NCBI GenBank assembly: GCA_002269645.1
Contig: NIVC01003302.1
Location: 1-64,000, forward strand
Source of the DNA: Macrostomum lignano
Lineage: Eukaryota
Reading direction: 5' to 3'
Length of the DNA stretch: 64,000 bases
In this document: piece by piece, positions 1-64,000 of the stretch
How positions within the stretch are numbered: the first letter of the stretch is position 1
Layout of the letters: every line of letters begins with the position of its first letter
Position numbers and translations under genes: made by a program
Notes under the pieces: model-generated
What the model was told of the DNA's origin: nothing
The model's input: only the letters and a program-made list of their open reading frames with translations
Databases searched by the model: none

Positions 1-1775
1 GTCTGCTCGGCTACTGAGTGGGCAAAGTGAAAAAAAGCACGGCTACATCATTAATGCAGCCTACTGACAAGTAGGATGGATAGCGCAGCTGGTGGAAGAA
101 AATCGCATGTGATCGAAGCGGCAGCAGGCGGAAATTCTCGCGATTCCGCAGCGGAAGGGGAATCTCATCCCCGCTTCCTCAGCTTTCGCAGTTGAGAAGG
201 AAGGGGAAGCGGGCGGCTTCCGCGTTCTCCACTGCTCCCCCCCCCCTGACCCCTCCACTGCCTTCCCAGCAAACTGCTCACTCTGCTGCGGTCGAGGCAG
301 CAGATTTGTGTTTTATTAATCCTTTTAGACTGGCCGTTCCGCCCAGGCACCTCCCTCCAGTTTGAGCTTCTCTCCCGGCTGCAGAGCAGCTGCTGAACGG
401 CGGGCATCCGAGGGCAGGGGGGGGGGGCAGCAGCGGTAATTTGCACCGGAGGTAGCGGCCGCGTGGCCCGAGGGCTGCTCCCGAATCCTGTGCATCCGCT
501 GGGGCCGCGCGAGACAGAGGCAGCGCTACAGAAGAGAGGCGGGCCGGGTTGTGAAGGACAGACAGCTCGAGAGGGTATTCGAGAGGGTGTTCGAGCAGCA
601 ACAGGCCCGGCTGTCCCTCCCCTGTGCAACCTGCTCTACTGAGATTTTCTCTTGGGTTTCAAAGAAATTAAAGCAAAGACAAATCCGTTTATTTGACTCT
701 TAAAACAAATTTTCTTGTTTGAGTTTTTTTTTAAATCGGAATGGACAGCCAGTGGTAGGTGTAGCCTAAAAGGAGACAGAGAGCGGCGCAGGGGGCCTCG
801 GTCGCTGCCGCGCAGTCCATCGCCGAAGTACACACAGGTGCAAAATATGGGAAGTTAATTATTTACGACGTATTTAGTTTGGATAAGTTCGCTTTAAAAG
901 TGCAATAAATAAAAAAACCGGTCGAGTATGCAGTATAGAGAAATGCTGCACCAACAAGGGAATCAACGAATGAATGTTCTTTTGTACATGCACTTTAACT
1001 ATTAATATTTCAGAGCTCTTGATGCTAAGGGGGCTGTCGTTGGTGAGAAATATTGCCATAAAAGTAAAAGTGCACGCACAAGAACTTTTCTTTGTTAATT
1101 CCTTTGTGGGTGCAGCATTTCTCGACGACCCTATGGTTACGAGATCGTGGCAACCGCGACTGAAACGCGTGGATATCAAGTCCGTCCTCTGAACTATTAA
1201 CAATTCTCTTACCGCACAGTCCGCACTGAGTCTGCAGCGGTGGCGTGAGAGCAGGAACATAAGTGCTGTGCGGAGCGAGTCTGGTAATGCGCTGAAATCT
1301 GGCTCTGAAAAAGTTTTACTTGGCTTTCATTCCAAGACTTCTAAGCTGGAATTCTGTGCAAAGCTTTGCAAACAGTGCGAACTCAATGGACCTGGTGGCG
1401 TGGACCCACAGGAAAAGTGCAGACCAAAACCGCATGCAGGCACAACTCTGCAGGGCTCCGGTCCCTGTTTGCCAATGCAAGGTTGCATGCGGTGCCTTCA
1501 AGAGTGGACCATTGCATTGCGCTGATCAACTCTGCACATTCCGGAGAAGCAGTTCGAGTTCTACTTAGAATCTCCGTGATTCTCAAAAACTAGTTTTGGC
1601 AGTGCTTCTGGAGTAATGATCAAGCTGACGCAGTCTTCGGTTAGATATGAATGAAAATTCTGCTGAATTCGGACATTAGTTATTACAGGGTCGAATTTAA
1701 ATAGCAAATAGCAAAATAGCCAGTTCTCCATGGCAGCGGCCTGAGCTCTGGCTGGCGTTGTGCGGGCAGGTTGCG

Positions 1776-12161
<10,386 letters not shown>

Positions 12162-12776
12162 GGCGTCGGTCCAAATTAGCAGTTCGCGCGGCCTCAATCA
12201 ATTCTTGCTTATCTTCTTCCGCCGCCGCAATTAGCGAGCCGGAGGCAGGCAGTGGCCGGCCCTGCCAGTTGCTGGCTGTTTTTGAGCCTCCCTGCTCAGC
12301 CCCCCATTGGCTGCAGGCGGGGAGGCGCGCCGGAGACGAGAGCCGCAGTAGAGACGGGGGGAGAAGAAGCAGCAAGATATCGGCTGAGGGAAGTTGTCCC
12401 ACCCTCTTCTTTGCCTGGAGTTTTAGCGCGCTTTTCCCGTACTCTCGAGTCTTCCCTTGCTGTCTTCCCGCAGCCGCGGCCGTCTTGTTTGTCTCTCCCG
12501 CCCTCCGGCGCTGCCGCGGGAAGCATAAGGCTGAGCCTGCTGTTTTCGATCCTGAGCTGTCATTCAAAATTCAGCGGCTCGGGGATATTTTACCCTTTCT
12601 TTAGGGGATGCATTTCAGCCCCACCTCTCTGCCGAACTCAGAGCTGATCGAGAAAGTCGTTAGGGATCTGTTTGTTACCTGAGCCGGGCAGGTCGATTTC
12701 TGTACTGAGAATTATCATGAGAATGATAATTATCCACTAATATAGATGAACCCCTTCTCATGTTGATTTTATGGGT

Positions 12777-13467
12777 GACAGTCATTGTCAAGCTGAGGTG
12801 ATGGGTGACAGTCATTGTCAAGCTGAGGTGATGAGTGACAGTCATTGTCAAGCTGAGGTGATGGGTGACAGTCATTGTCAGGCTGAGGTGATGAGTGACA
12901 GTCATTGTCACGCTGAGGTGATGAGTGACAGTCATTGTCAAGCTGAGGTGATGAGTGACAGTCATTGTCAAGCTGAGGTGATGAGTGACAGTTATTGTCA
13001 AGCTGAGGTGATGAGTGACAGTCATTGTCAGGCTGAGGTGATGAGTGACAGTCATTGTCAAGCTGAGGTGATGGGTGACAGTCATTGTCAAACTGAGGTG
13101 ATGAGTGACAGTCATTGTCACGCTGAGGTGATGAGTGACAGTCAATGTCACGCTGAGGTGATGAGTGACAGTCATTGTCAAGCTAAGGTGACGAGTGACA
13201 GTCATTGTCAAGCTGAGGTGATGAGTGACAGTCATTGTCAAGCTAAGGTGACGAGTGACAGTCATTGTCAAGCTGAGGTGATGGTGATGAGTGACAGTCA
13301 TTGTCAAGCTGAGGTGATGAGTGACAGTCATTGTCAAGCTGAGGTGATGAGTGACAGTCATTGTCAAGCTGAGGTGATGGTGATGAGTGACAGTCATTGT
13401 CAAGCTGAGGTGATGAGTGACAGTCATTGTCAAACTGAGGTGATGAGTGACAGTCATTGTCAAGCTA
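12777..13467. repeat. 30-mer minisatellite GTGATGAGTGACAGTCATTGTCAAGCTGAG, ~23 copies
   Basis: Tandem units visible between the SUEL lectin stop codon and the synaptotagmin 5' region. Confidence 0.95.
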
Positions 13468-13547
13468 AGGAATATGCTCGTATTAAAAATAAGGTATTTA
13501 ATATTCGAATGAGGAAATGAGGAATTCGAAGAGCATTCGTCAATCAA

Positions 13548-15273
13548 TCAAGCTGCTGCCTCACCTTGGCAGGTGTAGTTGGCGAACAGGTACTTGTAGT
13601 TGCCAGGGCACGGGTCGCCGCCGAAGTTGTCGTTGCTGGCCACGAAGCTGCAGCTCTGCCGAGCGTCGCACTGCGCCCGCACGAAGCTCAGGGAGTTCGG
13701 GCTCCAGCAGTTGTTCCTGCTGCTGGTTGTCCTGGTGCAGGCCGTGCTGAACTCGTCCGACTTGCCGTACATGGCGAACTCCGTCTGGATGGCGCCCGCC
13801 GGGCAGCTCAGCTCAGCCGCTGACCTCTCGCACACCAGCAGGGACTGCACAGCGGCCACTGCGGGACGAGTTCGGGCATCTCTGCTGACACTTCTACTGA
13901 CATTTCTACGGGCATTTCTACTGACATGTCTACTGACATTTCTACTGACATTTCTACTGACATTTCCACTGACATTTCCACTGACATTTCTACTGAAATT
14001 TCTACTGATATATCTACTGACATTTCTACTGACATTTCTACTGACATTTCTACTGACATTTCTACTGACATTTCTACTGACATTTCTATTGACATTTCTA
14101 CTGACATGTCTACTGACACTTCTACTGACACTTCCACTGACATTTATACTGACACTTATACTGACAATTCTACTGACATTTCTACTGACATTTCTACTGA
14201 CAAACTAGTAGTGCGGTAGGGATATGCGCGGAGACGGTTTTAATGGATGCAGTTTGGTTCAGCTAATCGAAGGAGCCCTAGAAACAGAGCCTGGGGCAGA
14301 AGACCTGAACGATCTGCGGGATGCTGCCATCAAAACACCTCTTGCGACAGATGAAGAGGCGAGTGTTTGGTTTAATTACAGAGGCTGAAATTCCTGCCTG
14401 CCCAGTGACAAGGACACCGTGAACTTGATGGCCACTCCAAAACTATTTGGCCCGATACGAGGGTCGATCGCGAAATTTGCATGCCATCATTTCTGGACAC
14501 GGCTCAGACCAAATAAATGCATTAAAACAGATGAAAGTTCAGTAATTAGAAAAATTTCTGCTACAAGTTGAGGCAGCTTCTCGGTGCTAAAATTGCTTTC
14601 GGCTTTCATGCATGGCTGTTTCTATCTGCTTTTTGCTGTTGCATCTGCTTTCCCTGCTGTTCCCTCCCTGCTGTTCCGTCCCGCTGTTCCCTCCCGCTGT
14701 TCCCTCCCGCTGTTCCCTCCCGCTGTTCCCTCCCGCTGTTCCCTCCCGCTGTTCCCTCCCACTGTTCCCTCCCGCTGTTCCCTCCCGCTGTTCCCTCCCG
14801 CTGTTCCCTCCCGCTGTTCCCTCCCGCTGTTCCCTCCCACTGTTCCCTCCCGCTGTTCCCTCCCGCTGTTCCCTCCCGCTGTTCCCTCCCGCTGTTCCCT
14901 CCCGCTGTTCCCTCCCGCTGTTCCCTCCCGCTGTTCCCTCCCGCTGTTCCCTCCCGCTGTTCCCTCCCGCTGTTCCCTCCCGCTGTTCCCTCCCGCTGTT
15001 CCCTCCCGCTGTTCCCTCCCGCTGTTCCCTCCCGCTGTTCCCTCCCACTGTTCCCTCCCGCTGTTCCCTCCCGCTGTTCCCTCCCGCTGTTCCCTCCCGC
15101 TGTTCCCTCCCGCTGTTCCCTCCCGCTGTTCCCTCCCGCTGTTCCCTCCCGCTGTTCCCTACCGCTGCTCCAGCCCTTCGCATGAGCTCACCTTCAGTCT
15201 GTCCTCCGAAGAAACTGGCGAAGAACAGTATGGCTGCTGCCACTTCAGTGCTCAGATGTTTCTTAGCTGGCAT
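13548..15273 (-). CDS. Secreted single-domain SUEL / rhamnose-binding (Gal_Lectin) lectin, ~130 aa, 2 exons
   Basis: Exon 1 15273-15192 encodes a signal-peptide-like MPAKKHLSTEVAAAILFFASFFGGQTE and ends at a phase-1 GTGAG donor. Exon 2 13858-13548 has a phase-1 acceptor and the SUEL motifs AMYGK (cf. ANYGR) and DPCPGNYKYL (cf. DPCxGTxKYL) with 8 Cys. A possible donor at CAAG/GTGAG just before the stop leaves a further exon open. Confidence 0.88.
13883..14205. repeat. 12-mer minisatellite ACTGACATTTCT in the SUEL lectin intron
   Basis: Tandem units visible next to the acceptor. Confidence 0.95.
14652..15165. repeat. 13-mer minisatellite CCCTCCCGCTGTT in the SUEL lectin intron
   Basis: Tandem units visible next to the donor. 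Confidence 0.95.
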
Positions 15274-15504
15274 GGCTTCTGCTTAATAGCTGGTATATCA
15301 TTCAGTGCAACTCTGACCCTTACAGAAGGCTTCTGTTGGAGTTTTATTGCGTAGTTTATTATCCCAAAGGACGGATAGAACTCTCATTGAATTAACTCTA
15401 CCCAATGCCAACTGCGACTGTGGTCACCAGCAATTTGATTGGCTCATTGCTTGCTGTGCCAGAAGCTGGCTGAGCTAAACTGAACTAAACTGAAATTAAC
15501 TAAA

Positions 15505-15772
15505 CTAAACTGAACACACGAAGACGCAAGAAGACATAAAAACACAAGTAGGTACAAAGAGACACAAGAAGACACAAGAAGACAAGAAGACACAAGAAGG
15601 CACAAAGAGACACAAAGAGACACAAAGAGACACAACAAGAGACAAGAAGACACAAGAAGACACAAAAAGGTACAAGAAGGCACAAGAAGACACAAGATAA
15701 AAGAAGAAGACACAATAAGACATACGAAGACACAAAAAGACACAACAAGAGACAAGAAGACACAAGAAGACA
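15505..15772. repeat. A-rich degenerate ~10-mer repeat (AGACACAAGA)
   Basis: Low-complexity tandem units visible. Confidence 0.8.
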
Positions 15773-16333
15773 GAAATTCGAACGTGCGAGGCCGCAGGTA
15801 AGGCCCCAGCTCAGTGGTTAGGACCAGTTGAAATCAAAATTCAGAAGTCACGGCTGATGGCGCAGATGCAGATGCTCTCAATTGAAAAAATAGGCTGTAC
15901 CAAAAGTTCGTTTCACACCCAACTGCGCGGCACTCAGATGGATTCAATGACCGCATGTTGCTACTGAATACAAGTAGTGCAGGTTGACTATTAATTTGGC
16001 AAGGATGTCCCTGGCAGCCAGTCAGATCGCAGCGATTGCTGATACAAAAAAGCAATCCGGAAGCTCCGCGGCCCTCGCTGGGACAGCGGAAAGGCCAGCA
16101 TGCCGGAGGGAAGCAAACTGCCAGCTGCTGCTCCTGGCTGTCTCTGCCCCCTGTTGCTGCTGCACGGCAGTGAGAGGTGACACGGAGTCTCCCGCATCTT
16201 GCCGGAGCCAACAGATGAGCGCATTGCATGAATACTTAACTGTTGCATTGGAGACTTCTTCTAGGAGGAAATGTACTGCAGCCTAGGGAAATAGGAAAGC
16301 ACACAAATATTGCCAAGTCTGGTGTGTTCCTTG

Positions 16334-16462
16334 GATGCGGGATCCGTGATGCGGGATCCGGGATGCGGGATCCGGGATGCGGGATCCGGGATGCGGGATC
16401 CGGGATCCGGGATCCGGGATGCGGGATCCGGGATCCGGGATGCGGGATCCGGGAGGCGGGAT
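16334..16462. repeat. 7-mer array GGGATCC/GGGATGC
   Basis: Tandem units visible. Confidence 0.9.
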
Positions 16463-17691
16463 CATCCCCCAAGCCTGGGCGCCCCTTTAGTCTACATCTC
16501 ATCACGAGTCAGGATTGAGCAAAGAAGGCCGTCACTCAACTAAGAGAACACAGGAGCCGACTGCAAATTGGCTGCTACAATCAAAAGAAGATGCATTGCA
16601 ATTGTTTTAGCAACTGCAGCCGCAGCCGCAGCGTAACAGCGGGTTGTAAGGAAGTTTTTCCAGACGCAGTGCAAAATTTTTGAAGGGCAGTGGCCAAAAA
16701 TTAATAATTCAGGTCAGCTGCAGAATTGGTGCACCAGCAACTTCGCTTCCGCTGACGAATGTCTCACTAGGAGTAAATCTGCAGTTTTTACACAATACCG
16801 CACGAGTACCGCACGAGACCCGCACGAGTCCCTGAGCCAATGCCGCTCGCTGCCGTGCGGAACCACGTAGCTCGTAGGAATGAACTCGAATTGGGCTCAG
16901 GGCAAGGCTATCTTGTCAAAGCCATCAAAGGCCTCGCAATGCCCCCTGCAGCACCCCAAGCGGAGGATTCCATGCTGTGAGATGCGGACGCCTAGCAAAG
17001 TCTCTGACTACTTCTCACAGAGAGGGTTAAGCAGATAAACTTAACCGCTAAAGGGTGCTAAAACTTTATTAGCAAGTGCATTTTGTGCCTTCAAGCATTC
17101 CAGAGGTCGCCCATGGAATGCAGGTTGGCTGAAATCAGGTGAATTGACGAGTCCTCAACAGGGGATTGTGATCAGCTTAGCTAGCATCTAAGCTTAGGGC
17201 AGAGTGGCAGACCCGGTAGTCTACATGTAGTGATAGTGGCACTGCCCTTCTCTTTGTAGTTGGATCGTCTCTGAAGCAGCAAGGCAGAAACACATGGAAT
17301 ATGAGGGACGCAGTTGAACCAGACGCAATCTGTCCTAAGCAGCGGTGGCTTCGTATTTATAGATACCGAAGCACCGCGTTTAGAAAGAGGGAGGTGCTAG
17401 ACTGGCAAAAGAGCTGAAGGTCAATGAAACAATGCGACACAATGAAACATGATAATGCAGGGGGACGCAGTGATTAAGGCGAGGTACAGAGCAAAGGCAG
17501 CTTTTTGCTCAGAGATGCAGAGCAGTTTTGATCAGCAAAAACATTTCTAGCAAACTTCGGAGGAACTGTGAAATTTCCAATCAAATTTGCAACTACAACA
17601 AGCAAAGTAGAGAGAATTGAGCATTGAGAAGGCTGAGGAAGCAAAACTCAAGACAGACAAGATTTGATAGTTTGGCTTTTTCTCGAGGCAG

Positions 17692-18443
17692 TCAGGGAGT
17701 CAAAAGAACCAACCACCTGCCGTACGCGACCACCTCGCACAGGGTCAGAGCATCCAGGCTTTTATGCAGGTCCACCTGCACCGTCCAGCCCACCCGGCCG
17801 CAGCTGAAGTTCTTCGCAGAGAAGCTGCTCGGCTCGAAGTAGGACGCGAACTCTGAGAGCAGCAGTCTACCCGGTTGTACAGGGCCACGCGGTCGATGTA
17901 CGCCCGCTGCGGCAGGCTGGCCCGCCACCAGCTGTTGGTATTGGGGCTGGTGTGAGTGCAGTAGCCGCTGAAGAAGTTCTGGTTGGCAACGCCGTCCATG
18001 GCCCTGCCGCAAGGTGGGGTCAGTGTTGATTCTGCTTCTAAAGAAAATAAATTATTTTATTAAAAATATTTTTGTCAAACTTCATATTTACTAATTTCAG
18101 ACATCTTATTGTTCCCTGTTTAAGCCGTGAAATTTCTCCAATTGGAGACTTTAAAAAACAAGAGGAATCTACATTATTTGGGTAGCTGATGAAACATGAA
18201 ACCCTTGCCTGCTGTAATCCGCCTCCTTCACCAGCAGGCCGTCGGGGCGGTCGGCGCCCAGGCCCAGCCAGCTGCCGTAGTACAGCTCCCAGTCGGCCTA
18301 ACAGCACAGCAGCGCACCAGCTGTGGAAGTCCACTCCCGGAGCGCAAGTTGCGGGTCGCAAGAAGCTGAGGCTGCCAGCCGCCCAGTCCCACAGAGGCAG
18401 CCGCAGCGGCCGTCAGAAGAAGATCCACCGGAGAGGCCCGCAT
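17692..18443 (-). pseudogene. F-type lectin (fucolectin) paralog disabled by a 37-bp frameshifting deletion
   Basis: Exon 18443-18209 is signal-like (MRASPVDLLLTAAAAASVGLGG...DWELYYG...EADYSR) with a frame break near 18296. A GC-AG intron spans 18208-18004. The next exon encodes AMDG...CTHT...WWRASL...YNRVDCCSQ and then lacks the 37 nt present in the paralog at ~19449-19485. Confidence 0.75.
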
Positions 18444-18750
18444 TCTTCCCTTTATTTCATCAAAGCCTCTGGCTTCCCCCATCGCCAACTCCTTAAATCA
18501 GTTTACAGTCGCCCGCTTAGCCGCGTGAGCGGCAGCAAAAATAGCTTGTCGCAATCAATTCAGCTACTTCCAAGTCCGTCGCAAGTAGTATGAGAAAAGC
18601 CGCGTGGAGTGGATTGTCAGCTACAGTCGCAAATCATTTTTGGGATAGTATTTTGAGCGAGTCCCTTTCTAAATGGAAGATCGCAGCTACCAGGTGGAGG
18701 CTCAGCATTATTTAAGCAGCGCACAGCAGTGCCAAGTATTCTGCACCAAA

Positions 18751-19617
18751 ATGCTGGTAGTGAGGGGCAGGCAGCAGCTGCTGCTTTGGGTGCTTCTGGC
18801 CGCCGCTGCGAGCTCATCTGCTGGCAGTGGAAGCGGCAGCCACCGCCGACTACCCCAGCAGCCTGTTCGCAAAGGAGTCGGGTGAGTCTCTCGCACCTGT
18901 GCTTTCATTGCCGAGCTCAAAGCTCTGATTGGACTCACGCCTTTCATTGCCGAGCTCAAAGCTCTGACTGGACTCACGCCTTTCATTGCCGAGCTCAAAG
19001 CTCTGACTGGACTCACGCCTTTCATTGCCGAGCTCAAAGCTCTGACTGGACTCACGCCTTTAATTGCCGAGCTCAAAGCTCTGACTGGACTCACGCCTTT
19101 AATTGCCGAGCTCAAAGCTCTGACTGGACTCACGCCTTTAATTGCCGAGCTCAAAGCTCTGACTGGACTCACGCCTTTAATTGCCGAGATCAAAGCTCTG
19201 ACTGGACTCACGCAAACAACTCATGCAGTGGAGGAGCGGCTGCTGTTCTCCAGCTGCCAGCAGGTCGACACCGGCTTTGGCGGCCCGTGCGGCCTGGCCA
19301 TCGACGGCAGCACCAACCAGCACTTCTCTGCCGGCTCCTGCACCCACACGAGCTCCGCCAGGAACGCCTGGTGGCGGGCCAGCCTGCCGCAGCGGGCGTA
19401 CATCGACCGCGTGGCCCTGTACAACCGGGTAGACTGCTGCTCTCAGAGGCTCAACAACTTCATCATCAGCCTCAATGGCGTCGAGTTCGCGTCCTACTTC
19501 GAGCCGAGCAGCTTCTCTGTGAAGAAGTTCAGCTGCGGCCGGGTGGACCGGACGGTGCAGGTGGACCTGCCGATCGAAGTCCTGACCCTGTGCGAGGTGG
19601 TCGTGTACGGCAGCTAG
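18751..19617 (+). CDS. Secreted F-type lectin (FTP/fucolectin domain), 2 exons, apparent frameshift in exon 1
   Basis: Exon 18751-18881 starts with a hydrophobic leader (MLVVRGRQQLLLWVLLAAAAS) and needs a 1-nt shift near 18810 to reach LLAVEAAATADYPSSLFAKES and a phase-1 donor. Exon 19229-19617 carries the exact fucose-binding motif H-X26-R-V-D-X4-R (CTH...YNRVDCCSQR) and ends LTLCEVVVYGS*. Confidence 0.82.
18905..19212. repeat. 39-mer x~8 filling the F-type lectin intron
   Basis: TTGCCGAGCTCAAAGCTCTGACTGGACTCACGCCTTTCA units visible. Confidence 0.95.
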
Positions 19618-20112
19618 ATTTTCTGATGCCCCTGGAATTCATCCGTTGAGCAGCCGTGCAGCAGCTCCTCCTGAGCGCTCGATTTCTTTAATTTTGATGC
19701 ACTTTTGCAAGCTTTTCAGCAAGTCGCTACCGACTGCCTGCCTCGGAAAACTGCGATCCGTATGGAATTTTCAAAGAGCATACTGTCCTTTGGTGATGCC
19801 CCGTTTCTAAACAAACTTGTAGCAATTCAGAAGCTGTCTTCAATATTTGTCATATCTGAGGCCTGTTGACAAAGGTGCAGAGAGAACTGAGTGATGGGAA
19901 CCTATGAGATTATTTCCCACGGGGCAGCTGCAGCATGAGAATGACGGGATGGATTTGACAGGGGCTCATTGAAGCGAAAATTTCTCAGGCACATCTGGCA
20001 GATATTGACAGATTTTAACAAAAAATTCACATTGTTACTGGAATTCTGGCAGGGAGAACCGGCCGTGTTTGAAGGGCTGCAAGAGTTACAGTCAGAGCAT
20101 CACCAAAGTTGG

Positions 20113-21035
20113 GACTGAGTAGTCAGTGTACTGAGTAGTTATTTTACTGAGTAGTTAGTGTACTGAGTAGTTATTTTACTGAGTAGTTAGTGTACTGAGT
20201 AGTTATTTTACTGAGTAGTCAGTGTACTGAGTAGTTATTTTACTGAGTAGTCAGTGTACTGAGTAGTTATTTTACTGAGTAGTCAGTGTACTGAGTAGTT
20301 ATTTTACTGAGTAGTCAGTGTACTGAGTAGTTATTTTACTGAGTAGTCAGTGTACTGAGTAGTTATTTTACTGAGTAGTCAGTGTACTGAGTAGTTATTT
20401 TACTGAGTAGTCAGTGTACTGAGTAGTTATTTTACTGAGTAGTCAGTGTACTGAGTAGTTATTTTACTGAGTAGTCAGTGTACTGAGTAGTTATTTTACT
20501 GAGTAGTTAGTGTACTGAGTAGTCAGTGTACTGAGTAGTTATTGTACTGAGTAGTTAGTGTACTGAGTAGTCAGTGTACTGAGTAGTTAGTGTACTGAGT
20601 AGTCAGTGTACTGAGTAGTCAGTGTACTGAGTAGTTATTTTACTGAGTAGTTAGTGTACTGAGTAGTCAGTGTACTGAGTAGTTAGTGTACTGAGTAGTC
20701 AGTGTACTGAGTAGTTAGTGTACTGAGTAGTCAGTGTACTGAGTAGTTATTGTACTGAGTAGTCAGTGTACTGAGTAGTTATTTTACTGAGTAGTTAGTG
20801 TACTGAGTAGTTAGTGTACTGAGTAGTCAGTGTACTGAGTAGTTATTGTACTGAGTAGTTAGTGTATTGAGTAGTTAGTGTACTGAGTAGTTAGTGTACT
20901 GAGTAGTCAGTATACTGAGTAGTTATTTTACTGAGTAGTTAGTGTATTGAGTAGTTAGTGTACTGAGTAGTTAGTGTACTGAGTAGTTAGTGTACTGAGT
21001 AGTCAGTGTACTGAGTAGTTATTTAACTAAGTAGT
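20113..21035. repeat. 16-mer minisatellite (ACTGAGTAGTTAGTGT / ACTGAGTAGTTATTTT variants)
   Basis: Tandem units with alternating variants visible. Confidence 0.95.
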
Positions 21036-21427
21036 CAAACACGGGGAGAATTCAAAAATTGCCATTTATCTGGCCAGAAAAATCCAAAAATTTCGATGTT
21101 CAAAAGCCGCTGTTCCAGTCGCCAGTAGGTCGATGGGACAGCAGCACCAGGCGCCTTCTTCCTCACCTGCTCTCAACACGAGCTCCACCAATAGTACCAA
21201 GAGTTTAGAAAAACTGCAAGTTGCAAGTCAGTGTGAGAGATGCCTACACATTATTTCTAATGCAATGTAAAATAGCTCATGTATTTAAAAAATCTGTACT
21301 GCGTGAACGCGTGAAGGCACAGGAACAGCTGGTTTGTATTCAGAATGCGCTTGCTCTGAGTTCGCAGCAGCCAAGCAAATCCTTCCCTCTAAGGCCGGCA
21401 GGAAGTGCGGGCGGCATTTGAGCTCTG

Positions 21428-22369
21428 GGGCCCGTGCTATAGAATCAGGAGTTAGGAGTTAGGAGCTAGGACTCAAGAGTACTCTTGACAAGGAGTGATT
21501 GAATTTTGTGTGCTATAGATTTCAGGAGTTAAGAGTTAGGAGCTAGGAGTTCTTGCAAGGAGTGCAGCCTAGGAGTGGGGGTGTGTTCAAGGAGTGTTGC
21601 GCAATCGTTTAAGGATGATAGAGAATTGTGTGCTATATCACAATCCTAACTTTACGGTCCTTAAGGATTGAATCTCAGGAGTGAAAATGCAAATTGCTCA
21701 AAAAATATCATTTGTGAGAGCCGTCGCTGCACGCAAAGAGGTTCTCTTTGGTGCGTTCAGTACAACCATAACTAAGAATGCGAAGATTGCTATGTGGCAA
21801 GACGTGATATTGGAATGTTGGAATTTGTTAGGACACACTGATGTTGGATGTTCGATTCTGTGTCGAATTCTATCTGTTAGGCTTGAAAGCTGGATATCGT
21901 TAAGTCTAAAACGCATAGCACTCTCGGCTGGATCTTCTTCAAAAATATTAATTCTTGCCTTAAATTATCGACGGCGTCTATCATTGACTCCTTCCTCATC
22001 AGAATCCGATTCGCTGTCCGAAAACATTATAATCCTGTCTAAGAGTGAAAATTGGCCCTTGAACTCTTGCTTAGGAGTCAAGAGTTAGGAGCGAAATTTT
22101 CTCATTCTATAGGACACACGCTCCTAGAATGACTCCTAAAAGCCAGCTCCTAGCTCCTAGCTCCTAGACTTCCTCTCCTAATTCTATAGCATGCCACGGA
22201 CCTTAATGAGTTCTCCTAAATTCACCCAGGAGTCTCCTAACGTCCTTAAGGAGCCTCCTAGCTCTTAAAATTTACTCTTGATTCTATAGCACAGAGAAGC
22301 CAGCTAGGAGCTAGGAGTTAGGACACTCTTAAGGATTTAGGAGTTAAGAGTATTCTATAGCACGGGCCC
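21428..22369. mobile_element. Non-autonomous, internally deleted PIF/Harbinger DNA transposon (942 bp)
   Basis: TIRs GGGCCCGTGCTATAGAAT / ATTCTATAGCACGGGCCC with CTG (CWG-type) 3-bp TSD on both sides. The + strand has a Myb/SANT-like start (RKEVLFGAFSTTITKNAKIAMWQDV). The - strand from 22027 has a transposase-like N-terminus (acidic tract, RRRR*, MRFRL...IRHRIEHPT). Confidence 0.85.
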
Positions 22370-22584
22370 CTGGACTGGCCCGCCTCTTGGTCTCACTGGG
22401 GACCCAACTGGTCTGAGAGATTCTTGTAGCTCTCGCTCTCCGCGAGTGCAGCGCTATGCTCTGTACAGTGCCGCACTGCCTGAACAAGTTGTGCAGGAAA
22501 AATCACAAAAATAACAAAATATCACAAGATTCTACTATTGAGGTCAGTTTTGGCAGCTTTCACGAACGAAGTTGGCGGCCGAAA

Positions 22585-25575
22585 TCAGACGCGCAGAAGA
22601 TAGCCGGACTTCTTTCTGAAATGCGGGGGGCAAATGAGGATGAAGGAGTTTTTGTCGCTGCCTGCAGGCGTTGAGGGCGGCTGTCAACAACTCACCGCAT
22701 TAGCAGCGACTTCTGAGGAGTTGCTGACTGCTGCTGCTGCTGCTGCTGCTGTCTGCCGCGGTGCTGCGCGGGCTCTTGGGCGGAGCGCTGCGGGGAGGCC
22801 GGCTGGCTGAGGGCCGGCAGGCTGGCACTGCGGGGCAGCCGCTCCCGGCGGGCCGCCGCCTGCTGCTGGTGGGAGAAGCTGGCGCCGTGCCTCACCTGCA
22901 TGGCGGATGTCATGGCGGAAAGCTCTGACTTCAGTGCCCTTAGTACTGACTTCAGTGCCCTTAGTACTGACTTCAGTGTTCTTAGTACAGATTCCAGTGC
23001 CCTTAGTACTGACTTCAGTGTCCTTAGTACTGATTTCAGTGCCCTTAGTACTGACTTCAGTGTCCTTAGTACTGATTTCAGTGCCCTTAGTACTGACTTC
23101 AGTGTCCTTAGTACTGATTTCAGTGCCCTTAGTACTGACTTCAGTGACCTTAGTACTGATTTCAGTGCCCTTAGTGCCCTTAGTACTGACTTCAGTGTCC
23201 TTAGTACTGACTTCAGTGCCATTAGTACTGACTTCAGTGCCCTTAGTACTGACTTCAGTGCCCTTAGTACTGACTTCAGTGTCCTTAGTACTGATTTCAG
23301 TGCCCTTAGTACTGACTTCAGTGACCTTAGTACTGATTTCAGTGCCCTTAGTGCCCTTAGTACTGACTTCAGTGTCCTTAGTACTGATTTCAGTGCCCTT
23401 AGTACTGACTTCAGTGCCCTTAGTACTGACTTCAGTGCCCTTAGTACTGACTTCAGTGCCCTTAGTACTGACTTCAGTGCCCTTAGTACTGACTTCAGTG
23501 TTCTTAGTACAGATTCCAGTGCCCTTAGTACAGATTCCAGTGCCCTTAGTACAGATTCCAGTGCCCTTAGTACTGACTTCAGTGCCCTTAGTACAGATTC
23601 CAGTGCCCTTAGTACTGACTTCAGTGCCCTTAGTACTGACTTCAGTGTCCTTAGTACTGACTTAGTACTGACTGACTAGTGTTCTTAGTACAGATTCCAG
23701 TGCCCTTACTAATTGTTCATAGGCCCAGAATGCCATTGATATCATGGGGGTTTCGCTCTGTTTTTATCCAATTACGGTTTCAATTGATTTGCATCAGTTT
23801 CTGCTCCTCATACATGCAATGTCATTAAAATTTCTTTATCAGACCCAGGACACCCTGTCTGGTGCAGTCAAGCCGCCTGCTCATTGCTATCAGCCCCAGG
23901 ACCGGCCACCAGAGCAGAGCTCAGTGTAGCCGCTTTGAGCTTATCAATCATGAGCAGTGAAGCTCATTCACAGATCGTAAAACACGATTCTTATTCTGGT
24001 AGCTGTGAGCCCATTCAAACTGGCCAGGCTGGTTCTTTTTGACAGATTTTAGTCCTAAAACGTGCTGACGCCCCCCCCCCTGCTCTGAAACTTTACTCAC
24101 CAGCTTAGAGAATTTCTCCAGCTCGCTGCGCATCTCCTCAAACGGCTGGCTGCTGGGGAAGACTGTCAGGCCCTGGAGTACGGGAGGAGGGGAGGGGGGC
24201 GAAATGACAGAGCGTGCGTGCGCCAAGCAGAACTTGAAATCTTGCAAATTGAAGCTCAGACGGCACCTTCCACGGCAGCGGCTCGAAGCTGTGCGGATTC
24301 TTGCCGATGGCCATGCCGATCTTCACCTGCTTCAGCTTGTGCCAGTGCCGCTGGTAGGCCGCCTTGTACTCCATGATGAGTTCCGTTAGAGTCTGCTGGG
24401 GTTTGCAGGGGACTGCTGGGTTGCCTGCATTACTACTGCAGTATCGCTTGCATTAGAAATGTTCGAGTACACCAACCAAAGTTACCTTAAAGGTCAGTGG
24501 TTTGTACATCAGATCGTCTCGCCGGCTGATCCCAAGAGCTCCGAACATCCCCTTGCTGTACAGGCCCAGCACGACGTGCCGGTGCACGTGACCGTTGAAG
24601 GCCGACTTGAATCCGATTGCGAAGCGGGTGAGGTCCTCGATCTTGTTGGTCAGGTAGCTGGGGGTTGGAATCAGGTTGTCGCGAGGGTCTCGCAATTCGA
24701 AGAAACTCGTAGAATTCAGAGATTGCTATTGCGATAACACTGAAGCAATTAGATGTAAACCGGATCAGCACTTACATTCCGAGGACAACGGCCTCCAGGC
24801 ATTTTATTGGCAGAGATTCTTTTATCATCTGTTTGGCATCTTCCATGAGACTGCAATATGAGATGAAGGCTCGGCTTTTGATGATTTTCGTAACAGCAAT
24901 TCTTTAATAATGTTTTTCTGATCTTACCCAGTAAAAGAGCGGTACTTTTTTATTTCGAAAAATTGCGTGCCAGTATGATTGTATCTAAAATGATTGCGAA
25001 CGATAGATAGGGAGGATAAAAAATTATTGACTCTTCAGGGACCTTTTTGTTTGAAACTCTGCTCAAAATAGTTTTAAGGCAAAGATCTTGTTCCAGTGTA
25101 TGCAGCAAAAGGCCAAATATACCATTCACTTACTGCAGCTCAGCAAAGTATTTTTGAACGGCCAGTATTTTTGACGATGTCGTCGAACCAATCGGAAATG
25201 TGAGTGGTGGCACTGGGATTTTTGGCTGAAAAATAGGGAAAAGATTCGTGTATGTGATTTAACTCAAAATTTGTCAGAAAGCGATGAGAATAGCCTTTGG
25301 CTATTTACAGAGGAAAACAGATAACAGGAGTTTTCAAGAGTCTTTTATTTTAAGAACCGTAGAGTGGATAGCATATGCATGCATTTCAAATATATTCATT
25401 AGTATACCTCAGCCAAATCGTTTGCTGGAGTCGCTCTTATACTTCGAATCTTTTCTTTAGCTTTGGGTTGCTGATACTCAGCAAATTTCCACATATTGCT
25501 CCAGGTGCCATCATGAATTGGAAATCCGTTTTTGTTTGTTAGAAACAACGTTGTTTCATCAAAATCGGCATTCAT
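22585..25575 (-). CDS. VASH: Vasohibin (tubulin tyrosine carboxypeptidase), ~330 aa, 9 exons
   Basis: Exons 25575-25408, 25225-25134, 24984-24928, 24850-24776, 24657-24486, 24392-24267, 24172-24101, 22895-22696, 22615-22585, all GT-AG with consistent phases. Motifs QYNHTGTQFFEIKK, LPIKCLEA (catalytic Cys), HRHVVLG (His), GALGISRRDDLMYKP and C-terminal GYLLRV* match the vasohibin family. Confidence 0.93.
22925..23706. repeat. 21-mer minisatellite AGTACTGACTTCAGTGCCCTT in vasohibin intron 7
   Basis: Tandem units visible; source of the spurious STDFSAL ORF. Confidence 0.95.
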
Positions 25576-25931
25576 ATCGTCATTTGGATCGTCTAAATCA
25601 CGCTTTACGACCTCATGAAATTTTCACTAAAAATAGATGGTAGTTTCACAAACTGAATTTACCAGAGACGCACACAATAAAATTTAGAAATAAAAGCTTT
25701 TAAGTTAAGAAAGTTTAAACATAAAATTTTAGTATTATTTTTAAATTTAAAATGCTGGATACCACAAATAACTAACTATTGTAGTGAATTTGTTTTACTG
25801 CTTTTTATTAACATCCACAATTATATTTGAATGAAAAAGTTCAGTCGATTTTAATCTTCCTGAATCCATTATCTAAACTGCATCTCGGATATTTGGTTCA
25901 GTTCGGCATACTTAGTTTGTCATCTTTAAGT
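25576..25931. promoter_or_regulatory. AT-rich divergent intergenic region between the vasohibin and alpha-actinin start codons (356 bp)
   Basis: Head-to-head ATGs at 25575 (-) and 25932 (+). Each has an AG acceptor-like site upstream (TTTTTAG, CTTTAAG), so the true TSSs could lie elsewhere if the genes are trans-spliced. Confidence 0.55.
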
Positions 25932-28900
25932 ATGGCTAATTCAGGGCAGTATTATAACAGCAACAATGGCTCAGCGTACAATAATGGTCCTGGGTACTAT
26001 GATGGCGAAGAAGAAGAAGAGGAAGAATGGAACAGGGAAGACTTTCTGGACCCTGCGTGGGAGATCCAACAGAAAAAGGTACTTTTCGCTTTTAAATGTT
26101 TATTCAATGCAACATGGTCATGAGCTCTTGAACTAATCGCAGGTGTATAGTTTTTATTGTCTAATTGCTGCTAAAAACTGTTATTTTAAATTTCAAAAAA
26201 TTCAATTTAGATATTTTAAGCCTTACTATAAAAATCTGACTTAAAAATCTAGGCCAGCCGCCAGCGCAGCTTTCAGTGCTACAATTTTCCTACTAAATTT
26301 GAAAGAAGGTTGTTTCTTTTGTGATAAAAAATCAAGACTATTGATATCACTAGTCTATAATTAATTATCAAATTAGACTTGGTAGTTTATTGGCCTTTGG
26401 CTTTTGTTGCATATTATCCTTTGACTACAGAAATGACCAACTTAGTCATATGATTTAAATTTTTGTGCTTAGGGTAATAAACTCTAATATATAGAAAACT
26501 AACTTAGTAGTTAAAGCTAAAATATTTTCTATTTATTTAGATTTGTAATTTGCACTATCCCATCTTCATCTTTTCTCATTGTTAATGTATTTATATATAG
26601 TAAGTATGTTTTTATCACTTATCTTAAATCTTAATGTAACAATGATATGCATATGTACTAAACATTTAATATTCCATTATGCTAGTGAATGTACAACTTT
26701 GCTTTAAACTCAAGGATGAAATTATTATAAAAATAAAATAGCAATAAAGATTTTTAAAGATGATGATCCTTTTTATAATAATAAATAATTTTATTTTGCT
26801 CTTAAAAATTTAATACTAAGCTATGTATCTTATTCAATCTTTAATTAATCTATGATTGAAAAATATTTTTGAATTTTTTCATATAGCTCATATTCCTTTT
26901 GTTTAGTTACTTCTTGTATAAGATTAATGATAGTCTTGTATATAATCTGATTTTAAAATGTATCAATATTTAATCTTCAATATCTATATATATTTAACCA
27001 TCCAATATAGCTTGTAATTTCAATATCAAAGATTTTGTCTTCCATTACAAACCTTCCATTAATGTTGAACAAACTGTTTTGCACATGCACAGACATTCAC
27101 AGCCTGGATCAATTCCTTCCTGCGCAAAGCTGACACATCCATCGAGGACATCACCCAGGACCTGTGCTCCGGCTTGAAGCTCATGCTGCTGCTGGAGGTG
27201 ATTTCGAGCGAGGCTTTGCCCAAGCCAGAGCGGGGCCGGATGCGCTTTCACAAGATTAACAATGTTAACAAGGCGCTGGAGTTCATCGAGCGCAAGGGCG
27301 TGCAGCTCGTGTCCATTGGCGCCGAGGGTGAGTGGCGCTTTGGTGGGGAGGTTTGGAGTTTTTGGCGCCTCTGGATGAGAGTGCCTGGCGCCTCTGGGTG
27401 AGAGTGCCTGGCGTCTCTTGATACGAGTATCTGGCGCCTCTGGATGAGTGTCTGTCGTCTCTGCATACGAGTATCTGGCGCCTCTAAATGAGTGTCTGGC
27501 GCCCCTGGGTACGAGTATCTGGCGCTTGTGGGTGAGTGTCTGGCGCCTCTTGATGAAAGTATCTCGCGCCTCTGGGTGAGTGTGTCTGGCGCCTCTGTAA
27601 AAGAGAGTCTGGTGCCTCTTGATACGAGTATTTGGTGCCTCTAGATACGAGTGTCGGGTGCCTCTGGGTGAGCGTCTGGCGCCTCTTGATGAAAGTATCT
27701 CGCGCCTCTGGGTGAGTGTCTGGCGCCTCTTGATGAAAGTATCTCGCGCCTCTGGGTGAGTGTGTCTGGCGCCTCTGTAAAAGAGAGTCTGGTGCCTCTA
27801 GATACGAGTATTTGGCGCCTCTAGATACAAGTGTCTGGCGCCTCTAGATACGTGTCTGGCGCCTCTGGGTGGGTGTCTGGCGCTTCTGTAAAAGAGAGTC
27901 TGGTGCCTCTAGATACGAGTATTTGGCGCCTCTAGATACGAGTGTCTGGCGCTTCTGTAAAAGAGAGTCTGGTGCCTCTAGATACGAGTATTTGGCGCCT
28001 CTAGATACGAGTGTCTGGCGCTTCTGTAAAAGAGATTCTGGTGCCTCTAGATACGAGTGTCTGGCGCCTCTAGATACGAGTGCCTGGCGCCTCTAGATAC
28101 GAGTGTCTGGCGCCTCTGGATACGAGTATTTGGCGCCTCTAGATACGAGTGTCTGGCGCCTCTAGATACGAGTGTCTGGCGCCGTGGAGAATCTGGTCCC
28201 TCTAGAAGGCTCGCGGTCATTTATCTCGTGGCTTAAAACTGGAATTTCAGAAATCGTTGACGGCAACGTGAAGATGACGCTGGGCATGATCTGGACGATC
28301 ATCCTCCGCTTCGCCATCCAGGACATCACCGTTGAAGGTAAGTCAGAATTTTACTGGTTGTCAATATTAGTGCAGTTGTACTTTAAACCACGCCGCCAAA
28401 CGCAGAGATGACCGCCAAGGAGGGCCTCCTGCTGTGGTGCCAGCGCAAGACCGCTCCCTACAAGAACGTGAACGTGCAGAACTTTCACATGAGGTGAGCT
28501 GGCTGGGCAAGGGGCGCTCTGTGCTAAATTGGGATTAGGGGATCTGGGAGAGCTCAGCATCAATTTCGGAATCCCAACGCGCTCCGTCCACCTGTTGCGC
28601 AACTCGATCGCAGCTGGAAGGACGGCCTGGCCTTCTGCGCGCTCATCCACCGGCACAGGCCGGAGCTGCTCGACTATTCGAAGCTCTCAAGGGTCAGTCA
28701 GTGCGCTCGCCTGCAGGGCATGCCGACTGACCTCTGCTGTTCAATGCATTGTCGCTTGCCTTCTCACCGCATGAGCTGCTTGCTGACGTTGCTGTTCTGT
28801 CACCTGACTGATTCTGCTGCAATCCTGCTGGGTGGGGTGGTGCAGTGTCTAGACAGGGATTACAGTGTCTGTAGATTGGGATTACAGTGTCTGTAGATAG

Positions 28901-31900
28901 AGACTGCAGTGTGTGTAGATAGGGATTACAGTGTCTGTAGATAAGGATTAATTAAAGTGCCTGTAGATAGGTATTGCACTGTCTGTAGATATGGATTACA
29001 CTGTCTGTAGATAAGGGTTACAGTGTCTGTAGACAGGGATTACAGTGTCTGTAGACAGGGATTACAGTGTCTGTAGATAGGGATTACAGTGTCTGTAGAT
29101 AGAGATTACAGTGTCTGTAGATAGGGATTACAGTGTCTGTAGATAGAGACTGCAGTGTGTGTAGATAGGGATTACAGTGTCTGTAGATAAGGATTAATTA
29201 AAGTGCCTGTAGATAGGTATTGCACTGTCTGTAGATATGGATTACACTGTCTGTAGATAAAGATTACAGTGTCTGTAGTTAGGGATTACAGTGTCTGTAG
29301 GTAGGGATTACAGTGTCTGTAGGTAGGGATTACAGTGTCTGTAGATAGGGATTACAGTGTCTGTAGATAGAGATTACAGTGTCTGTAGATAGAGATTACA
29401 GTGTCTGCAGATAGAGATTACAGTGTCTAGATAGAGACTGCAGTGTGTGTAGATAGAGACTGCAGTGTGTGTAGATAGGGATTACAGTGTCTGTAGATAG
29501 AGACTGCAGTGTGTGTAGATAGAGACTGCAGTGTGTGTAGATAGGGATTACAGTGTCTGTAGATAGAGACTGCAGTGTGTGTAGATAGAGACTGCAGTGT
29601 GTGTAGATAGGGATTACAGTGTCTGTAGATAGAGATTACAGTGTCTGTAGATAGAGATTACCGTGTCTGCAGATAGAGATTACAGTGTCTGCAGATAGAG
29701 ATTACAGTGTCTGTAGATAGAGACTGCAGTGTCTGTAGATAGAGACTGCAGTGTGTGTAGATAGGGATTACAGTGTCTGTAGATAAGGATTAATTAAAGT
29801 GCCTGTAGATAGGTATTGCACTGTCTGTAGATATGGATTACACTGTCTGTAGATAAGGATTACAGTGTCTGTAGACAGGGATTACAGTGTCTGTAGATAG
29901 GGATTGCAGCAGATTTCGGGCATTCCTGTTGTTCAGCTACTCACATTTGCCTCCCAGCACCGCATGCCGTTCCGAACCCCCTGCAGCTGCCGGGACCCCC
30001 TTTTCTACTCTTGCAGCTTTCAGGACGGCCTGGCATTCTGTGCGCTGATCCACAGGCACAGGCCGGAGCTCATCGACTATGACAAGCTGAGCAAAGTGAG
30101 TTGCCTGCCTGCCACCTCCCTGCCTGTACTCATGCCTGCTGTCTGGTGTTTCTACTAACCACTTTTATAGCAGCCATAAAATTCTCAAGCGGGCTGCCTT
30201 GAATGAGTGCAAAGCAGTTTTATTGCTTTATATTAGCCAGCCTCAAATGCTCGCCGACGCTGTAAAAACTGCAGGACAACCCGCTGGAAAACCTGAACCT
30301 CGCTTTCGATGTGGCCGAGAAGCACCTGGACATTCCCAGGATGTTAGATCCCGAAGGTGAGCGCTGGGATCTGAGTGCAGCCCATAATGTCCTCTCATCT
30401 ATACATAGGATTTCTATGCTTCCAATCTTGTCTGTACAGTGGCATCACACCTGTACACTGGCATCACACCTGTACACTGGCATCACACCTGTACACTGGC
30501 ATCACACCTGTACACTGGCATCACACCTGTACACAGGCATCACACCTGTACACTGGCATCACACCTGTACACTGGCATCACACCTGTACACTGGCATCAC
30601 ACCTGTACACTGGCATCACACCTGTACACTGGCATCACACCTGTACACAGGCATCACACCTGTACACTGGCATCACACCTGTACACTGGCATCACGCCCC
30701 GCAGACATGGTGAACAACGTGAAGCCGGACGAGCGGTCCGTGATGACCTACGTGTCCGCCTACTACCACGCCTTCTCGGGCGCCCAGAAGGCGGAGACCG
30801 CCGCCAACCGGATCTGCAAGGTGCTCCGCGTCAACCAGGAGAACGAGAAGCTCATGGACCTCTACGAGCGCCTGGCCAGCGACCTGCTAGCCTGGATCAA
30901 GCGGACCCGCCCGATCCTGGAGGACCGCAGCACCGACAACACCCTGGACGGCGTTCGCGACCGCCTCAACCAGTTTCGAGACTATCGCCGGGCTGAGAAG
31001 CCGCCCAAGCTGGAGGAGAAGGCCCTGCTGGAGACCACCTTCAACACCTTGCAGACTCGACTGCGCCTCAGCAACCGGCCCGCCTACCTGCCCACCGAGG
31101 GCAAGCTGGTCTCCGACATCGCCAACGCCTGGAAGGGGCTGGAGAAGGCCGAGAAAGGATTCGAGGAGTGGATGCTGGCGGAGATGCAGCGGCTGCACAG
31201 GTGAGATTGGGGTGGCGGGTGTTGCACAGGTGAGATTGGGGTGGTGGGTGTTGCACAGGTGAGATTGAGGTGGTGGGTGTTGCACAGGTGAGATTGGGGT
31301 GGCGGGTGTTGCACAGATGAGATTGGGGTGGCGGGTGTTGCACAGGTGATATTGGGTGGTGGTTGTTGCACAGGTGAGATTGGGTGGCGGGTGTTGCACA
31401 GGTGAGATTGGGGTGGCGGGTGTTGCACAGGTGAGAATGGGTGGCGGGTGTTGCACAGGTGAGATTGAGGTGGTGGTGTTGCACAGGTGAGATTGAGGTG
31501 GTGGGTGTTGCACAGGTGAGATTGAGGTGGTGGTGTTGCACAGGTGAGATTGAGGTGGTGGGTGTTGCACAGGTGAGATTGAGGTGGTGGGTGTTGCACA
31601 GGTGATATTGGGGTGGTGGTTGTTGCACAGGTGAGAATGGGGTGGCGGGTGTTGCACAGGTGAGATTGGGGTGGTGGGTGTTGCACAGGTGAGAATGGGT
31701 GGCGGGTGTTGCACAGGTGAGATTGGGGTGGTGGGTGTTGCACAGGTGATATTGGGGTGGTGGGTGTTGCACAGGTGATATTGGGGTGGTGGGTGTTGCA
31801 CAGGTGATATTGGGGTGGTGGGTGTTGCACAGGTGAGAATGGGATGGTGGGTGTTGCACAGGTGAGAATGGGGTGGCGGGTGTTGCACAGGTGAGATTGG

Positions 31901-34900
31901 GGCGGTGGCTGTTGCACAGTTGAGAATATCCTCAATGCAGTAAGCATAGCTCCTGACTCACCCGTTCGCAGGCTGGAGAATCTGTACAAGAAGTTCGTGC
32001 TGAAGTGCGGCAACCACGAGGCCTGGATGGAGGGCAAGGAGGCGCAGCAGCAGTCGCAGGACTTTAAATCGTGCAAGCTGAACGACCTCAAAGCCATGAT
32101 GAACAAGCAGGTGGCTTTCGAGGCCGACCTCGGCGCTCACCAGGAGCGGGTGGAGCAGATCTGCAAGATTGCCGAGGACCTGAACAGCCTGGGCTACCAT
32201 GACCTGGACTCCGTGAACTCTCGCTGCCAGGCCATCTGCGGAGCCTGGGACCGCCTGGGAGTCCTCAGCACCACCAGGTGAGGCCAGCTGGATTCATTCA
32301 GGAGGGCAACGGAGGTCAGGAGGGCAACGGAGGTCAGGAGGGCAGCGGAGGTCAGGGGGCAGCGGAGGTCAGGGGGCAGCGGAGGTCAGGAGGGCAGCGG
32401 AGGTCAGGGGGCAGCGGAGGTCAGGAGGGCAGCGGAGGTCAGGAGGGTAGCGGAGGTCAGGAGGGTAGCGGAGGTCAGGAGGGCAGCGGAGGTCAAGAGG
32501 GCAGCGGAGTTCAGGAGGGTAGCGGAGGTCAGGAGGGTAGCGGAGGTCAGGAGGGTAGCGGAGGTCAGGAGGGCAGCGGAGGACCTGAAGTCGAGCCCGG
32601 TCCGCTGTCGCAGGTCGCGGGCCCTGCGCGAGGCGGAGCAGGTGCTGGAGTCGCTGGACCAGCTGCACCTGCAGTTCGCCAAGCGGGCGGCCCCGTTCAA
32701 CAACTGGCTGGACGGAGCGAACGAGGACCTGATGGACTTCTTCATCGTGTACTCGGTGCAGGAGGTGGACTCGCTGCAGGCCGCCCACTCGGAGTTCCGG
32801 GCCAGCCTGCCGGCTGCCGAGGCCGAGCACCGCGCCATCGCCCATATCGACGCCGAGGTGCGCGAGCTGGCCGCCGCCCACGGCCTTTCCGGCGACGCGC
32901 TGATCAACCCGTACACCGGACTGACTGCCAGGGTGAGCCGCGGGGCCGGGTGGGTCATGCTGGGTTGGGTCATGCAGGATCAATGGGTCATGCTAGGTTG
33001 GGTCATGCAGGATCAATGGGTCATGCTGGGTTGGGTCATGCAGGATCAATGGGTCATGCTAGGTTGGGTCATACAGGATCAATGGGTCATGCTAGTTGGG
33101 TCATTCAGTATCAAAGGGTCATGCTATTCGAAAAAGATTGGGTCATGCATATTTAATGGGTCATGCAAGTCACGACATTACGGAAGCAGAAGTGATTCAT
33201 GCGAGCTCCTATGAGTCATGTAATGCGAATTTTCACAAACCGGATAATTGAATTGCTTGTTTAGCTTAGCAAGCTGCAGGATTTCTGTATTCGAGTTTTA
33301 ACAGGCTGGGAACGGCACACGCCTGTGGTTGAGGACGGCCAGCCTGCGCCCCCCCCCCCGACTCCCGCCTGCTGACATCTTCCAAGCCTCCGCCTGTTGC
33401 ACCTTTGCGCCCGGCAATCAATCCAGGGAGCGGATGCCGGATGCGGCCGCTGCACTTTTGCTTGCAGCCTTCGGAGCCTCGAACTGCGGCTTTTGTGTCT
33501 GCGCCCCACCCTCCACTCTGCCATTTGGCAAGCGGGCGTTCAGTTCAGTTCTGTGTCTGTTACGGTGCAGCCCCTTGCTGCCGCTGCAATGCAGAATCCC
33601 CAGCCACCCCTGGCCGCATTTTTCCCCTTGCCATTTGCGAATTGCCCGCTCGGCCAGCCCCCCCCCTCCCCCCAGCCGCTTCAGTGCGAACGGCGGAGGC
33701 AGGGCGCGGGAAATCAATCCAGGGGGTGGGGATGGGGCCGCCCAGCCTCTACAGCCTGTCTGTGTGGTGCCTCCCCTCCCTCTGGCCGCTGCAGTGACCC
33801 CCAGCCAGTTTGAAGATTTCTTTGCGGCCAAAGCTCGGCATTTCTGCGGCTCGGCTGCGTACAGCGGATGGAGGCGGTTGAGGGGGTTCAGGGAGATCCT
33901 GAGCCAGGAGGCTGGACAAGGCAGACGGCAGGGCTTCAGTTTTTACAGAAGACTGCTGTAGCCTCGCAGTACAGCAGAGTTGGCACTCCAGACTCCTAGT
34001 TTCAAGGACTCCTTGGTTCACCTTGAAACCGGGCGTGACGGAGCCGCCACCGCCCCATCCCGTGAGGGTGTCTCCCGTCCAGGCCTTGTCGTGCCGGACC
34101 GCGGCGGGGTCTGGGGGCGCGAATGCAGACTGGCCTGCTTGAAATTCGATAACCCTGACTGAGAGCCAGCTGGACTGGGCGAGAGAGCAGAGCTGTGGGG
34201 GGGAGGGATCGTGGCGCAACGCCAATTACTGCGCTCTTGTTCTCTCCTGCTCATTTGTTTTAAATTGTAACAGCCTTTCCAGTTTTAACTTTAAAAGTAA
34301 GCAAAGAAAGTTTTAGCTTTTACTCCCAATCATGCTACTGCCAGTGGCGCAGTGCAGATATTGCTGTTATTTTCATCTATAACATTGTTTTCCCTTAGTT
34401 ATAAAACTAATTGGTCCCAGTCCCAAAACTACTCGTAATCGATCCCAGTCCCAAAACTAATAAATCCCAGTTCCAAAACTAATCGATCCCAGTCCCAAAA
34501 CTAATAAATCCCAGTCCCAAAACTAATCGATCCAAGACCCAAAAATAATCCATCCCAGTCCCAAAACTAATCGATCCAAGTCCCAAAACTAATCGATCCC
34601 AGTCCCAAAACTAATAAATCCCAGTCCTAAAACTAATCGATCCAGTCCCAACCTAGCACTCTGGACCCAGGCTATCAGCAATTCAGCGATGCCCTCATAC
34701 GCCGCCCACAGGAGCTGGCGATGAAGTGGGACGAAGTCTCCGCTCGGGTGCCCGCCGCGACCAGAGCCTGCAGCAGGAGGTGGCCGGCAGCACCAGAACG
34801 AGCGCCTGCGTCGGCAGTTCGCCGACCTGGCCAACGTGGCCGGGCCCTGGATCGAGCAGCGGCTGGACGGCGTGTCCAGCATCTGCTCCAGCGGCCGGCA

Positions 34901-37900
34901 GCTCAGCCTGGAGGAGCAGGACCGCCGGCTGAACGCCATCCAGGACGAGCTGCAAGGATTCAAGGTGGGAGAGCCTTAGTGGGCGCTGCTTGGTTGTTCC
35001 AGAATCCCAGATCCCAACTCAGTAATCGCAGAATCTCAGATCCCAACTCAGTTTTCCCAGAATCCCAGATCCCAACTCAGTTATCCAGAATCCCAGATCC
35101 CAAACTCAGTTATCCCAGAATCCCAGATCCCAACTCAGTTATCCCAGAATCCCAGATCCCAACTCAGTTATCCCAGAATCCCAGATCCCAACTCAGTTTT
35201 CCCAGAATCCCAGATCCCAACTCAGTTATCCCAGAATCCCAGATCCCAAACTCAGTTATCCCAGAATCCCAGATCCCAACTCAGTTTTCCCAGAATCCCT
35301 GATCCCAAACTCAGTTATCCCAGAATCCCAGATCCCAACTCAGTTATCCCAGAATCCCAGATCCCAACTCAGTTATCCCAGAATCCCAGATCCCAAACTC
35401 AGTTATCCCAGAATCCCAGATCCCAACTCAGTTTTCCTAGAATCCCAGATCCCAAACTCAGTTATCCCAGAATCCCAGATCCCAACTCAGTTTTCCTAGA
35501 ATCCCAGATCCCAAACTCAGTTATCCCAGAATCCCAGATCCCAACTCAGTTTTCCCAGAATCCCAGATCCCAACTCATTTATCCCAGAATCCCAGAGAAC
35601 AGAGCTGATGCAGCAACCCCCATCCCCGCCACCTGCGCAGAGCAACATCGAAGAGATGGAGCGGGTGAACCAGAGCATCCAGGAGGCCTTCATCTTCGAC
35701 AACCCGCACTCGCCCTACACCATGGAGACCATCCGTGTTGGCTGGGAGCAGCTGCACACCTCCATTGCCAAGGCGCTTAACGAAGTGGCCAATCAGATTC
35801 TCACGAGGTGAGTCATGCACCTGGGTCAAGTCGTCGGCATACTCAACGATTCCTTATAGACGATCATTGTGAGCTCCTGTATGAGCGAGTCCATGTGTGA
35901 TGTCCAGAAGTGAGATTCGAATGGCTACTCGAGCTACCCGTAGACCCGCGCTCGAAGTCCTGTTTGCTGTCAGAGAGCAACTGTTTTTTCATTCGCTTCA
36001 AGATATTCGCTTTACATTCTTTTCTTACTACTCTTCAGTAGGCGGCAGTCAGATTTATCTATAAAAATCTAATTTCACCTATTCAGTTCTCAAAGCCTTT
36101 CAAAGTGTCAAGCGCTTGATTCAGTGTTTAACAGATCTGCCACAAGACAAGAGTGTGCAAGTTTTTTACACTTGCAGCTGTTTCCTTTGTAGCCAGCGTA
36201 GCACAAATGGGGTTTTACCAGAGACAAATATCAGGTACCAGTCGCGAATAGTTGAGGCTGGTGATTAGCGCGGCCTCATCGAGTTGGGGCTCCTTGCTCA
36301 AAACATTGCCTGGGGCTTGTTGTGCGACTCTCGCCCTTGATGGCCAGCCCCCAAGGCACAGAGAGTGTACATGCCGCCCTTGATGGCCAGCCCCCAAGGC
36401 ACAGACAGTGTACATGCCGCCCTTGATGGCCAGCCCCAAGGCACAGAGAGTGTACATGCCGCCCTTGATGGCCAGCCCCCAAGGCACAGAGAGTGTACAT
36501 GCCGCCCTTGATGGCCAGCCCCCAAGGCACAGAGAGTGTACATGCCGCCCTTGATGGCCAGCCCCCAAGGCACAGACAGTGTACATGCCGCCCTTGATGG
36601 CCAGCCCCCAAGGCACAGAGAGTGTACAAGCTTGGCAATAAGATATTCAGGGTCGCTGTACATCCTGTGTGAGCGCGTGCGTTTGCGTGCTTAGGGATCG
36701 GCGAAAAGGGCATGGCTTCCTCGCTGGTTGCAGCCTCCTCCAGTCAGACGAGTACAGCCTAGATGTGAGATGAGATAAGATAAGGAGATGAGATGGGATG
36801 GGAAAACTTTCAAATCAAGGTGACCGACTTTGCAGCGAGATCAGGCCTTGAAATAAATTTGCACAACTTTAACGCAAGCGGTTTCCCCACCGTCGCAGGG
36901 ACTCCAAGGGCATCACCAACGATGAGATGACGGAGTTCCGCAAGTGCTTCAACCACTTCGACAAGAGCAAAACCCGCCGCCTCGACCCCATCGAGTTCAA
37001 GGCCTGCCTGGTGTCCCTCGGCTACAACATCCGCAACGACCGGCAGGGCGAGCAGGACTTCGCGCGCATCATGGCGCTGGTGGACCCAACCGCACCGGCC
37101 AGGTCGGCTTCGACGCCTTCGTGGACTTCATGACCAGCGAGAAGACGGACCAGAACACTGCGGACCAGATCATACAGTCCTTCCGCATCCTGGCTGGCGA
37201 CCTGGTGAGCATTCTTCACCTCAGCTGACTTGCCCCCGACCCAGCTGACCTGACGCTTGACTCAGCTGACCTGACACTTGACCCAGCTGACCTGACACTT
37301 GACCCAGCTGACCTGACACTTGACCCAGCTGACCTGATACTTGACCCAGCTGACCTGACGCTTGACTCAGCTGACCTGACACTTGACCCAGCTGACCTGA
37401 CACTTGACCCAGCTGACCTGCCACTTGACCTAGCTGACCTGACACTTGACCCAGCTGACCTGACACTTGACACAGCTGACCTGATACTTGACCCAGCTGA
37501 CCTGACGCTTGACTCAGCTGACCTGACACTTGACCCAGCTGACCTGACACTTGACCCAGCTGACCTGCCACTTGACCTAGCTGACCTGACACTTGACCCA
37601 GCTGACCTGACACTTGACCTAGCTGCCCTGACACTTGACCCAACTTACCTGACACTTGACCCAGCTGATCTGACACTTGACCCAGCTGACCTGACACTTG
37701 ACCTAGCTGACATAACCCAGCTGACCTGACAAACGACCCAGCTGACCTCATACCTGACCCATTGCATTGCCCCAGCTGACTTGATACCTGAGCCCTGACC
37801 TAAGCAGATCTGATCCCAGCTCATTCGATACCGACCTCAATTGGCTTGACCCCAAATGACCTCCAGCGGTTTTGAAGCTGACCCAGCTGACCCAAAACTA

Positions 37901-38108
37901 GCTGCAGTGAATTCTTTAAGACTGATCCTGCTCTCAATCCCCCCAACTAGCCATACGTGACCTCGGAGGTGCTTCGCGCGAGCTGCCGCCGGATCAGGCG
38001 GAGTACTGCATCCAGCGCATGTCGCCCTACGGCGGGCCGGACGCTCCGCCGGGCGCGCTGGACTACACGACCTTCTCAGCCACGCTGTACGGCGAGACCG
38101 ACCTGTGA
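25932..38108 (+). CDS. ACTN: Alpha-actinin (CH1-CH2, 4 spectrin repeats, EF hands); four apparent 1-bp losses
   Basis: Exons 25932-26078, 27093-27327, 28251-28337, 28406-28493, [28614-28692 OR 30017-30095], 30275-30356, 30705-31200, 31972-32277, 32614-32932, 34712-34964, 35641-35807, 36899-37204, 37951-38108. Motifs LLDPAWE-like [60 protein letters not shown]...LYGETDL*. Restoring one C at ~34753, ~34785, ~37087 and ~37977 makes the whole frame continuous. Confidence 0.96.
27365..28180. repeat. ~23-mer minisatellite TCTGGCGCCTCTAGATACGAGTG in actinin intron 2
   Basis: Tandem, partly higher-order units visible. Confidence 0.92.
28614..28692 (+). other. ACTN: Alpha-actinin alternative exon 5a ([27 protein letters not shown])
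   Basis: 79 nt, CAG acceptor, GTCAGT donor, phase 2 in / phase 0 out. Confidence 0.88.
28843..29905. repeat. 22-mer minisatellite GTCTGTAGATAGGGATTACAGT between actinin exons 5a and 5b
   Basis: Tandem units with higher-order blocks visible. Confidence 0.95.
30017..30095 (+). other. ACTN: Alpha-actinin alternative exon 5b ([27 protein letters not shown])
   Basis: 79 nt, TTGCAG acceptor, GTGAGT donor, same length and phases as 5a. Confidence 0.88.
30433..30694. repeat. 19-mer minisatellite CTGTACACTGGCATCACAC in actinin intron 6
   Basis: Tandem units visible. Confidence 0.95.
31192..31920. repeat. ~29-mer minisatellite GTGAGATTGGGGTGGCGGGTGTTGCACAG built from the actinin exon 7 donor junction
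   Basis: About 25 units, most containing CACAG/GTGAGA, identical to the true junction at 31200/31201. Confidence 0.95.
32297..32582. repeat. 18-mer minisatellite GCAGCGGAGGTCAGGAGG in actinin intron 8
   Basis: Tandem units visible. Confidence 0.93.
32950..33097. repeat. 33-mer GGGTCATGC-based repeat at the start of actinin intron 9
   Basis: Tandem units visible. Confidence 0.9.
34428..34648. repeat. ~20-mer ATCCCAGTCCCAAAACTAAT repeat at the end of actinin intron 9
   Basis: Tandem units visible. Confidence 0.9.
35000..35595. repeat. 29-30-mer CCCAGAATCCCAGATCCCAACTCAGTTAT in actinin intron 10
   Basis: Tandem units visible. Confidence 0.95.
36335..36627. repeat. 43-mer x~7 in actinin intron 11
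   Basis: TTGATGGCCAGCCCCCAAGGCACAGAGAGTGTACATGCCGCCC units visible. Confidence 0.95.
37222..37760. repeat. 21-mer ACCCAGCTGACCTGACACTTG in actinin intron 12
   Basis: Tandem units visible. Confidence 0.95.
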
Positions 38109-39852
38109 GGGCCTCCAGCTGGACCGCCGCGCTGCTGCTTACTTTGAGTTCGGGCCGCTGCTGCCCTCCTTTCCGCCACTTCTGTCCGCCTCCGCCTCTG
38201 CCCCCCCCTTCGTCATTCGTTTCATTTTCCGCTAATTTTTCTTTCAGTTTTTCTATCCCAGCGGTTGGTTGCTGTGCGAGTTTCTTTTATTTGCTAAAAA
38301 ACTTGAGGAACATTTTGTTTTACTGAGCCGAGCCTTTTCGAATCGGCCCTCGAATACACGGAACTGTCTGCGCGGGCCGCAACCTTTTTCTCACTACTCT
38401 CAGTCCCAATGCCCGATTGCCCCATTGTTCCCGCACTGTTTTATCTGCTTGTATTTTTATTGATTTTTCATTGACTCCGCCGGCCCCCGCCTTCTGGCCG
38501 CTCAGCTGGAATCGAATTTCGACCAACTCGCAACGATGGGCTCACGTCCTGCTGCAGTATCAGTTTTAACCTGCTGTGTATTTTATTTCACATCCTCGTG
38601 ATAATTCTACTCACAGCATCGCACCTCTACTACTGCTATTACTGAGTAGTATTCGTCTGCTTTTTTGTTCGTTTTATTGCACAAATCAAAATTATTTCGA
38701 ATTTTAACAATTTGGGCCCTTGGCAGTTCCCGAGAGCGGATTTTCTGTTGATGTCTTGATCAAAATTTAAACGGGGACACTCGGGCTCTCTAGTCATCGA
38801 AGCACCTCTTGCAACACTGCGATTTTTCATCAAATCATTTCTGTTTTTTATATTTAACTAGAAGCAAACCTGCAACAGGGACCAGAAAATTGTTTTCATC
38901 GTGGCTTTTGCTTTCTTGGAAATTTATCGTTAAGTCGGCCTTTATTGACTGTTCGTTCTCGGAATTCTCTTAACACTAAAGTATTTCATTTAATCGTACT
39001 GCAAGTAGTATGAGGTGAACAAAAATAATATTAAGAACCAATCAATATTCTTCTTTAAGTTTCGCATTTTACCAAAAATATGAAATGTGCCTCATACTAC
39101 TGCCGGCGCGCGATGTCAGTAGATTAGCACTAAACTGCTGCTATTTGTTCTGGTTATACTACTGCTGGCTAAGTAGTTAGGCTTGTTGCCTGTTGTATAG
39201 AGCAGTATTGAGACCCGAGTTGCTGAGTTGCTGAGTAGCCCCCCACCCTGCACCTTGTTTGGCTTTATTGCTGCTCCAAATTAATTGCGATGAGTTTTAT
39301 TAATGTTTTTCGTTTTTTTACCGGGTTGACCTGCCCGCCTCCCGCCATTTTTCTTCCTCTGTTATTCATTTTTGCTTGCAATCTTTTTTTGAACTGAATC
39401 TGCCCAATCCGGTTTAGCGGTGTCCTTGTTTGTGCTTACCGATCCCGCTGCCTCCCTGCTTTTTGCTTATAGCCCTAAATTTTCTGTTTTGCCGGCGTCT
39501 TACTTGCCGCATCTTGGGACAACTGGGGATCCAACTCCATTCATTAGCCGTAATTAGTCCCACCTTTCCTGTAGATCCCACTCATATTTATCAGCTATCA
39601 ACTAGCTGCTTTGTTATGCTGATTTTCTTTCGAAGCCACCGCGTGTTGCTCCTTTTCTTCTTCCCGTTAGAATTGCTGCTTGATTTGTATTTTTCTATCC
39701 GCCCCTGTCCGGTTAGCAAAGTTCTCGCCCTCAGCCAGCACAACACGGCTCTGCGAGTGCACCTGCAGTATTTTCTATTTAAAAATTGTTCCTTTCTTCT
39801 TTTTAATCTAACAGCGACCAACCAATCGTCTAACACTCGCTTTTTATTGACT

Positions 39853-39866
39853 AATAAATCAATAAA
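39853..39866 (+). terminator. Candidate alpha-actinin polyadenylation signals (two AATAAA)
   Basis: AATAAA at 39853 and 39861 after ~1.7 kb of T-rich 3'UTR-like sequence; position alone supports the call. Confidence 0.35.
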
Positions 39867-41635
39867 AAAATATTGAAAACCGTGAAAATGTTTACATTCG
39901 CCTTTTCTTCCGTTAAAAAAACTTGGAAGCCTAAAATGTAAAGCCCTATCAAATGACGCCTTATTGCTAAGGAAATCAGCATACATCCGTCCCGAGACCC
40001 GATAAAGCTTACAGTTGGTTAAAATGTGACGCGCTAGAGTGCAAGCTGAAAATCTGCCTACTATATATACAACATGTACATGTATACTAGTGTATATTTT
40101 TATATTATTATTACATGCATTAATCCACCGTCGCAGTAGAAGGAAAAGAAATAGACTCATAAAATGGCACCACAGCCACGAATGTATAATTACCATATAC
40201 AGGGTGAATTCACATTAAAAATTTTGCTTAGTCACGGCTAGCTCAACGGCTAATTCATTTTCGGGTCTTCCGTACCGGGCCTTAGTCCTTATATACGAGA
40301 TAGAACTTGGCGACTTAAATTTAATTGCTTTGAATATTGCTTTTAATCAATTAATTCATTTAAGTGTATTTCCAGCTAAAGGAAAAAGCCAGCGTTATCT
40401 AATCTAATTGTGCTATTTTAAGAATTTTTGTAATTCCCGAAGTTTCAATATTTTCATTAGGTCATGTGACTTTGGCCTATTTTACCGTTTATAACAAGCG
40501 GATACGATAAATATTAAATAATGGAGACAAGACCAGTTATAGTTATGTAAGATTACATAAAAATATCTTATAATTTTTCAATGAAAAAATACATTAAAGT
40601 CAATGAAGGTGCAGGTGGTAAATCTATAAATAAACATGGCCTTGAGAACATCCCGATGTTGCGAAGTAACGAAGGCTACGGAGTTTTCCTACTGAACTGG
40701 TTTTAACTAGACATTTGTGATTTGACCATTACTAATATAGGGCTCCGAAGTTGAGCGTTAGCAACATTATCCCAATCAATATGCTTAATAAAACCCAAAA
40801 CAAAATGTCCCTAATTACAAATCTACAAATATAACAATAAGTCTATCAAGATAATTGAGTTAGGCCTAGTAAGACGAAAGTAAATAAAAAATATTTGGTC
40901 ACAACCTATGCTGTATGATGCACTAGTACATTGCACTTGTAGCTAGGCCTAGCCTGTTCCTGCTTAGACTTGCTTATTTGAATGTTACATTGATGCAACT
41001 ATTCATGTTAGATTACATTAGGCTATTAAGCCTATCATTACCACTACCAGGAATGATGTTTTTTAGGTTTAACTCTAAGTCATAGTGGGCCTTTTGTTAT
41101 GGTATGACTGATTGAGTTATTGTCTTGTTTATTTTACTTATTATTTATTAAAAATTAAAATGGTAGGCTTGGCCCTAGTAAGAATGCCAGACTCAATTGA
41201 AAAGTTGGGATTTGATTCTTAACCCATTTATAACAAGTTGTAGAGTAGGCCCTTATCCTTGAATAACATTTTAACTCTTTTATTGTTTTATTTCACCTAG
41301 CTATAAAAAGGACTGAGTTTAGCTAAGAATATAGAAAATATATAGAAAACCCCCAATGCCTTACTCCTTAGTCTTAGACTAAATAACCATAATTTTCAAA
41401 TAGTAGGCTAATAGCCTATACTATATAATATGTTTGATTTATAACCTTAATAATTAATATCTTTTGTCACTTGTCAAAGAACATTTATTGAATTGAAAGT
41501 ATTGACTAAAGATACCTTGGATACCTTTATAGAAATCACAAATGAAATGCATTAGAAAAAAAAACTAGGAATACATAATGCAAGTAGGCCTACCTAAAAT
41601 AACCAGGCCTAATAAAAAAAAATGTCACATTGAAA

Positions 41636-41700
41636 TCCTATATACTAAAAATGAGTTGTCTGTATATCTATATACTAATTTTGTGCTATTTGTCTGCTGT
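41636..41700 (+). mobile_element. Helitron 5'-end fragments (two tandem 5' motifs)
   Basis: A|TCCTATATACTAAAAATGAGTTGTCTGT is identical to the 5' end of the copy at 62770 and is followed by TCTATATACTAATTTTG, which resembles the 5' end at 43161. Confidence 0.6.
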
Positions 41701-42513
41701 CTATATATAGGCCTATGTCTATTATTGATTTTTTCAAGAATTGTAGGCCTATGGCCATTTTTGAATTAACTTTAAATTCTTAATTTTAAAAAAATTATTC
41801 ATAACTTTTTTTGATAAAAAATTAAATGGGAAATAGGTCAAATATTTGAAAAACATTTTTTATTGACTCTTTGTATAGGGGCTCACAATTTGTAAGGTTG
41901 GTTGAATTTTATTGTTATTTACCAACTAGTCTAATAGTACATTAGTTGTAGCTAGGCCTAAGCTATTGTTGTTTTGTTTGTATATCTAGCTATTAAGGCT
42001 ATTGTGCATTAATTGATTTCTTAAAAACCATTAAAAATATAAATTATATATTAGAATTAAAAACTATTATGATTGCAATTTTATTTAAACTAGAAATATT
42101 ATTTTAACTTTTAATTTGAAGACTTATAAGTTGATCTAAAAATTTGAAAAGATGAGCTAAGATAACAAAATTATAAATATAATAGATCAAAATTTTAAAA
42201 CAGATAAATTATATAACAATAATTTTTGGCTTTAGCTAAGATTGCCATGGTTTGTGGTCTATTTGTCTCTTAGATCTATATAAAAATGAGTCCAAAAGGG
42301 TTATATAGTTACTTTAGCAAAAATAGTTTGTTAATTTATTAGTTAATTGTTGAACCACTTAATCCACACTATTTATTAGTTTTTAAATTGTTATTTAAGG
42401 CAAAAATGAAATTTAAAAAATTAAAAATATGCAAATTTATATTCTTATAAATGATTATATTTTTTAACTAAGAGAGACCATCCAACTTCTATTGCCTTTT
42501 AAATTTATAAATC

Positions 42514-42777
42514 TATACTCAATAACATTGAAAAGTTGCCATCTGTGGTCGCCACTTTTGAGAGAGCAAATAGAATCTCTCAATCTTTGCAAGTGACATA
42601 ACTTTGCGACACTTTAGCAGACTTGAGTTGAGGAATTTAGTAGAAAGAGCAGTATACAAGGGCTAGATATATTTAAGCTATCCTGATCACTTTTATCATA
42701 TCTTTTATTTCAGAATAGTCCAAGAAAAATTGCTCACTAGCATATAGAATGGCAACTTTTCAATGTTGCTAAGTATA
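42514..42777. mobile_element. MITE with ~29-bp imperfect TIRs
   Basis: AACATTGAAAAGTTGCCAT (42524-42542) is the exact reverse complement of 42749-42767; the match extends imperfectly to TATACT...AGTATA. Confidence 0.7.
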
Positions 42778-43308
42778 ATTTCCTATTCTTTAAATTGTAT
42801 AAAGTATAAAGGAATATTATTGCCTTGGCCCATAGTATATTACTAAAGAAAAAGGAAAGAAAACCTATTTCCTTCTATAGCATCTATAGTATGGTAGAGT
42901 TTAGTTCAATCAGCATATAGTTTTATTTTTCAATTATATATTTATTTGTTTTTTTAACTTTGACTAATTTCAATTAACAATTCTGATAACCCTAAAAAAT
43001 TGAATTATCAAAAAGAGATAAGTTATGCTAAGATAATAAAAATCTAGGTATAAAGAAGTCACTTTCAATTCTTAATTTTTTTATTTTACAAAAAATATGC
43101 TTTATTAAACTTTTACTTGCTATTTTAGCAATCTTTATAAATAGCTATACCTTTATCTAATCTCTATATACTAATTTTGCGCTGTATTCGTGCGTGCATG
43201 TGTGTGTGCGTGCGTGTAATTGATTTTTTCGAGAATGGCTCAACCGATTCTCTTCAAACTTGCACCATTTGATCAGAAATTTTCCTGGGATGGTGCATGC
43301 TTCTTGGC

Positions 43309-43585
43309 CTGATTGCAGCGCATGGGCATTTTGGCGGACGGCGTCCGGCGCGGATCTAATATGGCGCGGCGTGGCGCATACGGCGCGCGGCGATTAGTAC
43401 AGCGCAACGCAGTACTAATTAGATGCCGAGGCATTTAGGCTTGATAAGACAGTCATAGTTACTCCCGCCGTTTACCCAAAACTGCGTTAATTTTGGTTTA
43501 GGGTTTCTTTCACAGGTAAGTCATTTCACAGCGTGGCGCAGGTTGTGTAGGCGTCTGGCGTACTTAAGCCATGCGCTGCAATAGG
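43309..43585. mobile_element. 277-bp MITE nested in the Helitron, 9-10 bp TSD (Mutator-like by TSD length)
   Basis: Flanked by direct repeat GCTTCTTGGC (43299-43308 and 43586-43595); TIRs CTGATTGCAGCGCATGG / CCATGCGCTGCAATAGG. The other Helitron copy has a single empty site (ATCTTGGCTAAG). Confidence 0.85.
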
Positions 43586-43930
43586 GCTTCTTGGCTAAGA
43601 AATTGATCAATATTAAAGGGATTAAATATTTGAAAAACATGATTTTCTGCAAAGGTCAAGCAGCTCTTTTGACCTGAAATGCATTATAAGAATGCTAGAG
43701 AAAAACCTGACTGACTGAATTTCAATTCTGATAAAGATTGCATCACAGCAAGTTGAAAACAGTGCCAAAGAAATGCACACACGACTTGATTTAAATTGCG
43801 TAACCATATTGCTAACTTAAATTGAGACTGATACTGGCTGACTGAGAAATTGATTATGTCATAACTTTTTACTCTAACCGATTTGCTATAAGAATTGAAT
43901 TATAAGGGCCACAATTCATGTTCTCCAATC

Positions 43931-44002
43931 GACAAGAGATAGCCTAGATGCAAATAGACTAGACTGCTAATTCAGCAACCTGGGTTCGAATCTTAGTAGT
44001 GC
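43931..44002 (+). pseudogene. tRNA-derived (Ser-GCT-like) segment / SINE head inside the Helitron
   Basis: A-box-like TAGCCTAGATGC, anticodon-arm-like GACTGCTAAT, T-arm CTGGG-TTCGAAT-CTTAG with B box, and a T-run downstream. The acceptor stem does not pair, so this is not a functional tRNA. Confidence 0.6.
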
Positions 44003-45643
44003 AAAATAATTTTTTTATTAAAACATCTTAAAAACAAAATGCTAAACATAAAAGAAGCACAATTTCAAACAAAAGTGGCACCATTTCAAACATTAAAGGC
44101 CACCATGTCAAACATATATGTGACTCCATGTCTAATATTAAAGAGCCACCATGTCAAACATTGAAGAGCCACCATGTCAAACATTAAAGAGCCACCATGT
44201 CGAACATTAAAGAGCCACCATATCGAACATTAAAGAGCCACCATGTCGAACATTAAAGAGCCACCATGTCCAACATTAAAGAGCCACCATGTCGAACAGT
44301 AAAGAGCCACTATGTTGAACATTAAAGAGCCACCATGTCAAACATTAAAGAGCCCCCATGTTGAACATTAAAGAGCCACTATGTCAAACATCAACGAGTC
44401 ACCATGTCAAGCGTATATATGACTCCATTTCAGACATTAAAGTGCCACCATGTCAAACATTAAAGAGCCACCATGTCAAGCGTATAAGTGACTCCATGTC
44501 AGACATTTAAGAGCCATCATTGCAAACATTAAAGTGCCACCAGGTCAAACATTAAAAAGCCACCATGTAAAACATAAAAGAGCCACCATGTCAAACATTA
44601 AAGAGCCACCATGTTGAACATAAAAGAGCCACCATGTCGAACATTAAAGAGCCATCATTATAGACATTAAAGTGCCACCAGGTCAAACATTAAAAAGCCA
44701 CCATGTAAAACATAAAAGAGCCACCATGTCGAACATTAAAGAGCCATCATTACAGACATTAAGGTGCCACCAGGTCAAACATTAAAGAGCCACCATGTCA
44801 AACACAAAACAGCTACCATGTCAAACATAAATGGGGTGCCTACTATCTTGGAGTGCTTGCTATCTGGAGATGCGTGCTATCTGGGGGTGCTTACTATCTG
44901 GGGGTGCTTGCTATCTAAGGGTGCTTGCTATCTAAGGGTGCTTGCTATTAGCTGGATGCTTGCTATCTTGGGGTGCTTGCTATTAGGTGGATGCTTGCTA
45001 TCTGGAGATGCTTGCTATCTGGGGGTGCTTGATATCTTGTGATGCTTGCTATCTAAGGGTGCTTGCTATTAGATGGATGCTTGCTATCTGGGGGTGCTTG
45101 CTTTCTAAGGGTGCTTGCTATTAGGTGGATGCTTGCTATCTGGGGTGCGTGCTATCTTGGAGTGCTTGCTATCTGGGGGTGCTTGCTATCTGGGGGTGCT
45201 TGCTATCTGGGGATGCTTGCTATCTTGGGGTGCTTGCTATTAGGTGGATGCTTGCTATCTGGGGTGCCTGCTATCTGGGGGTGCTTGCTATCTGGAGATG
45301 CTTGCTATCTGGGGGTGCTTGCTATCTGGGGGGTTGCTTGCTGTCCTGGGATGATTTCTTTTTGCATTGCCCTTCATTTGAGCAGTTTTTCTATTGTCTA
45401 TGTGAAGGCTTTAGTGGGCCGTCTTTTTGATACTTGTAGAGAGCCAGAGATTCTATCTAGATGCCCCCATCGGGGGCGAAGATTGCTAGTAGTTTTACTA
45501 TAAAAAGTCTTTCTATATCTATATTCATAGTCATTTAAGTTTTTTATAGCCTATCTATTAGGTATATTAATATTCATAGCTAACTAAACTAAAAATGAGT
45601 TGTCTATCTGTGAATGATAATGATAATAATGATAAAATATATA

Positions 45644-45948
45644 CTTTATTTTATCATTATATCATAGTGAATGATAGAACTATTGCCATTGAATGAAAAT
45701 TATTAAAAGTTATAAGAAGGTATATGAAATTAGTTAACTTTTTTGCTAAAATCAATTGCACATGTACATATATATGTGTATCAATATGTCAATATGTCAA
45801 TGTGATATCAATATCAATATATATGTATGTGTGCAATTGATTTTAGCAAAAAAGTTAACTAATTTCATATACCTTCTTATAACTTTCAATAATGTTCATT
45901 CAATGGCAATAGTTCAATCATTCACTATGATGTAATGATAAAATAAAG
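45644..45948. mobile_element. Foldback / long inverted repeat (~125-bp arms, ~60-bp spacer)
   Basis: CTTTATTTTATCATT...ATCAATTGCACA is mirrored by TGTGCAATTGAT...AATGATAAAATAAAG with few mismatches. Confidence 0.8.
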
Positions 45949-46515
45949 AGTGACAACAATAGTTTAGCCTCATTAGGTCTCATTTATTATATAAAAATAA
46001 TGGCTAGGATTGCATTAGTCTTAACTTTAGCCCCCACTATCCCAACCATACAATGTGCATATAGTCTGAAAAACTGCTTCTTATAATTCCTTGGTCCTGG
46101 GGACTTAAGAACTTACTTAGGACCCTTTGCATTGTAAGTGAAAATATTATTTCCCTAATTTTCGCCTTATCCCATCTATACAATGTGCACATGGAGTAAT
46201 TTTTTTGCTTAGTCTCCAACCCTAGAAACTTAAGAACTCTCTCACAAAAGCTATGACAGTGGCAGCATTCATTCATTTCTCCTATTCTGTCTCCTCCCAC
46301 CTATTAAATTAAGGGCTCCAATGGTGCATTGGCTCCAATATTACTAGGAAATATGCATTCCTGTAATAACCATATCTATATACATATATATAGTCCAAAA
46401 AATTCTGCATACATAACTTAGTCATAGAAATGCTAAACTTGCTCTGGCACTGCCATGGTTGCTAATCTATAATACAGGAATAATCTGACACTGCTGTGAA
46501 TGCGCACACCTGCAA

Positions 46516-49500
46516 ATGCCGCCAGTAGTCATGGATGCAATTTCCGAAGAAAAAGTGGCCAAACTGCTGGACTTCAATCACAAGCTGGACATCGGCCTGC
46601 TGGACTCCGTTGTCACCCTCATGTACAGCAGCACCGGCAGCCAGCAGCAGATGGCGCAGCAGGTGCTCACCACCCTCAAGGAGCACCCAGACGCCTGGAC
46701 CCGGGTGGACTCAATTCTGGAGTACAGCGGCAACCAGCAGAGCAAGTATTACGCGCTGCAGATTCTGGAGAACCTCATCAAGACCCGCTGGAAGGTTCTG
46801 CCCAGGGAGCAGTGCGAGGGCATCAAGCGCTACATTGTCGGCTTGGTGATTAAGACTTCCTCCAATCCGCAAATGCTGGAGAGCGAGAAGGTGTACCTGG
46901 GCAAGCTCAACATGATCCTGGTGCAGATTCTCAAGCACGAGTGGCCGAAGAACTGGCCCAGCTTCATCAGCGACATCGTCGGCAGCAGCAAGTCGAACGA
47001 GTCGCTGTGCCAGAACAACATGGTCATCCTCAAGCTGCTCAGCGAGGAAGTATTCGAATTCAACTCTGGCCAGCTCACCCAGGTGAAGGCTCGCCACCTC
47101 AAGGACAACATGTGCGCCGAGTTCTCCCTGATCTTCCAGCTATGCCAGCACGTGCTGGACAATTCGCAGAACGCGCCCCTGGTGGCGGCCACACTGGAGA
47201 CTCTGCTGAAGTTCACGCACTGGATCCCGCTGGGCTACCTGTTCCAGACCAAGCTCATCGCCACCCTGGTGCACAAGTTCCTCAACGTGCCCATGTTCCG
47301 CAACGTGACGCTCAAGTGCCTCACCGAGATCGCGGGAGTCCAGACCAGCGATTACAATGACCAGTTCGTGCAGCTGTTCTGCCTCACCACCGAGAGGCTC
47401 AAGGAGATGCTGCCCATCAACACCAACATCCGGGAGGCCTACCAGCGCGGCCGGGATGACGAGCAGAACTTCATCCAGAACCTCAGCCTCTTCTACTGCA
47501 CCTTCTTGAGGGAGCACGCCTCTCTGGTGGAGACCAGTTCCGCTCTGCAGGTTGGTGGGGACCCGCAATGGCTTCATGTTCCCTGGGCATCATAGACACA
47601 CGGATCATGTTCCCTGGGCATTAGGGACCCACAGAGCATGTTCCGTGGGCATCAGGGACCCACAGATCATGTTCCCTGGGCATCAGGGACCCACAGATCA
47701 TGTTCCCTGGGCATCAGGGACCCACAGATCATGTTCCCTGGGCATCAGAGACCCACAGATCATGTTCCCTGGGCATCAGAGACCCACAGATCATGTTACC
47801 TAGGCATCAGAACCGTCAGATCAGGGTTAGGGTCAGTGTTAATTAGGTCAGCTTAATCTAGTTCATTTAAAGCAATTTTATTTTCACTGCAGTTATCCTA
47901 CTCATAGTAGGCAGGAGTGAATGTGAAGTGAACCTCATGCAAATAAAACCTTTCTAACCCTCAGGGCCACTTCTCGGACGCACTGACCTACCTGGTGCTG
48001 ATCTCTGAGGTTGACGAAGTTGAGATCTTCAAGATCTGTCTGGAGTACTGGAACTCGCTGTGCACCGAGTTGTACCGGGAGAACCCGTTCGTCAGCGTCC
48101 TGCCCGAGGTCGGCCGGCCGGACAGGCGGCGGGTGTACTGGCCGGTGCTCTCCAGCCTCCGCCGCATCATGATCAGCCGCATGGCCAAGCCCGAGGAGGT
48201 GCTGGTGGTGGAGAACGAGCAGGGCGAGGTGGTGCGCGAGTTCATGAAGGACACGGACAGCGTGGCGCTGTACAAGAGCATGCGGGAGACCCTGGTGTAC
48301 CTGACTCACCTGGACCCGGTGGAGACTGAGCGCGTCATCACCGAGAAGCTGCTCCGCCAGGTTGACGGGTCCGAGTGGTCCTGGAAGAACCTCAGCACCC
48401 TGTGCTGGGCCGTGGGCTCCATCTCGGGCGCCATGAACGAGGACGACGAGCGGCGCTTCATCGTGGTGGTCATCCGGGAGCTGCTGGGTCTGTGCGAGCA
48501 CAAGCAGGTGAGGCCTTGGGGCGGCGGCAGCTGAGCCCGTTTGGGGCTCAGGCGGTTCGATCCCATGAGGCCCGGACCCCAAGACAGAGGTAGGCAGGCA
48601 GGCAGCGCCCTGAGGCAGCGCCCTGAGCCCCTCTGCAGACTGGGTTAAAATTAGAGGCCTTGGGGCTGGGGTTCTGCTGTGGTGCACCCATGGCAGTCCA
48701 GTGTGTCTATCATGTATCTGGGCGGTCGGGGCATATAAGCAACTACAACAAATATGCTTAAAAACTGTTGCAGGGCAAGGACAACAAAGCAATTGTGGCT
48801 GCCAACATCATGTACGTGGTCGGGCAGTATCCCCGCTTCCTGCGAGCGCACTGGCGCTTCCTCAAGACTGTCGTGAACAAGCTGTTCGAGTTCATGCACG
48901 AGACCCACGAGGGGGTTCAGGTGAGACTCGAATGCTTTCCAGTGCAAGATTTTTCATCTGTTAGTCCCAGTACAAGATTGTCCCACTGGTAATCCCCAAA
49001 AATATCCCACAGCTAATCCCAGTGGTAGATTATATCCCACAGCTAATCCCAGTGGTATATTATATCCCACAGCTAATCCCAGTAATAGATTATATCCCAC
49101 AGCTAATCCCAGTGATAGATTATATCCCACAGCTAATCCCAGTGATAGATTATATCCCACAGTTAATCCCTCCCCACCCCGCCAGGACATGGCCTGTGAC
49201 ACGTTCATCAAGATCGCCAACAAGTGCCGGCGCCAGTTCGTGCAGCTGCAGGCCGGCGAGGTGACTCCCTTTGTTGAAGAGATTCTGTGCAACCTGAGCT
49301 CCATCATCTGCGACCTGCAGCCGGCCCAGGTGCACACATTCTACGAGGCCCTGGGCATGATGATCGGGGCTCAGCCGGACAGGCAGCAGCAGGACATCAT
49401 GATTGAGCAGCTGTTCTGCCTGCCTAACCAGGTGCGACTGCTCAGCCATGCCGCTGTTTCACTGGAATCAAAGATGTCATAGCAACCGCTTATTTTCCTG

Positions 49501-52189
49501 GAAGCATATGCCCTAGAAACGGTTTTTCTTATTCTGAAAATCGAATTCTGTTACCATAGCAACCGGTTTTTCTCATTCTGGTAATAACCTGTTACCATAG
49601 CAACCGGTTCTTCATTCTGGAAATCTAATTCTGTTACCATAGCAACCGGTTCTTCATTCTGGAAATCTGATCTGTTACCATAGCAACCGGTTTTTCTCAT
49701 TCTGGAAATCTAATTCTGTTACCATAGCAACCGGTTCTTCATTCTGGAAATCTAATTCTGTTACCATAGCAACCGGTTCTTCATTCTGGAAATCTAATTC
49801 TGTTACCATAGCAACCGGTTCTTCATTCTGGAAATCTAATTCTGTTATCATAGCAACCGGTTCTTCATTCTGGAAATCTGATCTGTTACCATAGCAACCG
49901 GTTTTTCTCATTCTGGAAATCTAATTCTGTTACCATAGCAACCGGTTTTTCTCATTCTGGAAATCTAATTCTGTTACCATAGCAACCGGTTCTTCATTCT
50001 GGAAATCTAATTTTAAAGTTTCACCTCCCCCTTTGCCGCAGGTCTGGGACGGCATCATCCAGATGGCTGCACAGAACGTGGAAAGCCTTCAGGAGCCGGA
50101 CACGGTGCGCCAGCTCTCCGTCCTGCTGCGCACCAACGTCAGCGCCTGCCGCAGCCTCGGCCACCCCTACGTGCGCCAGCTCGGCCGCAACTTCATGGAC
50201 ATGCTCAGCCTGTACAAACTGCTCAGCGAGGACATCAGCAAGGCGGTGGTCGCGCACGGCGAACTGGTGGCCAAGCAGCCGCTGATCCGGGCGATGCGCG
50301 GCGTCAAAAAGGAGACGCTGCGACTGCTCGACTGCTGGGTCGGCCGCAGCACTGACCCGGCCCTGGTGTCCGACAAGTTCGTGCCGCCCCTGTGCGAGGC
50401 CGTGCTTCTCGACTACCAGCGGAATGTCGCCTCTGCCAGGTATGGCGCTGCTGGACTCCTCCCTTCGGTGGCCCCACTGTGCTCAAGTGACCCCGGGTGT
50501 CCTCATCTGTCCTGATATGACCCCGCTTTCATGTCTTCTAGGAATCCCGCTGTCCTTATCTGTCCTGATATGACCCCGCTTTCATGTCTTCTAGGGATCC
50601 CGCTGTCCTTGTCTGTCCTGATATGAACCCGCTTTCATGTCTTCTAGGAATCCCGCTGTCCTTATCTGTCCTGATATGACCCCGCTTTCATGTCTTCTAG
50701 GGATCCCGCTGTCCTTGTCTGTCCTGATATGACCCCGCTTTCATGTCTTCTAGGAATCCCGCTGTCCTTATCTGTCCTGATATGACCCCGCTTTCATGTC
50801 TTCTAGGGATCCCGCTGTCCTTGTCTGTCCTGATATGACCCCGCTTTCATGTCTTCTAGGGATCCCGCTGTCCTTATCTGTCCTCAGGCGACCCCGCTGT
50901 CCTCAGATGACACCATAGTCAATAGAAAATTAGAAAGCCAATAAAGCGCATCAATTCATGATTATCCCCATGACACCCCGCAGAGAGCCGGAGGTGCTGG
51001 CCCTGCTGGCCACCATAGTCAGCAAGCTGGGCGAGCAAGCCAGTCAGCACGTGCCCCCGATGCTGGACGCCGTGTTCGAATGCACCCTGGAGATGCTCAG
51101 CCAAGACCAGCACGAGTTCCCGGAGCACCGGTTGAACCTGTTCACCCTTCTGGAGGCCGTCACTCAGAGCTGCTTCACCACCCTCATCCGCCTGCCCACC
51201 GACCGCCTGCGCATCGTGCTGGAGAGCGTGCTGTGGGCCGTGCGGCACAGCTTGAGGTCCGTCAGCGAGACCGGCCTCAGCATCGTGCTCCGCCTGCTGC
51301 AGAAGGTCGACTGCCTGGACCCGGCCGCTGCCGGCCAGTTCCACGCCAACTTCTTCATGAGCCTGCTCCAGCACCTGTTCTCCGTGCTCACCGACCCGCT
51401 GCAGGCCGGCCAGCTGTCTCAGGTGAGCTGCCGGAGGTTTTTCACTTCTGGTGTTCATGAGATGCCAGCCACTCCCAGAAACTCGCCAGATCCCGGCCAC
51501 TCCGACAATCCCAGAAGATCCCCAGAGATCCCAGCCACAATCACAGGAGATCCCAGCCACAATCCCAGGAGATCCCAGCCACAATCCCATGAGATCCCAG
51601 CCACAATCCCAGGATATCCCAGCCACAATCCCCAGAGATCCCAGCCACAATCCCAGGAGATCCCAGCCACAATCCCCAGAGATCCCAGCCACAATCACAG
51701 GAGATCCCAGTCACAATCCCTAGAGATCTCAGCCACAATCCCAGGAGATCCCAGCCACAGTCCCAGGAAATCCCAGTCATCAAGCTCCCCCCTGGCTCGC
51801 AGGTGAGCTCGGTGCTGTGCCTGATGTTTTCCCTGTGCGAGCGGGACCGGCTGCACACGCAGCTGCAGGCCAGCGTGAGCAACAGCGAGTTTGTGCTGCA
51901 GTCGCTCAGCGCGCTGCTGTCGGAGGCCTACCCGCACCTGCAGCGGCCGCAGATCGCCGTGTTCGTCCAGGGCTGCTTCTCGTTCAACGCCGACCAGAAG
52001 CGATTCCGCGAGCACCTGCGCGACTTCCTGGTGCAGATTCGCGAGTTCACCGGCGAGGACCTGAGCGACCTGTACCTGGAGGAGCAGCAGGAGGAGATCC
52101 GGCGGGCCCAGGAGGCCAAGCTGGCCCAGCAGTGCACCGTGCCCGGCATCCTCAACCCGCACGAGGTTCAGGACGCCATGGAGGACTGA
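46516..52189 (+). CDS. XPO1: Exportin-1 / CRM1, 1064 aa, 7 exons, intact frame
   Basis: Exons 46516-47550, 47965-48507, 48774-48920, 49186-49431, 50042-50439, 50984-51422, 51803-52189 (3195 nt). Motifs [42 protein letters not shown] (HEAT9 loop), [44 protein letters not shown]. Confidence 0.97.
47572..47810. repeat. 31-mer AGATCATGTTCCCTGGGCATCAGGGACCCAC in XPO1 intron 1
   Basis: Tandem units visible. Confidence 0.93.
49001..49170. repeat. 30-mer ATCCCACAGCTAATCCCAGTGATAGATTAT in XPO1 intron 3
   Basis: Tandem units visible. Confidence 0.93.
49545..50012. repeat. 42-mer TTCTGTTACCATAGCAACCGGTTCTTCATTCTGGAAATCTAA in XPO1 intron 4
   Basis: Tandem units visible. Confidence 0.95.
50506..50885. 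repeat. 53-mer x~7 in XPO1 intron 5
   Basis: CTGTCCTGATATGACCCCGCTTTCATGTCTTCTAGGGATCCCGCTGTCCTTAT units visible. Confidence 0.95.
51517..51765. repeat. 22-mer GAGATCCCAGCCACAATCCCAG in XPO1 intron 6
   Basis: Tandem units visible. Confidence 0.93.
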
Positions 52190-52828
52190 GCGGCTGCTTC
52201 GTGATGCGGAACCCCCCCCCTCCAGTGTTCGCAGCGGTGCATTTGCCAGGCCTCTGTTGTCCCCTCGTGTCTTTAGTCCTCTCCGTGAACCCAGTTTATT
52301 TATTGTCTGTCCCTGCACTGTCACAATGCGGCCAGACTGTCGGGATGCTATTGTATTGCTATTAACTTTAACTCTTTCGCGTTCAGGCGGCACCGCGTCC
52401 CCCCTCCCCCCGGTAGCAGCGAATGCAATTCAATTGGCGGCTCGGAGCCCCGCGTATTTTATATCCATTTATTGTGGCCACCTGTGCGTTTCCCCAAGCC
52501 GCTACTTCTCTTCGTTCTCGTGTTGTTGTGAATTTCTTGTGCGCGGCGGCTCCCACTTGCTGCAGTTTCCCACTTTCTCCAGCCTCCCCCAGTGTCTGTC
52601 TGCCGAAATAGGTGTTGAAATGCTTTGCCTGAGCCCCCCAACAATCCGCATCATCTGTTCTGCAAATTCAGCAGCCCACCGAATACACAGCATAACAATT
52701 ATTACCTTATTATTACAATTACTGTTACGCTAATTGTGTTTCTAATACATCGATAACTCAACTGCGCAGGCAGCTGTGTTGGCGTTCCGTTCATTTTGCT
52801 AGCTGTACTACTTATAGTAAGTAGCATA

Positions 52829-53440
52829 ACCCTTTGATGCAGCTGTGCTACCCTTTGATGCAGCTGTGCTACCCTTTGATGGAGCTCTGCTACCCTTTGA
52901 TGGAGCTGTGCTACCCTTTGATGGAGCTGTGCTACCCTTTGATGGAGCTCTGCTACCCTTTGATGGAGCTCTGCTACCCTTTGATGGAGCTGTGCTACCC
53001 TTTGATGCAGCTGTGCTACCCTTTGATGGAGCTGTGCTACCCTTTGATGGAGCTCTGCTACCCTTTGATGGAGCTCTGCTACCCTTTGATGGAGCTGTGC
53101 TACCCTTTGATGGAGCTGTGCTACCCTTTGATGGAGCTCTGCTACCCTTTGATGGAGCTGTGCTACCCTTTGATGGAGCTCTGCTACCCTTTGATGGAGC
53201 TGTGCTAACCTTTGATGGAGCTCTGCTACCCTTTGATGGAGCTCTGCTACCCTTTGATGGAGCTCTGCTACCCTTTGATGGAGCTGTGCTACCCTTTGAT
53301 GGAGCTCTGCTACCCTTTGATGGAGCTCTGCTACCCTTTGATGGAGCTCTGCTACCCTTTGATGGAGCTGTGCTAACCTTTGATGGAGCTCTGCTACCCT
53401 TTGACGGAGCTGCGCTGCCCTTTGACGGAGCTGCGCTGCC
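52829..53440. repeat. 21-mer CCCTTTGATGGAGCTGTGCTA downstream of XPO1
   Basis: Tandem units visible. Confidence 0.95.
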
Positions 53441-54220
53441 TCAGCTACTTAAAATCACTCCTTGTTTTCTCACGTTGTTCCAGCTCTCATTAATAACAGC
53501 AATTAGTGGGTAATGAGTCTCAACTTGAGGTTTTTGCATGGCTTTAATTACTGTTGGTTCCGTGTTAATTACACTAGGGCTTTTTAAATCTCCCTTTTAA
53601 AAGGCACTAATCATTTCTTCTTGCTAAAAGTCACTACTATAAGTACTCGTAGTTGTGCGTTTAGATAATAGCAAGATATTTGGCTCTTTTAGATATTTTT
53701 TCGATAGATAGATACGAGTAGATACATAGATAAACAGATAAGATAAATAAATAGATAGACAGACGAGGGCGACATTGTCCAATTGCTTAGTAAAACAAAT
53801 AACAAAGACGGAAGTGACTGGCACTTAAAGCTAAATTTAGAAACAGGGGGTCGTAAAAGTCGGCGGTGAGAGAGAAAGGTGATAAATCAAGGCGAAGGCA
53901 GATTAAAGTAATAAACTGGGCCTCTGACGCTCAGAATAGGTCGTGCCCACAACAGAAAAAGTAAAACGGCCCAATTGGGGCGCAACTAAACACAAAAATA
54001 CATTAGAGGAAATAGGAATTGGTACGATTTTTTGTCAGTTTATTTGGATAAAGCTGACAGAAATCTTTACCTCAGTGGTTAAATATAATGGGTATATTTA
54101 AAAACACAAAATAGCATGCTTAATGCATTTAAAGTAAGACAGTGTTTTTAAATAAAATATTCAGATTCACTAAAATAGTTTCCGAGTTTTCAACGTGCAT
54201 GCCTCGGCATCCGATCAGCT

Positions 54221-54424
54221 TCACTTTGGTGGCGGCTGCTGCTGCGGCTCCTGCTGTCCGCCAGGAGCCTGGTAGCGCTCGTTGTTAGGGTTCAGCTGGG
54301 TGGCGTGGTTATCCAGGTCCGCCTTGGTGCCGGTGCCCTGGTAGCCGGGCTGGTGGCCCGCGTAGCGCTCATTGTTGGGGTTGCACTGGTTGGACTTGTT
54401 GTCGCTGGCAGCTTTGTCAGACAT
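54221..54424 (-). CDS. Uncharacterised 67-aa N/Q/G-rich micro-protein, paralog A (double DNxxNQxNPNNxxY motif)
   Basis: MSDKAASDNKSNQCNPNNERYAGHQPGYQGTGTKADLDNHATQLNPNNERYQ...; strongly GC3-biased codons; two close paralogs nearby; AG acceptor 10 nt before the ATG. Confidence 0.85.
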   Translation of the reverse strand: MSDKAASDNKSNQCNPNNERYAGHQPGYQGTGTKADLDNHATQLNPNNERYQAPGGQQEPQQQPPPK

Positions 54425-54558
54425 GTTGCTAATCTGGATTAGTAGCTGGATTTACTAGTCTGTGTGTAATGCGTTTGATCACTCTGAGGACTCGCGTTAG
54501 CTCAGCTCTGGCGGCAGTCGGTGACAGCGGGGAGGAAGCGGCGCTCTGGCTTGGCCTC

Positions 54559-54690
54559 TTAAATACGCCCTCTCAGTCATTGCTAAAAATAGAATCTGAG
54601 AACAACAACCTGCAATAGCATTGGCGCTTTTGTACTCTGATGAACCCAGACTCTCGGTTTATTTCTTGGAAATCTGCCTATTTCCTAGAA
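54559..54690 (-). promoter_or_regulatory. Putative promoter of paralog A: TATTTAA plus paired TTCN3GAA (STAT/GAS-type) sites
   Basis: TATTTAA at 54565-54559 (-); TTCTTGGAA 54663-54671 and TTCCTAGAA 54682-54690. Confidence 0.55.
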
Positions 54691-55269
54691 ATGTTTACAC
54701 AGCTTGCCTGTTTACTACTGCAGTCCAGGAGGGTGTGTGCCGTGCAATTTCGGTTAAGCCGGTCAATTGAATTTGAGTTGGCAAGAGCAGCCTTGTTTAC
54801 TGCATTGCACAATGTCTGCTCTGCACCTGCATTCATGAGGTATAGGCAACCCTTCTGTTTACCACAGCGGCTTGTTGCAAATTTACTTTAGTTTAGGCAA
54901 GAGCAAATTGTGACAGGGCTGAGGACCGGTGTCATGGCAACCATTATCCTAACTTTGGATGCGTTATTTTATTTGGGGCCAGAAGTCATGCCAAGCGCTA
55001 GGCTGATTTCTCTCTGGGGTTTACGAGATTAAAGACCTGTCAATAATCACAGTTTAAGCCGTGATCTGATATCACCTAAATGAATACTGCCGAATCTTTT
55101 ATAGCCGCGCATTCTTGTCCGCAAGTCTGTTAACAAAATTTCAAAGTTCTCTGACTTTCGGTACATCTAAATCTAGACAGTATATGTACGTATTGTACAT
55201 TAAACTTACAATTAATGTACAATAAAGTTTGTCTGCCGCGTATTCGGATTTAAAACTTTACTTGCTTAG

Positions 55270-55790
55270 TGGCGCATACGAACGACATCCTTGCGTCTTT
55301 GACAACAACCAAGGAGAAGAACAACTTCAACAGCAAGGTTCGACAAACGGAGCGCAACTTCAGGTACGAGGGCCAGCAGCTGTTCTGTGATGTCAGAAGA
55401 AGCGCCATCGGTCAACGGAGCGTCGCCTGGAGGTGGAAGATCAAAGAGATCTGTCAACTGATCTAAGAAGATCACACCTCTGCGACTGGAGGAGCTCATC
55501 AGGGGATTAAGTCCACCCCATCGAAGCTGCAGGAGCGATTTCACTGGGACGGCAGGACAAAATTTGTGCACGCTCGTACGTTCAGAAGTCCGCGTCTGCC
55601 AGCAGCCTCAGCCTTAGAGTCGGTGACAAGGTCCTGCTGCGGAACTTTGTCCGTGACGATCTGAAACGCGGCGAACTGAAGACACCGTGGTGTACCAAGG
55701 TATACACGGTCGAACGTGTCGTCCTAAGCAACAACCTGTACGGACTCGAGAGGGAAGTGTACAGCGATCAATGGCCACCAGGCAGGTGAT
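55270..55790 (+). mobile_element. Degenerate Ty3/Gypsy-like retrotransposon pol remnant
   Basis: Fragments KEKNNFNSKVRQTERNFRYEGQQLF (resembles the region before the integrase Zn finger) and LRVGDKVLLRNFVR...GELKTPW..KVYTV (resembles the integrase C-terminal module). The core is missing and no LTR pair was found. Confidence 0.5.
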
Positions 55791-56647
55791 TTCAAGAATT
55801 TCTAATATTTTAAGAGTAAATTTTCTAATTGGCGTCATCTAAAGTACTTGGTGTGAACTAGAGACTGAAAAAGGTGTTTCACTTGACTCACTAGAAACTT
55901 TGTGATTTAGAGCAAATGTAAAATTAATGGAAGATCTAGAAAGTAGGACTTAAACGACAAAGAAGTTTGATAATTCAACATATGCTCAACATTTCTTTGC
56001 GTATCTTTAAAACGTGCCGGATTTATCTCAAGGACAAGCTAGACTAGCTATCTGCGGTTAATTTATTTTTCACATCAAGTCTTACAATATTATAATGTGC
56101 ATTATTTAATTTTGTGTACGAGTACAAATCATTCAGTTCTGGATTGTTGTTGTCTTTTTGTTGAAATGTACCTTGTAGTAATAATTTATTGTCTACTTGC
56201 AATGTTGTCGGAATATTTAAGATAAGATAAGATAAGATAAGATAAGCATAAGCATAAGATAGTTTCTGCTCAGTGAGAGAATTCAAGATAACCGAATGAG
56301 TTTGGATACTGAAAAGTATTTTTATTCAGCTGAATAAAACAACGCAGAATTTTTTTAAGACGTGACACCGGGGCACAGTGGCAGGGCTTGAAGCTTGTCC
56401 GCAGTGGAACTCAATTTTAACAAAAACTGAAAAGATGCTCAATTTAATGCTGTGTTATTATTGCACTACTAAAAGTAGCTGATTCGCAAAAAAATCTTGT
56501 GATTATATTTTTTGTAATTATTGCTCAAATCATGCGTCCTCAAAAGTACAAAGTTGATGGTAAACAGCCACAGAGGCATCAGGTTATTCTACGAGAGCTC
56601 AATCAGTATTTCTGTAACTGTCAGCTCTGCTCCGTGACTTTCGCCTC

Positions 56648-56857
56648 TCAAAACCGCTCATTTCTTCGAATGTCCCCCGACCGGCCCTGGCCGCCGCCTC
56701 CGCCCTGGTAGCGCGAGTTGTTGGGGTTCAGCTGGTTGCCATGGTTACTCAGGTCGGCCTTGGTCCCGGTGCCGCCATAGCCGCTCTGGTGGCCCTGGTA
56801 GCTGGAGTTGTTGGGGTTGCACTGGTTGGACTTGTTGTCCCTGCCGGATTTGTCCAT
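56648..56857 (-). CDS. Uncharacterised 69-aa N/Q/G-rich micro-protein, paralog B
   Basis: MDKSGRDNKSNQCNPNNSSYQGHQSGYGGTGTKADLSNHGNQLNPNNSRYQGGGGG...; predicted 5'UTR intron 57479-56868 (GTGAGT...CCCCCAG). Confidence 0.85.
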   Translation of the reverse strand: MDKSGRDNKSNQCNPNNSSYQGHQSGYGGTGTKADLSNHGNQLNPNNSRYQGGGGGQGRSGDIRRNERF

Positions 56858-56966
56858 GGCCGCTGCTCTGGGGGTGCGCGGTGAGGTGCGGATGCAGTCC
56901 TAAGTCAATCCATGGCTTTAGTAAGAGCTCAAGTCTGAGCTATACTCGTAGGGAACTGAAATTGTG

Positions 56967-57375
56967 CCACAGAGAGAATGGCGCCATACAGGAAGAATGG
57001 CGCCACACAGAGAGAATGGCGCCACACAGAGAGAATGGCGCCACACAGAGAATGGCGCCACACAGAGAGAATGGCGCCACACAGAGAGAATGGCGCCACA
57101 CAGAGAGAATGGCGCCACACAGAGAGAATGGCGCCACACAGAGAGAATGGCGCCACACAGAGAGAATGGCGCCACACAGAGAGAATGGCGCCACACAGAG
57201 AGAATGGCGCCACACAGAGAGAATGGCGCCACACAGAGAGAATGGCGCCACACAGAGAGAATGGCGCCACACAGAGAGAATGGCGCCACACAGAGAGAAT
57301 GGCGCCACACAGAGAATGGCGCCACACAGAGAGAATGGCGCCACACAGAGAGAATGGCGCCACACAGAGAGAATG
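56967..57375. repeat. 19-mer ACAGAGAGAATGGCGCCAC in the predicted 5'UTR intron of paralog B
   Basis: Tandem units visible. Confidence 0.95.
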
Positions 57376-57422
57376 GTGCCGTTCTTGTAAAAAAACTTAC
57401 CGTTTTTTTCAAAAGCTGAGAA

Positions 57423-57682
57423 TTCTTAGAAAAGCAAAAAATTCTTCTCGAAGCTTTGGAACTCGATGAAGAAACTCACGGGTCTGAGCGGCTCCTCGGG
57501 ATTTGTATTTACTATTTATAGCCTGAAATGTGCGTGACGGTGGAAGGAGTCAGAAACTCTGGCTTAAAAGTACACCCCAGGTGCGGAGCACGTGAGAGAA
57601 GAAAAACACGGTGTTTTTGCTTTCGAAATACCTGCCTGCCTGACAGAAATTTCTTGGAAACTTGAGAACTCATTTCCAGGAA
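57423..57682 (-). promoter_or_regulatory. Putative promoter of paralog B: canonical TATAAATA plus paired TTCN3GAA sites and a third intronic site
   Basis: TATAAATA at 57520-57513 (-), about 35 nt before the GTGAGT donor at 57479; TTCTTGGAA 57651-57659; TTCCAGGAA 57674-57682; TTCTTAGAA 57423-57431. Confidence 0.6.
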
Positions 57683-58273
57683 ATTCAATCAAAAAGTACA
57701 TTTAGTTTGAGCAACAACTTTACCCTGGCTCCACCCGAACTTCAAGTCTGTTTATTGCAGAGATTAGAATCAGGACTGGACTGAGAGCGCTTGCGCTGGC
57801 AAGGGCGTGGCGGGGACTACTGTCTGAAAAATAATCGATACTTTTAAGTAGTCCTTGGAGTTCTGACAGAAATTCTCGCGCGACTTGGATTGGACGCCAA
57901 CTCCGAATCGCGCGCTATCATAGGAGCGCATTGGTTTAAGCGCGCACCGCGCCGGTCTAACGGTACCTTGCAGCTGCCTGCTCAGGAGAGGCACAAGAGC
58001 GCACTGGGGTGCTTAGGATGAGTTTCATCTTAGGCCAAACTGAGTTGAAAAAATTCGACAAACAAAAATACACAAAAGACATGCAGGGAGAAGCCGAGTT
58101 CATGCTGCATTTTCAAAGCGACCTTCGAGTTTGAACATGAGAAAAATTTTTAAGATCCAACTTGCTAATCTTGTATTTTAAATAGTCAAATGTGAAACCA
58201 ACACAGACTGCTGTCTTTGTTAATCTTTTGGCAATCTTCTGCATGCTGGCTGGGGCAGTCTTTGTCACCGACT

Positions 58274-58516
58274 TCACTGCAAGGTGCACCAAGACTTCTG
58301 CTGCTCTTGCTCAGCGGCACCGCTGCCGCTGCCGCCTCCACCGCCACTGGGGCCTCCGCCCTGCTGGTAGCGCCAGTTGTTGGGGTTCAGCTGGTTGGCA
58401 TGGTTATCCAGATCCGCCTTGGTGCCGGTGCCCTGGTAGCCGGGCTGGTGGCCCTGATAGCGCTCATTGTTGGGGTTGCACTGGTTGGACTTATTGTCGT
58501 TGTTTGACTTGTCCAT
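58274..58516 (-). CDS. Uncharacterised 80-aa N/Q/G-rich micro-protein, paralog C
   Basis: MDKSNNDNKSNQCNPNNERYQGHQPGYQGTGTKADLDNHANQLNPNNWRYQQGGGPSGGGGGSGSG...; CCTTCAG acceptor ~25 nt upstream of the ATG. Confidence 0.85.
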   Translation of the reverse strand: MDKSNNDNKSNQCNPNNERYQGHQPGYQGTGTKADLDNHANQLNPNNWRYQQGGGPSGGGGGSGSGAAEQEQQKSWCTLQ

Positions 58517-58628
58517 GCTGTCGCTGATGAAACAGTGATGCCTGAAGGTTTCAGCCGTTCGGTGGCTTGGAAAGCCGAATTTTGAAGCAAAAATATTAAA
58601 GTGCAAGAAGATGTGATCTCAGATTCTA

Positions 58629-61600
58629 CTAGCAATCTTCGCCCCCCGATGGGGGACATCTGGATAGAATCTCTGTTCTCTACAAGTAACAAAAAAACAG
58701 CCAAAAATCCTTCAAAAAGACAACAGACAAACTGCTCAAATGAAGTGCATTGCAAAAAGAAATCATCCCAAGACCGCAAGCATCCCCCAGATAGCAAGCA
58801 TCCCCCAGATAGCAAGCATCCCCAAGATAGCAAGCATCCCCAGATAGCAAGCATCCCCAAGATAGCAAGCATCCCCCAGATAGCAAGCGTCCCCCAGATA
58901 GCAAGCATCCCCCAGATAGCAAGCATCCCTCAGATAGCAAGCATCCCCCAGATTTCAAGCATCCCCCAGATAGCAAGCATCCCCCGGATAGCAAGCATTC
59001 CCCAGAGAGCAAGCATCCCCCAGATAGCAAGCATCCCTCAGATAGCAAGCATCCCCCAGATAGCAAGCATCCCCCAGATAGCAAGCATCCCTCAGATAGC
59101 AAGCATCCCCCAGATAGCAAGCATCCCCCAGATAGCAAGCATCCCCCAGATAGCAAGCATCCCCAAGATAGCAAGCATCCACCAGACAATAAGTAGCTAG
59201 TGCGACAATTTCCTTAGCATTATAGCGGCTCCTTTAAAATTCGCTTACTTTTACGTTTGAAATTGTGTATCTTTTATGTTTAACAGGGTGGCTCTTTTAT
59301 GTTATACATTGTGGCTCTTTTATGTTATACATTGTGGCTCTTTTTTGTTCTACGCTCGTACATGGTAACTCTTTTATGTTTGATACGGTGGCTTTTCAAT
59401 GTCTGACATGGTGGCTCTTCTATGTTTGACATGGGGGCTCTTCTATGTTTGACATGGGAGCTCTTCTATGTTTGACAAAGTGGCTTTTTAATGTTTGACA
59501 TGGTGGCTCTATTATGTTTGACATGGTGGCTCTATTATGTTTGACATGGTGGCTCTTTAATGTTCAAAAAGTTGGCTCTTTTATGTTTGACATGGTGGCT
59601 CTTTAATGTTTGACATGGTGGCTCTTTAATGTTTGACATGGTGGCTCTTTAATGTTAGACAAAGTAGCTCTTTAATGTTTGACATGATGGCTCTTAAATG
59701 TTAGACATGGGGGCTCTTTACTTTTTGACATGGTGGCTCTTTAATGTTGGACATGGTGGCCTTTAATGTTAGACATGGTGGCTCTTTAATGTTCGACATA
59801 AAGTCACTTATATGTTTGACATGGTGGCTCTTTAATGTTTGACATGGTGGCTCTTTTATGTTCGACATGGTGTCGCTTCAATGTTCGACATGGAGTTACG
59901 TATATGTTTTACATGGTGACTCTTTTATGTTCGACATGGTGGCTCTTTAATGTTTGACATGGGGTCTCTTCAATGTTTGACATGGAGTTACGTATATGTT
60001 TGACATGGTGGCTCTTTAATGTTTTACATGGTGGCACTTTCATGTTTGACCTGGTGGCTCTTTAATATTTGACATGTTGGCTCTTTTATGTTTGACATGG
60101 TGGCTCTTTTATCTTTGACATGGTGGCTCTGTAATGTTCGACATGGAGTCATGTATATGTTTCACATGGTAGCTCTTAAATGTTCGACATGGTGGCTCTT
60201 TAATGTTCAACATGGAGTCATGTATATGTTTGACATGGTGGCTCTTAAATGTTCGACATAGTGGCTCTATAATGTTTGACATGGTGGCTCTTTAATGTTC
60301 GACATGGCGTCATGTATATGTTTGACATGGTAGCTCTTGAATGTTCAACATGGAGTCATGTATATGTTTGACATGGTGGCTCTTAAATGTTCGACATGGT
60401 GGCTCTTTAATGTTTGACATAGTGTCTCTTTACTGTTTGACATGGAGTCATGTATATGTTTGACATGGTGGTTCTTTAATGTTAGACATGGTGGCTCTTT
60501 TATGTTTTGCATGGTGGCTCTTTTATGTTCGACATGGTGTCTCTTCAATGTTTGACATGGCGTCATGTATATGTTTGACATGGATGCTCTTGTATTTTTA
60601 ACATGTTGACTCTTTAATTTTCGAAATGGTGGCTCTTAATTGTCTAACATGGAGTCACGTATATGTTTGACATGGAGTCATGCATATGCCTGATATGGTA
60701 GCTCTTTAATGTTTTACATGGAGTCACGTATATGTTTCACATGTTGGGTATTTTATGTTTGACATGGTGGTTCTTAAATGTTCGACATGGTGGCTCTTTA
60801 ATGTTTTACATGGTGGCACTTTCATGTTTGACCTGGTGGCTCTTTAATGTTTGACATGGTGGCTCTTTAATATTTGACATGGTGGCCCTTTTATGTTCGA
60901 CATGGTGGCTCTTCAATGTTTGACATGGAGTCACGTATATGTTTTACATGGTGGCTCTTTTATGTTCGACATGGCGTCATGTATATGTTTGACATGGTAG
61001 CTCTTGAATGTTCAACATGGAGTCATGCATATGTTTGACATGGTAGCTCTTGAATGTTCAACATGGAGTCATGTATATGTTTGACATGGTGGCTCTTAAA
61101 TGTTCGACATGGTGGCTCTTTAATGTTAGACATAGTGTCTCTTTAATGTTTTGCATGGTGGCTCTTTTATGTTCGACATGGTGTCTCTTCAATGTTTGAC
61201 ATGGAGTCATGTATATGTTTGACATGGTGGCTCTTGTATTTTTAACATGTTGGCTCTTTAATGTTCGACATGGTGGCTCTTTAATGTCTAACATGGAGTC
61301 ACGTACGAGTATATGTTTGACATGGAGTCATGTATATGTCTGATATGGTAGCTCTTTAATGTTTTACATGAAGTCACGTATATGTTTCACATGGTGGCTA
61401 TTTTATGTTTGACATGGTGGTTCTTAAATGTTCGACATGGTGGCTCTTTAATGTGTTACATGGTGGCACTTTCATGTTTGACCTGGTGGCTCTTTAATGT
61501 TTGACATAGTGTCTCTTTAATGTTTGACATGGAGTCATGTATATGTTTGACATGGTAGCTCTTGAATGTTCGACATAGAGTCATGTATATGTCTGCCATG

Positions 61601-62770
61601 GTGGCTCTTTAATGTTAGACATGGTGGCACTTTCATGTTTGACCTGGTGGCTCTTTAATGTTTGACATGGTGGCTCTTTAATATTTGACATGGTGGCCCT
61701 TTAATATTTGACATGGTGGCCCTTTAATGTTCGACATGGTGGCTCTTCAATGTTCGACATGGAGTCATGTATATGTTTGACCTGGTTGCTCTTTAATGTT
61801 TGACATGGTGGCTCTTTAATGTTCGACATGGTGGCTCTTTTAGGGTTGAAATGGTGGCTCTTTAATGTTTGACATGGTGGCTTTTTAATGTTCGACATGG
61901 TGGCTCTTTTATGTTCGACATGGCGTCATGTATATGTTTGACATGGTAGCTCTTGAATGTTCAACATGGAGTCATGTATATGTTGGACGTGGTGGCTCTT
62001 TAATGTTCGACATGGTGGCTCTTTAATGGTTGACATGGTGGCTCTTTAATGTTCGACATGGTAGCTCTTTAATGTTCGACATGGTGGCTCTTTAATGGTC
62101 GACATGGTGGCTCTTTAATGGTCGACATGGTGGCTCTTTAATGTTTGACATGGTGGCTCTTTAATGTTTGACATTGTGCTTTTTTGTGTTTAGCATTTTG
62201 TGTTTTTAAGATTTTTGAATAAAAAAATCTTTTTGCACTACTAAGATTCGAACCCAGGTCGTAGCATTAGCAGTCCAGTCTGTTCGCATCTATGCTATCT
62301 CTTGTCTTGAATTGTGGCCCTTATAATTTAATTTTTATAGCAAATCGGTTAGAGTAAAAAGTTATGACATAATCAATTTTATCAGTCAGCCAGTATCAGT
62401 GTCAATTTAAGTTAGCAATATTGTTACACAATTTAAATCAAGTTTTGTGTGCATTTGTTCGGCACTGTTTTCAACTGGTTGTGATGTAATCTTTATCACA
62501 ATTGGAATTCAGTCAGTCAGTTTTTTCTCTAGCATTCTTACAATGCATTTCAGGTCGAAAGAGCTGCTTGACCTTTGCAAAAAAGCATGTTTTTCGAATA
62601 TTTAATCCCTTTAAAATTGAGCAATTTCTTAGCCAAGATGCATGTACCGTCCCAGGAAAATTTCTGATCGAATGGTGCAAGTTTGAAGAAAATCGATTGA
62701 GCCATTTTTTCTGAAATCTATCGCATACCTACCTACCTACCCACAGACAACTCATTTTTAGTATATAGGA
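58629..62770 (-). mobile_element. Non-autonomous Helitron (same family as 43161-45489) with a greatly expanded 23-mer array
   Basis: 5' TCCTATATACTAAAAATGAG at 62770; 3' CCCCCATCGGGGGG hairpin, then GAAGATTG-CTAG|T at 58629. 18-mer array ~58775-59185; 23-mer TGTTTGACATGGTGGCTCTTTAA array ~59280-62175. Confidence 0.85.
62235..62305 (-). pseudogene. tRNA-Ser(GCT)-like segment inside the second Helitron copy
   Basis: Reads GATAGCATAGATGCGAACAGACTGGACTGCTAATGCTACGACCTGGGTTCGAATCTTAG on the minus strand; homologous to 43931-44002. Confidence 0.6.
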
Positions 62771-64000
62771 CTAGCTAAAGTTTTGCCCCCCTTCGAGGAG
62801 CAGAAATAATTAATATTCGTCTAATATAATATACCTTTTAGCAGGAGTACTTTAAGTGTTTTTCTTAAGCTTAAGCTTAAAATAGGAATTTTTGGAGATC
62901 GTTAATAACGCATTTTAGGTAAAACAAAACTATCAACTTTTTACAGTTTTTTAGTTTAGAGCCCTGTATATGTCAACGTGTTTGATAAAAGTTATTTTAT
63001 TTATTTAGTTTATAAAACCCCCAGATAGCAAGCATCCCCCAGATAGCAAGCATCCCCCAGATAGCAAGCATCCCCCAGATAGCAAGCATCCCCCAGATAG
63101 CAAGCATCCCCCAGATAGCAAGCATCCCCCAGATAGCAAGCATCCCCCAGATAGCAAGCATCCCCCAGATAGCAAGCATCCCCAGATAGATAGCATCCCC
63201 CAAATAGCAAGCATCCACCAGACAATAAGTAGCTAGTGCGACAATTTCCTTAGCATTATAGTGGCTCCTTTAAAATTCGCTTACTATTACGTTTGAAATT
63301 GTGTATCTTTTATGTTTGGCATGGTGGCTCTTTAATGTTTGACATGGTGGCTCTTTTATGTTGACATGGTGGCTCTTTTATACTTGACATGGTGGCTCTT
63401 TACTGTTCGAAATGGTGGCTCTTTTATGTTTGACATGGTGGCTCTTTTAGGTTTGACATGATGGCACTATTATGTTTTGACATAGTGGCTCTTTAATGTT
63501 TGACATGGTAGCTCTTAAATGTTTGACATGGTAGCTCTTAAATGTTTGACATGGTAGCTCTTTTATGTTCAACATGGTGGCTCTTTATTGTTTGACATGG
63601 TGGCTCTTTAATGTTTAACCTGGTGGCTCTTTTATGTTTAACCTGGTGACTCTTTTATGTTTGACATGGCGGCTCTCTAATGTTTGACAAAGTGGCTATT
63701 TAATGTTCGAAATGGTGGCTCTTGAAAGTTTGACATAAAGTCACATATATGTTTGAGATGGTGGCTCTTAAATGTTTGACATGGTGGCTCCTAAATGTTT
63801 GACATGGTGGCTCTTTACTGTTTGAAATGGTGGCTCTTTAATGTTCTACATGGTAACTCTTTTATGTTCGACATGGTGGCTTTTTAATGTCTGACATGGT
63901 GGCTCCCAAATGTTTGACACGGTGGCTCTTTAATGTTCTTTATGGTGGCTCTTTAATATTCTACATGGTGGCTCTTTTATGTTTGATACGGTGGCTTTTT
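62771..64000 (-). mobile_element. Third Helitron copy, 3' part, joined head-to-tail to the previous copy; continues beyond the window
   Basis: Same 23-mer and 18-mer arrays and the same linker (AAGGAAATTGTCGCACTAGCTACTTATTGTC). It has a different 3' tail that ends GCTCCTCGAAGGGGGGC-AAAACTTTAG-CTAG directly before the TC of the next copy. Confidence 0.78.

What the first reader, a model, noticed from the sequence alone, without database searches (positions are those of the whole stretch)
54221..58516. Tandem family of three uncharacterised micro-proteins built from a doubled DNxxNQxNPNNxxY motif
Seen: three same-strand single-coding-exon ORFs (67, 69, 80 aa) share the core DNKSNQCNPNN(ER/SS)Y-x-GHQ(P/S)GY(Q/G)GTGTKADL-(D/S)NH(A/G)(N/T)QLNPNNxRYQ. 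Their Gly/Gln tails are free to vary and their flanks are unrelated. Codons are strongly GC3-biased and substitutions in the core are largely conservative, indicating real, selected genes that size-filtered annotation would miss. There is no signal peptide and one invariant Cys. I recognise no characterised domain, although I recall similar NQLNPNN motifs in unannotated proteins, which needs checking. Inference: intracellular, disordered or prion-like two-repeat peptides. Two pseudo-repeats joined by a Gly-rich linker recall amyloid signalling motifs such as the HET-s PFD, though the Pro in NPNN argues against a simple beta-solenoid. With the upstream STAT-type sites, this could be an inducible stress or immune effector module.
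Basis: partly seen in the sequence, partly recalled or inferred. Interest (0 to 1): 0.8.

Follow-up and report, generated by a model that had tools for sequence, protein, structure and literature searches.

The report
Three conserved uncharacterised micro-protein genes
Three neighbouring genes of the flatworm Macrostomum lignano encode tiny, very water-loving proteins built from a doubled ~27-residue motif that is also found, undescribed, in other animals, protists, bacteria, archaea and a few phages; its function is unknown.

Summary
Three minus-strand single-exon ORFs (54221-54424, 56648-56857, 58274-58516; 67, 69 and 80 aa) share a 45-residue core. Their flanks do not align. Coding GC3 is 0.80-0.86, core dN/dS is 0.22-0.53, and no family-invariant residue is changed.

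The window is M. lignano contig NIVC01003302.1. All three ORFs are already called as hypothetical proteins in an RNA-seq-based GenBank annotation, so annotation did not miss them.

They are not a private family. A profile finds 631 clusters (50% identity) in 1.8 billion proteins. Named members come from sponges, annelids, molluscs, rotifers, insects, Euglena and dinoflagellates, and all are named "hypothetical". There are also 171 loci in prokaryotic genomes and 5 in viral contigs.

The repeat unit is GY-G-GTK-ADLDNH-A-NQ-[LCM]-NPNN-x-x-Y. Pfam, NCBIfam, PHROGs, PADLOC, PDB, Foldseek and full-text motif searches give no characterised match. AlphaFold predicts two short helices, each ending at NPNN, and a disordered tail.

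The 80-aa paralog ends in a conserved CaaX-like box (CTLQ/CTVQ).

My best reading is a new hydrophilin-like helix-cap repeat protein, either a stress protectant or an interaction module. The function is inferred only. The HET-s/amyloid and STAT-inducible immune ideas are not supported.

The parts
54221..54424 (-). g1: complete 67-aa CDS (MSDKAAS...QQPPPK, stop included). Gln/Pro-rich tail.
   Evidence: Identical protein P0002 is called in GenBank assembly GCA_002269645.1 on two contigs. The paralog/homeolog is PAA93890.1, 'hypothetical protein BOX15_Mlig011114g1'.
54362..54403 (-). g1 motif 1 (D8-Y21: DNKSNQCNPNNERY). This is a truncated first repeat that lacks the GY.GTGTKA lead-in.
54272..54346 (-). 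g1 motif 2, a full repeat unit (G27-Y51: GYQGTGTKADLDNHATQLNPNNERY)
54558..54565 (-). Candidate TATA box (TATTTAAG), 141 nt upstream of the g1 ATG. Read from the sequence only.
   Evidence: Not tested further.
56648..56857 (-). g2: complete 69-aa CDS (MDKSGRD...RRNERF). Gly-rich tail. The most divergent paralog.
   Evidence: Called as a 69-aa gene in the GenBank record. Its homeolog on contig NIVC01000020.1 is frameshifted.
56798..56839 (-). g2 motif 1 (D7-Y20: DNKSNQCNPNNSSY)
56708..56782 (-). g2 motif 2 (G26-Y50: GYGGTGTKADLSNHGNQLNPNNSRY)
58274..58516 (-). g3: complete 80-aa CDS (MDKSNND...KSWCTLQ). Gly/Ser-rich tail ending in a CaaX-like box.
   Evidence: Called as a 99-residue product that starts at a non-ATG codon here. 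Called as an 80-aa gene on the homeologous contig.
58457..58498 (-). g3 motif 1 (D7-Y20: DNKSNQCNPNNERY)
58367..58441 (-). g3 motif 2 (G26-Y50: GYQGTGTKADLDNHANQLNPNNWRY)
58277..58288 (-). g3 C-terminal CaaX-like box, C77-T-L-Q80. Candidate prenylation site.
   Evidence: The homeolog keeps it as CTVQ. Distant relative P0070 (48% identity) ends in SWCQIL.

Best explanation
What is shown (about 0.9 confidence):
- The three ORFs are transcribed, protein-coding tandem paralogs.
- They belong to a very large protein family with no published or curated description.
- The family's unit is a ~27-residue repeat, GY-x-G-T-G-T-K-A-D-L-D-N-H-A-N-Q-[L/C/M]-N-P-N-N-x-x-Y. Its invariant core is N-x3-Q-x-N-P.
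- Each flatworm protein carries one truncated and one full unit, followed by a free-varying low-complexity tail.
- The proteins have no signal peptide or membrane segment, so they are cytosolic.
- They are extremely hydrophilic.
- They are predicted to form only two short alpha-helices, each stopped by the Asn-Pro of NPNN. The rest is disordered.

What is inferred (about 0.3 confidence):
- They act as hydrophilin-type small disordered proteins. That is, they are abundant soluble protectants (molecular shields) against water, osmotic or thermal stress.
- The helix-cap repeats become ordered only on contact with a surface or partner.
- The 80-aa paralog g3 is additionally prenylated at its CaaX-like end. 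This would place the same module on the cytosolic face of membranes.
For: Coding and selection:
- GC3 is 0.80-0.86, like neighbouring exons (0.87), against 0.42-0.47 GC in the flanks. All three ATGs have a good Kozak context.
- Core dN/dS is 0.22-0.53.
- All 13 positions that vary among the paralogs avoid the 17 family-invariant or near-invariant positions.
- Between homeologs, g1 shows 4 synonymous and 2 linker changes.

Transcription:
- All three are gene models in GCA_002269645.1.
- That GenBank annotation derives from a genome-guided RNA-seq transcriptome (PMC5730564).

Family size and range:
- 92 hits with one protein.
- 631 clusters at E<=1e-3 in an exhaustive profile search.
- 2912 proteins with a broader profile.
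- 171 prokaryotic and 5 viral loci.
- A profile built almost entirely from eukaryotic proteins scores 17 of 18 sampled prokaryotic/viral ORFs at E 3e-10 to 5e-3, with Z=1.8e9.

Hydrophilin-like properties:
- GRAVY is -1.69 to -1.83, Gly 9-20%, N+Q 25-29% and hydrophobic residues 4.5-7.5%.
- This meets the hydrophilin definition of Gly >6% and hydrophilicity index >1 (PMC11277543).

Structure:
- AF2 with 119 sequences gives pLDDT 75-83 over residues 1-50, with helices 3-13 and 33-42. The tail is below 50.
- AF2 with 56 sequences gives mean pLDDT 55.

The motif, not charge, is the functional element:
- Copy number varies from 1 to 4 or more, and linkers differ: acidic in bacteria and protists, Gly-rich in animals.
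- This resembles the LEA group 1 / GsiB 20-mer (my own knowledge).

CaaX:
- CTLQ, CTVQ and CQIL are kept in a homeolog and in a 48%-identical relative.
Against: - No expression, stress-induction or biochemical data were accessible.
- 'Hydrophilin' is a physico-chemical class, not proof of a protective role.
- A very strictly conserved polar motif (N, Q, N, P at or near 100% of 508 units) fits a specific binding site better than a generic shield does.
- Some relatives carry signal-peptide-like N-termini or are fused to enzymes and membrane proteins. So the module is not tied to one compartment or one role.
- Bacterial neighbourhoods show no stress-gene association.
- dN/dS rests on only 10-23 differences per pair.
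- One homeolog of g2 is frameshifted, so not every copy is indispensable.
Confidence: 0.4

Rival explanations
1. Interaction module. The helix-cap repeat is a fold-upon-binding ligand, or a regulator or substrate, for one partner that is conserved across all domains of life. The free micro-proteins would act as small regulators or competitors of that partner. Fused or membrane-tethered versions would recruit it.
For: - Polar residues (N-x3-Q-x-N-P, plus an H/R/K and a Tyr) are conserved to near-invariance across bacteria, archaea and eukaryotes, while charge and linkers vary freely.
- The module recurs fused to unrelated domains: an NTase-like domain with a GS...D.D signature (P0177, P0213), PLAC8 (P0182), a tetraspanin-like 4-TM protein (P0214), a Gly-zipper/C19orf12-like domain (P0164, P0198) and bacterial N-terminal domains (L007, L021, L095).
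- Membrane tethering occurs by tail anchor, TM segment or CaaX box.
Against: - No partner is identified.
- There is no conserved gene neighbourhood in prokaryotes.
- The Pfam support for the NTase fusion is sub-threshold.
- Many of the fused sequences come from unverified metagenome or transcriptome gene calls.
Confidence: 0.25
2. Metal- or ion-binding micro-protein. The Asp/Asn/His/Cys-rich repeats would chelate Ca2+, Zn2+ or another ion, as a buffer or sensor.
For: - The motif is rich in D, N, H and Q. A Cys is conserved at over 90% in the first repeat and a His at over 90% in the second repeat, in an alignment drawn almost entirely from eukaryotes.
- Bacterial and protist members have poly-Asp/Glu linkers and tails.
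Against: - The 'His' position is H, R or K across units (74/15/6%).
- The Cys position is L, C or M (43/33/13%). Neither candidate ligand is therefore conserved.
- No EF-hand, zinc-finger or metallothionein model matches.
- Acidity is not conserved: the flatworm proteins have pI 6.0-9.7.
Confidence: 0.1
3. One reading: prion-like or amyloid signalling peptides of the HET-s type, forming an inducible (STAT-driven) immune or stress effector module.
For: - There are two pseudo-repeats with a Gly-rich linker.
- N+Q content is 25-29%.
- Two TTCNNNGAA sites lie 240-270 nt upstream of g1.
Against: - No amyloid-motif Pfam family hits at E<=10.
- Hydrophobic content is 4.5-7.5% and each repeat contains a proline.
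- AF2 predicts helices and no strand.
- No NLR-type gene lies within 10 kb; the neighbours are XPO1 and the paralogs.
- STAT-like sites are not enriched.
- The family lives as stand-alone genes in bacteria and archaea.
Confidence: 0.03
4. Secreted bioactive peptides, that is, antimicrobial peptide or neuropeptide precursors.
For: - The proteins are small and the genes form tandem families.
- A few distant relatives have signal-peptide-like N-termini, and one has a dibasic site before the repeats (P0216, P0232).
Against:
- The proteins are near-neutral and not amphipathic.
- Prokaryotic homologs are acidic cytoplasmic-type micro-proteins.
Confidence: 0.03
5. Chance or non-functional ORFs, or the real gene lies on the opposite strand.
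For: Each locus also has an antisense ORF of 45-96 aa.
Against: - Homologs of the minus-strand frame exist across phyla, with E down to 1e-25.
- GC3 bias and dN/dS below 1 are seen in that frame.
- The gene models lie on that strand.
- The antisense ORFs are Val/Gly/Ala/Leu strings, as expected from the complement of GC3-biased Asn/Gln/Gly codons.
Confidence: 0.01

Closest known systems
Hydrophilins with short repeated motifs: LEA group 1 (Pfam LEA_5 20-mer) and its bacterial relative GsiB of Bacillus subtilis
   Same: - Small, Gly-rich, extremely hydrophilic and largely disordered.
- Built from a variable number of copies of one short conserved hydrophilic motif.
- The motif is found in bacteria, archaea and eukaryotes (my own knowledge for LEA_5/GsiB).
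- The Gly >6% and hydrophilicity >1 criteria are met here.
   Different: - There is no sequence relationship: no Pfam hit at E<=10.
- The motif here is Asn/Gln/Pro-based and predicted to be a capped mini-helix.
- Stress induction is not shown.
KGG-repeat stress-induced proteins (YciG/YmdF type) and other bacterial small general-stress proteins (CsbD-like)
   Same: - Proteins of 40-80 aa made of 2-3 hydrophilic repeats.
- Stand-alone genes with no enzymatic domain.
   Different: - No match to those Pfam models.
- No sigma-B/RpoS or stress-operon context was seen.
- Unlike those, this family is also widespread in animals.
HET-s prion-forming domain and related fungal/bacterial amyloid signalling motifs
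   Same: Two short pseudo-repeats joined by a flexible linker in a small protein region.
   Different: - No HMM match.
- Almost no hydrophobic residues, and a Pro in each repeat.
- Helices are predicted.
- No partner NLR gene.
CaaX-box prenylated proteins (for example Ras, lamin B and yeast Ydj1, which ends in CASQ)
   Same: - g3 ends in Cys-x-aliphatic-Gln (CTLQ; CTVQ in the homeolog).
- A distant relative ends in CQIL.
- The Cys is exactly four residues from the end.
   Different: - The a1 position is Thr or Gln rather than aliphatic.
- Prenylation is untested.
- Only one of the three paralogs has the box.
Hero (heat-resistant obscure) proteins and other small protective IDPs of animals
   Same: Small, hydrophilic, disordered, cytosolic and without a recognisable domain.
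   Different: Hero proteins are poorly conserved in sequence (my own knowledge). This family instead has a motif that is nearly invariant from bacteria to animals.

Membership tests
HET-s-type amyloid signalling motifs | Match to the family HMMs (Pfam HET-s_218-289 and related amyloid motifs) | tested here: not met
   Pfam-A scan at E<=10 gives 0 families for all three proteins.
HET-s-type amyloid signalling motifs | Beta-solenoid pseudo-repeats with alternating hydrophobic core residues | tested here: not met
   Hydrophobic residues make up 4.5-7.5%. AF2 predicts two helices and no strand.
HET-s-type amyloid signalling motifs | Genomic pairing with an NLR (NACHT/NB-ARC) gene that carries the matching motif | tested here: not met
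   Within +/-10 kb the only called genes are the paralogs and XPO1, on all three copies of the locus. One copy also has an unannotated 144-aa product with no Pfam hit.
Hydrophilins (a physico-chemical class) | Gly content >6% and mean hydrophilicity index >1.0 | tested here: met
   Gly is 9.0, 20.3 and 17.5%. GRAVY is -1.83, -1.76 and -1.69. The definition is from PMC11277543.
Hydrophilins (a physico-chemical class) | Accumulation under water deficit or osmotic stress | not testable with these tools
   No expression data could be reached. The supplement look-up was empty.
LEA group 1 / GsiB / KGG-repeat stress proteins | Match to Pfam LEA_5, KGG or related models | tested here: not met
   No hit at E<=10 for the window proteins or for the prokaryotic relatives.
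CaaX prenylation substrates (g3 only) | Cys at position -4 from the C-terminus, followed by a1-a2-X with a2 aliphatic and X = S/M/Q/A/C (farnesyl) or L (geranylgeranyl) | tested here: inconclusive
   CTLQ (window), CTVQ (homeolog) and CQIL (P0070). The Cys position, a2 and X all fit. The a1 residue is Thr or Gln, not aliphatic. The rule is taken from my own knowledge.
CaaX prenylation substrates (g3 only) | Actual lipid modification and membrane localisation | not testable with these tools
   Needs expression of tagged g3 with and without the C77S mutation.
Prion-like (N/Q-rich) domains | Long (about 60 aa or more) N/Q-rich stretch that is poor in charged residues and proline | tested here: inconclusive
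   N+Q is 25-29%, but 13-14 of the 67-80 residues are charged and each repeat has a Pro. No PLAAC-type scoring was run.
Semialdehyde dehydrogenase dimerisation domain (PF22698) | Domain-level match above the gathering score | tested here: not met
   Two relatives score 26.0 and 26.2 bits against a cut-off of 27, over only ~33 of 165 profile positions. The window proteins score nothing.
The NQxNPNN repeat family itself (undescribed) | Two units with the invariant N-x3-Q-x-N-P core, a preceding D-x-D / [HRK] and a following aromatic residue at +12 | tested here: met
   All 17 invariant or near-invariant alignment positions are present in g1, g2 and g3. The unit profile comes from 508 units.

The most novel reading that the evidence does not exclude
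The NQxNPNN helix-cap repeat is an ancient module shared by bacteria, archaea, eukaryotes and phages, with one specific and still unknown biochemical job. That job would be binding a universally conserved partner or ligand, or serving as the target of the nucleotidyltransferase-like domains it is sometimes fused to. The flatworm trio would be free and membrane-anchored (prenylated) forms of it. This would be a new domain-level family with a defined function, not merely a generic hydrophilin.
Probability: 0.25. Interest if true: 0.75.

Novelty: new variant of a known kind. Interest (0 to 1): 0.55.

Why it matters
A motif that is nearly invariant from Pseudomonas and Nitrosopumilus to sponges, molluscs, insects and flatworms has no model or description in any resource searched here. 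That covers Pfam, NCBIfam, PHROGs, PADLOC, PDB and about 8 million full-text papers. It is therefore a gap in the map of conserved proteins. It is also a typical case of micro-proteins (35-80 aa) being carried along as 'hypothetical'.

The family is easy to study. Homologs exist in genetically tractable bacteria, and M. lignano itself supports RNAi and transgenesis.

If it proves to be a stress protectant, it adds a new cross-kingdom hydrophilin class. If it proves to be a specific binding module, it defines a new small domain.

The animal-type unit also occurs in sponge-symbiont archaea. That gives a possible test case for gene exchange between host and symbiont.

Tried and rejected
- **Profile libraries.** Pfam, NCBIfam, PHROGs and PADLOC gave no family above threshold, either for the window proteins or for prokaryotic and phage relatives.
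- **PF22698 (Semialdhyde_dhC_1).** It is listed for two relatives, but the hit is sub-threshold and covers only 33 positions. I rejected it as compositional.
- **'DNA polymerase beta' label.** This name on a Plakobranchus relative (P0250) has no such domain in its sequence. I treated it as an annotation artefact.
- **Structure databases.** The PDB sequence profile search gave 0 hits at E<=10. Foldseek of the better AF2 model against PDB gave 0 hits.
- **Literature.** Searches for 16 different motif strings found no relevant paper; the single hit was an unrelated modelling paper. Searches for accession and gene ids found nothing. A supplement look-up for expression data was empty.
- **Prokaryotic gene neighbourhoods.** All-against-all comparison of ORFs in 85 loci found no neighbour conserved beyond close relatives. 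The few shared ones were uninformative: no Pfam hit, a CARF domain, or an M48 peptidase.
- **Annotated records.** Plasmid copies are 'hypothetical protein'. The phage GenBank collection has no match.
- **STAT sites.** Not enriched.
- **Antisense ORFs.** Rejected as the coding frame.
- **Unused search.** No result from it was likely to add a name.

Full report
**1. The observation**

The window has three ORFs on the minus strand at 54221-54424 (67 aa), 56648-56857 (69 aa) and 58274-58516 (80 aa from its ATG). Their translations share the core DNKSNQCNPNN..Y.GHQ.GY.GTGTKADL.NH..QLNPNN.RYQ. They diverge completely in the C-terminal Gly/Gln-rich tails.

A tblastn of the core against the whole window finds exactly these three copies (E 1e-19 to 7e-28). 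It also finds the second half of the core matching the first half (E 3e-5 to 9e-3), so the internal duplication is real.

Aligning each gene with 300-400 nt of flank shows identity only in the coding core. Upstream and downstream sequences do not align.

Third-position GC is 0.80-0.86. That equals the neighbouring XPO1 and C2-domain exons (0.87) and is far above the flanks (0.42-0.47). All three ATGs have a purine at -3.

No 19-residue window is hydrophobic, so there is no signal peptide or membrane segment.

**2. Whether the genes are real and selected**

Nei-Gojobori estimates on the 45-codon core give dN/dS of 0.22 (g1 against g3), 0.31 (g2 against g3) and 0.53 (g1 against g2), from 10-23 differences per pair. 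That is low power.

The pattern is clearer than the ratio. The 13 positions that vary among the paralogs avoid all 17 positions that are invariant or nearly invariant in a 56-sequence family alignment.

The window is the first 64 kb of contig NIVC01003302.1 of the Macrostomum lignano assembly GCA_002269645.1. The same trio sits next to XPO1 on two further contigs. This fits the duplicated genome of this species.

Between homeologs, g1 differs by four synonymous and two linker replacements. g3 differs by one synonymous change, two Ser-to-Gly changes in the tail, and Leu-to-Val in the last-but-one residue.

All three ORFs are gene models in the GenBank record. g1 is called as 67 aa and g2 as 69 aa. 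g3 is called as a 99-residue product that starts at a non-ATG codon here, and as 80 aa on the homeologous contig. An allele or paralog is PAA93890.1, 'hypothetical protein BOX15_Mlig011114g1'.

The depositors state that this annotation was derived from a genome-guided transcriptome built from RNA-seq, with trans-splicing and poly(A) evidence (PMC5730564). Transcription is therefore indirectly supported.

**3. What the family is**

A single-protein search returned 92 relatives (E down to 2e-25). Every named one is 'hypothetical' or 'uncharacterized'. They come from rotifers, bivalves and gastropods, bees, crickets, a midge, a springtail, a mite and a dinoflagellate transcriptome.

An exhaustive profile search of 1.84 billion representative proteins found 631 clusters at E<=1e-3 and 185 at E<=1e-10. 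A broader profile found 2912 proteins. These add a sponge, a tubeworm, abalone, Euglena and Prorocentrum.

Pooling 508 repeat units gives the true unit: G-Y-x-G-T-G-T-K-A-D-L-D-N-H-A-N-Q-[L43/C33/M13]-N-P-N-N-x-x-Y-x-G. N(0), Q(+4), N(+6) and P(+7) are present in 98-100% of units.

The flatworm proteins have a truncated first unit and a complete second one. Other members have one to four or more units.

Same-strand tandem pairs of single-exon copies also occur in two other animal assemblies.

**4. The family reaches prokaryotes and phages**

A scan of one genome per GTDB species found 171 confirmed loci. A scan of IMG/VR found five.

The ORFs are 33-70 aa. Examples are:
- MSRTPNDDRSDSMNPNNDAYWDSLDNHSDQLNPNNDRYQG in gamma- and betaproteobacteria;
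- MGKGGGHGHSPNDDRSNSMNPNNDAYHAAMDNHADQLNPNNDKFEGDEE in methanogens;
- MGKYSGTGDKADLDNHSNQLNPNNEEYAGDGEDDE in Nitrosopumilaceae, including Cenarchaeum.

I scored 18 sampled prokaryotic and viral ORFs with a profile built almost entirely from eukaryotic proteins, using E-values for a 1.8-billion-sequence database. Seventeen reach E between 3e-10 and 5e-3. The relationship is statistically supported. For so short a motif, convergence cannot be fully excluded.

**5. The family is not known under another name**

Pfam-A, NCBIfam, PHROGs and PADLOC have no model that matches the window proteins or the prokaryotic and phage members. Two relatives touch PF22698 just below threshold over 33 of 165 positions, which I regard as compositional.

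A profile search of all PDB sequences gives nothing at E<=10.

Full-text searches for 16 motif strings and for accession and gene identifiers find no relevant paper. Plasmid-borne copies are 'hypothetical protein'.

**6. Structure and properties**

AlphaFold2 with 56 aligned sequences gave mean pLDDT 55.

With 119 more diverse sequences, residues 1-50 reach pLDDT 75-83. They form two helices (3-13 and 33-42), each ending just before N-P-N-N. Residues 51-80 stay below 50, and pTM is 0.31. Foldseek finds no PDB analogue.

I read each unit as a short helix capped by Asn-Pro and followed by an aromatic residue. The capping reading is inference.

The proteins have GRAVY -1.69 to -1.83, Gly 9-20%, N+Q 25-29% and only 4.5-7.5% hydrophobic residues. 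This satisfies the hydrophilin definition.

**7. Context clues**

In prokaryotes the gene is usually stand-alone, with no conserved neighbour.

In protists and bacteria the module is sometimes fused to other domains:
- a nucleotidyltransferase-like domain (weak Pfam support);
- PLAC8;
- a tetraspanin-like four-TM protein;
- Gly-zipper/C19orf12-like domains;
- uncharacterised bacterial domains.

This set includes a tail-anchor-like Euglena protein and a few with signal-peptide-like N-termini.

In the window, g3 ends in CTLQ and its homeolog in CTVQ. A 48%-identical relative from an unrelated sequencing run ends in SWCQIL. This is a conserved CaaX-like box, so g3 may be a prenylated, membrane-attached version.

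**8. Most likely mechanism**

The identity statement is well supported (about 0.9). These are transcribed tandem paralogs of a large undescribed helix-cap repeat family. They are cytosolic, hydrophilic and mostly disordered.

For function I commit, at about 0.3, to a hydrophilin-type protective role, with g3 acting at membranes.

The main rival (about 0.25) is that the near-invariant polar motif is a specific fold-upon-binding module for a conserved partner. Its strict conservation and its domain fusions favour that reading.

A metal-binding role is less likely (0.1), because the candidate ligand positions are not conserved: H/R/K at one and L/C/M at the other.

**9.

The HET-s/amyloid analogy fails every feature I could test.

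The STAT-type sites are no more frequent than chance: 23 observed against 16.4 +/- 3.9 expected.

An immune or stress effector role is not excluded, but nothing here supports it.

**10. Verdict**

This is a real and correctly described feature. Its interpretation needs revising. It is not a lineage-private trio missed by annotation. It is three members of a very widespread conserved micro-protein family that nobody appears to have described.

Interest is moderate to fairly high (0.55). The family has no published or curated description, and its function remains open.

Noticed in passing
L092 7527-7769 (contig NIVC01000020.1), homeolog of window 56648-56857: The g2 homeolog has a 5-bp deletion inside motif 1 and one extra G in the tail's G-run. 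It is not called as a gene there, so it is probably a pseudogene. With the extra G the tail would end ...GGHSKK, which is typical of the family, rather than the window's ...GDIRRNERF. The window's g2 tail may therefore itself be a frameshifted version.
   Followed up: partly
window 58277-58288 (-): g3 ends in a CaaX-like box (CTLQ). It is kept as CTVQ in the homeolog and as CQIL in a 48%-identical relative, P0070. This suggests a prenylated paralog.
   Followed up: partly
window 52829-53437, 56968-57380, 58776-59186, 59360-62178, 63018-63222, 63287-64000: Minisatellite arrays (periods 18-23 bp, 11-122 copies) flank each of the three genes. The 18-bp and 23-bp units recur in two separate arrays each. 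The array at 56968-57380 begins only ~110 nt upstream of the g2 ATG.
   Followed up: no
window 46498-52189 (+): An XPO1/CRM1 exportin gene with unusually long exons (first ORF 359 aa) lies tail-to-tail with g1. The XPO1-plus-trio arrangement is kept on all three copies of the locus in the assembly.
   Followed up: partly
window 30311-33214 (+) and 2852-3424 (-): There are spectrin-repeat (alpha-actinin-like) exons and a C2-domain exon. The ORF at 30311-31204 runs through an in-frame repetitive stretch.
   Followed up: partly
L012, L016, L020, L027, L036, L041, L045, L048: Nitrosopumilaceae genomes (including a Cenarchaeum MAG), a Gemmatimonadetes MAG and a sponge (Hymedesmia) Methylococcales symbiont carry the family. 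The archaeal and Gemmatimonadetes ORFs carry the animal-type unit Y-x-G-T/S-G-D-K-A-D-L-D-N-H-S-N-Q-L-N-P-N-N, rather than the usual bacterial form. If several of these organisms are sponge-associated, this could reflect gene exchange between host and symbiont.
   Followed up: no
L041 2858-, L064 2858-, L073 1396-: In Rheinheimera, Arsukibacterium and a Methylococcales symbiont, a second small N/Q/G/K-rich ORF lies ~140 nt upstream on the same strand. An example is MNKNIKPRDNRANQQNSNKGNAGGNRQNAQVHGNRGKQMNPNQGGKKK. This may be a two-gene unit of hydrophilic micro-proteins.
   Followed up: no
P0177 and P0213 (protist-like proteins): Four tandem DNRANQ[M/N]NPNNAQY units are fused to a C-terminal domain with a polymerase-beta-type nucleotidyltransferase signature (GS...KGT...SD.D). 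Pfam support is only sub-threshold.
   Followed up: partly
window 40001-46000: An AT-rich island (GC 0.31-0.38) lies between GC-rich gene blocks. Its content was not examined.
   Followed up: no

What the first reader, a model, noticed from the sequence alone, without database searches (positions are those of the whole stretch)
54559..57682. Paired STAT-consensus sites sit at matching positions upstream of TATA boxes in two micro-protein paralogs
Seen: paralog A has TTCTTGGAA plus TTCCTAGAA (19 bp apart) ~100-125 bp above TATTTAA. Paralog B has TTCTTGGAA plus TTCCAGGAA (23 bp apart) ~130-160 bp above TATAAATA, and a third site, TTCTTAGAA, in its 5'UTR intron. The surrounding DNA is not alignable by eye, so the motifs look selectively retained. 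Established: TTCN3GAA is the STAT/GAS consensus, and tandem sites ~20 bp apart favour cooperative STAT tetramers. A single site occurs by chance roughly every 4 kb, so the pairing and placement carry the argument. Inference: cytokine-, injury- or infection-inducible genes. BCL6- or HSF-like readers are alternatives.
Basis: partly seen in the sequence, partly recalled or inferred. Interest (0 to 1): 0.7.

Follow-up and report, generated by a model that had tools for sequence, protein, structure and literature searches.

The report
Shared STAT5-type site pair in flatworm promoters
Two of three neighbouring genes for a tiny, uncharacterised protein in the flatworm Macrostomum lignano share one short upstream DNA block made of two STAT5-type binding sites; this is probably a real regulatory switch, but which factor reads it and what signal triggers it remain untested.

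Summary
All five TTCN3GAA sites are at the stated coordinates, with the stated spacings (19 and 23 bp) and distances to TATA-like boxes.

- **Not chance.** 0.1 close pairs are expected per 64 kb and 2 are seen (P = 0.002). The four promoter sites are the best matches in the window to a 13-bp palindrome, ATTTC-N3-GAAAT.
- **Only shared block.** The sole detectable similarity between the two upstream regions is a 32-36 bp module, ATTTCYWGGAAAT-N7/11-TTTCCAAGAAAT. It has the same order and orientation relative to each gene.

- The window is Macrostomum lignano, and there are three tandem paralogs. The third (C) has no such site within more than 5 kb upstream.
- The "intron" site lies upstream of the best splice donor, so in the predicted first exon.
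- Module-to-TATA distances are similar, not matching (104/123 vs 137/160 bp).
- Start sites are unverified in a genome with common trans-splicing.
- No paired sites occur near family genes in seven distant loci.
- Three near-identical M. lignano copies keep the sites, but are too similar to inform.

The 9-mers match sequences listed at human STAT5 ChIP-seq targets, and the literature reports STAT5-like genes in flatworms. A shared functional element is likely. STAT as its reader is plausible. Injury or infection inducibility is speculation.

The parts
54221..54424 (-). Paralog A coding sequence, 67 aa plus stop. It belongs to a conserved NQCNPNN / GTGTKADLDNHxNQLNPNN micro-protein family.
   Evidence: Homologs across protostomes.
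54559..54565 (-). TATA-like box of A (TATTTAA on the gene strand), 135 bp upstream of the ATG.
   Evidence: Near-consensus only; the start site was not verified.
54661..54692 (-). Module of A. Proximal site TTCCAAGAA (54663-54671) and distal site TTCTAGGAA (54682-54690) on the gene strand, separated by a 10-bp gap. Both are full ATTTC-N3-GAAAT palindromes.
56648..56857 (-). Paralog B coding sequence, 69 aa plus stop. The TTCTTCGAA at 56662-56670 lies inside its 3' end, is not of YNR type, and is probably incidental.
56968..57380 (.). 19-bp tandem array (about 22 copies) filling the predicted 5'UTR intron of B.
57395..57401 (-). Predicted 5' splice donor of the B 5'UTR intron (G|GTAAGT on the gene strand).
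   Evidence: Sequence only, with no RNA evidence.
57423..57431 (-). Third B site (TTCTAAGAA on the gene strand). It lies in the predicted 5'UTR exon 1 and matches the extended palindrome more weakly (8/10).
57513..57520 (-). TATA box of B (TATAAATA on the gene strand).
57649..57684 (-). Module of B. Proximal site TTCCAAGAA (57651-57659) and distal site TTCCTGGAA (57674-57682) on the gene strand, separated by a 14-bp gap. Order and orientation are the same as in A.
58274..58516 (-). Paralog C coding sequence, 80 aa plus stop. There is no GAS-type site upstream, neither exact anywhere from 58517 to 64000 nor with one mismatch within 58517-58790, and no TATA-like box within 58517-59300.

Best explanation
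The two pairs are copies of one short cis-regulatory module. It consists of two 13-bp palindromes of the form ATTTC-N3-GAAAT, separated by 10 bp in A and 14 bp in B, and it sits about 95-160 bp upstream of TATA-type core promoters. It serves two of three tandem micro-protein genes in Macrostomum lignano.

Inferred mechanism: a dimeric transcription factor with STAT5-like specificity, most plausibly the flatworm STAT5-like protein, occupies both palindromes. Binding may be cooperative. The result is co-regulation of paralogs A and B, while paralog C has separate regulation.

Shown here:
- the module exists;
- it is non-random;
- it is the only conserved block between the two upstream regions;
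- it matches the STAT5-type consensus.

Inferred only:
- that the TATA-like boxes mark the real start sites;
- that the sites activate transcription.

The upstream signal is unknown.
For: - Close pairs: 0.099 expected per 64 kb, 2 observed, P = 0.002, and both lie in front of paralogous genes.
- The best local alignment of the two 400-bp upstream regions is exactly the module: score 15 against a null of 11.1 +/- 1.6. Everything else outside the CDS core is unalignable.
- The 12-mer TTTCCAAGAAAT occurs exactly twice in the window, once at each proximal site.
- The four sites score 10, 10, 9 and 10 out of 10 against ATTTC-N3-GAAAT. All other TTCN3GAA sites in the window score 6-9.
- All four are TTCYNRGAA. 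The same 9-mers are listed as binding-site sequences at human STAT5A/B ChIP-seq target genes (PMC3907443).
- A planarian STAT homolog called stat5 is reported (PMC8797187). STAT5A appears among human-homolog names of M. lignano genes (PMC5946080).
- A Stat5b-like motif was recovered from ATAC-seq of three flatworms including M. lignano (PMC11398382).
- The sites are intact in all three M. lignano copies of the locus.
- TATA-box promoters are used in M. lignano annotation, for example at Hsp20 and in LTRs.
Against: - Paralog C has no such site in 5.5 kb upstream in the window, nor in 5.2 kb upstream in the third copy of the locus.
- No close pair occurs anywhere in seven loci from other species that together carry about ten family genes.
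- The three M. lignano copies are about 98.5-99% identical in these promoters, so their conservation carries no weight.
- There is no transcript, start-site, accessibility or expression evidence. No Logan transcript contig carries A or B.
- 38.8% of M. lignano genes are trans-spliced and polycistronic precursors exist. TATA-like strings are common in the window.
- I did not find or test a STAT gene in this genome myself.
Confidence: 0.42

Rival explanations
1. The module is functional but is read by a different factor. Candidates include another dimeric protein recognising ATTTC-N3-GAAAT, a GGAAA-reading factor of the Rel/NFAT or ETS type, a BCL6-like zinc-finger repressor, or an uncharacterised flatworm protein.
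For:
- Every site contains GGAAA on one strand, the core I recall for NFAT/Rel-type sites.
- The + strand reading TTCCTAGAAA of the A distal site resembles the BCL6 consensus as I recall it.
- One survey did not detect STAT in Platyhelminthes (PMC13203501).
Against: - The symmetric half-sites with a fixed 3-bp spacer in all four sites point to a dimer of the STAT kind rather than a monomeric GGAAA reader.
- BCL6 is, to my knowledge, a vertebrate protein, and only one of the four sites fits its consensus.
- STAT5-like genes are reported in flatworms.
Confidence: 0.25
2. There is no function. The pair is a leftover of common ancestry, or a short patch copied between the two upstream regions, or a chance find in a scan that tested many motifs.
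For: - Apparent dS between the coding cores is only 0.21-0.39, so the duplicates may not be very old.
- The alignment score of the module alone is only modestly above the null (p about 0.04).
- Paralog C and the distant orthologs do without the module.
- A reader scanning for any known motif carries a multiple-testing burden.
Against: - Everything else upstream and downstream of the coding core is unalignable. Neutral retention of two full 13-bp palindromes in the same order and orientation is therefore very unlikely.
- Given TTCN3GAA, a full 4/4 match at the extended positions has P of about 0.004 per site, and three of four sites have it.
- P(>=2 close pairs) = 0.002, before requiring that both lie upstream of paralogs.
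Confidence: 0.18
3. The sites do not lie in promoters. The three same-strand genes are matured by spliced-leader trans-splicing from a longer precursor, the TATA-like strings are incidental, and the module acts as an intergenic or intronic element, or not at all.
For: - 38.8% of M. lignano genes are trans-spliced, and about 7% of transcripts are multi-gene precursors (PMC5730564).
- C, B and A lie head to tail on one strand.
- TATAWAW is frequent in the window.
- C has no TATA-like box within 780 bp upstream, and it has a plausible acceptor just before its ATG.
Against: - The gaps between genes are 1.4 and 2.2 kb and contain repeat arrays.
- B has a perfect TATAAATA followed about 110 bp later by a consensus GGTAAGT donor, as expected for a first exon.
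- The promoter stretches of A and B are better conserved among the three copies of the locus (about 99%) than the surrounding 94-97%.
Confidence: 0.12
4. The sites are heat-shock elements read by HSF, making these genes heat-stress genes.
For: - TTC and GAA are the HSE building blocks.
- M. lignano uses canonical HSEs upstream of Hsp20 and some LTRs.
- The proteins are small, hydrophilic and Asn/Gln/Gly-rich, like some stress proteins.
Against: - Canonical HSEs have inverted nGAAn units in a 5-bp register, TTCnnGAA. All sites here have a 3-bp spacer, and no third unit is in register.
Confidence: 0.03

Closest known systems
Tandem GAS (gamma-activated sequence) elements bound by STAT5 dimers or tetramers in vertebrate promoters
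   Same: - The 9-bp palindrome TTCYNRGAA.
- Exact 9-mers (TTCCAAGAA/TTCTTGGAA, TTCTAGGAA/TTCCTAGAA, TTCCTGGAA/TTCCAGGAA, TTCTAAGAA) listed at human STAT5A/B ChIP-seq target genes (PMC3907443).
- Two sites 10-14 bp apart, within the range I recall for STAT5 tetramer sites.
- A promoter-proximal position upstream of a TATA box.
   Different: - The organism is a flatworm with no known cytokine-receptor-JAK axis, and JAK and STAT presence in the phylum is disputed in the literature.
- No binding or expression data exist.
- The target genes encode an uncharacterised micro-protein.
- The extended ATTTC/GAAAT flanks are more strictly kept here than GAS definitions require.
Drosophila Stat92E target sites (TTCN3GAA, often clustered; from my own knowledge)
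   Same: An invertebrate STAT of the STAT5/6-like lineage reading 3-bp-spaced TTC/GAA palindromes, often in clusters near stress- and injury-induced small-protein genes.
   Different: No homology of the target genes, no evidence here for Upd/Domeless/Hopscotch-like components, and inducibility untested.
Stat5b-like motif recovered from flatworm ATAC-seq (PMC11398382)
   Same: Same organism among those studied, and the same motif class reported as a used regulatory word.
   Different: That study links the motif to higher accessibility in muscle than in neurons, not to injury or infection. I could not check whether these two loci are among its peaks.
Heat-shock elements (HSE)
   Same: TTC/GAA inverted repeats upstream of small hydrophilic-protein genes.
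   Different: The spacer is 3 bp rather than 2 bp, and there is no 5-bp register of three or more units.

Membership tests
GAS / STAT-binding element | 9-bp palindrome TTCN3GAA | tested here: met
   Four promoter sites and one 5'UTR site.
GAS / STAT-binding element | STAT5-type core TTCYNRGAA with T/A-rich flanks | tested here: met
   All five sites are YNR. The four promoter sites match ATTTC-N3-GAAAT at 9-10 of 10 positions. The identical 9-mers are listed at human STAT5 ChIP-seq target genes.
GAS / STAT-binding element | Tandem arrangement at a spacing compatible with cooperative (tetramer) binding | tested here: inconclusive
   The gaps are 10 bp (A) and 14 bp (B), or 19 and 23 bp centre to centre. 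These fall in the range I recall from the STAT5 tetramer literature (Soldaini 2000, cited). That range is from memory, and flatworm STAT behaviour is unknown.
GAS / STAT-binding element | A STAT protein encoded and expressed in the organism | not tested
   Literature only. A planarian stat5 homolog is reported (PMC8797187) and STAT5A appears as a homolog name in an M. lignano gene list. A survey reports none detected in Platyhelminthes. No tool here searches the M. lignano genome as a whole.
GAS / STAT-binding element | STAT occupancy and STAT-dependent transcription | not testable with these tools
   Needs EMSA, CUT&Tag, RNAi or a reporter assay.
GAS / STAT-binding element | Conservation at orthologous promoters | tested here: not met
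   No close pair in seven loci from other species. These are phylum-level distances, so this is a weak test. The three M. lignano copies keep all sites but are about 99% identical there.
TATA-box core promoter | TATAWAW about 30 bp upstream of a mapped transcription start | tested here: inconclusive
   B has a perfect TATAAATA and A has TATTTAA. No 5'-end data were available, and trans-splicing is common.
Heat-shock element | At least three inverted nGAAn units in 5-bp register (TTCnnGAA) | tested here: not met
   All sites have a 3-bp spacer and no third unit in register.
BCL6 site | TTCCT(A/C)GAA(A/G)(G/C), consensus from memory | tested here: not met
   Only the A distal site (TTCCTAGAAAT on the + strand) comes close. 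The other three do not fit.

The most novel reading that the evidence does not exclude
An uncharacterised micro-protein family (50-80 aa, two NQxNPNN repeats, no Pfam family) is found across protostomes. In a regenerating flatworm it would be a direct target of a STAT5-like factor through a lineage-specific tandem palindrome module. That would give a first read-out gene and a compact reporter element for STAT signalling in Platyhelminthes, where the very existence of the pathway is disputed.
Probability: 0.15. Interest if true: 0.5.

Novelty: new member of a known kind. Interest (0 to 1): 0.3.

Why it matters
If the module is read by STAT, it would be a ready-made 32-36 bp reporter element for STAT activity in M. 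lignano, where transgenesis is established. It would also help settle whether flatworms use STAT signalling, and in which tissue or condition. It would attach a first regulatory handle to a widely conserved micro-protein family with no known function. As it stands, this is a well-supported motif prediction and not a demonstrated pathway.

Tried and rejected
1. Transcript contigs for 5' ends. Exact look-ups of A and B returned only genome contigs and no assembled RNA.
2. Copies of the locus within M. lignano as a conservation test. L002 is 98.3% identical. L012 is 94-97% identical overall but about 99% in the promoters. Both are too similar to inform.
3. Distant orthologs. Rotaria, Pinctada, Magallana and four unnamed assemblies have no paired sites. 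This is only a weak refutation at such distances.
4. Expression tables. The locus tag of the third copy of paralog A (BOX15_Mlig011114g1) is absent from all main texts searched and from the supplements of two M. lignano RNA-seq papers. One of those supplements held no identifier containing 'Mlig01', so that negative is meaningless.
5. Function of the micro-protein. There is no Pfam, NCBIfam or PDB match, and no paper contains the peptide motifs. The below-threshold PF22698 hit on two homologs is spurious.
6. A possible third target near the 38913/38956 pair. Neighbouring ORFs gave nothing interpretable.
7. HSE and BCL6 readings were rejected on spacer and consensus grounds.
8. A database search for a STAT protein was not run. 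A vertebrate query would be swamped by vertebrate clusters, and a negative result would mean nothing.
Full report
**What the window is.** An exact-protein look-up places the window on contig NIVC01003302.1 of assembly GCA_002269645.1, with identical coordinates. NIVC00000000 is the Mlig_3_7 genome of the free-living flatworm Macrostomum lignano (PMC5730564).

The region holds three tandem micro-protein genes, not two, all on the minus strand:
- A: CDS 54221-54424, 67 aa.
- B: CDS 56648-56857, 69 aa.
- C: CDS 58274-58516, 80 aa.

A CRM1/exportin-1 gene lies next to them.

The proteins belong to a strongly conserved family with no Pfam, NCBIfam, PDB or literature match. Its invariant columns include Q13, C14, N15, P16, G30, G32, D36 and Q43 (numbered on protein A). 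It has two NQ(C/L)NPNN repeats. Members occur in rotifers, molluscs, insects, mites and springtails.

On the gene strand the arrangement is the same for both genes:
- A: cATTTCTAGGAAATaggcagATTTCCAAGAAATa
- B: aATTTCCTGGAAATgagttctcaaGTTTCCAAGAAATt

Distances from site centre to TATA centre are 104 and 123 bp for A (TATTTAA, 54559-54565). For B they are 137.5 and 160.5 bp (TATAAATA, 57513-57520). The positions are therefore similar but offset by about 33 bp.

The fifth site (57423-57431) lies 22 bp upstream of the only strong splice donor, GGTAAGT at 57401-57395. It is therefore in the predicted first exon rather than the intron.

**Is it more than chance?**
- The window has 23 TTCN3GAA sites against about 17 expected. 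Nine of them sit in two tandem repeat arrays.
- Pairs 9-30 bp apart are expected 0.099 times per window. Two are seen, both in front of the paralogs, giving P(>=2) = 0.002 before their location is considered.
- The exact 12-mer TTTCCAAGAAAT occurs twice in 64 kb, once at each proximal site.
- Against the extended palindrome ATTTC-N3-GAAAT, the four promoter sites score 10, 10, 9 and 10 of 10. All other sites in the window score 6-9.

**Are the promoters otherwise related?** No.
- BLAST aligns only about 150-185 bp of coding core between any two paralogs. Alignment starts at the ATG or a few bases before it and ends before the C-terminal tails.
- A Smith-Waterman comparison of the 400-bp upstream regions of A and B returns the module itself as the best alignment, with score 15 against a shuffle null of 11.1 +/- 1.6. 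A-C and B-C give nothing above the null.
- Apparent dS on the 135-nt core is only 0.21-0.39. This sits oddly with fully unalignable flanks. Strong codon bias, gene conversion of the core, or duplication of the coding part alone could each explain it.
- Under any of these, two 13-bp palindromes kept in the same order and orientation are best explained by constraint or by convergent gain. Either points to function.

**What does not fit.**
- Paralog C has no TTCN3GAA anywhere from 58517 to the window end. It has no one-mismatch site in the 270 bp upstream and no TATA-like box within 780 bp. Its upstream region is filled with an 18-bp array and a 23-bp satellite.
- On the third copy of the locus (L012), 5.2 kb upstream of C holds only two unrelated single sites.
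- Seven loci from other species, with about ten family genes, contain no close pair at all. These are phylum-level distances, so the result weakens the claim but does not kill it.
- The two other M. lignano copies of the locus, L002 and L012, keep all five sites. Their promoters are about 99% identical to the window, so this carries no weight.

**Who reads it?**
- All sites are TTCYNRGAA, the STAT5-type core. The same 9-mers are listed as binding-site sequences at human STAT5A/B ChIP-seq target genes (PMC3907443).
- The symmetric half-sites with a fixed 3-bp spacer argue for a dimer of the STAT kind. They argue against HSF, which uses a 2-bp spacer in a 5-bp register.
- The literature on flatworm STAT is mixed. 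A 2026 survey did not detect STAT in Platyhelminthes (PMC13203501). A planarian stat5 homolog is reported as up-regulated in a dsRNA response (PMC8797187). STAT5A appears among human-homolog names of M. lignano genes (PMC5946080). A Stat5b-like motif was recovered from ATAC-seq of three flatworms including M. lignano, with higher accessibility in muscle than in neurons (PMC11398382).
- I could not search the M. lignano genome for STAT with the tools at hand.
The one relevant data set points to muscle.

**Start sites.** 38.8% of M. lignano genes are trans-spliced, and multi-gene precursors exist. TATA-like strings are frequent in this window. No RNA contigs for these genes were retrievable.

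In favour of independent promoters:
- B has a perfect TATAAATA followed by a consensus donor.
- The gaps between genes are 1.4-2.2 kb.
- The promoter stretches are better conserved among the three copies of the locus than their surroundings.

**Verdict.** A shared functional cis-module in front of A and B is likely, at about 0.7. STAT as its reader is plausible, at about 0.4. The physiological trigger is unknown. This is a good motif-level prediction of a known kind of element in an unusual organism. It is testable with existing M. lignano transgenesis and RNAi, and it is of modest interest until then.

Noticed in passing
window 58274-58516 (minus strand); also P0070 / L013 1379-1630: Paralog C ends in ...KSWCTLQ*, a CaaX-like tail. 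The homolog P0070, from an AT-rich genome, ends in ...SWCQIL*. A and B lack this tail. Some family members may therefore be prenylated and membrane-anchored.
   Followed up: no
window 54221-58516; proteins P0001-P0093: The micro-protein family is strongly conserved across rotifers, molluscs, insects, mites and springtails, and one dinoflagellate transcriptome record also hits. It has 13 invariant columns, including one Cys in the first NQCNPNN repeat. It has no Pfam, NCBIfam, PDB or literature match.
   Followed up: partly
L012 about 7568-7780 (NIVC01000020.1): The copy of paralog B on the third copy of the locus carries a 5-bp deletion in the conserved SNQC codons and a 1-bp insertion near the 3' end. 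It is a probable recent pseudogene or an assembly error. Its upstream module and TATA box are intact.
   Followed up: partly
window 54221-58516: The coding cores of the three paralogs are 83-93% identical with dS of 0.21-0.39. Alignability nevertheless stops abruptly at or within a few bases of the ATG and before the C-terminal tails. This suggests gene conversion of the core, strong codon bias, or duplication of the coding part only.
   Followed up: partly
window 58776-62178 and 63018-64000: The same composite occurs twice upstream of C: an 18-bp array (GCAAGCATCCCCCAGATA, 23 and 11 copies) followed by a 23-bp satellite (122 and more than 31 copies). Different arrays of 19 and 21 bp lie in the B 5'UTR intron (56968-57380) and at 53000-53432.
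   Followed up: partly
window 38911-38964: There is another good extended site, CTTTCTTGGAAAT (9/10), with a weaker partner TTCTCGGAA 43 bp away, in an AT-rich stretch. No nearby gene could be assigned.
   Followed up: partly
window 35054-35560 and 50536-50756: Nine of the window's 23 TTCN3GAA sites lie in two tandem repeat arrays, the second within the span of the CRM1/exportin gene. They inflate the raw count and are unrelated to the finding.
   Followed up: partly
window 55600-55790 (+ strand): By my own reading of the sequence, one frame reads ...VGDKVLLRNFVRDDLKRGELKTPWCTKVYTVERVVLSNNLYGLE.... This resembles the C-terminal part of a retroelement integrase and may be a decayed transposon fragment between A and B. 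It was not verified with any profile.
   Followed up: no
window 58626-58788 vs 45329-45492: A 165-bp stretch just upstream of paralog C recurs at 87% identity, in inverted orientation, near 45.4 kb. It is probably a dispersed repeat.
   Followed up: no
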